Shown here: piece after piece, positions 1 through 64,000 of the stretch
How the letters are laid out: each line of letters starts with the position of its first letter
Numbering within the stretch: the stretch's first letter is position 1
Origin: Cetorhinus maximus
Taxonomy: Eukaryota
Length of the DNA: 64,000 nucleotides
Assembly: GCF_964194155.1 (NCBI RefSeq)
Contig: NC_135893.1
Coordinates: 29,140,001-29,204,000, forward strand
Reading direction: 5' to 3'
Made by a program: the position numbers and the translations under genes
The notes under the pieces: model-generated
What the model saw: only the letters and a program-made list of their open reading frames with translations
What the model was told of the DNA's origin: nothing
Databases searched by the model: none

Positions 1-318
1 GCAATTTTAGAATTTGAAATCAGGTAAAATTAACACTAAAACAGTGGATAAAAAATAACCATGAAGCTACAATCATTGGATTGTCATAAAAACCCAATTG
101 GTTCACTAATGCCCTTTAGGAAGGAAATAGTTTGTCCTCTAACTGCCCTCTGGAGTGGCCCAGCAAAGGGGTCAGTTATATCACACCATTGCAAAAAATA
201 ACAAGGATTTGTAGAGGTTCAGGATAAAGGCCCATAACCAGCTTCCCAGGACAACCAGGGACAGGCAATAAATGCCAACCTTGCCAGTGATGCCCACATC
301 CCAAGAATGAATAATTTT
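1..318 (+). mobile_element. SINE made of the 5' UTR and 3' tail of the tRNA-headed LINE family (head cut off by window edge)
   Basis: ttgtcataaaaacccaattggttcactaatgccctttagg matches the LINE 5' UTR at about 54670-54710. The tail gcaataaatgcc...gatgcccacatcccaagaatgaat matches the LINE 3' end at 12790-12840. Confidence 0.75.
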
Positions 319-689
319 AAAAACTGAATGAGTCCAATTATGACTACTGTCTGATGTTAGCTGTGACATAAAGCAGCTTATCAGCTTATCAGACCTCATC
401 ACAATGAGTGTTCATTCAGTCCATTTTTGGAGAGATTGAAGAATGAATGACATGCATGACATGATTCAGCTCCCAATGGGATGTTACTGTTACAACCCCA
501 ATGCTAGTGGATATAGGGCAGTGTGAGCCAACTCCAATAGAGATCAGACACTCTTAGCACTGATAGGAGTGACTGATGCCACTGAACTCCGGAAAGTGCC
601 CATAGGAGGCCAGATTTTGTAACGTATGAGAAAACAAGTCTAAATTTGCTTGGATAATAGTAGCGGTTCTGGCTGAGGCACACGGGGAG

Positions 690-1080
690 CTGAACAGTGT
701 TGCAGAGGTCACAGTATGCTATCGGAAGTGAGGTTGGCAGCGCAGGTCTGGGTTAAGCTGGATGCCAAGGTTTCACCTGAGTGACTGGCAGGGAGGGGGA
801 TGCAGTGAGTAGCAAGGGAGCAGAGTTTATGATCCTGTCTTCTTAATGTTCAGCTGGAGGGTACAATGACACATCCAGGATGTGAAGTTGGACAGGTCGC
901 CTGAAAGCACTGAGGTAGCGGTGGGGGAAAGGGAGGCTGATCCCATGATGGTGGATGACGGGCCAATTCAGATGAGGAAGAGGTGTAGACTATGGATAGA
1001 TATTTTAGGCAACTCTGGAGATGACTGTGTTGGGGGTCAGGGGGACATGGGGAGGGGAATGCAGTGACTGGGGTGTGAGG
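690..1080 (-). mobile_element. Old L2 LINE fragment (RT region)
   Basis: Minus strand reads LSNFTSWMCHCTLQLNIKKT, like the L2 motif LSDI.SWM..N.LQLN..KT, with a degenerate VPQGS-region segment upstream. Confidence 0.55.
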
Positions 1081-1440
1081 GAGTCCAACTCAAGTTTTGG
1101 CTGCCTGACAAGAAGAGGAACTGGGGAATGTGGAGTTAGCTACTCCTAACCTGGAAGCTGAAAGTAGGTGACAGAGGTTCCTGGAAGTGAAATAGAGTTC
1201 GTCATCCAAAGCCCCATTGGCTGACCTCAAAATGATTTGGAAAGTCATGAACCTCACACCTTGAATCCCTATTGGCTGCAGCACTGGGTGATTGGGCCAT
1301 TGCGGAAAGTGCATTAGCAATGTTTGGATAGGGAAGAGAGGAGCTAGTGACCATCAGAGTCCACAGAGCTGGACAAATCGAACAAAAGGTGCCATGGTAA
1401 TGCAGTAACTCTAGTGACCTCATATTCTTGGAATCCTTAC

Positions 1441-1567
1441 TCGAAAGATGTAACAAAATATTTTTGGATCTTTTCATTCGGAAAGGGCTTCCCATTGTCT
1501 CCTGGAAGACCTTCTATTTCCCATCCATCTCCATCATTATTCGTGAGTTCCCAGAAGGTGAATTCCT
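1441..1567 (-). CDS. F-box/FBA-domain protein (FBXO2/FBXO6/FBXO44 family), coding exon 2
   Basis: Acceptor ccatttttgacag|AG at 1568/1567 and donor GA|gtaagg at 1441/1440. Translates (E)EFTFWELTNNDGDGWEIEGLPGDNGKPFPNEKIQKYFVTSF, matching the FBA-domain start of FBXO2/6/44 (GGDxWxVExLPG...KKYFVTS). Its phase matches the preceding exon. Confidence 0.93.
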
Positions 1568-1971
1568 CTGTCAAAAATGGAAAAGATGAATTGTTACTCC
1601 AAACATCACTTGGATAATTTACCCACAACCTGTGATATTTGAAGTGTTTAAATGTGTTCCCAACGCGCTTATCTATTTCTTTTTAAGGATATGCAGTTAT
1701 CTTTCACCTGATTTCTTTCCCAACCCACCTTTCGAATTCAGCTCCTCTCCTGCATTTGTGCTGGATGTGGGTTCCAGGTCTTTGGCACCTCACTCAATGA
1801 CCGTCCTGTCAGCAAGGGTGGCGAGACTCAAGGGGCAGATAGGCTCAGGATGTGTGGCAAAGCCAAAGCTCCACTTTGACCTCAACCAACATCCACAGGT
1901 AAGCATTTCCAGCAGAGGACGTTGATAATGATCAGTGTCGGGAATCCTGCTTCATTTTGCTCATTTTTCTC

Positions 1972-2715
1972 AGCCATGGCTCAGTGAGAAGCATTCCCAC
2001 CTCTCAGTCAGAAGGCTATAGGTTTGAATTCCACTGCAGACACTTAGAGCCCATAACCTAAGCTGTCAATCTGGGAGTGCCACACTGTCAGAGGTGCCAA
2101 CTTTTAGAGGAGACGTTATACCGAGGCCCATTTTCACTCTCAGGGTTAAAGGATGGGACAACGGCTTTGGGTGGAGTGGGTGCCTCTGATGGGCTCACGA
2201 GAGGTCTGCCCCACCCTTGCCTGACATCAGCTAGTGTAGCTAAAGCTGCTGGGCTTCCTGCATGGCATGGACTTCCCCCGCCACGGGTAATCTAATGCGG
2301 GATGAGGCCCTCAAGTGGCTATAAATTGGCCACTTCAGGGCCTCAATAAGTCTGAGGCAGACGAGCAGCCCAGCGCCCTCCCCTGTAAAATTTCAGACAG
2401 GTTGGGATGGGCGAAAAGATGGTGGGAAGGCTACCCACTGGATTTTACATGCCCCCCCCCTCCCACATTCAAACCCACAGACAGGGCAGTGTAAAATCTA
2501 GCCCTCGATACCCTGACCAATATTTATCCCTCAACCAACATCATTGATTCAGATAATCTGGTCATGTATCTCACTAATGTCTTTGGGGGCTTGCTGTGCA
2601 CAATTTTGCTGCCGTGTTTTCTATGTTACACCTCAAAAGTACTTAGTTGCATGTAAAGTAATTATTGATGTTCTGAGGTCATGAAAGGTGCTATATAAAT
2701 GCAAGTTCTTTATTT
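1972..2715 (+). mobile_element. DeuSINE-type SINE (SacSINE1/AmnSINE1-like), interrupted by a MITE remnant at about 2150-2505
   Basis: tRNA-like head (tggctcagtg...ggtttgaattcc), Deu domain (cactgtcagaggtgcc...gagacgttataccgaggccc) and tail aaaggtgctatataaatgcaag. The insert ends in the TIR-like gtaaaatctagccc. Confidence 0.8.
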
Positions 2716-2779
2716 CTTTTTTTTCATCCCTGCAATAGGTGTGGGGTGCTGCTGAGGCCAACTTTAGCACGCTGAATAG

Positions 2780-3200
2780 ATTGGATAGCTTAGTATAAGT
2801 AAGGGACCAATTTGGGGGCTCATCTGACTGAGGTGATAAAATGGTCCAAGGATTCAAGAGGGTTGATGCACAGAAATGGCTTCCTCTGGTGAGGAAATCA
2901 AGAGCGAGAGGACTCAATCTTAAAATTAGAGCTAGATCATTTAAGAGGGAAACCAAGAAGCACCTATCCACACAAAGGGTCATGTAATTCTGGAATTCTC
3001 AAATGGCTGTGGTTGTTGGGACAATTGGACTTTTCAATGAAGAGATTAAAAGATTGATAGATTTTTGGTGCATAATAGATCAAAGGATCTTCAGCTACAG
3101 AGGGCAATTGGAGTTGGGATATAGAACAACCATGATCTAATTGAATAGCGGAGCAGGCTAGAGGGGCTGAATGACCTATTCCTGTTTCTAATTTTCCCAT
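2780..3200 (+). mobile_element. CR1 LINE 3' fragment
   Basis: Degenerate RT C-terminus plus CR1 3' UTR (catgatctaattgaatagcggagcaggctagaggggctgaatgacctattcctg). Confidence 0.8.
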
Positions 3201-3309
3201 GGATCCCTTTACATTTCAATGCCATGATCATTCAACGCACACACTGACTTAAAGAGAAAACAAGCATGCTTCAGTCTAACATGCATAACCATATATTTCT
3301 GGAACAAAC

Positions 3310-3559
3310 CTTCTCCACATGCGTTCCTGATTAGGTTCTTTTTCGCAGGTTTACAAAAATAAAAAGCATCCCAGTCTTCTGGCTTTATATCCTGATTTTG
3401 CTTTGGCAAACCTTCATCTTGAAGTTGTAGGTTTAGTCCATCCACAAGCTCTTTCCACTGTTGACAGACTAGTCTGCAGATCAAAACCAACTCTTTTGGA
3501 GGGACGTAGGACAGAATTTTGAGCAACACTTGTTCAGGTAAAACCTCTATGGCAGCCAT
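3310..3559 (-). CDS. F-box/FBA-domain protein (FBXO2/FBXO6/FBXO44 family), first coding exon
   Basis: MAAIEVLPEQVLLKILSYVPPKELVLICRLVCQQWKELVD is an F-box, followed by DW.AFYF...KKNLIRNACGE. Phase-1 donor G|gtttgt at 3310/3309 and acceptor ttctttgcag at 3596. An in-frame TGA two codons before the ATG supports this start and an upstream non-coding exon. The paralogue cannot be assigned by eye. Confidence 0.93.
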
Positions 3560-3714
3560 ATTTCAAAATGTCTTCCGGTCACAATTCTGTTTCAACTGCA
3601 AAGAATATTTCGAAGAGATTGATTCAGATTTTGCTAAAAGGTGGACATTGTGGCAAAAGACATCAGCAGAACTGCTTGGCTTAACATGTTTGGTTTAAAC
3701 AATAGGGGCAGAAT

Positions 3715-4140
3715 ATAGAATTACATTTGGAAAGCACAGAAACAGGTCATTTAGCTCAACAGGCCCATGTTGGTCCACTTGAGCATCCTCCTATCCTTTT
3801 TCATCCAATTCTATCAGCATATCATTCTATTCCTTTCTCTCTTATGTAAGCTTTCCTTTATGCTATTTGCTTCAACCACTCGATGTAATGTCAAGCCCCA
3901 CCTCCTCAATAATCTGGGTAAAGATATGTTCCCTGAATTCCCTATTGGATTTAATTAGTGGGGATCATCTTGTATTTATGGCTCCCAGTTTTAGTTCTGC
4001 CCACAGGTGGGAACATTTTCTCTCTGTCTACCCAGACAAAACCTTGCAAGATCTTAAAGACCTCTATCAGGTTACCCCTCAGTTTTCTCCTTCCTGGAGA
4101 AAAGAGACCCAGTTTGTGCAACTCAGGGTTTGAAATGAAA
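3715..4140 (-). mobile_element. CR1 LINE 3' fragment
   Basis: ORF 3951..4145 LGLFSPGRRKLRGNLIEVFKILQGFVWVDREKMFP...TGSH is the CR1 ORF2 C-terminus. Confidence 0.8.
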
Positions 4141-4284
4141 CTCAACTATAATTGAAGCCTAAAAGAAATGTTGGGACCAAAGAAAGGGGTAAATTTTCAA
4201 CTTGCTACCCCAAAATGGAATTGGAAGCATAAAATTATAAAGATGTATCAATGGATTAAAATGGGGCAAAATGTAACAAGTGGA

Positions 4285-7278
4285 TTTTTTTTTTTTTGAT
4301 GCATTCACGGGATGTGGGCTTCTCTGGCTGGTCCAGCATTTATTGCCCATCCCTAATTGCCCTTGAGAAGATGATGGTGAACTACCTTCTTGAACCACTG
4401 CAGTCCATGTGGTGTAGGTACACCCACAATGCTGTTAGGAAGGGAGTTCCAGGATTTTGACCCAGCGACAGTGAAGGGACAGCGATATATTTCCAAGTTA
4501 GGATGGTGAGTGTCTTGGAGGGGAACTTCCAGATGGTGGTTTTCCCATCTATCTGCTGCCCTTGTCCTTCTAGATGGTAGTGGTCGTGGGTTTGGAAGGT
4601 GCTGTCTAAGGAGCCTTGGTGAATTCCTGCAGTGCATCTTGTAGATGGTACACACTGCTGCTACTGTGCATCAGTGGTGGAGGGAGTGAATGTTTGTGGA
4701 TGTGGTGCCTATCAAGCAGACTGCTTTGACCTGGACAGTGTCCAGCTTCTTCAGTGTTGTAGGAGCTGCACTCATCCAGGCAAGTGGGGAGTATTCCATC
4801 ACACTCCAGCTTGTACCTTGTCGATGGTGGACAGGCTTTGGGAAGTCAGGAGGCGAGTTACTCGTCGCACGATTCCTAGCCTCTGACCTGCTCTTGTAGC
4901 TACAGTATTTATATGGCTAGTCCAGTTCAGTTTCTGGTTAATGGTAACCCCCAGGATGTTGATAGTGGGAGATTCAGTGACAGTAATGCCATTGAACATC
5001 AAGGGGCGATGGTTGGATTCTGTCTTATTGGCGATGGTCATTGCCTGGCACTTGTGTGGCGCAAATGTTACTTGCCACTTGTCAGCCCAAGCCTGGATAT
5101 TATCCAGGTCTTGCTGCATTTGGCCGAGGACTGCTTCAGTATCTGAGGAGTCGTGAATGGTGCTGAACATTGCAATCATCAGCGAACATCCCCACTTCTG
5201 ACCTTATGATGGAAGGAAGGTCATTGAAGAAGCAGCTGAAGATGGCTGGGCCAAGGACACTACCCTGAGGAACTCCTGCAGGAATGCCCTGGAGCTGAGA
5301 TGACTGACTTCCAATAACCACAACCATCTTCCTTTGTGCTAGGTATGACCCCAACCATTGGAGAGTTTTCCCCCTGATTCCCATTAACTCCAGTTTTGCT
5401 AGGGCTTCTTGATGCCACATTCGGTCAAATGCTGCCTTGATGTCAAGGGCAGTCACTCTCACCTCATCTTGGGATTTCAGCTCTTTTGTCCATATTTGAA
5501 CCAAGGCTGTAATGAAGTCAGGAGCTGAGTGGCCCTGGCGGAACCCAAACTGGGCATCAGTGAGCAGGTTATTGCCAAGCAAGTGCCACTTGATAGCCCT
5601 GTTGATGACCCCTTTCATTACTTTACTGAGGATCGAGAGCAGACTGATGGGGCGGTAATTGGCTGGGTTGGATTTGTCCTGCTTTTCGTGTACAGGATAT
5701 ACCTGGGCATTTTTCCACATAGCTGGGTAGATGCCAGTGTTGTAGCTGTACTGGAACAGCTTGGCTAGGGGTGTGGCAAGTTCTGGAGCACAAGTCTTCA
5801 GTACTATTGCCAGAATTTTGTCAGGGCCCATAGTGTTTGCAGTATCCAGTGCCTTCAGCCGTTTCTTGATATCACGTGGAGTGAATCGAATTGGCTGAAG
5901 ACTGGCATCTGTGGTGCTGGGGACCTCCGGAGGAGGCCGAGATGGATCATCCACTCGGCACTACTGACTGAAGATTGTTGTGAATACTTCAGCCTTATCT
6001 TTTGTACTGCTGTGCTGAGCTCCTCCATCATCAAGGATGGGGATATTTATGGAGCCAGTGAGTTGCTTGACTGTCCATCGCCATTCATGACTGGATGTAG
6101 CAGTACTGCAGATCTTAAATTTGATCTGTTGGTTGTGGGATTGCTTAGCTCAGTCTGTCACTTGCTGCTTATGCTGTTTGGCATGCAAGTAGTCCTGTAT
6201 TATAGCTTCACCAGGTTGAACCAGGGTTGATCCCCTGGCTTGATGGTAATGGTAGAGTGGGGGATATGCCGGGCCATGAGGTTACAGATTGTGTTCGAGT
6301 ACAATTCTGCTGCTGATGATGACCCACAGCGCCTCATGGATGCCCAGTCTTGAGTTGCTAGATATGTTCGAAATTTATCCCATTTAGCACGGTGGTAATG
6401 CCACACAACACGATGGAGGGTATCCTCATTGTGAAGGAGGGACTTCGTCTCCACAATGATTGTGCAGTGGTCATGGACAAATACATCTGTGGCAGGCAGG
6501 TTGGTGAGAATCAGGTCAAGTATGTTTTTCCCTCTCTACTTGCCGCAGACCCAGTCTAGCAGCTATGTGCTTTAGGACTTGGCCAGCTCGGTCTGTAATG
6601 GTGATATCGAGCCACCCTTGGTGATGGACATTGAAGTCCCCCACCCAGAGAACATTCTGCACCCTTGCCACCCTCAATGCTTCCTCCAAGTGGTGTTCAA
6701 CATGCAGGAGTACTGATTCATCAGCTGTGGGAGGGCAGTATGTGGTAATCAGCAGGAGGTTTCATTGCCCATGTTTGACCTGAGCCATGCGACTTCATGG
6801 GGCCCAAGTCGATGTTGAGGATTCCCACTGTGCTGCCACCTCTGATGGGCCGACAGGATATACCCAGGGATGGTGATGGTGGTGTCTGGGACATTATCCA
6901 TAATGTATGATTCCGTGAGGATGACTATGTATGTCAGGCTGTTGCTTGACTAGTCTGTGAAATAGCTCTCCCAATTTTGGCACCAGCCTCCAGATGTTAT
7001 TAAGGAGGACTTTGCAGGGTCGATAGGGCTGTGATTGCCATTGTCGTTTCCAGTGCCTAGGTCGATGCTGGGTGGTCTGTCCAGCCTCATTCCTTTTTTG
7101 TGTCTTTGTAGCAGTTTGCTAAACCATTTCAGAGTCAACCACATCACTGTGGTTCCAGATTTTTTTTTTATTGGATTCAAAATCCACCATCTGCTATGGT
7201 GGGATTCGAACCCAGGTCCTCAGAGCATTACCCTGGATTACTAATCCAGCGACAATACCACTACGCCATCGCCTCCCC
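4285..7278 (-). mobile_element. Full-length decayed non-LTR retrotransposon (CR1/L2 group, APE endonuclease + RT) with tRNA-derived 5' head, copy 1
   Basis: APE start (NIWRLVPKLGEL...IVILTESY), RT motifs (NYRPISLL, QFGFR, ALDIKAAFDR, GVPQGSVLGP, FADD) and a poly(A) tail at 4285-4298. A box TGGCGTAGTGG (7268-7258) and B box GGTTCGAATCC (7212-7202). It splits a CR1 fragment (about 4230-4284 and 7279-7440). Confidence 0.9.
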
Positions 7279-7859
7279 GATATAGCTAAGTGTGAGATGA
7301 GTCACTTTGGACAAGGGATCAATCAGAGCACTTTCCAAATGGTGAAAGGCCAGAGAAAATAGAGGTCCAAAGAAATTTGGGGGTCCTTATTTATAGATCA
7401 TTAAAACCTCATTGGTAAATAAACTAATCAAAAAGGCTCCACCAACGTTACAATACCCCTACCCATCGGATCGCCAGGGTCTGATTGCCTGGCTATGGCA
7501 TCCCCAAAGAAACTAACTTCTTTTCGAGTGCACCTGCCATTGAGGCACCTGCTCCCTGCTGATGCAGCCTCAGCACCAGCTGCTGCTACTGGTTAACTGG
7601 CTGCCACCGTCAAAATGCCAACTCAGGGTCCCACTGCCCCCCAGGCCGGGTTTGGCTCCCGTTTTTACCCCCAGCCTCAGGACTCCCAGCTCCTCGGAAA
7701 CATTCAGCCGTACTGCAACATTACACTACAATTAATTATATTAATCTGTCTCACAATATGATGAAAGTGTATGTTTCCTGACCCAAAGCTCCCAGTGGGG
7801 AGCCACACTTGAAGGGATCAAAGGGCCTTAATCAGGCCAATTAGTGAATTTACCATGTC

Positions 7860-8100
7860 GTTTTTTCTTTAGGTTATTTTGTTCTGGGGAAGTGGGCATC
7901 ACTGGTGAGACTGGCATTACTGCCCATTCTTAGGAGCCTTGAGAAGATGGTGGTGAGCCTTCTCCTTGATGCATAGTCTGCGATGTTAGGAATGAAATTC
8001 CGGGATATTTACCTAGCAACAATACAGAATAGTGAGCGCGAAGGAATGATGATATTTATCTAAGTCAGGATGATGGGTGACTTGGGGATTCACCTGGATA
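7860..8100 (-). mobile_element. Old 3' fragment of the tRNA-headed LINE family
   Basis: Similar to 4310-4530 (cttgagaagatggtggtgagc, aagtcaggatgatgggtgacttgg). Confidence 0.65.
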
Positions 8101-8212
8101 AATTCTCTAATTGACCTGACAACAATGTAATCTGATACTGAGCTGTGAATCCTCCGGGTGCAGCTCCCTGTGGGAGTTTAGGATTAGGAAACGTATCCTC
8201 TAATCACACTAA

Positions 8213-9246
8213 TGGTCCAGATCTTCTGAACTCCAGATAGTCAGAGACCGGGTATACCTCGGAAGATATGCCACGGGATTCCTCGGAAGTCCCAAAGCAC
8301 TGACTCCTGGGAATTTCCTGGGAAGTTTGAACTTCTGAAGGGCAAATCCCCTGTTCTGTGGGACCCTCTGAGGAAGTCTCCAACCCTGAGTTAGCACCGG
8401 GTTTTTGAATGGTTCCGACTTACTTATCTGAATAGTTACCTAGGAAAAGTTAGACAAAAATCCTAGTCTAATTCCTGGGTAACTATACAACTGACTCCTC
8501 CTAATCACTCACACTGACACCCCGACTCCAACCTCAACCCCCTGACTAATGCCCCTGATCCCCCCCAACTCCCCATGACCCAACCTGATTAGCTTCCACC
8601 ACCCAACTACCCCCAACATTTCGACTAACCCCTTGACCACCTGTCTCCACCCCCCCGAACTCCGACTCACCCATGACTCGGTCTGACTAGCCTCCACCAC
8701 CTGACTTCCCCCCCCAACCCCCCCCGACTCCTCCTGGCCCAACCTGAATAGCCCCCAATCTGACAACCCCTCCCAACACAACCATCCCCAAGCCACCTAC
8801 TCAGTCATCTACTGCCACTCTACCCACCTCACCCACCACCCTACCCACCTGCCATCCTGCCCACCTGTCACCCTACCCACCTGTTACCCTACCACTTGCC
8901 ACCCTGCCATCCAACCCACCTGCCACCATACCACTTCACCCACCCTGTCACCCTACCCACCTGCCACCCTTCTTACCTTCTTTCTGTAGCTTTTTAAAAG
9001 AAGCTTTGGGACAGTTGAACTCTTTACTTACCAGAATATGGGAGCTGGTGCTGTAAAAAGGGGCGGTGGCTCGTCTTCCTCGGCGATCCGGTGCCAAGAA
9101 GAAGCAGCTCCATTTTAGGTACGCTCCGCATTTCTGGAGAAGCCAGAATCAAAAGTCCCAGCCAGAAATACAGAGCTCTGGCCTGGCACAGAAAAGTAGG
9201 AGCAATTGGCAATCTGACAGGGCCGCTCTACAGAAGATTCAGGCCA
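8213..9246. mobile_element. PIF/Harbinger-type MITE with internal C-rich tandem repeats
   Basis: Imperfect TIRs tggtccagatcttctg / cagaagattcaggcca, TAA TSD (8210-8212, 9247-9249), and repeated ccaccctacccacctg units at about 8820-8970. Confidence 0.7.
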
Positions 9247-11899
9247 TAATGATGCAGATCATCGTAACACGTCACAGGGTAATATTGTAGTGAACTATTA
9301 TATTGGAGCACAACATAATGTAATAGGACCAAATATGAGGAGGTGCTGGATGGATTGACTCTGTGTGTCATTGCTGCTTGCTCCCGTTGTTGAAGGTGAT
9401 GTCGTTCCCATGATATTGTTCTTTTTGCCCTTACTTTATATTATATTAATACATTTTAATAGATTACCATACAATTTTTACAGTACCAAACTTATTTCAT
9501 ATGATAATGCATTATGTATAGTTTGATATGACATGATACCACACTGTATTGCGCACTCTGTTTCCTAAATTGATACTTGAACCTTCATCAAATGTAATTC
9601 TTTAAAAACTGGTCTTGCTTGCCATCGAATTTACAGCACAAAAACAGGCGATCGAGTCCGACTCCGTGCTGCTGATTATGCTCCACGTGAGCCTCCTCCC
9701 ACCCTACTTCCTCTCACCCCATCACCATGTCTGTCTAAGTCTAGTGTAAAGTGACCCTGCATTTGCAGTGAGAAAATGGTAAGAGTATAAAAAGCGCTAT
9801 CCTCAGGGTATCATAGTTTCAACATTTAAGCTGGGGTTGTTAAAAGGCCAGGCCCGTAGAGGCATCTGAGATGCTATACCACTGGCAGGGCTCCAGTCCA
9901 ATCTGCATTGCAGTGTTTAACACAGTCCAATTCATAAATCCATGGCATGACTTACATCAGTTCACTGCTATCTTTTCTATTTCTGGAGGCACTGTCTGTA
10001 GAAAACCTTCAGCCTTTTATTTCAAACTGGAAAGCATAAAGCAACAAAATAAACGCTTAATTGTACCTCATCTCAAATCCGGCAAAAACTTATTTTTTGA
10101 GCCAATTCTGTCACTTCCTCACCTCTGTAAGTAAAACCCAAGCTCACCATCACTAAATCGCCACATCTTTACTCCTCCCCTCTCATATTCTTTTCAATCT
10201 CCGTGGTGTCCTGCACTACAACACTCAGCTCATCAGCTCACCTTCCCAATTTAAAGAAGATAAATTGCCCTTGCTTTTAATTACATCGCCATGTTGTTGA
10301 TCATGTCATCTCTTGTATTCTGCTACTTACGGCCTCTTGTTGTGGAGACTCACTCTTGTCCTCTGAGCCAGCTGAACCCTCAGTCTGTGCAACGATCACA
10401 CTCAACAGCACTGAGCTGCACATGCACTGTGAAACATCAATAACCTGGAGCTCAGCATAGTCAGCAACCTTAATACATGGAAAGCAAATTAAAGACCAGC
10501 AGTGTATGAGCTGCCCAGTGTGGTAATGGAATTGGAGTTCAGTCTATTTTAATGCCTGTTGTTCATCCTTTGCACCTATTTTTAGAGGCTTTATTGCTGG
10601 AACAACACTGCACAACCGTAACACGTAATTTCATTACTTTAACCCACTGAAAGTGAAATGTACACTAATCTGTCATTTCTAGGCATTGTACTTTTAGAGA
10701 TTATTTATTCCATTTCTTTCTTGCAAAGGTTTTATTGACTTTTGTATTGAGAATTCAGATTGTTTGTTCTCTTGGGGTTTTTTTTGGTTTGGTTTTGTGT
10801 GATTCTCGCACTTGTGAAGTTGGGATGGTGGGTGGGGGGAGGCTGGAAATGGGGCAATTCCTATTTTAGATACCCCAGGGGGAATCTTCTGACTGGTGCA
10901 ACTGGCTTTGGTTACAGTCTTCCAGCAGCGATGGCTACAAAGGCACCTGCAATAGGGCCACCAGGGACGCTGTAAAAGGGAGGGAAAGGAAGGAGGGGTT
11001 AAAAAGAAGAGAAAAGGAGCAAGTAGATTGTGATGCTCACGCTGTACTGATAGTGACTTTAATTTCACAGCCATGCATATGGGGCTGTGATTTTCCCACT
11101 GACTCCTATCATGAAGTTGAAAGCACGGGGCCATGCGGACTATAACCGTAGAGCTAGCGTGAAGCAAAACCATGCTTGTTGCCACAATTACACCGTCAAT
11201 AGTGCCTGAATCTGAAGTCAGGACTCAGCCTAACACTGGTAAAAAACTGAGTGAGGCTTCCCTCAGGGCATTAACCCCCCTCCCGCCGATTCACTCTCCA
11301 CTCGTTCAGCTTCACATCAATGACAAACCGAGAGAATAGAATCCTAGAATGGTTACAAAACAGAAGGAGGCCATTCAGCCCATTGTTTGTTTATGTCAGT
11401 TCTGTGCGAGAGGAATTCATCTAGTCCCACTCCCTCGCCTTCCAACCCCCTGTCCATAGCCCTGCAAATTTTTCCCCTTTGGATAAAACCTGGATCCACC
11501 TCTTGTGTTTGTGATAATCTTCTGGGATGGGGATATTGTGATGCACAAGGCATTATTGTTGTGTGGGACAGGCTTGATGGAACTGTGGGTCTTTTCCTGC
11601 TCCTCATTGTTTGTAATACATTGTGGTGCAGTTGAGGATCACCACCTGGCCTGTTTTGCACCAGACAATGTACTTTGGGTGGTTTGGGACATCGAGAGAA
11701 CTCTTCACTATTCTCCCTTGGTAGCCATGGGCTGTTTAAGACTCATCTCAGTTTAATGTCTCACTCTAAGTGTTGGGAGTCATAAGTTATAAAAACTTGC
11801 AAATACTGGAGACAGAGGATTAATTTACATTATCCTCTTTGAGAGAAAATGCCCTGAATGAGCTATCTGCTACTGAGCCATCCAATGGGATTCCAATGT

Positions 11900-12846
11900 C
11901 CTAGACCCAACCATCCTCAGCTGCTTCTTCAATGACTTTCCTTCCAACATAAGTGGGGATGTTCGCTGATGATTGCACAATGTTCAGTATCATTCGCAAC
12001 TCCTCAGACACTGAAGCAGTCCATGTCCAATGCAGTAAAAGACCTGAACAATATCCAGGCTTGGGCTGACAAATAGCAAATAACTTCAGTGTCACACAAG
12101 TGCCAGGCAATGACCATCCCCAACAACAGAGAATCTAACCATCGCCCCTTGACATTCAATGCCATTATCATCGCTGAAGCCCCCTCTATCAACATTCTGG
12201 AGGTTGACAGAAACTGAACTGGACTAGCCATATAAATACTCTGACTACAAGAGAAGCTCAGAGGCTGGGAACCCTGCAGCGAGTAACTCGCCCCCTGACT
12301 CCCCAAAGCCTGTCCACCATCTACAAGGCACAAGTCAGGAGTGTGATGGAATTCTCTCCACTTGCCTGGATGAGTGCAGCTCCAATAACACTCAAGAAGC
12401 TTGACACCATCCATGGCAAAGCAGCCCACTTGATTGGACCCCTTCCACAAACATTCACTCCCTCCACCACCAACACACAGTAGCAGCAGTGTGTACCATC
12501 TACAAGATGCACTGCAGCAACTCACCAAAGCTCCTTAGACAACACCTTCCAAACCCACAACTGCTATCATCTAGAAGGACAAGGGCAGCAGCCACATGGG
12601 AACACCACAACCTGGAAGTTCCCCTCCAAGCCACTCACCATCCTGACTTGGAAATATGTTCCTTCACTGCCACTGGGTCAAAATCCTGGAACTCCCTCCC
12701 TAACAGCGCTGTGGGTGTATCTGCAACACATGGACTACAGCAGTTCAAGAAGGCAGCTCACCACCACCTTCTCAAGAGCAATTAGGGATGGGCAATAAAT
12801 GCTGGCCCAGCCAGTGAAATCCACATCCCATCAATGAATAAAAAAA
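11900..12846 (+). mobile_element. 3' fragment of the tRNA-headed LINE family
   Basis: GMFADDCTMFS...YKAQVRSVME...KSWNSLP, ending ccacatcccatcaatgaataaaaaaa. Confidence 0.85.
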
Positions 12847-13289
12847 GCTAGCAGACCACCAGAGGCATCACGGGTAAACTGGCTCCTGATATTCCCATCA
12901 GATGAACTTTCCAGCCCAAATCACTGGAGAGCCACCAGGAACAGGATCCCTGGTGGATTTTTCTGCTCTAGTAGCCCAGGCACGCTGAGGTTGTTTGAAA
13001 TGGCCTCCAAACATATACCCACTGCACCCCAACTCACCCCACCCCCCTCCCCCCACCCCCAATCTGGCCAGCAGATCAGTCAATTCAGCAGAGGTTAGGG
13101 ATTGAGCTTAGACCTTCCAGAGATGGTGCCTTAGTATTGAACCAGTTTGAATCATTGAAGGACCAAGCAGATACATCAGAAACAAAACTGAACCCAAGGT
13201 CGAGGATTTGCTCTCTGAGCTGCAGCAAGAAGCCAATCCACTAGGTGGGGCTGCACACCAGGAAATTGGGTAATTCTACTTATTAATAA

Positions 13290-13555
13290 AAAGGCTTGCA
13301 TTTATATAGCACCTTTCATGAACTGAGGATATCCCTCACAGCCTACAAAGCACTTCTCACGTGTAGTCACTGTTGTAATACAGGAAACGTGGCAGCCATT
13401 TTGTGCACAGCAAGCTCCCATAAACAGCAATGTGATAATCACCAGATAATCTGATTTAGATGTTGGTTGAGGGATAAATATTGGCCAGGATACCAGGGAG
13501 AATCCTCCTGCTCTCCTTCGAATGGTACCATGGGGTCTATTATGTCCACCCCAGT
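13290..13555 (-). mobile_element. DeuSINE 3' half
   Basis: cttgcatttatatagcacctttc...gttggttgagggataaatattggccagg. Confidence 0.8.
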
Positions 13556-14269
13556 GGCAAATAACTTTGTGGTCTTCTACAGTTAGGGCTCACAGATGAA
13601 CAGAGGCCAATTAGGTGATGAACCAGAGAGTAGGACTAGGGTCTGGAAGACCACAGGCAGAATGGGTCAATTCCTCCCCAGGAGAGGGAGGGAGAAAAGT
13701 GTAATGAAGATCGTTGGAATACACCTCACTGATGGTAATTCTAGTTGATGCTGATTCATCTGAACATACATAGCCAGCGGGAAGGAAAGGAACAGACTGT
13801 CTATCAGGCCTGCAGCACACCTTAATATCTAGATTATCATGACTAGGCATTTCCTCACTCACTCTGCAGTTAGGTGATCTCCTAGGAGAGGCAAAAAAAC
13901 AGAAAAATCCAGGAAAATAAACAAAAAACATTCTGAAGTATTCCTTTCCAATCCCTGCAGGCAATCAGAACCAGTCCATAGGGGCCATATGTCCTTGGTA
14001 TAACCTAGCTCTCATCCAAAGAATGGGCTTTCTCTAGTACTTATTGTATGTTGGTTGTGACTGGCTAAGGAACAATTTTGGAGACATAGATATGCCTGAA
14101 TAATAACTGGTTTATGTATAAACGTACCTGTTTACAGACATACAAAACTGCAGGTATTACTCCATTTAAGTCATGAGCTTTCTCCTTCTTCATCTAGTTT
14201 AACATCTTAGTCATGCAGGCGTTACTGCTTCTCCAATCCCGCACATTAACTGTTCCATCCATGAACACC

Positions 14270-14700
14270 CTAATACTACAGTATTCCCTAAGGACTGCCT
14301 TTTAATAATGTAACGCAGCCTCAGTACTGACTCTCTTGACAATGTGGCACTTCCTCAGTACTGCCCCTCTGACAGTGCAACACTGCTTAGTTCTGCCCCT
14401 TCAACAGTGCAGCACTTATCAGTGCTACTTCAGTGACCTTTCAGCATTCCCTTGAATATTGCAGCATTCCTTCTTTACTGCCCCTCCAACAGTGCAGTGC
14501 TCCCTCAGTACTGCCCCTCTGACTCTGCAGCGCTCTCTCACTACTGCCCCTTTGACAGTGCAGCATTCCCTCAGTTCTGCCCCTCTGACTCTGCAGCACT
14601 CCCTCACTACTGCCCCTTTGATAGTGCAGCACTCCCTCAGTACTGCCCCTCTGACTCTGCAGTGCTCCCTCACTACTGTCCCTTTGATAGTGCAGCACTC
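14270..14700. repeat. 33-bp minisatellite derived from the DeuSINE body, with a 66-bp higher-order dimer
   Basis: Units agtgcagcactccctcagtactgcccctctgac and tctgcagcactccctcactactgcccctttga(c/t) alternate from 14491 to 14688. More degenerate units lie upstream. Confidence 0.85.
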
Positions 14701-15134
14701 CATTTGAATGACAGCTTTGAACAAGTTAAAGTCTTAGCTGCGCCTCAAACCCATAGCAATCTAACCTAAATGAGCCCCGATGGAGACACTTCCCCATTGG
14801 GATTCATGCTAATTCTCATATTTGGTAGACATTAGCATCTTTGTTAAGTAGACAGCTTGAGGGAAAAGGCCCGAAAAAAACATTCGAAATGTTCAGTGAA
14901 TGACAGATGAGTTTCTTCACACCATAAATATTCAAAATGCTTTCAGTAAAAATAATCCTTCAACATGAACCCTTAGGGAAATCTTCAGATGTGATTAAAA
15001 CCTTGGCGAACCCTTTGTTGCAGTGAGTATGCAAAGAAAATTTGAACAGCATAACCTCCCTGTTTAAAGGTCAAATCCAACTATTGTCATTTCACTCACA
15101 CTGAGATTTACCTTAGCCCCAAAGTATTGGCTCA

Positions 15135-16055
15135 TGGGAACATAGAAACAAAGGAAAACAAAAGCAGGAGTAGGTCATTCAGCCCTTTGAGCCTGCTCTG
15201 CCATTCAGTATGATCATGGCTGATCCACCATCTCAACGCTATACTCACGCTCTCTCCCCATACCCCTTGATACCTTTAGAGCCTAAAAATCTATCTATTT
15301 CCTTCTTAATTATATTTAGTGACTTGGCCTCCACAGCCTTCTGTGGTAAAGAATTCCATAGGTTCACCATCCCCTGAGTGAAGAAGTTTTTCCTCATCTC
15401 AGTCCTAAATGGTCTACCCCTTAACCTGAGACTGTGACCCCTTGTTCTAGATCCCCCCAGCCAGAGGAAACATCATCCCTGCATCCAGTCTGTCCATCCC
15501 TGTCAGAATTTTATACGTTTCAATGATGTCCCCTCTTATCCTTCTAAACTCCAGTGAATACAGGCCCAGTCGGCTCAATCTCTCCTCATACGACAATCCT
15601 GCCATCCCAGGAATCAGCCTGGTGAACCTTCACTGGTATATCCTTTCTTAGTTAAGGAGACCAAAACTGCACACAATACTCCAGGTGTGGTCTCGCCAAG
15701 GCCCTGTGCAGCTGCAGTAAGACATCCTTGCTCCTGTACCCAAGTCCTCTTCCAATGAAGGCCAACATACCATTTGCCTTCTTAACTGCGTGCTGCACCT
15801 GCATGCTTGCTTTCAGTGATTAGTGTACATGGACACCCAGGTCTCTTTGTACATCAATATTTCCCAATCTATCACCATTTAAATTAACACTCTGCCATTC
15901 TGTTTTTCCTACCAAAGTGGATAACTTCACACTCATCCACATAATACTGCATCTGCCATGTATTTGCCCACTCAACCTGTCTAAATTGCCTTGAAGCCTC
16001 TTAACACTCTTCTCACCACTCACATGCCCACCTAGTTTTGTGTCATCAGCATACA
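15135..16055 (-). mobile_element. CR1 LINE 3' portion
   Basis: ORF 15820..16065 ISMYADDTKLGG...QRDLGVHVH, then the CR1 C-terminus and 3' UTR. Confidence 0.9.
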
Positions 16056-16384
16056 TCGATATCAATTCATTTACTATCGGTTATTAGGTGAATATAAATT
16101 CATCAAAGTAGCAGGAACCTGTAGTAGTTTTCTCCTCAGCTCGTTTTAACAGGTGGATATGAATTTTGGCCCCACACTAATACTTAGTTGGAAGCCCTTG
16201 ACTGGCACTCCAGTGCAGTGAAGGAGGATCACACTGCCTGAGGTGTCATCTGTTCAGGTAGATGCTGGAGTTTTATTGGGAAGCTAATAACCCCTAAGGA
16301 TGAGATCGAATGGGTCAAAGGATCTTCTTCACCAGAAGCTGTGGGGTCCTTGGAAATACACACTCATCCGCTCTTTTTAAATTC

Positions 16385-16750
16385 CTTCCTGCATTGCGGG
16401 CGTCACCAATAAAGCCAACATTTATCGCCCATCCCAAGTTGCCCTTTTACAACTGTCTAGCGTGCTAGATTACTTCAGAGGGCAGGTAATAGTCAACCAG
16501 GTTGGTGTTGGACTAGAGTCACCTATCGGCCAGCCTGGCTAAGGATGCCAGGTTTCCTTTCTTAAAGGTTATTAGCAAATCAGTTGGGTTTTTTTGAAAA
16601 CCCCACAGCTTCATTTACAAAGAACAACTTTTTGTTTCCCAGATTTTTCTAAACAGAATTTGAAACTCTCAAAGCGCCACAGCAGGACTTGAACTCAAGT
16701 TGTACAAATTGCTAGTCGAGTAACATAGCCACTATACTACCGTGTGCCCA
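16385..16750 (-). mobile_element. Complete SINE (tRNA head + LINE 5' UTR + LINE tail)
   Basis: Minus strand begins gggcacacggtagtatagtggctatgttactcgactagcaa...gagttcaagtcc, has the same middle as the LINE 5' UTR, and ends aagggcaacttgggatgggcgataaatgttggc. Confidence 0.75.
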
Positions 16751-17402
16751 CAATATTCTGATTTATGATAATGAAAGAAAAACTGAAAATGTTGAAAATT
16801 ATTTCTTTTTCCTAATGCTGACTGCTCAGCCTTGAATTTTAAATCTTTTCTGTTTGTTTCTCATTTGTGTCCCATTGGGAAACAAATTTTCCAAGTAGCT
16901 GAAGTGGTGGGGAGTGCAGCTTTCCAATCTGTCCCTCCTGTGCGTGCCAGAGAATCCAGTGGCCACACCAAATCCTCACCTGATTTCCTGGTTGTTCATC
17001 ATTAAGCAGAGAGCTGTCAGCTGTCTGCATCAACAAGTCTCTCAGGACCAACAATTCCTGCTCTGCTCTGTTCAGGGCCATTGACACATGTTGATCACCA
17101 GTATCCCTTCATTGTGCTGTCAGAATTAGTCCTCGTCTCCATAAGATGCCTGTCAGCCTGCTTTGACAAGATCATGACAGGTTCATCAACTGAATTTTGT
17201 CAATAAGAGACACAAATGACAGGAGTAGATCAAAACACATTGTCCCGATTCTGTCACATCCACTTTTACATTCAGTTTTAATGCAGTTCCCACCCAATCA
17301 AATTTTTTATCATTTCACCCTGGACAGGATATAGAAAAATCCCTGTTGTCTAATAGGCTGTCCCTGCTCTCTCACCTTCAGCCTCTGAATCCTCTCTACT
17401 TC

Positions 17403-18439
17403 TGTTACAAATACAAAGTTTTTAAGTTTGTTATGTTTTGGGACTGTCTGTTTAATTTAAGGTAAAATGGAGCAGTGAAGGGGATCACCTGACCTACTTT
17501 GATTCCTGCTTGACAACAAACCTGGATGGCCTGGTTACTATGGGGACAGTGAGACCCAGGCTGTCTTACTGGGAAGAAGGTGCAAGATGTTCACACCTGT
17601 AGACAATGGCAGGAATAGCTGTGATGACTGTGGGTAGACTGTCAGTCTCCAAGTCTCATAGGGAGGTGTTAGGAATGTCAGGTTTTATAAATGGTTATAC
17701 TTCAAACTGTCTTTTTAATTTTAAGGTGAAATGGAATTGTGGGCATAAAAGATAGCTAATTAGCATTGCCACCTGGATAAAAGGCCCATGTAATTCATGT
17801 TGCCATGTCGATGGGCTTTGAGAGGGGAACAGGCCATAAAAAGCCATTGTAGTATTGGCTTATGTGTTTTTCTTAAGATACCCCTGAACCTCACAGACAG
17901 GTCAGATTACAAGAATCTGAGAAAGAGATAGAGAGAGCAGAGAGATAGTAGTCAGTTTCTATTGTTCACTGTGCAGAAATGCAGGTAGGAGTTCACACTC
18001 GGATATAAGAGACCAAGTTCTTGAGGATTTAAATGAGGCTAGAAGATTCACCTAGCTTTGGCTAGAGGAAAGAATTTCCGGTATAAATTCCGATAAAACA
18101 CTGTAAAAGTCAGTTTAGGAACTAGAAGTTATCTGGTTGGAAAAGGAAGCAAGCCATGTGGAACTGAAAATAGCTTTGGACTGGCTCCTGGAGAATGAAG
18201 CGTTCACTTAAGGTACAGAGTAAAGTATAACTGCGGCTGGGGATTTCCAGCCATTTTATAAGTTAAAGTTTTCTGTAGTTTAAAGTATAAACTGCCTATT
18301 GAATAGTGTTTAGGCAATGTTGCTTTTAGTTTGTTACAATAAAAGTCTTAAAATTTGAAAACTTGTGTCATCTTTTCAGTGCATCACTGGAATTCAAATA
18401 TCTCTTTAAAAGTTATAGGTCTGTATGGGGATCGTAACA
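17403..18439 (+). mobile_element. Solo LTR (Gypsy-like), about 1.04 kb
   Basis: Termini TGTTAC...GTAACA, AATAAA near 18338, imperfect 4-bp TSD cttc/ctcc. Inserted in a 22-23 bp minisatellite. Confidence 0.7.
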
Positions 18440-18449
18440 CTCCAGACTC

Positions 18450-18528
18450 CGAACTTTCTCACCTTCAGCCTCTGACCTCTCTCACCTTCAGCCTCCGACT
18501 TCTCTCACCTTAAGCCTCTGACCTCTTC
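18450..18528. repeat. 22-23 bp minisatellite (ctctcaccttcagcctctgacct); one more unit lies left of the LTR at about 17368-17390
   Basis: Three visible units at 18455-18525 plus the same unit at about 17368-17390. Confidence 0.75.
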
Positions 18529-19261
18529 CATTGCAACTATTCTCGTTTCTCTGCACATTGCTGATGATACAGTAGTTATTGCTTCTTTGATCTTCCCTCT
18601 CTTGTCCTTCCTAAGCTTCAAATTCTTAACTCTCCCCTTTCCTTGCATCTTCACTGCAAATTGTGGAATTTTTAAAATATCACTCAGTCGCCCTTTCCTC
18701 CTTATTCTTCTCTGCAAATGACGTAATGAACAGCCTAGGGTTATCAGAAAGCTAATCTTGCTTTTTGTTACCCTTTAGAAAGTGTTCAATGAAATTTCTT
18801 GCTTTAATAACTCCATGTTGACATATTGGGTAGAGTCTTATATCAGTCTCTGACCTGCTTTCGAATTAGTTTTATAATTTAATTGGATGCTCAAAATTTT
18901 AAATGAGAACATGTTAAAACATTTATTGATCCACCACAGGAGAAGGCACCTTCCATGGCTGTTAAATTGACTTGTCAGGTGGTGTATCTGGCAAAATTCA
19001 AATGGTCTTTTATTGCACTGCCTGTTGGCTAAACAGATTTAATTTGCTCCCTCACACTTGCTGCTGTTCGTTATAAACCTCCATGAAGGCCAATGTGTAC
19101 AGTGTTGGAACAAACTGAACTTGAAAACAACAGAGCCAAGAATGTGGTAAATCAAGATGTAGTGCTTAATAGGAAAGAAAGACTTACATTTATATTGTGT
19201 CTTTTATGTCCTCAAAGTGCACCATAGCCAATGAAGAACTTCTAGAATTCAGTCACTTACT

Positions 19262-20030
19262 TTTATTCATTCATTGGATGTGGGTGTCACTGCAAGGCCC
19301 ACATTTATTGCCCATCCCTAAGTGTCCTTGAGAAGGTGGTGGTGAGCTGCCTCCTTGAACCGCTGCTGTCCATGTGGTGTAGGTACACCCATAGTGCTGT
19401 TAGAGAGGGAGTTCCAGAATTTTGATCCAGCGACAGTCAAGGAGTGGTAATGTGGTTCCAAGGTGTGTGACTTGGATGGAAACTTGCAGGTGGTGGTGTT
19501 TGTGGTGGTGTTTCCATGCGCCTACTGTCCTTGTTCTTCTAAATGGTAGAGGTCGCAGGTTTGGAAGGTGCTGTCAAAGCGGCCTTGGTGAGTTGCTGCA
19601 ATGTGTGTTATAGATGGCGCACATTGGTGCCACTGTGCATCGGTGGTGGAGAAGTGCATGTTTAAGATGGTGGATGGGGTGCCAATCAAGTAGACTTGCT
19701 TTGTCCCGAATGGTGTCAAGCTTCTTGAGTGTTTTTGGAGCTGTACTCGTTTAGGCAAGTGGAGAGTATTCCGTCACACTCCTGATTTGTGCCTTGTAGA
19801 TGGTGAACAGGCTTTGGGAAGTCAGGAGGTGAATTACTTGCTGCAGAATTCCTTGCCTCCGACCTGCTCTTACAGACTTAGTATTTATATAGCTGGTCCA
19901 GTTCAGTTGTAGCTCCCAAGATGTTGATGGTGGGGGATTCAGCAATGGGAATGCCATTGAATGTCAATGGATGATGGTTAGATTCTCTCATGTTGGAGAA
20001 GGTCATTGCCCGACACTTGTGTGGCGCTAT
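19262..20030 (-). mobile_element. 3' fragment of the tRNA-headed LINE family, inserted in a minus-strand DeuSINE (about 19170-19260 and 20040-20285)
   Basis: APHKCRAMTFSN...AESPTINILG and IYKAQIRSVTEYSPLA. DeuSINE halves lie on both sides. Confidence 0.85.
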
Positions 20031-20419
20031 TGCTCTGCTATTGGTGTGAAGACTAATTTGCACAAAGAAAGATCTCACAAACAGCAACAAAATAGATGAC
20101 CAAAAAATTAGCTTTAATAACATTGTTGAGGGATAAATATTGACCAGGACACTGGTCTCCCCTGTTCTACTTCAAATGGTGTCATGGGATATTATACATT
20201 CAACTGAGAGGACAGATAGAGCTTCAGCTTAGAGTGTCACCTGAAAGATAGCATCTTCAACAGTGCAGCACTCCCTTAGGAATGTTCCTGATTCCCCAGA
20301 CTGCCACCCTTGGTCACCTGACACATCCATCCCGGTGTCGCGCCATCTTCCCATGCAAATTAGCAGCTGACTGGACTCTTTATCAATAATTAGATGATTC
20401 TTGACATTTAGTCAAAAAT

Positions 20420-22800
20420 AATACTGGTTGGGAACACAGGTGGGCCCATAGCAATGAGGTAGGATTAATTAATAACCTCATAGTGAAGGCACCCCTAGGT
20501 GACAGCAATCATACTATGAATTTTACATTCAGTTTGAGGGAGAGAAGAGTGGGTCTAAGACTAATATTTTAAACTTAAAGAAGGGCAATTATGAGGGCAT
20601 GAAAGCAGAGCTAGCTAAAATGAACTGGCAATTTAGATTAAGGGATTGGTCAACAGAGATACAGTGAAAGACATTTAAGGGGATATTTCAGAATGCACAG
20701 AATAGATACATTCCAACAAGAAGGAAAAATTCCAAGGGGAGGACTCACCATCCATGGTTAACTAAAAAAAGTTAAACATAGTATAAAGCTTAAAGAAAAA
20801 GCATATAATTGCACATGGATGGGTGGCAGGTCAGAAGACCGGACAGAATATTAAACAAAAACACCAAAGAATGACTTAAAGATTAATAAGGAGAGAAAAA
20901 TTAGAGAACAAGAGAAAGCTAGCTAGAAATACAAAGAGAGATAGTAAGAGTTTCTATAGATATTTTAAAAAGCAATGAGTTAACAAAGTGAGTGTTGGTC
21001 CTATAGAAAGTGAGTCTGGAGAATTGATAATGGAAAAAAAGGAGATGGCAGATGAATTGAACAGGAATTTTGCAGCAGTCTTCACTATAGAGAATACAAG
21101 TAACATCCCAGAACTAGCTGTAAATCAGGAAATAGAAGGGAGGGAGGAAATCCAAAAAAATTCCAATCATCAGGGAAGTGGTACTGAGAAAATTGTTGGA
21201 GATACGGGCTGACAAGTTGTCGTGTCCTGAAGAACTTCATCCTAGAATCTTAAAAGAAGTGCCTAGTGAGATAGTTGATGCGTTATTTTTAATTTTCCAA
21301 AATTCCTAGATTTGGGGAAGGTTCTATGAGATTGGAAAATAGCAAATATAACTCTGTTATTCAAAAAGGCGGTGGGGGGAGACAGAAAGCTGGAAACTAC
21401 AGGACAGTTAGGTTAACATCTGTCATAGGGAAGTTAGGAGCTATTATTAAAGATGTGATACCGGGCCACTTAGAAAAAATCAAGATAATCAGGCAGAGTC
21501 AACATGGTTTTATGAAAGGGAAATCATGTTTAACCAATTTATTGGAGTTTTTTAAAGAAATAATGTGCTATGGATAAAGGGGGACTGGTGGATGTACTGT
21601 ACTTAAATTTCCAGAAGGCATTTGATAAGGTGCCACATCAAAGGTTATTGTGGAAAATAAAAGCTCATGGTGTAGGGGCTAACATATTGGCATGGATAGA
21701 AGATTGGCTAGCTAACAGGAAACAGAGAGTAGGCATAAATGGGTCATTTTCTGGTTGGCAAGATGTAACAAGTGGTGTGCCACAGGGATCATTGCTGGGG
21801 CCTCAACTTTTTACAATTTATATAAATGACTTGGATGAAGGGACTGAAGGTATGGTTGCCAAATTTGCTGATGACACAAAGATAGGTAGGGAAGTAAGTT
21901 GTGAAGATGATATAAGGAGGCTACAAAAAGATATAGATAGGTCAAGTGAGTGGGCTAAGATCTGGCAAATGGAGTATAATGTCGGCAAATGTGAAATTGT
22001 CCATTTTGGCAGGAAGAATAAAAAAGCAGTATATTATCTAAATGGTGAGAGATTGCATAGCTCTGAGATTCGGAGGGATCTGGGTGTCCTAGTGCATGAA
22101 TCAAAAAAAGACTAGTACGCAGGTACAGCAAGTAATTAGGAAAGCTAATAGAATGTTATCATTTTTTGCGAGGGGAATTGAATACAAAAGTAGGGAGGTT
22201 ATGCTTCAGTTGTAAAGGGCATTAGTGAGGCCATGTTTGGAGCACTATGTATAGTATTAGTCACCTTATTTAAGGAAGGATGTAAATGCGTTGGAAGCAG
22301 TTCAGAGAAGGTTTACTAGACAAATACCTGGAATGGGTGGGCTGTCATATGAGGAAAGGTTGGACAGACTAGGCTTGTATCTGCTGGTGTTTAGAAAGTA
22401 AGAGGCGATTTGATTGAAACATAAGATCCTGAGGGGTCTTGACAGGGTGGATGTGGAGAGGATGTTTCCTCCTGTGGGAGAATCTAGAACTCGGGGGTCA
22501 CTGTTTAAAAATAAGGGGTTGCCCACTTAAGACAGAATGAGGAGAAATTCTTTCTCTCAGAGGGTCGTGAGTCTTTGGAACTCCCTTCTTCAAAAGACGG
22601 TGGAAGCAGAGTCTTTGGATATATTTAAGGCAGAGGTAGATAGATTCCTGATAGGCAAGGGGGTGAAAGGTTTTTGAGGAGAGGCAGGAATGTGGAGTTG
22701 AGGTTACAATCAGGTCAGCCATGACCTTATTGAATGGCGGAGCAGGCTTGAGGGGCCGAGTGGCCTACTCCTGCTCCTAATTCGTTTGTTTGTTCCTATG
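20420..22800 (+). mobile_element. CR1 LINE, 5'-truncated and decayed ORF2
   Basis: GNYRTVRLTSV, SQHGFMKGKSCLTNLLEFF, FQKAFDKVPH, SGVPQGSLLGP, FADDTK, and 3' UTR ggcctactcctgctcct. Confidence 0.95.
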
Positions 22801-22924
22801 TATTTATGTTTGTATATATGCATGTATAGCCTATGATTTATGATCCTTTAGGTTTCAGGCCTGCAGTTTCCTGGGCTGCACAGCCAACAAGCCATCACTC
22901 CTAATGGAATCGACCCTACAATCC

Positions 22925-23010
22925 CTGGTCCTGATGAAAGATCTGTTAACTCTGTTTCTCTCTCCACAGATGCTGCCTGACCTGCTGGGCATTTAGAACA
23001 TTTTTTAAAA
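22925..23010 (+). mobile_element. Penelope-like 3' end remnant with a broken hammerhead core
   Basis: ctgatgaaag...gttaactctgtttctctctccacagatgctgcctgacctgctg resembles 45197-45270. Confidence 0.6.
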
Positions 23011-23384
23011 TTTCAGCCCTCTGGTTCACTGGACTTAAATCTCTTACATAATCTTGTATCAACATCCATTAAATGAAGCCAGAAAGTAGGAGAGAAGACA
23101 GGATCGATTGAGAGTCAATTTAAGCTTAGAACTAACAAGCGACTTTTCAAATTCCTAGAATTTAATTGCTTGGACGCCAGGCAACCCACCCAATGTGTAA
23201 CACATTGCTTTCATCTCCTTTCCATTGGTAGTTCAGGTGATTTGTTGCAAAACCAAGGAATCCCAGAGTATTGGACAATGATAGGCAGCTGACATCGAAG
23301 GGGCAGGATTCCACGGAAAGGCAACCTGTGCATTTTGATATACAGTAACCTTCTTTAGCCCTACATTTCCCCAGGATCACTGCA

Positions 23385-23665
23385 AATCTCCAATCCTCTC
23401 CTCTTGCACCTCTTTGGTTTTAATTATTCTTCCATTACTGGCCATGTCCTGAGCTCTGGAATTCCCTCCCTAAAACCTCTCCACCTCTCTCTCCTCTGCC
23501 GCTCTTTAAAACCTTTAAAAACTCTTTCAACCAAGCTTTTGATCACCCATCCTAATCTCTTTTTATGTGGTCTTGTGTCAAATGTTGTTTGATAATGCCT
23601 CTGTGAAGCACCTTGGGATGGTTTACCTCATCAGAGGCACTAAAAAGGTGTAAGCTGTTGTTGAA
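23385..23665 (+). mobile_element. L2 LINE 3' end
   Basis: ctctggaattccctccctaaa (LWNSLP) and tail ctgtgaagcaccttgggatg...aggcac, the tail type shared with the DeuSINEs. Confidence 0.7.
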
Positions 23666-24079
23666 AGTTGATGGACAATTTAGGAATTGCAGTAGTATCA
23701 AAGCGCCAAAAGGTGGTGCTGCAAATCCAGAATTCAGGCAGATCCCAGTCTCTGAATGTCACATGACCGGTACTTACTCGGGTTCAGTAGGTCTGAGTCA
23801 ACTCTGTTCACTTTGCCCTGCACTTCAGCTGCGTAAAACTGAGCTCTGCTTACTAGTGTACAAATTCTGGCGAGATTTAATGGTTGTATAGCAGCCAATG
23901 GGACACTCAGCTCTCTGTTACCATCAATCATCAGCTAACTATATAGTGACTTGCAGTATTACTACAGGTGACAAAATGTGAGACTGTCTCCAGGAAAAAA
24001 TAAGGATGCTTGGAAAAGTAATGGCCATTCAGCACATTAGCCTATGCTTCCCCCCCTCTCCATGCATGCTTACTTCAAT

Positions 24080-24445
24080 CAGTAGCAACAGTGTGTACCA
24101 TCTACATCTGCAGGAATTCACCAAGGCTCCTTAGACAGCACCTTCCAAACCCACAACCACTAGAAGGACAAGGGCAGCAGATAGATGGAAACACCACCAC
24201 CTAGAGGTTCCCCTCCAAGTCATTCACCATCCTAACTTGGAACTATATTGCCGTTCCTTCACTGTCGCTGGGTCAAAATCCTGGAACTCCCTTCCTTACA
24301 GCACTGTGGGTGTACCTATACCACATGGACTGCAGCGGTTCAAGAAGGCAGCTCATCACCACCTTCTCAAGGGCAACTAGGTATGGGAAACAAATGCTGG
24401 CCCAGCCAGCGAAGACCAATGAACATCCCGTGAATAAAAAAAAAT
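24080..24445 (+). mobile_element. 3' fragment of the tRNA-headed LINE family
   Basis: Near match to 12480-12845, ending catcccgtgaataaaaaaaaa. Confidence 0.85.
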
Positions 24446-24499
24446 CAGACTTCCCTCCCCCCACCCAAAAGCTCCATTTTACCTTCCTTAATGCTCCAG

Positions 24500-24830
24500 T
24501 GAATCGGAAAGATTCAATCATATATCTCTAACTTCCAATCTCCTTTCCTGACTGGCATTGATTGCAATTCCTTTTTAAAGGCACCGTTGAGTGGAATTGG
24601 CTACTTTTTCTGTAAATCTGTTCCACATTCCCTGCCCTGAGGGAGAGGAAACTCATCACAGCCTGTAATCCTGTGCGAGGCCTGGGTATTCCGTGACTGT
24701 GCCCCTGAGTTCTGTCATCCTTGTCCAAGATAAGCAGCCGGCTTATCTCACCCATGCCTTTCATTATACTGAAGCCTTGCAGTGTGATCCTCTCAGCCTT
24801 TCTATCCCCAGATAATGGAAAGTGTCTACG
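24500..24830 (-). mobile_element. Very old CR1 3' remnant
   Basis: FSIMKGMGEI...DDRTQGHS...FLSLRAG resembles the CR1 motif FKIMKG.D....SRTRGHS...FFSQRVV. Confidence 0.55.
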
Positions 24831-26244
24831 CGCCCAAATCATGGTCTTGTACTGATAGAAAAGATAAAACCGCTGCGACCTGTCAAGGGTGGATAATATT
24901 CTTCCGATCAGGTGTACAGAGTGTGAAAATTGCAGGAAGAGGATGCGAGGCCTTCATTGCACAGACTGACCCAACCGGTCTTCACAGTGTAAGATTAACA
25001 CTGAACTCTATTAAGACCTTTTTTTGTAGTATAGGGAAGTAGGAAAATGTAGTAATAGGACATAATATGAATTGATGTCAAGGTAGAAGGAAGATGAGAA
25101 ATAACGGCAAGCTTTTAGAAAGACACTTCCTGCAGCTGAAAGCTAAACGCCTTTAGCCCAAAGCTGCTCGTGTAAACTAAAAGGCTGGAATGCTGTTATA
25201 TATTCATCGACTTGTTTTATATTTATAAATCTTACAGCAATGCAGAGGTGACACTAAAAGTGTGCAACAGGTTTAATTGCAGGAGTTTTAAAATGTCTCT
25301 GCAGTCACAAAATGCCTACACTCATGCTGACAGCTCAGCTTCTGGTAGCTTTTGTGATGTCTGTTTACTTTGTTCTGAGTCCACACCCAGGTTTAACCAA
25401 TCAAACACAGTGAGCATAGATCAGTTACCACACTCACATAATCAAACACAGAACAATAGAACAATTGAAATGCAGGGGCCTAATTGTTTGAGATAAGGAA
25501 CCACAGGATGGTCTCGGTGTAGTTATGTAAGAAAGAACTTGCATCTATATAGCACCTTTCAATGCCTCAGGACATCCCAAAGTGCTTTACTGCCAGTGAG
25601 GTACTTTTGAAGTGTAGCCACTGCTCTAATAAATGAAACAAAATCTAATTGGCACAAGGGAATAGTTATCTTTAATCATCATAAGTCATAACTATTTCTT
25701 CCACTGTGATTCTCTGATTAGAAGAGATGCTGAAGAACAGAACGGTCACCATCTTGAATCTCATATCCAATTCAACAATTGCACTGAATTGTTTGCTTTC
25801 TCCTCCTGAAGGTCCTACCAGGGATTAATTAGCCAGAACTAGGTGGCAGAAGACAATCATTGTATACTCTCAGGTAGGGAAGGACTGAGGTGGGCACACT
25901 GAGCATAAACATACTTTGCAGCAGTGTCAGTGGAGCTGTTGGCACTGCCAGTTCATCTCTGCATAATTGGTTGTGAAAGTTAGCTGCAATCTCCTGCTAT
26001 TAATTGCAAGGGTTCAATAATTGAGGAGTTCAATGGCTACTTTTAGAACGTGGATGGAGTTATAGCTGCAGGATCATTGTCTCCCTAGTGAAACATAGGT
26101 GGCAAAAGACTATCTCCTCACACATGCATCTTGGTGCTTGGGCTAGGGAAGGTTACCTCAGGTATAAATGTATTGTCAACTTTAGATACTCTTCTCCTTT
26201 ATCTAAACTCAGAAAATATAGATGTGTCCTGTAATTTAAAAATA

Positions 26245-26465
26245 AAATCATTCTTGGGACATGTGTGTCACTGGCGAGGCCAACATTTATTGCCCATCCC
26301 AAATTGCCCTTGAGAAGATGGTGGTGAGCCACTGCAGTCCATGTGGTGTAGGTACACCCACAGTGCTGTTAAGGAGGGGATTCTAGGATTTTGACCCAGC
26401 GACAGTGAAGGAACAGCGATATAGTCCCAAGTCAGGATGGTGAGTGGGCTTGGAGGGGAACTCAA
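26245..26465 (-). mobile_element. 3' fragment of the tRNA-headed LINE family
   Basis: Near match to 4310-4530. Confidence 0.8.
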
Positions 26466-27977
26466 TACAATGAAAACAATGCAAAAAATGAAACAGAATA
26501 AATTACATGTCCTGCACTTCCTTTTAAGGGAGAAATCTCCAGAGTGTTTTCAAAGGTCCTTCAGCACAGTGGCTGCTTAACTGTGGTGGAGGGTGGGGGC
26601 GGGGGGTAGTGTCAGTGTGCTTCAGTGTTGTCAGTGTATTCCTGGCACTGGAAATAAAGCTAACAAGTCATCGACAATAATAGTTAAATTCTCAATGAGA
26701 ATGTTACCTTCCCCTTACCAGCATCATTCACCCCACCCCCCAACCCACCCTCGCGGCCTGACTGAAGAATAGCGCTCTGTGCTCATTGGGTGAGGCACAG
26801 GCCTAAGGCCTGTTCATCTGGTCATGGGCCTCCTGCTTACCTGGTCACTACTGCTGATGAATTGAAGTGTCCAGCTAACCCTGCTGTAAGGCGGCTGTGA
26901 GATTTTCTAATCTGTGCAACGTTAATGCTGATGATAATCCTGTCTAACGCTGAAATCCCAGAAACACTAGTGCTGCATTTCCCCTTCTGGTGTCTAGCCT
27001 CTATTTGCTTCTGGTGCCACACACGAAATCAGGAGCTCACTCTGTGGAGAACCATGGCCCCAGACCTACATCCCACTGCCCTATGGCAAAATGGTCCTCA
27101 AGAAACACGTTGTTTTGGATTGTGGCCCATGACAAGAATGGGGAAAAGACAGCATGATGTATGTGCACAATAAAGGGATCACCAACCATACTCTTGAGAG
27201 GGGCATTTGTGAGCAGGAGGTCATGCCATGAAGGGAATCAAGGGATACGCGGAGAGGGTGGGAAAATGGAGTTGGGTTCGAAGACCAGCCATGATTGTAT
27301 TGAATGGCTGAGCAGAGCTCAAGGGGCTGAATGGCCTACTCCTCTTTCTACTTTTTTTATAAAGCCTTCAGGAATATGTCCAACAAAAGTTGGCAACACT
27401 ATCCTATCTAACAGCAGCCAGGAGCTGAAAAATCAGTAAGACTGTTGGTTTTGTGAGCATCTGATATGGCCTGAAGCAAATCTTAATGAATTCTGAGGCC
27501 ATTGCTACTTGATTGTCTGAGATGATATTTTACTGCCCATACCATCAACATGTCATCTCCACTTGTGAATTAAGAATCACCAGCAATGTGACAGCTGTGA
27601 AATGTTTTTCAGCATTATCCCCGCATGACTGAAACATTGATCCTGTGAGAATGAATTTGTGTCAGAGTTAAAGAAATAGATTGCGTTCATGTGCTCTGAT
27701 TGGTCTCTGAACGGTTCTTGTTCTGTGACAACACTGAGGTCAGTCTGTATCATTATTGGCCAGTGACATTATCTCAACTAACATTGAATGCTGACCGGCG
27801 AATCTAGATCTAGGATAGCCTGAGGCCCTTCATCAGTCAGTGAGATTCAGTTATACCCAGCTAATCACCACAGGGGAATGGTTTTGAGACTCTGTGCTCA
27901 GCCTCTGCTTGCTGAAGGTCTCAGAAAAGTTAGCTGTGTAACAGCTGGGGGCGGGGGGAGGGGGGTGGGGGGTGCGG

Positions 27978-28626
27978 GGAGGGTGGTGGTGGCAGGGTAG
28001 CATTGTTACTGGACCGGAATAATGCTTCAGGGGCATGAGCTCAAATCTCACCACGGCAGCTGGAAGGAATTTAAATCTATTTTAATCAAATAAATCAATT
28101 ATAAAATGCTAATCTGAGCAACGATAATCATGAAACTACCAGGTTGTCATAAAAACCCATCTGGTTCGCTAATGTCCCTTTAGGAAAATAAATCTGCTGT
28201 CCACCTTGATCTGGCCTACATGTGACTCCAGACCCACTTAAATTGGCCTAGATGGCCACTCAATTCTAAGTGGCTCATCGCCACCTTCTCAAGGGCAATT
28301 AGGGATGGGTAATAAATGCTGGCCTAGACAGTGACACTCACATCCCAATATTGTAAGGTTATATATTGTCTTATGAAGAGGTCTGGAGGCTTGTATGGTT
28401 GAACAATAACTGTTTATTAATAACACATAACTCCATTAATATACACAGGATACAGTCCTGACTATGGGCTATCTTCATGTCAACTTCTACCAGACTCACT
28501 GCTACACTCTACTACTCCTATGTGACTGTCCACATCATAATGTGGGTGGTGCTGTTTCCCCAGTCCCACATTAACCCTTACCATCCCGCACACCCTAATA
28601 TTACACCCAAGAATGAACTTTTAAAA
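27978..28626 (+). mobile_element. SINE (tRNA head + LINE 5' UTR + LINE tail), interrupted by a solo LTR
   Basis: Head tggcagggtagcattgttactgga...gagctcaaatctcaccac, middle aaaaacccatctggttcgctaatgtccctttagg, tail ccaccttctcaagggcaattagggatggg...catcccaa|gaatgaa. Confidence 0.8.
28349..28605 (-). mobile_element. Short solo LTR (Gypsy-like)
   Basis: 5-bp TSD CCCAA (28344-28348, 28606-28610) and right end ...ttaca. Shares the gggttaa(t/c)gtgggactg motif with 53400-53648. Confidence 0.75.
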
Positions 28627-28979
28627 AGCAGGCCATTTCATCATCAATATTTGTCAATTTGTCTATCTGTGTGGCAGTCCATTCATTGGACCGTTCATTC
28701 ATTCATTTGTCTGTCCACTGCCCGCCCACCTGTCTAGCTATATCAATACACCTGGGTACAGTACCATCTAATATCGGTGAGCTGTTCATGTTGGAGCAGC
28801 TGGTCCCTTGGAGGTCACAAGTGAGGGAAGCTGGGATGCAAGTAGCAGCACCCCTTTCCCACATCTCTTTGAAATATGACCCACTCTAATGCCCTGAAGT
28901 AAACAAATTCCATCACCTCTGAGATCTCAAGTTCACAGAGCAGAGCAGCCCATTGTATCTTTGCTAGCTATAATGAAGC

Positions 28980-29430
28980 AAAGAAAGACTTGCATTTATA
29001 TAGCTTCGTTCACAACTTCAGGACATCCCAAAGCATTTTACTGTCAATAAAGAACTTTTGAAGTGTAGTCACTGTTGTAATGTTGGAAATACGGCAGCCA
29101 ATTGGCACATAGCATCACCCCACAAAAAGCAATGAAATAATGACAAGTTAACCTGTTTTAATGATAATGGCTGAGAGATAAATATTGGTCAGGACCCTGG
29201 GGAGAACCCTCATGCTCTTCTTTGAAATAATGCCATCTTTTATATCCACAAAACAGACAGGGTCTCGGTTTAGCTTTACATACAAATGACAGCATCTCTG
29301 ACAGTGCCGCACTCCCTCAGTACTGCACTGGAGCATCAGCCTAGATTCTGTGCTCAAGTCTCTGGAGGGGGCGCTTGAGCCCACAAGCTTTTGAGTCAGA
29401 AGCAAGAATGCAGCCAACTGAGCCCCAGCC
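28980..29430 (-). mobile_element. Complete DeuSINE
   Basis: Head ggctcagttggctgcattcttgc...ggctcaagcgcc, Deu domain and tail ctatataaatgcaagtctttctt. Confidence 0.85.
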
Positions 29431-31009
29431 GAGTCTCCTTGAATAACTTAGTCATTTCTTTTCACTCCTCCTCAAAAAGGAATTTCAGAACTTTTACACT
29501 GAGTGTTCAGCCATCTGGGGGCACAGCTGATGAGGTGGAGGATGTTGCAATAGACAGTCAAAGCTAGTGATCTACTGTCTAACCACTCAGCAGGAAAACA
29601 TTCACTGAGCATTGGTAAGGACTTCCTCCTCCAGATGGCAGGATAATATCTGTCACAATCAGTGATTTATTCACAGACAGAGCTTACATATTAATTTCTA
29701 GCATTTACTTCAGTCCGAGCTGCAATACAGTGTAGTGAAGGAGCAATATACAATTCATTTTAGCTTCCTATTTGTTTTGGGAAGATGAATATTTTAGCAG
29801 CAGTAAATGGAACTTTTTCCTACTTCAGGTGCCCAGTGTCAGGATCAAGCACTTCTGGGTCACAAGGTTAGAGGTGAAGGAAAATTCCCTTCTGCCCCCA
29901 CTTAGCGCCTTAGGCCTAATTTCAGAAGCCTAGAAATGGAGCTACAAACAATCTTGGAAATTTAGGATCAAATCAGGGGTAACATTAGTGGGTGGGGGTG
30001 GGGGAGAGAATTTCCATTTTTAGTCACTCATGCATGTTTCTTCAGGTGTTTGCCTGCTATTCTCGGCATGAGGTTGGGAGAATCTGCCTGTAGAAATTGC
30101 AGTTTTCAATTCTTTCTGAATTGAAAAACCCTGGTGAAAAGCCAAGGTCCACACTGAGGGGGAACACCAAGGCTAACAATGTAAGAGAGAAGGCACAAAC
30201 AGTCAAAAGGTAGCTGACATCAAGCTTGGAGCTGTGCCATTTGCCATAAGAGTGCCAGCAGCTAACATGCACCATAGGGCTGGCAGTGCCAGTGTCAAAA
30301 TGGGCAGCTGTGCTCTCAAGTTCACTACCTCAGCCCTCCTTTCAGGAACACTGCAGTGCTGTCCTGTGAGGGACAGGAGAATGCCCTGAAGTGACAAACG
30401 GGGCCGTACTAATGCCACCTCATGCAGCAGCAGAGCCGCATCACAGTCATCAAAATTCCAGTATTTCATTTATGAAATACACTTGACAAAAGGAACACAT
30501 CGGGAATTTCCTTAGGGATTCTCCTGAACCCTTCTTGAGGGACTGATGGCAAGGCTTGCAGGCTTCTATAACCTTGACAGCTATGCTGGGAGGAGTATAA
30601 CTCCTGGTAGGGCCAGGCAGGTGGAAAGATTGGAGCTAGACACTGCACCAGGTAGGGAGATGGGTGGTGAATCAGGTTAATGACCATATCAAACGCTGCA
30701 GTTAGGGAGATAGTCCAGAGACAAGGGAGTCTGTTGCAGACTCGCAAATATAAAAATCAACCCTGGGGAACTCCTGGATTGAGGCAAGCAGATATGCCAA
30801 AGGAGTCTTGCTCTGGGCAGACAGCAATGGAAGAAATGGTTGTCTTGTGTGGTGCTAGGCAGAGGCGACTCTAACTGATCAGCTACAGTGGAAGGCCAGC
30901 AGAAACACAAATAGATGTGCAAACCCCAAAGAGACCTTGTTTACCTTGATCTCTGCTCCCATGTAGGACAATCATTGGACAAAGATCAAGTGAATGTTGA
31001 CAGAAATAA

Positions 31010-31305
31010 TTTATGTGGCACCTTTCACACCTATAGGACTTTCCAAAGAACTTCACAGCCAATTACATCCTTTTCAAGCCTAGTCATCATTTACTTCTAC
31101 AGCTAAACCCAATTTGTGCAGAGCAAGGTGCCACAAACAGCAATGGCCAGTTAATGTGCCTTGGTGTTGTTAGTTAAGTGATAAAAGTTGGCAGATGGGG
31201 CTTTAATTTAACATCTCCAACAATGAAGCATTCACCTTGTACTGTGTTGGAGTCTCAGCCTAGATTATGTGCCAATGCTAGATTGGGGCTTGAGTCGACC
31301 ACCCC
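31010..31305 (-). mobile_element. Degenerate DeuSINE
   Basis: ttatgtggcacctttcac...ccacaaacagcaatg...agcctagattatgtgc. Confidence 0.6.
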
Positions 31306-32009
31306 TCATTACAATGGATAGCAGTTAGCAAGAACTCTTCAAAAGTGACTTAGTTAGCAGCACAACTCACCAAAAAGCATGTATTGCCACTACCCTTCTG
31401 CCCACAGCATAGACACACATCATTACCCATTGAAGGGTGGTTCCGCCAGTTGGAGGTGCAGACCAGACTCATGTATCATAATTATCAAACAATGGAGTGA
31501 GCTGCCCCCTGCATGTTATTGGAGCTTTGGAGACAGACCAGTTACATAAAGAATGTTTCAAAATCATCGGACTCTGGCAAGTACAGAAGAAATCTTGAAT
31601 TTTTACTTGAGCTTTAACAATCATAAGCTGGACTTCCTCAACTCGCCACACGATGGTGCTCCATATCCATCAGTCTCCCAACTGCAGCCCATCACTTGCA
31701 TAGTTCATTAATTAAGCTGAACTTTATCAAAATTAAAAGGCAATGGCTGTCTATCTGTGCAGAACCAGTAATACTTTCACTTGTATTTATCTGTATTTAC
31801 TTTCTTTCAAGTACATATCTCTGACATACATTAAACAAGGCAGATAAGATCCAGAGGTAATGAGATTTTACACTCCTGGATAAATATCCTACAAGATCTC
31901 TGATTGTTGTATCATGTGCTATAAATTAACACTTCCCATGTGTTTGAAACAACGGAAAGATGAAGCAGCACAGAGTGAAGCTCGAGAACAATCTATTTTA
32001 ATATCGAAC

Positions 32010-32592
32010 ATCAGCCATTCTGAGGTTGTAGGTTGTGAGTTCGTCAAATTCTCAGGCATGAGGATGTAATGTAAGCTGACACTTCTGTGTGGGACTGAGG
32101 GAATGCTGTGCTGTCAGTGGTGATGTTATTAAAGGCCTCAGCTGCTGGCTTGTTCATGTTAGCTGTGGCTGTTAGCATTCTCACCTCTGACAGGTCATGA
32201 GCGCCAGCCCCATATTCCAGGAGGCTTAAGCACACAAACCAAGACTGACGCTCCAGTGTAACACAAAGGGAGTGCTGCGCTGTTGGGGGTGTCGTCTTTC
32301 AGATGAGAAGTTAAACCAAAGCCTGTCAGCTCTCTCAAGTGAATGTAGATCTTGTGGCTCTACTCAAAGACAGCAGGGGAGTACTGCTGCTGTCCTGGCT
32401 AATATTTATAAACACCTAAAACAGATTATCTGGCCGTTATCACATTGTTGTTCATAGGAGCTTGCAGTAAACAGTTTGGCTGCCGTGTTTCATTACAACT
32501 GTGTATAAAATTCAAAATACTTCATTGATTGAAAGGTGCTTTGGAAGTTCCAGAGGTCGTGAAAGGCCCTAAAGAAATACAAGTCTTCTTCC
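32010..32592 (+). mobile_element. DeuSINE (partial head followed by a near-complete copy)
   Basis: Two successive head segments, then gtgctgcgctgttgggggtgtcgtctttcagatgagaagttaaacc and tail gtcgtgaaaggccctaaagaaatacaagtc. Confidence 0.75.
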
Positions 32593-32799
32593 TTTATGCA
32601 TCCAGGCCTTCAGACCCGCACATGCTTGTCATGCATATCAATCTCCCATTCTTCCCCCACTGCCTGCGAGAGGCAAAAAAAGCAGAGATCTGCAAGCAAT
32701 TTAGGAGTCTTTGTAAAATTCCTCTCCCTTCCCAAAAGGGTTCACCTCAAAAAGCCCCAAACCTATTTATTAAGATATAAATTTCACAACTGTAAAGGA

Positions 32800-35460
32800 G
32801 AGTATTAGATTAAAAGAAGAGGCTTATAATGTTCACCAGAAGAGTAGTATGTGGGAGAGTCGTTAAGTAGAGAATTAGGAAAGCTTTAGAGACCAGCAAA
32901 AAGTGACCAAAACATTGATAAAGAGGGGGAAAATAGGAAATGAAAGTATATTGCAAGAAATATAAAAAACAGATTGTAAAAGCTTCTAATAGTATGTAAA
33001 AAGGCCAAGAGCAGTAAACATTAAACATGGGAGTACCTTCACACCACGGGGCTGCACCAGTTCAAGAAGGCGGCTGACAACTCAAGGGCAATTAGGAATG
33101 GGAAATAAATACTGGCCTTTCCAGTGATGCCCACATCCCATGAATGAATAGAAAGTAAATGGAAATGGGTAATAAGAAAATGGCATTTATGTTAAACAAA
33201 AATTTTGTATCTGTTTTCGCAGTAGAAGGTACAAAAATATATCAGGAATAGTGGAGAAACAAGGGTCTAATGAGAGTGAGGAACTCAAAGTAATTAATAT
33301 CAGTAAAGAAAATGTATTGGAGAAATTAATGGGACTAAAATCCAACAAATCCCCTGGACCTGATGGCCTACATCCTTCCATTCTAAAAGAGATAGTGGAT
33401 GCTTTGGTTTGGTCTTTCAAAATTCCCTAGATTCTGGATCAGTCCCCGTGGATTGGAAGATGGGAAATATAATCCGTTATTCAGGAACAAAGGGAGAGAG
33501 AAAACAGGCAACCACAGGCCAATTAGGCTGACATCAGTTGTCGGAAAATGCTGGAACCTATTATTAAGGAAATGTTAACAGGCACTTAAATATCATGATA
33601 TGACTAGGCAGAGTCAACATTGTTTTATAAAGGGAAAATTGTGTTTGACAAATCTATTAAGAGTGTTTTGAGGATGTAACTAAGGGGGTAGATAATGGGG
33701 AATTTGTGGATGTGGTTTACTTGGATTTTCAAAAGCCATTTGATACAGTATCCAGTAAAAGGTTATTACCCAAGATAAGGGCTCATGGGGTTGGAGCTAA
33801 TAACATGGCTTAGTTAAAGACAGAGAACATAGAGTAGGTATAAACAGGGCATTTTCAGGTTGGCAGGTTCTTACAAGTGGAAGAGTGAATGCTGTGGCCT
33901 CAACTATTTACAATCTATGTTAATGACTTGGATGAAAGTACTGAGAGTAATGTATTCAACTTTGCTGACAATTCAAAGCTAGGTGGGAAAGAAAGCTGTG
34001 AGGAGGACACAAAGAGTTTGCAAAGGGATATAGACAAGTTAAATGAATGGGCAAGAAGGTGGCAGATGGAGTATAATGTGGAGGAATGTGAAGTAATTCA
34101 CTTTGATAGGAAGAATAAAAAAGCAGAATATTTTTTTAAATGGTGAGAAGCTATTAAATCAAGTGTTCAGAGGGAATTAGGTGGATTTGTACATAAAACA
34201 CAGAAAGTTACCATGGAGACACAGCAAGGAAAGGAGATGGTATATTGGATTTATATTGCAAAGGGTTTGGAGTACAAGAGTTAGGAAGTCTTGTTGAAAT
34301 GTACAGAGTTTGGCTCTGAGGAGACAGCACCTGGAGTACTGTGCACAGTTTTGGTTCCCATACCTAAGGAAAGATATTCTTGCCTTAAAGGCAGTGTAAT
34401 GAAGGTTTACTAGTGTAATTCCTGGGATGAAATGGTTTTCCTATGTGGAGATATTAAGCAGAATGGGCATATTAAAGAAGGGACATACTTGCGTTGGAAG
34501 CAATTCAGAGAAGGCTCACTAGGCTGACTCCTTGGGATGAAGGGGTTGTCTTCTGAAGAAAGCTTGAGCAGGCTGGGTCTATTCTCATTGGAGTTTAGGA
34601 GAATGAGAGGTGATCTTATTGAAACATAAAAGATTCTGAGAGAGCTTGATAGGGTAGATGCTGAGAGGATGTTTCCCCATGTGGGGGAATCTAGAACTGG
34701 GGGGCACAATTTAAAAATAAGTGGTCTCCCATTTAAGATGGAGATGAGGAGGAATTTTTCTCTCAGAGGGTCATTAGTCCTTGGAATTCTCTTCTCCATA
34801 GAGCTGTGGAGTCTGGGTCATTGACAATATTCTAGGCTGAGTCAGACAGATTTTTGATTGAAAAGGTGTCAAGGATTATGGGGGAGTGGGAGGTGGGTAG
34901 GGTGGCGGTGGGGGGGTGGTGTAGGTGGGGGGTGGGTGTGCGGCAGGCATGAAAGTGGAGTTAAGGCCACAATCAGATCAGCTATGATCTTACTGGATGG
35001 TGAATCAGGCTCGATGGGCCAAATGGCCTACTCCTGCTCCTATCTTAAGATCTTATGATGTTCTGTGGAATTTAGATGAGTGAGAGGTGATCTCATTGAA
35101 AGATATAAGATTCTGAGAAGGCTTGACAGGGTAATCACTGAGAAATAGATTCCCCTGGCTCAAGTGTTAAAACTAGGGAGGGTAGTGTCAGGATAGGCGG
35201 TTGGCTATTTAGGACAGAGATGAAGAGAAATTTCTTCACTGAGAGGGTTGTGAATCATTAAGAGTTCTCTACCTCAGAGGCTGTGGTTGCTTATTCCAGT
35301 ATTTTCAAGGCTGAGGTTGAGAGATTTTTTGGACCCTAAAGGAATCAAGGGATACGGGGATGGGGCAGGAAAGTGGTGTTGAGGATCTTATTGATTGGCA
35401 GAGCTGGTTTGAGGGGCCATTTGACCTACTCCTGCTCCTATTTCTTATGCTCTTACGTTT
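32800..35460 (+). mobile_element. Decayed CR1 ORF2 with a nested second CR1 3' fragment (about 34474-35062) and a short LINE tail insert (about 33030-33150)
   Basis: KSPGPDGLHP, QLFTIYVNDLD, FADNSKLGG, and two complete CR1 3' UTRs ending near 35060 and 35455. Confidence 0.88.
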
Positions 35461-35479
35461 TTGGCCGAGGTGGTAAGGA

Positions 35480-35785
35480 AGAAAGACTTGCATTTAATCA
35501 TGACCAGCAGACGTCTCAAAGAGCTTTTCAGCCAATGAAGTACTTGTGAAATGTGGTCACTGTTGTAAGGTAGGAAAATACAGCAGCCAATCTGTGCACA
35601 GCAAGCTCCCACAAACAGCAATGTGAGAATGGCTAGATCATCTGTTTCTGTGTTGTTGATTGAGGGATAGATATTGGCCAGGATACCGGAGACAACTCCC
35701 TCTTCTTCTTCGAAATCATCTCATGGGATCAGTTACATCCACCTAAGAGGGCAGGGCCTCAGTTTAATGTCTTATCCAAAAGAGG
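35480..35785 (-). mobile_element. DeuSINE 3' portion
   Basis: agaaagacttgcattt...gcaagctcccacaaacagcaatg...gagggatagatattggccagg. Confidence 0.8.
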
Positions 35786-36149
35786 GCAGAAACCAGGCCA
35801 GGAGGATTGGAACAGGGAGAAGTGGAAGAGGTGAGTGCCAAGCTAGGACGGCGGGTGAACATTGAGGAGCTTTGCGAACACTGTTTTTTCAAATTTATTT
35901 TTAAATTAACCTTCAACTGCAGCAAAACAGAAGGGCAACCCCACAAAGCAAGATGAAAATATATTCCCGCAGGTACTAAAAGCATAAGAGTGAGCAAAGA
36001 AACGAGAAAAAGGACACATCAGCAAAGGAGAGGCAGAAGATTTTAATCTGTCACTGTCTTGTGTTAACGTTAAGGCAATATATTGCCCTATACTGTCTGG
36101 GAGACCCTATCCCTCAGACTAGCCATATTCCCTCATATGACCTTATCTT

Positions 36150-36950
36150 TACCCACTTTGGTAGGGAAAACAGAAATTCAGAGTTTTTTTTTAATGGTGA
36201 GAAATTGGGAAGTGTTGATGTCCAAAGGGACTTAGGTGTCCTTGCTCATGAGTCACTGAGAGCTAATATGCAAGTGTAGTAAGCAATTAGGAAGGCAAAT
36301 GGTATGTTGGCCTTTATTGCAAAAAAATTTGAGTACAGGAGTAAAGATGTCTTACTGCAATTTTATAGAGCCTTGGTGAGACCGCACCTGGAGTATTGTG
36401 TACAGTTTTGGTCCCCTTATCTAAGGAAGGATATACTTGCCATGGAGGGAGTGCAACGAAGGTTCACCAAACTAACTCCTGGGATGGAGGGTTTGTTCTA
36501 TGAGGAGGGATTAGGGAGACTGGGCCTGTATTCTCTAGAGTTTAGAAGAATGAGAAGTGATTTCATTCAAACATACAAAATTCTAACAGGGCTCAACAGG
36601 GTAGATCCAGGAAGGATGATTCCCATGGCTGGGGCCAGACTAGAACCAGGGGGCACAGTCTCAGAGTAAAGGGCAGCCCATTTAAGACTGAGATGAGGAG
36701 GAATTTCTTCACTCAGAGGGTGTTGAATCTTTGCAATTCTCTACCACAGTGGGCTGTGGAAGCTCAGTCATTCAATACATTCAAGACAAATTGATAGCTT
36801 TCTAGATAGTAAAGACAACTAGGGATATGGGGATAGTGGGGGAAAATGGCTTTAAGGTACAAGATCAGCCATGATGTAACTGAAGGACGGAGCAGGCTCA
36901 AAGGGCCAAATGGCCCAATCCTACTCCTATTTCCTATGTTCCTATGTTCA
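36150..36950 (+). mobile_element. CR1 LINE 3' portion
   Basis: ORF 36304..36669 YRALVRPHLEYCVQFWSPYLRKDI, with tail ttcctatgttcctatg. Confidence 0.92.
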
Positions 36951-37647
36951 CATGAGCACCTCTTCCCATTGCTAATCTCCAGGCAGCCATCTGCTACCCA
37001 GCTAGCATTCCCAGTGTGAATACCGTTGCCAATCTACTGGAGGGTTGGTGTTCTAACACTGTTATCTCACTGATCAGTGTTGGCAAACACAGGGAGGTGG
37101 CGTGCAAATAGGTTTACATTCACCTTCAGGCTGGCTTCATTTACTGCTGTTCAACTCCCAGAAATGTTATAAAGTCGGCTGTCCCCTTGTTAATGCAGTT
37201 CCGTCTGTTTTTATCCAGCTCAGGGTAGAATTATGGCACCTGCTATTTTCGCCCCTCCTCTCACGTCCTGGGTCATGGTTTCAACAACCCTTCACTACCT
37301 CAGCCAGCTGCCCATTCTTATTGGCTGGGCCTCTGGCCGTGAGTGTTGGCAGGTGATTTGGCATTTGGAGGCATCGCAGTCATCATGTGGCATCCACATG
37401 TGCACTTGGCAGCAGCAATTCACTGGGCTGATGATCAGGGACAGGAAACCAGGCTGATTTCTTCCTTCTCCTAGATCAGGGGCAGTGAGACCGAGAGGGT
37501 ATCTGTATCAGGAAAGACTAAACAGCTTGCCGCTCTTTTCTCTAGGAAAGAGAATGCTTTAGTGTTGACCCGATAGAGGTCATTAAAATTACAAAGGGTA
37601 TTGATTGGGGTAGATGTAGAGAAGGTTTTAAAAAGTATGTATACATA

Positions 37648-38322
37648 GGGCAGAATGTTATGTCCCGCAGGCGGGTGTGTGCCCGACCCGATCGGGTGTA
37701 AAATAGCGGGTGATGATGTTGGGCAAGCGTCCCGATGTCATCGCGCATTCGTGTGATATTTTGGTCGGCGGGTGCGCTGCCGACAATTGAAAGGCCTATT
37801 AAGGCCATTAAAGTAACAATTGATGACGATTTTTCACTGCCCGTCAAACTTTACAGTTGGCAGGTGGGAGAATTGGCCTGGCGGCCTTTGCATTTTTGAG
37901 GAAACCTCATCCAAGGGCAGGATGAGGTTTCCGATATTAATTTTAAAAAATGTTTGGGCAGGATTTTTATAATCCATATGTTTAGGTGAGTGAGTCCGAT
38001 GTGTGGACCTTTTTTTCTGCCTTTTAAAATCTTTATTTGACGGTTTTAAATCCTTCAGCTCCCTGAGGCTCTGCCTTCAGGGAGCTCTCATTGCGCACTC
38101 CCCCACACCCACGCTGACTTCAGCACTCACCCTCCTCCTGCCCCCACCCCGGCAGCACTGAGGCTTTCAGCATTCCTTGCACGCTGGCTGGTCATTAACT
38201 GGCCAGCCTGTGTGAAATCGCGGTTGGAGGCCGATCGTGGAGGGGGCTGTTTCCCGGTCACTCCTGGGCCCACCCACCGCACCCACCCATCGCACCCACC
38301 CGATGACCTCAAAATTCTACCC
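37648..38322. mobile_element. PIF/Harbinger-type MITE
   Basis: TIRs gggcagaatgtt / aaaattctaccc and 3-bp TSD ATA (37645-37647, 38323-38325). Relatively CpG-rich. Confidence 0.8.
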
Positions 38323-39012
38323 ATAGACTTTATTCTTAAGGTTTGTAGAAGTACATCATGTAACAGTTTGACTTTGACATTACACACTGTGTAATACATT
38401 TCAATTTCTTTCCATACACTATGTGACATTTTGAGGTTCCTCAGTGCACCTACAGGGTTTAACCTTGGGAAAATGGACAGCGATGGACATGGCAGTGGCC
38501 ATACAAATGCAGGTGGTAGTATTGGGTCAGGCCCTCAAGCTCATGACAATGGGACACAATTTCACGCGGGACAGATGGCAAGTCGAGTGGGGAATCCAGT
38601 CCCAATGTCAAACTGAGCAATTGAGAGGTAATGAAGATGATTGAGGAGGCAATTGGAAGTGATGCTATGAGCTCCTCAGATCTTTGTGAGTAGTGCACAG
38701 GTTACACAAGGGGCTGGAGCCATGGCAGCTTTTAAAGGGCCACAGCAGGGTGACTGCTGTTGGTGTTTGTGCACTTGGCATCCTTTCACTGCGGCACTTT
38801 CGTTTTAATGAAAAGAAAGAAAAGGGAAGCATTTGTTTGAGCTTGAAGTTGCCTTGAGCATTTAGTTATCTTGGCAGGGGGCTGTTTGGAGAGGTGCCTA
38901 ATAGAGGGGGTGTACTGGGTAGTGTTTTAGCAATGATTGGAAGAGTACCCTCTTATAGCGGTAATGCTCAGGGTGGCATGTGCATTGTGAATTTCAGAAC
39001 AGGTCCCTCCAG

Positions 39013-40170
39013 CATGGAGGAGAACATGAGAGAGAGGGAGGAGCGGGCAAACAGACAACAGCAACCTCCTGGTCACTTGCAGGAGCAGCTGTGTGATGGG
39101 GGAGCTGCAGAAGGCCACTGAGGGGACCAGGCACAGAGGTTGGCATGGAAACAAAGGTAACCAGTGGACAGAGTGAATGGAAGATGAATGTGCTATCTCC
39201 AGATGTAGACCAGCAGTGTTGTGGGAGCCTGCACCCGTTCCAAGAGGCTGTGGCTGATCTGTCCATCACGGTAGTGGAGGTGGTGAACTGTGATTGCACT
39301 GGTGGGAATCTGATGCCAGTGGCTCTCGAGGGTACTGTGGCCCTGAGTTTCTATGCCTCAAGCTCATTCCAGAGGCCCAATAGAGTCATGTGCGGCATCT
39401 CACAATCAGCCACCGATCACTACATCAAGGTGGTGACAGATGCCTTCTGCAGGAGACCAACTATACATTGAGTTTACAACGGATGCTGAGAGAGACCGAG
39501 GCTTTGGTGCCATGGCCGGATTCGCCCATGTGCAAGCTCTCATTGACTGCATGTATGTGGATATCAAGACTCACATAGGCCAGCCAGCAGCCTTCATTAA
39601 CTGAAATGGATTTCACTCCCTCAACATCTAACTCATCTGCAACCACCTCAGCAGATCCTGCAGATGTGTGCTCATAATCTTGGGAACAGTCGTAATGCTT
39701 CCATTGTCCAGCAGTCCCAGGTGCTACAGCGTTTCCTCCTCCCAGAGTGTCTGCAGGATACCTGCTGGCAAGTTTACCCACTGAAGATGACACCAGCGAC
39801 AAACTCAAGGAATGAGGCAGGGGAACGCTATAACACGAGCCAACCTACGACCTGAGTGACCATTGAGCAAACCGCTGACCTCCTCCAAAGTGGTATTCAT
39901 GTGCCTGCAATGGGCAGATGGGGCACTTCAATATGTCCCAGCAAGGCTGCCCCAGATTGTAGTTGTCCATTGTGCTTTGCTCAAGCTGGTGTTGCAGGGG
40001 TCGGGGGAGGCGCTGGCTGCTGAAGACGCAGTAGAGGCATTCTCAGACAAGGAGGAAGCCGAGGAGGAGCGGCAGCATCCTGACATTCATGAGGGGCTGT
40101 TCAGATGGCACCAAGATCTAGGTGCAAGAGGAGACTTGGGGGACACTTATACCCTCGCTTTTCACCTGAC
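39013..40170 (+). pseudogene. Harbinger (HARBI1-like DDE) transposase, disrupted, element A
   Basis: TVALSFYASSSFQ...CGISQSA, IDC.YV.IK, GFHSLNI.LIC and ADGALQYVPARLPQIVVVHCALLKL, with stops and frameshifts. Confidence 0.85.
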
Positions 40171-40979
40171 TCTTACCACTTCAGCCACCCAGACAAATAA
40201 AGATCCACCCTCCAAGCACGTTTTTCCTGGTGATATAAATCCAGGAAACGATTGTTCTCTCCCCCCATCAATGGCGGGCTGCTTTTCCCGTTGTCGACAT
40301 CGGGAACTTAATTTAACTACGTTTGCATCTCATTATTGCCACCATACGCTGGAATCACCTAGTGACCTGAACTTTGAGGGGAACTTGGGGGTGATGCACA
40401 CAAGTTAGCGCAGCCCCCATGAGGATCCCAATGCAAGGAAGCAGCTCCATGGATTCAAGGGGCCTCACAGGTAAGTCTCCACAGCGGCTTCTTTGTGGCT
40501 GGCTTGTGGTGTCGGGGCAAGGGCTACAGTGCTGGAGAGAAGGCCTCCTCAGGGTTAGGGCTACAGTGCAAGCGGAGTCATGGCAGCACAGGCTGAATGT
40601 TGCACACAAACATATGTTGGGTGACAAAACGGTCCAGCAAATGGAAAAACATGACAAAGGTGAGCTCTCTTCTGTTGCTGAGACTGTCTAGCTTGAGCTC
40701 AATTGACATGCTTGGATTCAGGCTAGTCAAGCAATTGTGCCCACTCAAGCAGCACTAATACCTGAGAATGCCAATGATTGCCCCTCTACTTTAACCCCTC
40801 ATGCACAGGCTTCAAACTCGAATGAATGCCATGGTGCTGCAGAGCCACTAGGTGACTGGGCAAGATTGAGGATCCCCTTGGGAAAGGTGGCCATGGAACA
40901 CTGGTGGAGGGGTGCGCTCCTAGTCCCCTGTATTATGTTTAAATAGACATTGAAAAGTCACCCTCATGGTCCAAGCACT

Positions 40980-41699
40980 GGGATTTGCTGAGATTTCCAG
41001 ATTCCCACAGGTTCAGGGGGCCTTCACTGCACTCACATGACCCTTAAATCGCCCTGGCAACATGCAGTCCAGTAGGTGAACCACAAAAGCTTCCACTATC
41101 TCAATGTTCAACTGGTCTGCGACCATAGCAAACGGATCATGCAGCTGTGTGCGAAATACCCTGGATGTGGCCACGACTCGTACATCCTCAGCAGGTGTCA
41201 GATCCCTGACATCTTCCAGGGACCACATGGGATGCAGGGCTGGCTCTTCGGGGGAAAGGGCTAACAGGAAAGGGTGTGGCTGATGACGCCCGTGCAGCAG
41301 CTTCAGACTCCTGGTGAGAGGAGTTATGACGAGGCTCATGCTGCAACCCAGGGTTTGGTGGAGCCATACAGATCCTGAAAATGAGGTTCTGGTAGCTGGA
41401 CAGATCTGGCGGAGCCCTGCAGCACACTCCCCAGAGAGTGTCATGCATGCAATCTGGCGATGCAAACGGAGGTGGGGGGGAGGGGGTGGTGGGGTGGGGG
41501 GTGGTACCTGGATGATGAGGAAATGAAAGAGCTACATGTTTTCTCCGATGAGGAGCAAGTCGAAGGGGATGATGATGATGAGGTCCTGGAAGACAAGGAT
41601 ACAGGAGATGAGGTCATTCCACTGGTCAGACAAGACAAGCACACTCGTGAGGCCCTCATTGCCACAATGTTCCAGGAGGATGATGACGAGATGCAGTGA
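40980..41699 (+). pseudogene. Harbinger transposase, 5'-truncated and disrupted, element B
   Basis: GFAEISRFPQVQGA, NHKSFHYLNVQLVCDHSKRIMQLCAKYPGCGHDSYIL, GWLFGGKG, and an acidic C-terminus ending REALIATMF. Confidence 0.88.
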
Positions 41700-42281
41700 G
41701 GACACTCCTGAGATCTTCACATTGCATCTGGGAATGTCTGACACCTGTCTGGCTGAGGGCAGCGCACAGACGCTCTGTGAAGAGGCTCAGTTCATGCAAA
41801 CGCTGCTGAGATACAGCAGGCACACGGACTTTAACAGCACTTAATCCTTTGGCAGGCTTCATCATCTGTTCCCTTCAGCATTACACCTTCACCTGTCAGG
41901 AATGCTGACATGATGGGGGGCTGGGGGTTTGGTGGGCACAGCCCCACCTCTAAGGTGCTGAAAGCAGACAGAACATCACGGAACCCAGCGTGCTTGGGTA
42001 CGAGATTCCTGCAGCAAACACAATCCACATTGAGCTGCATGCAGCACTGATCTGGAGTTTGACTTTGAAGCTGGACTATCACTGTGCTCAGAAGGTTACA
42101 CACTGCACAGGGGAGAGGCCCTGGACTGTGACACTTGCCACAATTTTATGCAGGAACTAAGGATTCACATCTGATTGAGACAAATACTACTCATCATAAC
42201 AAGGAGCCATAGGCAAGGAGAGATTCTTGGGAGTGTACTTACAATGGTAGAGATTATGTGCAAGTGATTAATATCTGTGCC

Positions 42282-45200
42282 AGGATTACAGGTATCCCCG
42301 GGACATACAACGTTCCTCGGATTGCTGTTCCCGTCGCATTCTGAGATCCACACTCAGTGCCATGCGCCGCCATATGAACACACTCGACCTCTCCCTCCAG
42401 CAGCACCGCCGCACCCTTTTTCAAAGCTGCGCGTGCCCCCAGTTTCATTTTATTCTTCGTCTCATCTGACTCCTCAACAAGAAACTTTTTATCTTTCTCT
42501 CAAGTGCTAAGGAACGCAAGCTCCAACAACTCATCGACACCAACACCCATCCAGGACCCTCCACCCCTGCTTGTCCCTCCATCCCCACCCCATCTTCCAA
42601 TCCCAGCCCCGGCCGTGTATTCACTATATCCCCTGACCTTCCCCTCTCCGATGCTGAACGTTCAGTGCTCAGCAAAGGACTTAGTTTCATACCCTTACGC
42701 CCTCATCTCAATGCATTTCGGGCTCGGCACGATGCTGAACTCTTCTTCCGCCGCCTTCGTCTCCGTGCTCACTTCTTTGGGCAGGAGTTCTCTCCCCGTT
42801 CAACGGATCCTTTTACCCACCTCCAATATTCTCCCTCCACCTGGACCCTTCCCTCTGGATTCTTACCTTCTCTTGATCTGTTCATTGAGAACTGTCGGCT
42901 TGACATTAGTCGTCTCAATTTCTCTGCTCCTCTCACCCATTCTAACCTGTCTGTCTCTGAACTTACTGCACTCCGTTCTCTCAGGTCCAACCCTAACATT
43001 GTCATCAAACCCGCTGACAAGGGTAGTGCTGTTGTTGTCTGGCGCACTGACCTCTACCTTGCGGAGGCTGAGCGTCAACTCGCAGACACTTCCTCCTACC
43101 TCTCCCTGGACCATGACCCCACCACTGAACATCAAGCCATTGTTTCCAGGACTTTCACTGACCTCATCTCCTCTGGAGATCTTCCTTCCACAGCTTCCAA
43201 CCTGATAGTCACCCAACCTCGGATGGCATGCATCTACCTCCTACCCAAAATCCACAAACAGGACTGTCCCGGCAGACCGATCGTGTCAGCCTGTTCCTGC
43301 CCCATGGAACTCATTTCTCACTATCTTGACTCCCTTCTCTCTCCCCTTGTCCAGTCCCTTCCCACCTACATCCGTGATTCCTCTGACACCTTACATCACA
43401 TCAACAATTTCCAGTTCCCTGGCCCCAACCGCCTCCTCTTCACCATGGACGTCCAATCCCTTTACACCTCCATCCCCCACCAGGATGGTCTGAGGGCCCT
43501 TAGCTTCTTCCTTGAACAGAGGCCCCAACAATCCCCATCCACCACTACTCTCCGTCTGGCTGAACTTGTTCTCACACTGAACAATTTCTCCTTTAACTCC
43601 TCACACTTCCTCCAAATAAAAGGTGTGGCTATGGGTACCCACATGGGCCCCAGCTATGCCTGTTTCTTTATGGGGTATGTGGAACATTCCTTGTTCCAGG
43701 CCCCCTCCCACAACTCTTTCTCCGGACATCGATGATTACTTCGGTGCTGCTTCATGTTCTCGTCGGGACCTGGAAAAATTTATTAATTTTGCTTCCAATC
43801 TCCACCCCTCCATCATTTTCACATGGTCCATCTCTGACACTTCCCTTCCCTTCCTTGACCTCTCTGTCTAAATTTCTGGTGATAGATTGTCCACCAATAT
43901 CCATTACAAGCCTACCGACTCCCACAGCTACCTTGACAACAGCTCCTCACACCCCGTTTCCTGTAAGGACTCCATCCCATTCTCTCAGTTCCTTCACCTC
44001 CATCGCATCTGATGATGCTACCTTCAAAAACAGTTCCTCTGACATGTCCTCCTTCTTCCTTAACCGAGGTTTTCCACCCACGGTAGTTGACAGGGCCCTC
44101 AACCGTGTCCGGCCCATGTCCTGCGCATCCGCCCTCACGCCTTCTCCTCCCTCCCAGAAACATGATAGGGTCCCCCTTGTCCTCACTTATCACCCCACCA
44201 GCCTCCGCATTCAAAGGATCATCCTCCGCCATTTCTGCCAACTCCAGCATGATGCCACCACCAAACACATCTTCCCTTCACCCCCCCCGGCGGCATTCCA
44301 TAGTGATCGTTCCCTCTGGGACACCCTGGTCCACTCCTCCATCACCCCCTCCTCCTCAACCCCCTCCTATGGCACCTCCCATGTGAACACAAGATATGCA
44401 ACACCTGTGCCTTCACTTCCTCTCTCCTCACCGTCCAAGGGCCCAAACACTCCTTTCAAGTGAAGCAGCATTTCACTTGCACTTCCCTCAACTTAGTCTA
44501 CTGCATTCGTTGCTCCCAATGTAGTTTCCTCTGCATTGGAGAGACCAAACGCAGACTGGATGATTGCTTTGCAGAACACCTTCGGTCTGTCTGCAAGCAT
44601 GACCCAGACCTCCCTGTCGCTTGCCATTTTAACACTCCATCCTGCTCTCTTGCCCACATGTCTGTCCTTGGCTTGCTGCATTCTTCCAGTGAAGCTCAAC
44701 GCAAACTGGAGGAACAGCACCTCATCTTCCGACTAGGCACTTTATAGCCTTCTGGACTGAATATTGAGTTCAACAATTTTAGATCTTGAACTCCCTCCTC
44801 CATCCCCACCCCTTTTCCGTTTCTTCCCCCTCCTTTTGGTTTTTTCCAATAAGTTATATAGATTTTTCTTTTCCCACCTATTTCCATTATTTTTAAATGT
44901 ATTCCACCCATCATTTATCCATACCTTTTATGCCCTTTCAGTCTTATTTCACCCCACCCCCACTAGAGCTATCTGTACCTTGCTTGTCCTGCTATCCACT
45001 CTTAATTAGCACATTCTTTTAGATAATATCACCACCTTCAACACCTCTTTGTTCTTTTGTCTGTGACATCTTTTGGTTATCTCCTCCTATTACTGCTTGC
45101 TTGTCCCAACAACCACCACCGCCCCCCCTTCTCCCCCACCCCCTCCCACCCCTTAAACCAGCTTATATTTCACCCCTCTCCTATTTTTACTTAGTTCTGT

Positions 45201-45302
45201 TGAAGGGTCATGAGGACTCGAAACGTCATCTGTGCTCTTCTCCGCCGATGCTGCCAGAACTGCTGAGTTTTTCCAGGTATTTCTGTTTCTGTTTCTGTTT
45301 TC
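42282..45302 (+). mobile_element. Penelope-like retroelement (RT + GIY-YIG), inserted in Harbinger element B
   Basis: LSKGLSFIP, IVIKPADKGSAVVV, YLLPKIHK..CPGRPIVS, DVQSLYTSIP, GVAMGT, IDD and GIY-YIG (NLVYCIRC..C...CIGETKR). Perfect 12-bp TSD aatatctgtgcc (42270-42281, 45303-45314). Confidence 0.95.
45193..45231 (+). ncRNA. Minimal hammerhead ribozyme motif of the Penelope element (variant core)
   Basis: agtt-CTGTTGA-a-GGGTC-atgag-GACTC-GAAA-cg-TC-atct. The core deviates from CUGANGA at one position and stem I has one mismatch. Confidence 0.7.
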
Positions 45303-45363
45303 AATATCTGTGCCCACATTGTGCAACTACATCTTCTTGACCTTTCTAACCCTGCCACTACAG

Positions 45364-47010
45364 CTAGGTCATCCCCGACATCCACAGCGGAGGTGGAAGC
45401 AGCCTGCTGACTGCTACGCCCTGCCTGTGATGACCTTGGTGAGATCCTCTGGAGGGCTGCTTTCGGGGTCCTGCTGTGTGGCAGTGCCACACTTCTCGGC
45501 CTGTGGAGCTGGAGCTGCTGCGGTCACAGGAAGAGAGGATCCAATGGGCCTGGGTGGATGGCCCCGGGGTGTGCATCTGCTGATCCTCCTCCCTATGGGT
45601 GCCTGAGGGCCCTTGGCTGACTCCTTGAGAGGAAGCAACAGCTGGAATGAGCACATGATGCCCCGCCCCCTCTCATGTTGACACTGGTGAATGTCAGCAA
45701 GCGCCTCAGCAATGGAGTGTAGCTCCTGCGACAGTGCAGGATTGTTGCCCTGGACCAAGGTCTCCACAGCGGCCGTCAACCTACCAGTGTTGGCCTTGGT
45801 GTGTTGGCATGCCGGCGCTATCATCTCAGACTGAAGGTGGATGGAATCCTCCATGGTGGCTTGCAATCAGGGGAGTGCAGCAGACATCCCTTCCTGATGT
45901 TCCCGAGCTTGCCTTTGCAGCTCCAGCAACTGTGACATGACCGAGTCCAGAGTCTCCTCTTCTGACTCAGACTCAGCAGATTTCTGGTCTCCAGCAGTCC
46001 TCCGAGTGCCTGAAATCTGGGAAGTCCCTGCCTCCGCCTGCTGTGGATCAGACAGTGCGATGTGTTCACCAGATTGTGACCCCGAGGTTACTCTAGAACT
46101 AAGTCCCACCGAGGTGTGTGTCTCTGCGTTGGTGGAGGTGTGGGTCAGCGCTGTGACGGGTCTTCAATGTCGGTGTCTGCGGATTCCTCTTCCGTGGTGT
46201 TCTCGGGGTTGGAGTTGAGGACCTGACCCATGGACCCCCTTGGCTGCTTCCCAGATGTGCCTGCAAAAGAAAGGAGAGATAATTAGTGCATGGCAGGGGA
46301 CTGCGGAACAGGGGAACTCACTCACAGTATGGTTGTCTGATGAATGTTGCACTGTTGGATTCTCACTAGGTTAAGCACAGCCAACCTCACTGTCAGCACA
46401 GGAGTGGCCCAGATCGCTGCCGGCCAGCTGGATGACTCTATTTTCAAAGTCTGTGAGGATCTTGATGTCAGGCATTCCTCCACCAGTCCGCGACCTCTCC
46501 CATTTATTGTGTGCCAGCTTGTTCTGCATGAATGCAGATGGAGAGAGTGTGAGCAGGACACCTGCTAGGCCAGGTGAAAGGATGCCTGGTATGTGTGAGT
46601 GGTGAGTGGAACCATGGATGGGATAAGGACACGATCCGCAGGGTAGATGAAGGTGTGTGTGAGAGAGTGAATGGTGATTTCTTTTGAACTGGCAGTGAGT
46701 GAGATCCCTGTGGATCTGGGATGGGCTTGTGACTGTATGAGTTGAGAGTGATGAGAAGAGTGACTTGCCCTGGTGGAACGGAAGAGATCATTCATCCTCT
46801 TCCTGCACTGGGTAGCTGTCCTCTTTTGCAGGGCACTGGCACTGACCACCGCTGCCACCACCTCCCATACTGGATTGGTGACCTTGTTTGCTGGTCATCG
46901 TCCAGAGTGGGGTCGAGGACTTTGCGATGGGCCTCCACTGCATCCAGTAGGTGTTCAAGGGAGGTGTCGCTAAATTTGGGGGCAGCGTGTTTCCTCCCTT
47001 TGGCAGCCAT
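45364..47010 (-). pseudogene. Harbinger Myb/SANT-like DNA-binding protein gene, three exons, disrupted
   Basis: Exon 1 (47010-46769): MAAKGRKHAAPKFSDTSLEHLLDAVEAHRKVL...RTATQCRKRMNDL. Exon 2 (from 46523): NKLAHNKWERSRTGGG. Exon 3 follows cttttgcag at 46260 and has a coiled-coil (LLELQRQAREHQE). Convergent with the transposase, as is typical of Harbinger elements. Confidence 0.85.
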
Positions 47011-47769
47011 CAGTTCCCAGCAGCTTCCTATCCCTTGAAGAGTGCTGGCTCTGAGCAGGAGTAGCCTTTAAACATGGCGCCCGGTTTACTGAAGGCCTGA
47101 GGTGACGGCGGGTCGGGTGAATCAGTAGTTGCCCTGCCAGCCACCCAGTGTGTTTCCCAGGAATGCATAATTTATGAGGTGGGATGCGCTGAGAAGGGGA
47201 CAATACGGCATAAAAAGCCGCCATTGTGGCCGTCATGTAAAACTTCTTTTTTCCCGCCTGCTACCGTACGTGGTACAAATCTGGGACAATTCCGCCCAGA
47301 GTCTCCGACTGAGCACGGGATCATATCCTGTTTGAACACACATCTAATCTGTGATTCATCTGGAATTCAAAAGGATCATAAATTTTAATGAAAGATGAAA
47401 GACACATTATGAAGCCTTACTGGAGTGTGGAGCGACTGTATGAGGTTGGATTCATGCTGGGCTCAGTACATGATGACTGTCACCTCGCATTCTCCCCTGA
47501 ACATTTCAAAGCATTTTCTGTCACTTCAAAAAGGCTTTATGTGAAATGTCTTATTGTAAACAGATGTCTCCTAGCAGCAAACCCTGCCCCATCAACAGAG
47601 GCCCCAAACCTCCGAACATATATTCTTGCTTTGTCTGTGCTATTCATTTCTGACATTATTCTTCCTTCTTTCTCCTGTTTCCTCATCCAAGGTTGCCATG
47701 GTGAACATTAAATTTTACTTGCCAAGGTCTTTTATGAAGGTTGAAGACTGGAATTGCTAGTGAGAGCTG

Positions 47770-48485
47770 ACAGGGTACCTGCAAAATGGTGAAAATCTAG
47801 AAACAGTGGAGGTTTAAAGAAACTTGGGATCTAAGTGCATAAATGCCATGAACAGGTACAGAAAATAATCAGAAAGGTTAACAAATGCTGAGCCTTTGTG
47901 AGGATTAGAATGCAAGGAGATCATGTTTCAGCTATACAAAGGACTGGTTAGACCACAGCTGGAATACTGGGAGCAGTTCAGGGTACCTCACGTGAAGAAG
48001 GATATCTTGGTCCTGGATGGAATGCAGCGATGATTTACTAGAAATATCCTGGACTCTGAGAGTTAAATTACAAGGAGATTAAATTACACAAACTGGAGTT
48101 GTATTCTCTGGGATTTAGCAGGCTATGGGGTGATTTGAATGATGTTTTCAAGATATTAAGCGGAACGATAGGCTAGGTAGAGAGAAACTATTTCCTCTGG
48201 TTGGCAAGTCTAGAACTGGGGGTCAAAGTCTAAAAATTTAAGCCAGACTTTACAGGAATGAAATTAGGAAACATTTCTACACTAAAAAGGTGGTAGGTTG
48301 GAATTACCTTCCAGCAATGCCAATTGATGCTAGATCAATTATTAATTTTAAAACTGAGACTGATTGATTTTTGCTAACCAAAAGTATCAATGGATATGGG
48401 GCAAAGTCACAGTTAGTCATGATCTCATTGAATGATGGAATAGGTTCGCGAGGCTAAATGCCTACTCCAGCTCCTATGCTCCTAT
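47770..48485 (+). mobile_element. CR1 3' fragment, followed by a DeuSINE 3' part (about 48490-48690)
   Basis: ctggttagaccacagctggaatac (LVRPQLEY) and the CR1 3' UTR, then gctatataaatgcag. Confidence 0.8.
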
Positions 48486-48729
48486 GGGGTCTCCCTGGTG
48501 CCCTGGCCAAAATTTAACCCTTAATCCACATTACTAAAACAATATCCCATTGCTGTTTGCGAGGACTTGCAGTGTCCATATAGGCTGTTACATTTCCTAC
48601 ATTACAATTACTACATTTCAATAAGTATTAACTTGGCTGTAAAGCACTTTGGGATGTCTTAAAAGATGCTATATAAATGCAGTATTTCTTATATAATAGT
48701 GTTGGGCACTGTCTATTTATTTTACCGGA

Positions 48730-51700
48730 GTAGGAACACAGAGTGGAGGTGATGAAGACTGACTGTGACAAAGAAGGAGTGCTCACTTGGGAATTTGGTA
48801 CAGGTGGGATACCTCTGGTAAGTTTTTCTCAAGCAATAATTTAGATTAACAGTCAGACCCTGACTTAGAACTTTAAAACTGAAAGCTAGTTAAAAAGTTT
48901 AGTTTAGCAGAAACTGCCAGGCAGTTGCAGTTGCCAGAATGGGTTTTAATTACTGTAGCAAGAAGTTGACTTAACGGTTGCAACTTGGGTGTGAGTCATC
49001 AGCCCTCTATAAAAGCAGACAGGTTTTGCAACTGCAGAGTGGGGGCATAGAATAGTGATAATGAGGCCTGAGTGCGAAAAGGAATGTATGCGAACTTGGG
49101 AATTTGGTGCAGGTGGAAATTCAAAGAGGCAAGCAGGTGCTCCTTTGTGGACATTTTTTTCAGACCCTGATAGTTGGTGAGTGTTCAAAGTCATTAATTA
49201 GGTGAGCGAGTAGGGTGATTGGTTGTTGAGTTATAAGACTTTTTCCCCTCTAAATGGGGGCAGTAGTTTAAACCAGAACTGCGGAGGTATAAATATTGAA
49301 TTAAATTTATAGCTTAACTAGGTAAACTACTTAATATGACTACAGACTACAGTTGAGTGATATTTCTAAATTTGAGACCTAATTAGTTAAAAAGATGGCA
49401 GAGCAAGTGATATGTTGCAGCTCTAGCATATGGGAGCTGGTGGACACGACTGTGATGCCCAGCAACTACATCTACATTAAGTATCTGCAGATTGAAAAAC
49501 TTTTGCTCGGAGGTTGTGAGCTGGAGTCTGAGGTTTGGGCACTGCAGTGCATCAGGGAAGGGGAAAATCACCTGAACATGTTATTCCAGGAGGCAGTCAC
49601 GCCCCTTAAACTAGGTACTTTGGATTTGGTCCATAGTCAGGGACAGGAGGGTGTGACTGTGAGTGAGGCAGGTATAGGGATCCAGAAGGTAGCAATGGAG
49701 GAGGCTCATTCCCAGTGTTGTTCAATAGGTTTGAGGTTCTTGCAGCTTGTGTGGATGAGAGCAGGGGCTGCAGGGTGGATAAGCAAATTAACCACAGCAC
49801 CATGATGCAGGGAGCCATTCAAGTCGGGGGAGTAAAAAGGAATGCAATTGTAGTGGGGGACGGTATAGTTATACGATAGATATGGTTCTCTGCAGCTGTG
49901 AGCATGAGTCCCAAAAGCTGTGTTGCACACATGGTGCAAGGGTTAATGACATCTCCAGGCTGGAGAGAAACGTGGAATGGGAGGGGAAAGATCCAGTTCT
50001 TGTGGTCCACATGGATATTAACAACATAGTTAGGACTAAGAAAAAGGCTATGCTGAGTAATTATGAGCAGATTGGGTGGATGGGATGGGGGAAGGGGGAG
50101 TGCTAAATTAAGCTCGATGTCTCTCCAGGTGCCCCTTCCCCTCAAGGAGTCAGGCCGGGGACCCCGGGCACCCGAAGGGAGGAGGAGCGGCAGCTGGACA
50201 CCCCTGAGTCATCCACTCAGGAATCTCAGAGGCTGTCCTCTCCCTCCGAGTCCCCTTTGCCTGTGAACCCCTCAACCTCGTCCTCTGTCATTGCAGAGGG
50301 AGCAGATGGCCAATGGGTGATTCTGGAGGGAGAAGTGGGTGTGCGGCAGGGCCTTTGGGTGCCTCGTGCAAGCACTCTCTCACACACATGGATCCTTCTC
50401 GTACCATACTCACCTCAATGTCCTGAGCATTTTGAATGCTGCCTGGCTGGGGTTTGCTTTCACTTGTCCATCTGAGCTGACCTGCATCTCCGTCCACCCA
50501 ATGACCACACTCCCATGCAGCACCTGATCTCGCCCACTACGACTGTTGTTTCACTTTCGATTTAGACAGCATGGTCTGGATTCGCTTTCTCGTCAGCTCC
50601 CCATCTTTTCCCTTCCCCCAGTCACCCATTTCTTTTCCCCCATCACTGTTGACCCCCCTGGCATCACCTTCCAATTCCCCTCCATGACCTACCAGCCACG
50701 ACCCTTTTCCTTCAGGGATGTCCAGGTGAATGTGCACATTCCCTTCCTTCCTGAAAATCCCGCCCCCATCCACATTCACCTTCCCAACCTCCTCCTTCCT
50801 AACCCTAGGGTACGTGTCTGCTTCCGAGTCCCCAGCAACCACCCTCCCACCCTACAGTCTCACTCTGCCCTCGATCATTCTCACCATCCCCTCATTCCAC
50901 GGCCACCCTCAGTTCATTCTCCAGGAGGCAGCCGTGGAACCATCAGAGCTCTCCCTTGCACATTCACCTGGAATCCCGCCTCCCCCCCCCCCCCCCACCC
51001 CCACCTCCCAGACTGCTTACTCCTCCGCACACCTTCCCCTCTTGGAACCCCCTACCCCCCAAGACTCCCCTGACCACTTGGTTCACCCACCCACCTCGGA
51101 CTCCAGCCCCACTTCGTCCTTCCCCCTTCCTGACTTCTTCAGACACTTTTACTTCTTCTGCCGCCCTTAGTCCTTAACCCCCCCCCCGACTCTTTCCTCC
51201 AGCTATACTTCTCCCTCCAGCCTTACTTCTTTCTCCATCCTTAGTCCTTCTGCCTTTCCGACTCCCTCCTCCACCCTTACTTCTTCCTCCAGCCTTAGTC
51301 CCTCCCCCTCTGCACTCCTTCCCCCCTCCAAACTCCTTCCCTTACACCTTCCATCCCCCTTACATCTACCTCCCCAGTTGCCATCTTTTCCCCTGACACC
51401 TTTATTCCCACTCTCCCAACCTCATTCCATCCGGCCACTTCATTTCCCCCTCCCAACCTCACCTCATCCTGGCACCTCTTCCTGTCCCAGTCGATCTTAG
51501 ACCTTCCTCTCCCACCCTGTGGCATATCTTCCTCTCACAAACTCAGCTGGACCTTCCTCTCCACCCACTCAACCATCATCCATTGTGAGCAGACCCTCAA
51601 CGGTGACTTTCCAACTTCCATGAGCTGCTTTGCAGCAGAGCCATGTCCATGAGAATCCACCCAGCATACCATGGGTGTTCCTCCAGGTTGCCGTTGGTGT

Positions 51701-53397
51701 TGGTTTCCAGCATCTTCTGCTCCTGCGATGTCCACAATGTGAGCAAGGCCTTGGCAGTAAGTCCCGACTTCTGCACATCACACTGGTCAAGACGTGTTCT
51801 ATGCTGTCATGCAATCACGCCGACATGGACAGACGATCCAGTTGCTGGGGGGATGATTCCGGCGGGCTGACCTTATTATGATATGCAGATACATTACAAC
51901 AAGGTTTTTGATGTCCGATGGCAGGAACCACGGCCTGTTGTTGAAGAGCTGAGCAGATAATCGTAAAGTGGTTTCACAACGTCATGAAAGCGATTTTTGG
52001 CCTTCGTGTCATATTGTCCGCTCATGCTGCTAAGCATGCCCGATGCCAGCGGGCATGGACAATTCTGCCTGAAGTCTTAGTAATACAATTAGATAAGCAT
52101 AGTATGATTAGAACAAGTCAACATGGTTTTACGAAAGGGAAATTCTGCTTGACAAATTTATTAGAGTTTTTTGTGGAAATAACTAATCGGGTAGATAAAG
52201 GGGAACCAGTAGATGTAGTATACTTGGATTTCCAAAAGGCATTCGATAAGATGCCACACAAATGATTAATACACAAAATAAGAGCTTATGGAGTTGGGGG
52301 TGATATATTAGCATGGACAAGGAATGGATTTGGGACAGGAAGCTGAGAGTAGGGATAAATGGGGCATTTTCAAGTTGGCAGGCTGTGACTAGTGACAAGA
52401 GTCAGTATGGGGCCTCAGCTATTTACAGTCTATATTAATAACTTAAATGAAGAGACAGAGAGTAATGTATCTAAATTTGCTGATGAAACAAAGCTAGCTG
52501 GAATGCAAGTTGTGAGGAGGACCAAGAGGCTGCAAAGAGATATAGGCAGGTTAAGTGAGTGGGCAACAAGACGGCAGATGGAATATAATGTAGGGAAGTG
52601 TGAGGTTATTTACTTTGCTCATAAGAATAAAAAAGCAGAATATTTTTAAAAGGTGTGAAATTTATAAATTTTGATGTTCAGGGAGTTTTGGGTGTACTTG
52701 TATAAAGAACAAAATAAGTTAGCATGTAGGTACAGCAAGCAATTAGGAAAGCAAATGGAATGCTGACCTTTATAGCAAGGGGATTGGTGTACAAGAATAA
52801 AGAAGTCTTGCTACAATTGTACAGGCTTTGGTGAGACCACACCTGGAATACTGTGTTCAACCCAGTATGGCCTCCATATTTACAGAAGGATATACTTATA
52901 TAGGAGGCAGGATAATGAAGGTTCACTAGATTGATTCCTGGGTTGAGAGAGTTGTCTTATAATGAGAGATGGAGTAAATTTGGTTTATATTCTCTGAAGT
53001 TTAGAAGGAGGAGAGGCGATCTCACTGAAACATTCAAGATTATGAAGGGGGTTGGCAGGGTAGATATTGAGACAATGTTTGCCTTGACTGCGGAATCTAG
53101 AACAAGGGGCACAGTTTCAGGATAAGGGGTCGACCGTTTAGGATAGGAGAAATTTCTACACTCAAAGGCTTGTGGATCTTTGGAGTTCTCTATCCCAGAT
53201 GGTTGTGGATGCTGCATCATTGAATATATTTAAGGCTAGGATAGACAGATTTTTGGTCTTTCAGGGAATCAGGGAATGTGGGAAGTGAGTGGCCAAATGA
53301 AGTTGAAGCCCAGGATCAGCCATGATCATATTGGATGACAGAGCAGGCTCAAAGGGTTGTATGATCTTCCCCTGCTCTTATTTCTTATGTTCTTATG
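48730..53397 (+). mobile_element. CR1 LINE with 5' UTR and ORF1, interrupted and internally deleted at a Harbinger derivative
   Basis: ORF1 MAEQVICCSSSIWEL...ELESEVWALQCIREGE, then an SGNH-esterase-like part (AIVVGD, GARVNDI, VLVVHMDINNI). ORF2 resumes at about 52070 (SQHGFTKGKFCLTNLLEFF) and runs to the tail ttcttatgttcttatg. Confidence 0.88.
50095..52069. mobile_element. Internally deleted Harbinger derivative
   Basis: 50110-50290 (LPLKESGRGPRAP) is homologous to the Myb C-terminal part at 45540-45650 (LPLKESAKGPQAP). It has a C/T-rich interior and a right TIR ggacaattctgcc. Confidence 0.7.
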
Positions 53398-53399
53398 AA

Positions 53400-53648
53400 T
53401 TTAGCATAAGGTCTGGCACATAAAGGGTTAACGTGGGACTGAGTACAGTACCACCTACACAGTGATATAAGAGAACACGTGACCGTTGTTGTGTTGGACA
53501 GAGCTGTGTTCAGAGGCAAGCATGGAGACAGCTCCGAATTTGGACCTTTACTGTACCTATGTATATAGTTTCTAGTAAATAAATACTTATTGTTGAACGA
53601 CCTAAGACTACGAATGCCTTAATAGGACTTACCGAACTACACCCAACA
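53400..53648 (+). mobile_element. Short solo LTR, related to 28349-28605
   Basis: gggttaacgtgggactg motif, AATAAA near 53578, ending caaca. Confidence 0.6.
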
Positions 53649-54513
53649 CATTACAGTAATGAACACCAGACATTAATCCAGCTGCAAGTTTGTAAGATCC
53701 AAATTTTCACAGATTTGCGCTTCTAAGATTTGGACCATTGGGTTATAGAGTTCAAACAGAGAGTCACACAGCAGCAATCAGCTGCATCCCTCCAGTGTCA
53801 AAATAGTATGACATTTCACCCCATTTGCTAGGTCCTATAGCTCAAGGTGAGATCTTACTGCCTCACCCAGCTCTTCTCATTCAGACTTTTATGGAGTAGC
53901 TAAAGTCCTGTCAAGAAAATCAATTCCTATTTTTGACAGCTATTTCCTAACTGCTGCGTATACAAACTTAAATGGCTTAATCATAAAATTAATAGCTGGG
54001 AAACTGCTATTAAGCCCCTTACATTGTTCCCCAGTCATCTACACAAATAGAGATTTCAATTTTATAAAGAATACTTTTTGAAAGTGTGTCAGGAAACTGG
54101 AACAACATCATAGAAACATCTTCAGTGTTCCTTATTATTTATGTGTTTTTATTCAGTAAAGGTGCTTTTATTATAATCACTTTGTTCTGTCCCTTTATTC
54201 TGTTACATTAGTGTAGCTCCAATGGCATTGCTCACTGAGTCGGAGGATGTGTGGTAGTATAGGGGTGGGAGTCTGCGATCTTAGGATAAAGAATCAGTGG
54301 GAGCTGGGGAGGGGGTGGTTTGTTTGTGTCCTCTAATTCAATTTAAATCAATCAAAGAGAAAAGAAAGACTTGTGTTTACAATGCACCTTTCACAAAATC
54401 CTAAAACGGACAACTTTTGAAATACAGTTACCATTATAATGTGGAAAACGTGGCAGCTAATTTAAACACAGCAAGCTCCCACAAACAGCAAAGTAATAGT
54501 GTCCAGATAGTTA

Positions 54514-57224
54514 GGGAGGTGCTGGCATTGTGATATTGTCTCTGGTAATCCAGAGACGGAGGGTGATGCGCAGGACCTAGGTTCGAATCCCACCAAGGCA
54601 GATGGTAGAATTTGAATTCAATAAAAATCTGAATTAAAAGACTATTGATTACCATGATCACCATTGTCGATTGTCGTAAAAACCCATCTGGTTTGCTAAT
54701 GCCCTTTAGGAAAGGAAATCTGCTGTCCTCGCCTGGTCTGGCCTACGTGCAACTCCAGATCCGCAGTTGTTGTTGATTCTGAAATGGTCGTCTAGCAAGC
54801 CATTCAGTTGCATCAAACTGCTAAAAAGTTAATAAAAAGGAATGAAACCGGATGGGCCGCCCGGCATCAACCTCAGCACCAGAAACAACAATGGCAAACC
54901 TAGTCCTGTTGACCCATCTGGGCCAATTCAAAATTGGGAGAGGTGTCTCACAGACTAGGCAAGCAGCAGCTTGATATAGTCATACTCATGGAATCATACC
55001 TTACAGATTCAGATACCACCATCACCATCTAGCACAGGGGTATACAGTCGGGAGGGAGTTGCCCTGGGAATTGTCAATATCGACCGGGGCCCCCATGAAA
55101 TCTTGTGGCATTTGGTCAAACATGGGCAAAGAAACCTCCTTCTGATGACCATGGACTGCGCCCCCCACCTCCCACAACCTTCAGCCAATGAATCAGTACT
55201 GGTCAATGTTGGACACCACTTGGAGGAATCACTGAAAGTGGCAAGGACGCAGAATGTACTCAGGGTAGGGGACTTCGATGTCCATCACCAAGAGTGGCTT
55301 GGTAGCACCACCACAGACCAAGCTAGCCGAGTCCTAAAGCTCATAGCAGCTAGATTGGGTTTGCGGCAGGTCATGAGGGAACCAACAAGAGGGAAAAAGA
55401 TATTTGACCTTATCCTCATCAACCTGCCTGCCACAGATGCATCTGTCCATGACAGTATCGGTAAGAGTGACAGCCGCACAGTCCTTATGGAGACAAGGTC
55501 CCATATTCACATTGAGGATACCCTCCATCGTGTTGAGTGGCACTACCATCGTGCTAAATGGGATAGATTTTGTACAGATCTAGCAACTCAAGACTGGGCA
55601 TCCATGAGGCAGTGTGGGTCATCAGCAGCAGCAGCAGAATTGTACTCAACCACAATCTATAACCTCATGGCCCAGCATATCCACCACTCTACCATTACCA
55701 CCAAGGCACAGGATCAGCCCTGGCTCAATGTAGAGTGCAGGAGGGCATGCTAGGAGGAGCACCAGGCATACCTAAACATGAGGTGTCAACCTGGTGAAGC
55801 TATAACACAGGACTACTTGCATGACAAACAGCATAAGCAGCAAGTGATAGACAGAGCTGAGCAATTTCACAGCCAGCAGATCAAATCTGAGTTCTGCAGT
55901 GCTGCCACATCCAGTCGTGAATGGTGGTGGGCAATTAAACAACTCACTGGAGGAGGAGGCTCCACAAATATCCCCATCCTCAATGATGGGGGAGCCCATT
56001 GCATCAGTGCAAAAGATAAGGCTGAAGCATTTGCAACAATCTGCAGCCAGAAGTGCTGAGTGGGCGATTCATGTCTTCTTCCTCCAGTGGTCCCCAGCAT
56101 CATAGATGCCAGTCTTCAGCCAATTTGATTCACCCCACATGATATCACTGGATTTTGAAAAGGCTATGGGCTCTGACAATATTCCGGCAATGGTACTGAA
56201 GACTTGTGCCGTACCCCTAGCCAAGCTGTTCTAGTACAGCTACAAAACTAGCATCTACCCTGCTATGTGGAAAATTGCCCAGGTATGTCCTGTACACAAA
56301 AAGCAGGACAAATCCAACCCAGCCAATTACCACCCCATCAGTCTATTCTCCAGCATCAGGAAAGTGATGGAAGGGGTCATCAACAGTGCTATCAAGCGGC
56401 ACTTGCTTAGCAATAACCTGCGTACTGAAGTTCAGTTTGGGTTCCACCAGGGTCACTCAGCTTCTGAACCCATTACAGTCTTGGTTCAAACATGGAAAAA
56501 AGAGTTGAACTCCAGAAGTGAGGTCAGAATGACTGCCCTTGACATCAAGGCAGCATTTGACTGAATGTGGCATCAAGGATCCCGAGCAAAACTGGAGTCA
56601 ATGGGAATCAGGAAGAAAACTCTCCACTGGTTGGAGTCATACCTAGCACAAAGGAAGATGGTTGTAGTTGTTGGAGGTCAGTCATCTCAGTTCCAGGACA
56701 TCACTGCAGGAGTTCCTCAGGGTAGCACCCTCGGCCCAACCATCTTCAGCTGCTTCATCAATGACCTTGTTTCCATCATGAAGTCAGAAGTGGGGATGTT
56801 CGCTGATGAATGCACAATGTTCAGCACCATTCGCAACCCCTCAGATACTGAAGCAGTCCATGCCCAAATGCAGCAAGACCTGGACAATAAGCAGGCATGG
56901 GCTGACAAGTGGCAAGTAACATTCGCACCACACAAGTGTCAGGCAATGACCATCTCCAACAAGAGAGGATCCAACCATCGCCTCTTGATATTTATTGGCA
57001 TTACCATCGCTGAATCCCCCACTATCCCCCGCTACTTGGGGGTTACCATTGATCAGAAGCTGAACTGGACTAGCCATATAAATACTGTGACTACAAGAGT
57101 AGGTGAGGGGCTGGGAATCCTGCTGTGTGTAACCCACCTCCTGACTCCCCAAAGCCTGTCGACCATCTACAAGCCACAAGTCAGGAGTGTGATGGAATAC
57201 TCTCCCGTAAATGAATTAAAAAAA
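54514..57224 (+). mobile_element. tRNA-headed APE+RT LINE, copy 2 (3' internal deletion), inserted in a minus-strand DeuSINE (about 54360-54513 and 57225-57490)
   Basis: A-box-like tggcattgtga at 54523 and B box GGTTCGAATCC at 54580-54590. APE (VGDFDVHHQEWLGS, DLILIN), RT (ALDIKAAFD, GVPQGSTLGP, FADE) and poly(A) end. Confidence 0.9.
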
Positions 57225-58849
57225 GGTTTCTTTTAGTGATGTTGGTTGAATGATAATTAATAACTAGAACACCAAAAAGAACTCCATTGCTCCTCTTTGA
57301 AATAGTGCCATAGGATCTTTTACACTCAGAGAAAGCTGACAGTGTAGCATCTCATTCAAATGGCTGCACTCCCTCAGAAGTACATTGAGGTGGTAGCATC
57401 GATTTTGTGCTCAGGTCACTGGAGTGCGACCTAAACCCACAAATTTTAACTCAAAAGGAAGTGTGCTGCCCATTGAGGCAGAGCTGAGACCTTGACAAAT
57501 AAGCTTCCTCTTAACCCTAGACATTTCCAAGAAAAGTTTTCATTTATTTATTTACTTGTAATATCTAGCTCTATGTTCATTTTCAGATTCAGGTCAGATA
57601 TCTAATACAGACATAATTCCGGGAAGAGGTTTGCTCAATTTTGTTTATGGTCTGGATTTATTGATAGGCATAAAATGAAGACAGACTCCAGATGGTAAAT
57701 GTTGTAAAGCATTTTTATAGAAAAAAAAACTATTGTCACAGGAGAGAGAATGCAATATCGTGTGAATTGCAATAGAAAGTTCTGGAATTTATACACACTG
57801 AGGATTTACATGGATGGGGGAAAGGGGAAAGAATCAGGCTTGAAGGGATGGGATAAGGGAGCCAGAGCAAAGTGGAACACAGGAAAAGGAGGAGGTCATT
57901 CAGCTCCTTGAGTCTGTTTCATCAATGAATTAGATCATGGTATGAAAACATGTGACTAGGCAGCTTGTGATAAGAAACAATTTGCAATGATGACAATGGA
58001 CATTGCTCATCCCAAGGGAAGAATCGGGCCAATCAATTCAAATACAAACCTCTTTTACAATTTGTTGAAATATATTTTTGATTGGCAGATCCTTTTGTAT
58101 TACTGAGCTATTTTAATTTAGTGGATCCTGTTCACTGTTTGAAGGTATATATTAAACTATCCTTTTTCCAAAGAGAGAGTCTGTTTGGAAGGAGACAGTG
58201 GTTGGAGGCAGATTAAAAGAAATAATTTGCAGTAACATTCACAGAACCATTCCATTTATCTAGCGTCTGGATAGGTGCACACAGGGCATCAAGAAATCCC
58301 ATTTTATTCATTAATTTCTTGTTGGATCTCCTAACCCCTCCACTTCTCTTATCCTAAACCTTTAGCTTATGACCTCTCTGACAACCATTCTCCCCCTACC
58401 TTTCATCGTATATAGTCCCCTATGACCATTTTCTATCCACTCCCCCCACTCATTACTCTTTCCCCTGCATTAATCTCTCAGGAATTAAAGTCCTGTTTTG
58501 CAGTCTCAGTCTTTCAAAGCACTTATCAAGTTAAGACTGTTTTAAGTCAGGCACCCAATATGTGTCATTGAGGGCGACTATTCTGTCTTGTCCTCCTCAT
58601 CAGCCCACGAAAGGAACAGAGTTGCTCATGGCTGTCATCATCATCTGTGATCTGGATCAGTGTCTGTATTTTGCTGTCCTATTGTGTTTATTGCATGGTT
58701 ACACCTGGCACTATGACCTGGTGCCCATTCCCCCACTCTCAGTGGTGGATTTCATTGCAGCCCCTCTCCAGTCTTCCCACCCCACCAGTGCCCTCGTGGA
58801 AGCTGTAGCTTTAGAAAGTGTGTGTGATCTAGGGCACAGTTGTATTCTT

Positions 58850-59542
58850 CTCTTGTTTGTGATGAACACTGCAGTTTGCAAGAAGCTTGTATTTTTGAGA
58901 CATTCCCTGACCAAAGTGACACTAAGATATTTCTGGAAAGAGGGGCGTCATTGGATTTCCTGACTGTGAGGTGCCTAAAGTTGTGTGAAAAGCTCAGGCA
59001 CACTAAAGAGCTGGGTGTTTATACTAGAGGTGACCAGACCGCGAACCAGAGTGTTGTTGGTTGATGAGTTGAAAAGGAACTCTGGAAAGCTGCACCAGAA
59101 AGACTGTCATGACCTGAGGGAGAGAGGGTTTATAGAAGTACACCTTGTCAGTGTTAATTATATTTGAGGAACTTGCTCGGAATAATGCTGCTGGTGAAAG
59201 CGACTTGAGGGCTAAATCCAGGGGGTGGGATATGTGAGAGATTCTGCGTACAGGATGCAAGGTTTAAAGAAGATTAGAGTGCACATGGTGCCACATGTGC
59301 TGGGAGTGATGCTGAGAATTACAAGAAAATTACCCTTGCTGTATTGGCTATTTGAAATGAAATTTAACATTTCTATTGAGACACCATTTGTTGTTAATGC
59401 ATGCTTAATTCATGTTGATTTTTGATTTAATTGTTACAGTAAAAATTTTAAAAGCGGAAACCTTGTCCATCGGTTCCTTTTGTTGGAGTCATTTGGGGAT
59501 CCCTTTTTTTCTGGTTTATTGGTCTGTGCATGAATCACAACA
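58850..59542 (+). mobile_element. LTR-like remnant related to 17403-18439
   Basis: 3' part ttgttacagtaaaaattttaaaa...ggtctgtgcatgaatcacaaca resembles the end of the 17.4-kb LTR. Left boundary uncertain. Confidence 0.5.
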
Positions 59543-60899
59543 TACTGCTGATGCTTTTTCAAACACTTGGAATATCATCAAAATGAGGACAAATCTGATG
59601 TTATAGATGAACGTTGATTCTCCTCCTCCTCCACCTTGGGCAATAAGTAAGAACATTGGCTACAACTGAATGTGCCCCCAGTGTCATTTCTGAAGAAGCC
59701 AGTCAAATTTAACTTCCGTGTCGAGTCAGGTTATATTTATTGTGTTTTTTAACATAGCTCCTGCAATGCAGAATTTTTGTCAGCTCATTTCGCCTTGCCA
59801 CCGATTCTTCTGAGGGTACTGTGTCACACTGGGGTAAAGTTCCACTGCCTCCAACCCCTCACCCAAATGTTCATTCTTCATGTACAAGGTCAAACACTGA
59901 GCATTATCAGGCCATCAGACTGTTATACAGGCTCTAAACCAGTGATAACATTTCAAAAGTGCCTCATTGTCTCTAAAGTGCTTTGGGATATCCTGAGACT
60001 GTGAAAGACGCTATATAAATGCAGGCCTTGCTTCCTTCCTTTGTGGGAGCATCACAAACCTGATGTCAACATGCCGACACTTTATTAGATAGCAAGAAGC
60101 CACTGTAGTCCCATCCTGTTTATTCCAAATGCATTCAGTTCTATTGTCCTGCCATCTTGGTTGTGATTAAATCAGTGTTTGACCTGGGGCATTCTTATTC
60201 AGTACTACACTCAACCCAGCATTTACAAACTGGTCCTCAGAGTGGTTATTCTATATTGGCATAGGCTCTCCACATCCCCTCCATCTTGATTGGACCATGT
60301 CAGCAACCAGCCAGAGGCCCTGCCCATCCTGGAGACACCCTGACTCCGCTCAGGTTTCTAAACCAGGGTTATTTGCATTGCAAGGGAGGCCCCCCAGATT
60401 CAGCTGGGCATGTCACATCAGTTAGGAGACATGAGGTGGCAGGCCTTGGGAAGCAGGTCACAGTGCAAAGAAAAAGCAGCCAGTGAGAAAGAAAAGCTTT
60501 CCACGTAAAAATGTATCTTTCGATGCTGGGACCTGTGCAATGGACAATCTCCCAGGCCCCTGTGGTATTTTTGTGCTAAGGCTCCCTTAGCTTACATTTT
60601 AACACTGGGCCTAACAAGTGATGCCAGTGACCAGCATTCAAAGAGTACAAATGGCAGGAGCACCGTGGAGGCCCTGGTTTCCTCACGTCCATGTAGTAAA
60701 CATACACCTGGTACATATAAATGGCCATCTTGGGCCTCTGGAAAATGTATAGAGGGACTGGCACCTCTCCAGGTAAATTCCCCTCTGTCTGCCCTGGATC
60801 CTCCAAATAATGGCAGGTAGGGGCAAGGTGGAAGTCCTAGGCTTCTCTATGTCTATCATGTCCAGAGAACCGTGAATGATGATACATGGAGAAGAAAGA

Positions 60900-61330
60900 A
60901 AGAAGTTGAACTTTATCCCAAAACATTTTAACATCCAATGAATTACTTTTTGTGGGTGTACGTGGCAGCCAATTTGCATACAAGAAGATCCAACAAGCAG
61001 GAGATGAACGAATGAGCAGCCAATTTGATTTTTGCTGGTGTTTATAGGAGGGATGTTGTCATGACACCAGGAGGGATGTTGCCATGACACCAGGAGGGGG
61101 GTTGCCACGACAGCTGCTCCACTTCAAATAGGGCCATGGCTTTTTTTTAAACCAACTGAGCAAGCAGGTAGACATCCGCCCAAATGAATGGCCGGCCAAT
61201 GGTTTGACTTAACCTCTTATCTGAAAGGTGGCACTTTCAGCAATGCAGCCCTTCCTCTACAACACTGAAGTATCATTGCCGATAATATGCTTGAATATAT
61301 GGTGGGGTTCCAAGTCAGCACCTACTGACT
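60900..61330 (-). mobile_element. Degenerate DeuSINE with a small internal tandem duplication (catgacaccaggaggg x2)
   Basis: gtggcagccaatttgc...tctgaaaggtggcactttcagcaatgcagc. Confidence 0.6.
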
Positions 61331-61838
61331 TCACTATCAAGTAATCCAGGTTGACACACACAGTTGTATGTGGATGTTTTTTGCTTGTGATGTTTTCCAC
61401 CATTTAGTAGTGTCATTGAGTACAAATCCCGATAGGGATTTAGCTTTACACACATTCATAGCAAAGGCTTTATTGCGGCTGACAGCAAAATCAGAGTTTA
61501 ATCGGTATATTGTCGACCATGAAAGGGTTTTATAGCTTGTCAGGTTGCTATTGGAAGTATAAAGTATCTTAGTTTTCGTCTTGTATCTTTTACTGTCTTG
61601 CACACAGCAGTGACAGTAGTGTTAATAGGCTGGGAATTATTGTTATTTAAGGAACACGTGTACACAGCCAGGAGTGTCTAAACTAGGCCAAGTTCAGATG
61701 TCTTGTGAAATTAATCCAAACTGGCCTGGTTTGATCCAATTCACTAAAAGGACTGAACGTCGATGGTGCTGAATGGAAATGTACAGTCTAGAAATTATTG
61801 CTGATGTTAGATTTGCAAACAATTTATATTTTTACTGT

Positions 61839-62578
61839 GGGCAGGAGTTTTCGGATGGTGGGGTTCTCTGTCCCCCCACCAGCCGAAGAGTCGAAGTAAA
61901 GCATCCCTGCCAGTACCCGCTGTCCTGCAGCCAGCTAATGCCCCACGGTGCATCAATTGCCGAAGGTCAAGACTCCTGGCCCCATCTGGGGAAGAAGTCC
62001 TTTCCTAGAGCGCTGCCAGCCAATCCGTTTGGCTGAAAGCTCTGTAGTCCCAGCAGTGCCAAGTTCCAGAGGTGACCATTGCTGGGACGACAGGCATTCC
62101 CCAAAGAAGAGGAGGTTATGGAACCAAACTTCAGATAAGTCTGGGATATTGGTGGGGCCTGGTTGGCAGGCCCCAGCGAGGGGGAGTGAGGGGGAGGTGG
62201 AGGCGGGGGCAGGCTCGAGAGGCCGTGTGTAGTGTTAGAGGGGGTATGACCTTGAGAGGGTGCCCCCAATGGGCACAAGGGATCCCATAAGGGGTCCCCC
62301 CACTTGCCTGATACCAGCCTGTACAGTAAAGGATGCCAGGCTACTCACCTAGCATGGGAATCCCTCTGCTGCCGATAATATAGCAACAGAGGCAGGATGA
62401 GACCCAGTAGAGCCAAGAGCGGGTGGACTGCCTGATGTCTCCATGCCTGCCATAAAATGGGAGACAGATTGGGGCAGGCAGATAGGCAGCGGGCAGGCCA
62501 ACCACTGCATTTTACAAGCTCCTCCCCTCCCAATTCTTGTATTAAAACAGGCCATTCGCGGACCATAAAATTGCACCC
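61839..62578. mobile_element. PIF/Harbinger-type MITE
   Basis: Imperfect TIRs gggcaggagtttt / aaaattgcaccc and GC-rich interior like the other MITEs. TSD imperfect (tgt/agt). Confidence 0.6.
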
Positions 62579-63629
62579 AGTGTCTTTAGTTTAATAAAAT
62601 GTCCCAAGGCTCTTCATAGAGAAGAGCATAGAGAGCAAGAAGTAATAAAAAGTTTGGAGAGATGGTCCAAGACACAATTTTGAGTGGACTTTAAAGTTGG
62701 GGAAGCTGTGGCAAGAACGAGGGGTTTAAGGCCTGTTAACATCTCTGTTATAGAAGGGGAACAAAAAAGCATCGTGTGAACAAGTTTTATTGCTAATGCC
62801 ATCTACACTTCTCCTAGGTAAACTCTTCTATTCATTGCTACAGGCCTCATTACCACTTCTGAATCCCAACCCTCAAATGGGTCAAATTGAACCAATTTGG
62901 GATTGATTAACTCAATAGGCTTGTACATCTCAGTTTGGGTATACACATGGACATTTCAAATTAGTGACTTCGGGTTGAAACTCTTTCGAGTTATCAACAG
63001 TCACAGATTGCAACTCTTTCGAGTACAATCACAGTTCTTGGTTTCCAGGAGTGGGACACGAACCCACAACCCTCTGATTCAAAGGCGAGGGTGCTATGAA
63101 CTGAGCCACAGCTGACACCTCCTTCGGGTTGAATATGTACTGCCTAGATTGGTGAAATGAACGCCTTCTCACACCACCAGCTGTACAACTCCTATTTGAG
63201 CGAAGTTTGGGTAGTTGCAGCTCATTTCTAGAGCTCTAAAAGTAACCCTAATTTTGCACCAAGGTTGGTAGCTTCACTCTGATAAGCCACAGTGGTCGTT
63301 GACTTAGAAAATGAGAGAGTCATTTTGCTGTTCTTCTTAGTTTGGGTTATGTCTTATCCTTGGGGTAGAATGGAGAGAACCTCAGTTATCAGCTGTCACA
63401 CTGAATTGTAGAGATGTCCAATTGTTTGGAGCTGTGAACTAGATACCTGTGTCCAGAAGGGTGAACAAGCTGCATGACTTTCTAGAACTGTGAGCATTCA
63501 TTCTCAAAAAGGTTCAATTAACCATTTGCAATTATTAACCACCCAACCCCAAACACCAGTTATGGGATCCCTACATAAGACAGCAGCACTTTTCACACCC
63601 TGATGCAACAACAACAGAATTAGGGAAAA

Positions 63630-64000
63630 GCAGAGGTCTTAGAGGGTTGTGGGACTGGAAAAGATCACAGAAATAGGGAGGGGTGAGGCCTTGGAGGAAT
63701 TTGAACACAAGGGTGAGAATTTTAAAATGGAGGCATTGCTGAACAAGGAGTCAATGTACTTCAGTGAGCACAGAGGTGATGGGAGAACAGGTGTTAATGA
63801 GGCTAAGGACATGGGCAGCAGAGTTCTGGATGATCTTAAATTTGTGGAAGGTGAAAGATAAGAGACTGACGAAGGGAGCATTGGAATGGTCAAGTCTAGC
63901 AATAAAAACAGCATGGATGAGGGTCTGGCTCATCCTCAGACAGTTACCTGAGAGAGCAAGTTGGTAACTAGGGAATGTTGGACCGCAGACAATGACATAG
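63630..64000 (-). mobile_element. L2 LINE ORF2 C-terminal fragment
   Basis: QTLIHAVFIARLDHSNA...IIQNSAAHVL...SPITSVLTEVH matches the L2 motif ETLIHAF..SRLDY.N...LQ.IQN.AAR...HITPVL..LHWL. Confidence 0.85.

Follow-up and report, generated by a model that had tools for sequence, protein, structure and literature searches.

According to the textbook division, LINEs are coding elements transcribed by RNA polymerase II (Pol II), SINEs are non-coding elements transcribed by Pol III, and Pol III elements do not exceed about 1 kb (PMC10886601, PMC5786205). Zenon LINEs that lack ORF1 and carry a poly(A) tail have been reported from five elasmobranchs by Stuart et al. 2026 (PMC13343379). These elements (CarCar_Zenon-1, RhiTyp_Zenon-1, ScyCan_Zenon-1, SquAca_Zenon-1/2/3 and HypSab_Zenon-1) are >84% alike and are absent from repeat repositories (PMC13343379). 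The term 'CR1-Zenon like LINE' has been used in a whale shark preprint (10.1101/443036). In Lepidoptera, a Zenon LINE gave rise to Persaeus, a short element composed of the 5′ and 3′ ends of the LINE, without tRNA homology or a Pol III promoter (PMC6740152). Bov-tA and SINE2-1_ACar consist of a tRNA head with its boxes, a body, and a LINE tail; they are non-coding, and their head was added to an already deleted LINE (PMC5786205, PMC4494074). RTE-1_DAn and related elements, which belong to a different clade, are autonomous LINEs said to contain a tRNA-like sequence, in one sentence that makes no claim of Pol III transcription (Kojima 2018, PMC5786205). The T+ SINEs B2, Dip, and Ves are short, non-coding mammalian elements with AATAAA, a terminator, and an A tail, and their T-runs lengthen with tail age (PMC8466645). 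Other shark SINEs are treated in PMC5499810.

We analysed a stretch of 64,000 nucleotides (the window; assembly GCF_964194155.1, contig NC_135893.1, positions 29,140,001–29,204,000) of the 4.0-Gb genome of Cetorhinus maximus, which contains two copies of a LINE with a tRNA-derived head.

7278 to 4285, minus: copy 1 of the LINE, first bases GGGGAGG
7192–7278, minus: tRNA-Thr(AGU)-derived head, the 5′ end of the element (ARAGORN; sharp family boundary; alignment to the host tRNA-Thr genes L301 and L306)
7258–7268, minus: A box of copy 1, TGGCGTAGTGG (from the sequence)
7202–7212, minus: B box of copy 1, GGTTCGAATCC (from the sequence; identical to the host tRNA-Thr T-arm)
7091–7191, minus: non-coding body remnant and A-rich linker, aligning to positions 1–122 of the family majority and resuming at 317
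7088–7090, minus: conserved ATG, out of frame with APE-RT (family nt 348), kept in 27 of 33 copies and seen in published consensuses
4353–7013, minus: decayed APE endonuclease-RT frame with stops, frameshifts, and small deletions
4298–4352, minus: 3′ UTR with AATAAA (4344–4339) and a predicted stem-loop, common to the SINE tail
4285–4297, minus: poly(A) tail of 13 A
54514–57224, plus: copy 2, with head, full body, endonuclease (EN), and RT, 85% identical to majority positions 2–2796

A sequence-only reading of the window had described copy 1 as a tRNA-Thr head with A and B boxes joined to an APE endonuclease, an RT, and poly(A), and this description holds. ARAGORN made a single tRNA call in the window, tRNA-Thr(agt) at 7192–7272 inside the copy 1 head, and the RT matched PF00078 in a profile search (E 2e-27); Rfam gave zero matches to the window at E up to 1. 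The short 5′ UTR that had been ascribed to copy 1 is a deletion in this copy and not a family trait: much of the family body is deleted there, and the family UTR is about 345 nt. An exon of an F-box protein gene lies at 3209–3562 on the same strand (PF12937/PF00646, E 5e-10), and copy 1 is located about 720 bases upstream of it.

Copy 2 had been said to carry the same head on the same body. The two copies are indeed 76% identical in the head (over 121 nt) and 75–84% identical in the coding body, and stops and frameshifts are present in both. The A box of copy 2 (54523–54533) is degenerate, and its B box lies at 54580–54590; it has lost about 470 nt from the 3′ part of its frame and UTR, with the terminal bases and the A tail retained. 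Each copy was also thought to split an older repeat whose halves rejoin. This was strongly supported for copy 2, because its joined flanks align across the junction to another repeat family, with 14 spanning matches (best E 3e-33). For copy 1, the joined flanks match CR1 loci weakly, with five spanning matches at about 60% identity (best E 1e-6). The flanks rejoin around the whole unit and the junction is constant genome-wide, as expected from the proposal that head and body inserted as one unit. The SINE-sized repeat split by copy 2 has other window copies at 2509–2721, 13285–13550, 25523–25630, 28981–29442, 32216–32587, 35509–35766, and 48489–48696. Target-site duplications were not detected: flank matches beside the ends of 34 full-length copies were not above those of 170 mismatched pairs, the sole exception being one insertion into a tandem repeat.

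A genome pattern search gave 26 matches, and two of the 12 that were fetched (L301 and L306) are ordinary tRNA-Thr(AGU) genes. The head agrees with these genes in the A box, in the anticodon loop, and along the entire T-arm, which substantiates its suggested resemblance to tRNA-Thr(AGU); compared with the host tRNA-Thr, an extra 20 nt is inserted in the variable region. Besides the head of copy 1, ARAGORN called a tRNA in the family majority sequence and in 5 of 50 long headed loci. Heads of this LINE are therefore accepted by tRNA scanners, and counts of tRNA-Thr genes in sharks can be too high as a result. Shortening of the head has recurred (L296, L298, L299, and L305), in both LINE and SINE forms; the insertion of about 20 nt is lost, tRNA-like spacing is restored, and L299 is called as a tRNA.

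Family members were collected as sets of 30 loci per query, kept from the best 40 candidates, and these sets are biased to well-preserved copies. The 60 loci from two 5′ queries share a sharp boundary at GGGGAGG. A query consisting of endonuclease DNA only was used to avoid selecting for the head; among its 30 loci, which include the query copy and one duplicated pair, 14 extend into the head and the remainder are staggered truncations. No alternative conserved upstream sequence was found among these 30 loci, and the only shared upstream sequence (two loci) is ordinary CR1. The possibility of a longer headless 5′ end with an ORF1 was examined with the same query, and no alternative 5′ end or ORF1 was found. 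ORF1 is absent, with about 345 nt before the frame and no other upstream sequence. Four of the 16 truncated copies in this set (L072, L074, L077, and L081) begin at family nt 340–345, in the A-run immediately before the conserved out-of-frame ATG, and these starts mark either a site prone to truncation or a second 5′ end that has no head.

When 50 headed loci were fetched at 4.5 kb, 34 ran collinear to the tail. A column majority was taken from 31 tail-reaching loci without large insertions and both window copies (n=33). It is 3,283 nt long, and the median divergence of the copies is 7.4%. The family layout is a tRNA-Thr(AGU)-derived head, a body of about 230 nt, a single APE-RT frame, and poly(A), in 3.3 kb. 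The majority frame is stop-free over 975 codons (nt 302 to 3226) and contains PF00078 and a weak PF14529. Exact 16-mer counts, which are lower bounds since the copies are decayed, were 5,664 for the LINE 5′ junction (control 224), 61,489 for the LINE 3′ end (control 0), and 7,527 and 8,328 for two SINE junctions (control 1 each). The LINE counts suggest that about 1 in 10 LINE copies reaches the head. The genome consensus and junction count, which the sequence-only reading had named as a check, therefore agree with a headed family. The 30 loci obtained with a query from the body alone were split evenly, 15 of LINE form and 15 of SINE form.

Headed copies might instead be one-off chimeras similar to U6/L1, or the product of a SINE that landed before the LINE, and by motif count the SINE with the same head and body does outnumber the headed LINE. 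However, U6/L1-type chimeras have a variable junction and are not amplified as a unit, whereas the shark junction is constant: it is identical in thousands of copies and in the published consensuses of five species. Moreover, no SINE tail is present between head and frame, and the flanks rejoin around the whole unit. The constant junction refutes this explanation, to which we give almost no credence. The family and its head-to-tail joint are also present in contigs from four sequencing runs of four organisms. The RT query matched Mobula birostris protein P0098 with 78% identity over 44% of the query, and a protein search with the EN piece gave two matches.

Other copies in the window, together with the CR1 fragments used as a T-run control, are as follows.

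11897–12839, plus: 5′-truncated copy of the Zenon-type LINE, 89% identical to the majority
19265–20027, minus: 5′-truncated, more diverged copy of the Zenon-type LINE, 81%
24080–24438, plus: 3′ fragment of the Zenon-type LINE
26248–26462, minus: 3′ fragment of the Zenon-type LINE
33028–33149, plus: 3′ fragment of the Zenon-type LINE
7887–8085, minus: diverged 3′ fragments of the Zenon-type LINE
28020–28346, plus: diverged SINE form, with head remnant, body, and LINE tail
16414–16593, minus: diverged SINE form, 5′-truncated, with body and LINE tail
71–312, plus: diverged SINE-form fragment, with body and tail
15130–16051, 21268–22806, 33389–37000, and 52103–53403: canonical CR1 fragments (T-run control)

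A sister family behind the copy at 19265–20027 was considered and rejected, because its 19 best other matches are 85–95% identical to the same majority. The window also contains a little-decayed RT element (42470–44747, plus) with a 421-codon open stretch, a weak PF00078 match, and six TTTT on its sense strand, which looks Penelope-like in its C-terminal motifs. It lies in a GC-rich block (about 37800–47300) with a Myb/SANT-like domain at 46565–46894 (PF13837); this block is probably a decayed PIF/Harbinger-type transposon, with a putative transposase, interrupted by the RT element. At 14276–14769, units of about 33 bases are repeated in a degenerate tandem array.

Two family motifs match Zenon rows of the PMC13343379 supplement. 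Judged from these matches, the family is the elasmobranch Zenon LINE (CR1 group), with its clade placement taken from that paper. The impression that the element had no prior description is thus corrected: the family has been published, with a consensus in the supplement, and its head is unremarked there. Compared by eye over its first ~400 letters, CarCar_Zenon-1 is nearly identical to the majority, and the lengths are 3,288 characters and 3,283 nt. The elasmobranch Zenons and the window LINE alike have no ORF1 and a poly(A) tail; because the lack of ORF1 is a general Zenon trait, it is not a result of the head. Over the ~400 leading letters of each published consensus, as compared by eye, the head is carried by all seven elasmobranch Zenons, and their boxes vary almost only at degenerate positions while the inter-box spacer changes. 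The B box of one stingray consensus is interrupted by a one-base gap. The two hagfish rows and one coelacanth row have no such head in their first ~400 letters, where their 5′ ends may be incomplete.

In PMC13343379, 'tRNA', 'promoter', and 'Pol III' occur 0 times in the main text and 'tRNA' 0 times in the supplement; in the parts of that paper available to us, we saw no account of the head, of the depletion of terminators, of the missing AUG, or of the derived SINEs. The Zenon family is therefore known, and its tRNA head appears to have gone unremarked. In the literature covered, mostly outside subscription journals and repeat databases, we found no description of a tRNA-headed shark LINE or of a Pol III-transcribed LINE.

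Selection on the frame was assessed with variants outside CpG sites in the 33 copies, from loci chosen for the head. Singleton variants (507 synonymous vs 1,478 other) have a ratio to expectation of 1.12, which is neutral. Variants common to at least 5 of the 33 copies comprise 56 synonymous vs 50 non-synonymous or stop changes, with a ratio of 0.34 (Fisher P 7e-9). The APE-RT frame is under purifying selection, and this selection acted in headed source elements, because the tested loci were chosen for carrying the head. The earlier suggestion of a once-autonomous LINE is borne out by this result.

The same result bears on the proposal that the headed RNA is only a Pol III template, a giant SINE-like passenger whose protein is supplied in trans by headless or read-through copies that Pol II transcribes. 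This proposal would account for the lack of an in-frame AUG ahead of the endonuclease and for the clustering of 5′ ends at nt 340–345, and uncapped RNA is in general poorly translated. However, purifying selection on the frame of headed copies requires the protein to benefit its own lineage, and the headless copies have no upstream sequence of their own in common. We consider such a passenger improbable.

How the frame would be translated is a separate question. Its first in-frame Met is codon 290, downstream of the endonuclease. The ATG at nt 348 follows an A-rich leader and is out of frame. In 18 of the 33 copies, 91 nt separate it from the start of the endonuclease, and inspection of the published stingray consensus by eye shows an identical offset. 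Since the leader length varies between species, coding starts at or after nt 348. No selection was found in nt 302–452, before the endonuclease, in either frame (small numbers), and a selected short upstream frame was rejected for lack of this signal. A stop-restart at the TAG/GTG overlap near nt 453 was also rejected, because 9 of the 33 copies share a stop-removing change that is silent in the EN frame; a start at this overlap would moreover skip the first EN motif. We infer an AUG-less start, by non-AUG initiation or a frame change. R2, with uncapped, AUG-independent translation, offers a parallel.

The shortest working Pol III terminators are TTTT and TVTTT (PMC8466645). The majority sense strand (3,283 nt) contains 0 TTTT, 0 TVTTT, and 0 TTTVT. 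Within the frame alone, the absence of TTTT is not significant (P about 0.1; expected number about 2). The frame has 4 TTT runs, whereas its synonymous shuffles give 12.7 ± 2.5 (P 0.001) or, when the following G is fixed to hold the CpG effect, 10.1 (P 0.0007); A, C, and G runs match expectation in the synonymous shuffle. At fourfold sites, T is found before T in 4 of 54 cases and before A or C in 58 of 285 (P 0.02). None of the 88 Leu codons in the majority frame is TTA, and Phe, at 1.8%, is below that of all 58 full-length homologues, with 10 of 12 conserved Phe positions retained. TTTT occurs 0.47 times per kb in natural copies of the LINE and 4.85 times per kb in those of CR1 from the same genome (9 TTTT runs in 1,576 nt of this control). 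The element is also poor in T (20%, vs 27% in the CR1 control), which is a point against the Pol III reading.

Relatives from metagenomes (80 loci) yielded 34 long frames, 32 of which have 2.3–16.7 TTTT per kb. The other two, L275 and L290, are GC-rich, with no TTTT, low TT, and no visible tRNA head; the sense strand of each whole contig (3.7–4.7 kb) is TTTT-free, and their 5′ ends may be missing. A further relative, L244, has a significant TTT deficit (P 0.003) yet contains 12 TTTT. No head similarity beyond chance was found in the 80 loci, where relaxed ARAGORN gave scattered calls. Among the published consensuses, read over their first ~400 letters, TTTT is present in none of the seven elasmobranch Zenons and in all three hagfish and coelacanth Zenons.

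The 3′ end is the only place where T-runs gather. T4–T6 directly precedes the A tail in 16 of 83 tails, about 45 nt downstream of AATAAA; in controls, such runs occurred in 1 of 52 cases after the A tail and in none of 62 cases at an AAT-A5 site inside the element. These tail T-runs may be poly(A) decay. About 1 in 5 shark LINE tails thus resembles the tails of T+ SINEs, but the shark LINE majority itself is without a terminator, in contrast to those short elements.

The head could be real and fixed and the element still be transcribed by Pol II, with the head and body serving as a Pol II promoter or 5′ UTR, or through read-through. The poverty in U would then reflect base composition or the avoidance of splicing and polyadenylation signals. 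A coding RNA of 3.3 kb with AATAAA near its end suits Pol II, the body of about 230 nt is well conserved across species and could be a promoter, the headless T-poor LINEs L275 and L290 are likewise without TTTT, and the general view treats LINEs as Pol II units (PMC5786205, PMC10886601). Pol III processivity, which is said to confine such elements to about 1 kb (Kojima 2024, PMC10886601), also counts against transcription by Pol III. However, the boxes are conserved over sharks and a ray while the spacer changes, and the element begins at the position expected of a Pol III start. Composition-matched shuffles do not remove the TTT deficit, which is the deepest among 36 frames tested (ratio 0.31), and the body contains many short out-of-frame AUGs, which are poor for cap-dependent scanning. 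We regard transcription by Pol II as rather unlikely.

The SINE forms are LINE nt 1–292 or 1–315 joined to the last ~67 nt, about 360–380 nt in total. In the part common to both, only a handful of positions distinguish the SINE majority from the LINE; the 315 form appears the more diverged of the two, and a few SINE copies (70–76%) have diverged further than most LINE heads. They are probably deletion products of the headed LINE, as judged from these alignments. Because the LINE has no tail between head and frame, deletion from a headed LINE is simpler than the joining of a LINE to a finished SINE exactly at the border of body and tail. The single copies L010, L022, L020, and L307 have other large internal deletions that bring the 5′ part next to the 3′ end, and internal deletions are therefore common in the family. 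As in Persaeus, the short element is made from the 5′ and 3′ ends of a LINE; unlike Persaeus, the shark product is a textbook tRNA SINE. The short forms fit the plan of Bov-tA and SINE2-1_ACar, but in the shark the head is on the whole coding LINE. Among the features that define tRNA-derived SINEs (SINE2), the LINE has a head with boxes, and only its ~360–380-nt derivatives are short and non-coding. By eye, the shark body resembles neither the Meta nor the UCON3 domain (PMC7245038 supplement) nor the Deu rows shown there. A MetaSINE identity, prompted by a remark on tRNA-Thr (PMC4824008), was rejected on the printed Meta domain.

One conserved 5′ end with both boxes, a selected 975-codon frame, a terminator-free sense strand, poly(A), and end-joined SINEs occur together in this family. 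Transcription of the headed LINE by Pol III is the best reading, and we lean towards it, because tRNA-derived promoter motifs are combined with an absence of T-run terminators. An ancestral elasmobranch Zenon would have exchanged its original 5′ end for the head of a tRNA or a SINE, probably via template switching. TFIIIC and Pol III would then have transcribed the element from base 1 across 3.3 kb, selection would have purged T-runs, and transcription would have stopped at a T-run at or just beyond the 3′ end. The uncapped RNA would have been translated without an in-frame AUG, by non-AUG initiation or by a frame change from the nt 348 ATG, which is the weakest step. The protein would have copied its own RNA by target-primed reverse transcription, giving mostly 5′-truncated copies, and internal deletions that retained the head and the last ~67 nt would have produced ready-made SINEs. 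Taken as a whole, this would be an autonomous coding retrotransposon that switched to Pol III before the shark-ray split, with a terminator-free 3.3-kb mRNA, translation free of a cap and of an in-frame AUG, and SINEs formed in one step by deletion, reversing the usual SINE route. We regard the chances of this full account as evenly balanced.

The tRNA-headed structure is certainly a family trait. Production of a protein-coding element by Pol III would be unusual, and if it is true, a Pol III-made LINE would break the polymerase split between LINEs and SINEs. The family would then provide a natural long Pol III mRNA with cap-independent, AUG-less translation in a vertebrate, and a direct route from LINE to SINE with both partners still present in the genome.

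Follow-up and report, generated by a model that had tools for sequence, protein, structure and literature searches.

Copies of the element in the analysed window

The analysed window was a stretch of 64,000 nt of the Cetorhinus maximus genome (contig NC_135893.1, positions 29,140,001 to 29,204,000), in which several copies of a LINE headed by a tRNA-like sequence were located. Copy 2 (54514..57224, plus strand) comprised the head, a 5′ UTR and a broken ORF for an endonuclease (EN) and reverse transcriptase (RT); approximately 500 nt near the 3′ end were missing, with the ORF joining the terminal tail at ~57203. The A box at 54523..54533 lay 9 nt past the element start and carried three mismatches relative to the A box of other copies, and the B box at 54580..54590 read GGTTCGAATCC. 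Downstream, the ATG at 54784..54786 (~element position +280), which is in frame with the endonuclease in the family, was followed in copy 2 by a TAG at the fourth codon, and a second ATG at 54842..54844 (+335) opened an upstream ORF of 35 codons that runs over the endonuclease start in a different frame. The coding remnants were an endonuclease-region piece at 54980..55753 (PF14529, E 2e-5, under the Pfam cut-off) and an RT piece at 56565..57236 (PF00078), all of these features being on the plus strand.

Copy 1 (4286..7277, minus strand) extended from head to A-tail, its tRNA-like head at 7192-7272 being called by ARAGORN as tRNA-Thr (AGT), with the A box at 7258-7268 and the B box at 7202-7212 on the same strand. 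The remaining members were three 5′-truncated copies at 11897..12846 (plus), 19261..20027 (minus) and 24080..24444 (plus), a 3′-end fragment at 26249..26462 (minus) and a SINE at 27985..28350 (plus) carrying the LINE head and 5′ UTR (~nt 1-316) together with its last ~75 nt.

A preliminary description of the window had noted a scarcity of TTTT (T4) on the sense strand of the element, and a recount returned the same figures: exactly two in copy 2 (55568..55571 and 56153..56156, plus strand), one in copy 1 (7179-7182, minus strand, AAAA on the plus strand) and none in the three truncated copies; four further plus-strand AAAA runs near copy 1, at 4212-4271, fall outside the element. Copy 1 did carry more than ten sense A4 runs, as stated there (14 of A4 or longer, one being the tail), and copy 2 carried 16. 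The sense T4 runs were, as described, not common to the window copies; that at 55568 falls on a TTTCG site that is a recurrent hot spot of CpG decay, and that at 56153 is private to copy 2. The CR1 LINE at 20420..22800 (plus), used as the original control, was indeed rich in sense T4 (13 runs), but with a T content of 25.7% against ~21-22% it makes a poor control by itself. Taken together, five window pieces held 3 T4 over 7,769 nt, where base composition predicts 13.2 (Poisson P 0.0009). For single copies the signal was weaker: copy 2 had one in-frame T4 where shuffles gave 4.0 (P 0.047), and copy 1 had one where they gave 2.8 (P 0.15).

Anatomy and sampling of the family

To collect the family, the 4.0-Gb genome was searched with the 5′ 787 nt of the LINE and 40 of the 14,790 candidates were scored. 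From this search 39 loci were taken, eight rearranged loci were dropped and the remaining 31 were aligned with both window copies, giving 33 copies that differed from the column-commonest letter by 5.5-11%. The element is 3.2-3.3 kb long and consists, from 5′ to 3′, of the tRNA-like head, a 5′ UTR of ~280-420 nt, a single EN + RT ORF (PF14529, PF00078), a short 3′ UTR, AATAAA and an A-tail; no ORF1 was present in the aligned copies. The encoded protein would be about 950 aa, and in one locus (L082) a natural frame of 751 aa covered endonuclease and RT together. Dispersed copies shared the 3′ end and were variably truncated at the 5′ end, and the tail motif had 28,034 exact matches, LINE and SINE counted together. 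The family is abundant, now decayed and protein-coding.

In an RT tree built without named clade references (L2, Crack, Daphne etc.), the LINE joined three proteins (P0001-P0003) and a metagenomic sequence, L280, with support of 95/86, and lay apart from both CR1 families of the same genome rather than grouping with CR1. The paired domains, the common 3′ end with variable 5′ truncation and the selection on the ORF are those of an APE-type non-LTR retrotransposon. SINEs are given as non-coding elements of 100-700 nt (PMC10886601), a description that a 3.2-3.3 kb element with a selected ORF does not fit. The tree of copies was nearly star-like, and variants with TAG or GAG near the start were not separated into clades. 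No target-site duplications longer than 6 nt were found in 36 loci, a rough result as some 5′ anchors were misplaced. Searches of Rfam matched no relevant family, and the ESM Atlas returned generic RT/EN clusters only.

Depletion of T-runs on the sense strand

The column-commonest letters of the 33 copies (3,318 columns) contained no T4, so that the family has no conserved run of four or more Ts, and only six T3. The corresponding numbers of runs of four and three were 15 and 48 for A, 11 and 50 for C and 9 and 41 for G. Windows of 5 nt with four identical letters numbered two for T, against 40, 41 and 30 for the other bases.

Codon-level depletion was assessed over 922 codon columns from 70 loci using synonymous-codon shuffles that keep protein and codon usage. 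The expectation that T4 would be rarer than in such shuffles was borne out in part. T4 alone was borderline, with none in the ORF against 2.3+-1.3 (P 0.064-0.075), or against 3.4 when third positions were taken as neutral (P 0.017). The wider set of T4 or TVTTT gave a strong result, with none against 4.3+-1.7 (P 0.003), the A-mirror of the same set numbering 18 against 17.8. A further strong result concerned T3, of which the ORF had four, all being the Phe codon TTT, against 12.3+-2.4 in shuffles; across codon junctions there were no runs of T3 or longer against 8.3+-2.4 (0/600 shuffles). The A, C and G runs agreed with the shuffle nulls. Dinucleotide shuffles, which take up some of the signal, gave P 0.02 for T3 and P 0.17 for T4.

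The codon-usage check proposed in the preliminary description gave TTT:TTC at 4:14, and the other two-fold NNT:NNC pairs, at 69:110, were also biased. The T content of the LINE was 20%, and Phe made up 2.0% of the protein, compared with 3.0-5.8% in 13 related proteins. No depletion was seen for pyrimidine tracts, YnAG or AATAAA, and avoidance of splice sites or polyA signals was rejected as a cause on that ground. The family-level depletion of T-runs is real and statistically robust, and it is confined to T and the sense strand.

Origin of T4 in individual copies and selection on the ORF

Individual copies had on average 1.3 T4 runs, with eight of the 33 having none. Of the 42 runs, 13 fell on a single column, the TTTCG site subject to CpG decay, where the TG frequency was 0.39, in the upper range among 73 CpG sites; nearly all others were singletons. 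The commonest TTTT in the copies thus arises by CpG decay after insertion.

Variants present in 15% or more of copies were treated as shared. Shared variants accounted for 40 of 1,748 possible synonymous changes and 24 of 5,583 possible non-synonymous changes, whereas singletons were equal in the two classes (26.5% vs 26.7%). As shared variants were mostly synonymous and singletons neutral, the source elements were coding and their copies decay freely, and the ORF was under purifying selection in the source elements. Changes creating T3 after insertion occurred at a per-copy rate close to that of other changes to T, so mutation bias was rejected as the cause of the lack of T-runs. Among shared variants, none of the 190 possible T3-making changes was seen against ~2.2 expected, a difference that is not significant.

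Comparison with other retroelements

No depletion was found in four other retroelement families of the same genome. For CR1-A (18 loci, T 22.6%), T3 numbered 24 against 23.8 in shuffles and T4 eight against 7.7. A Penelope copy, a 1,303-aa Tx1/L1-like copy and an RTE-type family (29 loci) were likewise undepleted, the observed/shuffled ratio across all four being 0.8-1.3 for T3 and T4. The Penelope and Tx1/L1-like copies have an equal or stronger C-ending codon bias, yet no depletion. The Penelope-like family (window 42378-44747, L131-L159) is young, with many open frames of ~924 aa and copies often in close tandem or inverted groups. The family that we take to be Tx1/L1-like (L160-L189) is very young, has open frames of 1,303 aa and often lies in tandem arrays ~7.3 kb apart.

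Among metagenomic relatives, 26 were found and 10 examined, yielding nine usable ORFs. For the comparison with headless relatives suggested in the preliminary description, seven of these nine had no T3 depletion and two had partial depletion. The seven include L280, the only member of the sister group with DNA (T3 20 vs 20.1, T4 5 vs 5.3), which is not proven headless because its 5′ end is missing. L291 had one T4 against 3.7 (P 0.065) with normal T3. The two exceptions, both distant LINEs, were partly depleted: L281 had six junction T3 against 19.5 and three T4 against 9.3, and L283 had five against 11.6 and three against 7.2. Each thus keeps three T4 runs in its ORF, and no B box was visible upstream of either. 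These two sequences are the main caution against regarding T-run depletion as specific to Pol III. The L281 metagenome contig also encodes an NPGP motif before the endonuclease, presumably 2A-like.

5′ end and translation start

The family head has an A box at +10 and a B box at +74, a tRNA-like spacing. Across 68 copies, 24 started within 1 nt of one G, with a modal start of -1 to +1, and no conserved sequence was found upstream of the start. ARAGORN called a tRNA head in copy 1 and in two of 30 further loci, and folding of one head was no better than that of shuffles (z -0.68).

A second set of 29 loci (27 distinct) was picked by protein domain, ignoring the head. All 12 distinct copies of this set that reach 5′ of the endonuclease enter the LINE 5′ UTR, and seven of them reach the tRNA part; save for a tandem repeat, no alternative shared 5′ end was present among the 27. 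The tandem repeat, of period ~33 nt, is common to the flanks of the truncated copies L072/L083, L081, L084 and L128.

Upstream of the +280 ATG, whose frame is that of the endonuclease, there are nine AUGs, and AATAAA occurs at +114. Following the +280 ATG, codons 3 and 9 were both open in 18 of the 68 copies and a stop stood at one of them in 46, in a set for which 30 loci had been chosen for an open codon 3; among the 42 readable copies not so chosen, 26 had TAG. The 35-codon ORF from +335 had five synonymous and six non-synonymous shared variants and no stops in the overlap, against two synonymous, seven non-synonymous and two stops for the endonuclease frame in the same stretch, and it therefore looks the more conserved of the two frames. 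This pattern hints at frameshifting or re-initiation. Given the nine AUGs, the stops after the +280 ATG and the apparently better-kept +335 ORF, re-initiation, read-through or frameshifting is likely. Translation is the weak point of the Pol III account set out below.

3′ end and the derived SINE

The element ends in AATAAA fused to the A-tail, which also fits Pol II polyadenylation. Runs of four or more Ts preceded the tail in 15 of 72 LINE-tagged ends, against a background of 14% before runs of A7 or longer. A hand count of the 100 tails listed first gave a bimodal distribution (9 with no T, 68 with T1, 3 with T2-3 and 20 with T4+). Tails ranged from T1An to T10A3 at similar total length with a gap at T2-3, and the T-run sometimes began inside the A-run. 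The 3′ T-runs (T1-T10) looked like a self-terminator but were not counted as support, because they are only modestly above background and T elongation in short, old A-tails, as published for SINEs (PMC8466645), may explain them.

The SINE of ~400 nt is a fusion of LINE nt 1-316 with nt 3145-3220, most of 30 loci sharing one junction, and it carries the ATG-GCC-TAG of the LINE. Its copies (27985-28350 in the window and L221-L249) had no T4 and a median divergence of 13%, against 5.5-11% from the column-commonest letters for the LINE, and look slightly older. The SINE may be a deletion form of the LINE or may have been captured by it. The head and SINE may resemble LF-SINE.

Transcription of the source elements

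Pol III normally makes short non-coding RNAs, and runs of T stop it. The family has the sequence features expected of a type-2 Pol III unit, namely A and B boxes at tRNA-like spacing, a putative start just upstream of the A box and no internal T4 or TVTTT. The tRNA-like promoter at the start, combined with a coding strand without T-runs, makes transcription by Pol III likely, and the source copies were probably autonomous elements transcribed in this way, with a sense strand purged of T-runs. For the reading in full, that this is a vertebrate autonomous retrotransposon whose 3.3-kb mRNA is made by Pol III from a tRNA-type internal promoter, whose ORF has been recoded to lose every Pol III terminator, whose translation is cap-free and whose SINE arose from it by deletion, we estimate a probability of roughly 0.6.

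Under this Pol III account, TFIIIC would bind both boxes of the head, and Pol III would start ~10 nt before the A box, the start of Alu being taken as 12 nt before it (PMC4333407), and would have to read through ~3.3 kb. A source copy gaining TTTT, TVTTT or a run one step away from these would yield a short RNA and leave fewer descendants; the targets of this selection would have been synonymous codon junctions and probably Phe content as well. Such an RNA would lack a cap, as has precedent for a LINE RNA in R2 (PMC3414825), and its translation would be cap-independent or by re-initiation. The A-tailed 3′ end would be where the protein begins to copy it. The SINE of this genome combines the same head with the same tail.

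TTTT and TVTTT are described as minimal terminators in HeLa tests of SINEs, with TTT alone weak (PMC8466645), and the termination rules of shark Pol III were assumed from mammals. Because TTT alone terminates weakly in those tests, the near-total avoidance of junction TTT exceeds the known rule and may have another cause; possible reasons are weak termination that accumulates along 3 kb and the keeping of a distance from T4. Four contig sets guessed to be RNA span the whole element; they carry no readable strand, start or polymerase and were not counted.

The earlier proposal that the coding sequence was selected for Pol III read-through is partly upheld. Selection against sense T-runs is supported by the shuffles, by the specificity for T and the sense strand, by the in-genome controls and by the rejection of mutation bias. 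Read-through by Pol III would be the best explanation of the depletion, tempered by the two of nine ORFs that are partly depleted without a visible head.

The most serious competitor is a Pol II-transcribed LINE whose 5′ UTR is a captured SINE and which avoids U-runs for some other reason at the RNA level, such as pairing with the A-tail, slippage of RT or ribosome, decay or sensing of U-rich RNA, or self-cleavage by the endonuclease. The partial depletion of L281 and L283 without an upstream B box, the L1-like end of AATAAA plus A-tail and the slightly greater age of the SINE, which fits its capture, all favour this explanation, as do reviews that give LINEs as Pol II-transcribed and Pol III as length-limiting (PMC10886601, PMC5786205). 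However, it leaves unexplained why such avoidance is missing from four other retroelement families in this genome, why copies start where the A box predicts and why the known terminators are among the depleted motifs. The AATAAA at +114 and the nine upstream AUGs are also ill-suited to a capped Pol II mRNA, and on balance we consider a Pol II origin rather unlikely.

It is much less probable that the headed copies were non-autonomous Pol III passengers, in effect a giant SINE, moved by an unseen headless Pol II source. A stop lies within nine codons of the in-frame ATG in most copies and is common to copies and SINE, as a passenger would allow, but the domain-picked copies offered no alternative 5′ end, the shared variants of the ORF were mostly synonymous, and T-runs were avoided at the synonymous junctions of an ORF under selection. 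Finally, a by-product of T-poor, C-ending codon bias and protein sequence, plus chance, is scarcely credible and already largely refuted by the codon shuffles: T is low, C is favoured in the other NNC:NNT pairs as well and T4 alone is borderline, yet 8.3 junction T3 were still expected with protein and codon usage kept, the other bases were normal, and the Penelope and Tx1/L1-like elements were equally or more C-biased and undepleted.

Relation to known elements

With respect to the Pol III account, the closest likeness is to tRNA-derived SINEs (SINE2, among them B2, Dip and Ves of the T+ type), which are described as having an A/B-box head with a start just upstream of the A box; they also lack an internal T4, end in AATAAA and an A-tail and have T-runs that lengthen in short, old A-tails (PMC8466645). 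The LINE differs from SINE2 in being 3.3 kb long with an EN-RT ORF under purifying selection, and in having no 3′ terminator fixed in most copies. SacSINE1/LmeSINE1 and L2-2_CM provide a cartilaginous-fish example of a tRNA-headed SINE of ~400-460 nt sharing its tail with a LINE. As described there, SacSINE1 shares only the tail with L2-2_CM (PMC5499810), whereas the present SINE has the whole 5′ module of the LINE, a comparison made by description only.

RTE, Vingi and Ingi are alike in having a single EN-RT ORF, no ORF1 and internally deleted derivatives in which the two ends are joined. These elements and their bipartite forms are treated in the source consulted as Pol II-transcribed, with a tRNA head on the SINE only (PMC5786205); in the present family it is the coding element that bears the head, and its RT and the RTE-type sequence do not group together. 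Vertebrate CR1 shares APE and RT domains, abundant 5′-truncated copies and the lack of a clear target-site duplication, and differs from the LINE, which has an A-tail and a tRNA head, lacks ORF1 and places its RT elsewhere in the tree. No autonomous Pol III-headed LINE, and no case of a LINE ORF avoiding terminators, was described in the titles and abstracts searched; Repbase or Dfam may already list the family under some name that carries no Pol III interpretation.

The rule stated in reviews is that a LINE is a Pol II mRNA and a SINE a short Pol III RNA, its length limited by Pol III (PMC10886601, PMC5786205). A protein of ~950 aa encoded in a terminator-free Pol III transcript would, if true, break this rule and erase the boundary between the two classes. 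The element would then be a natural protein-coding gene of Pol III and a model for the cap-independent translation of Pol III RNA, and it would offer a direct route from LINE to SINE, or for the capture of a SINE promoter by a LINE. Avoidance of terminators at codon junctions would also provide a way to recognise, from sequence, coding elements transcribed by Pol III in other genomes.

Pieces of the LINE ORF with 54-72% identity were also found inside seven predicted proteins (P0004, P0015, P0023, P0024, P0029, P0030 and P0035) from the genera Heptranchias, Mobula, Pristiophorus and Heterodontus, where they are probably mis-predicted exons. Their presence in four genera indicates a distribution of the family across sharks and rays.
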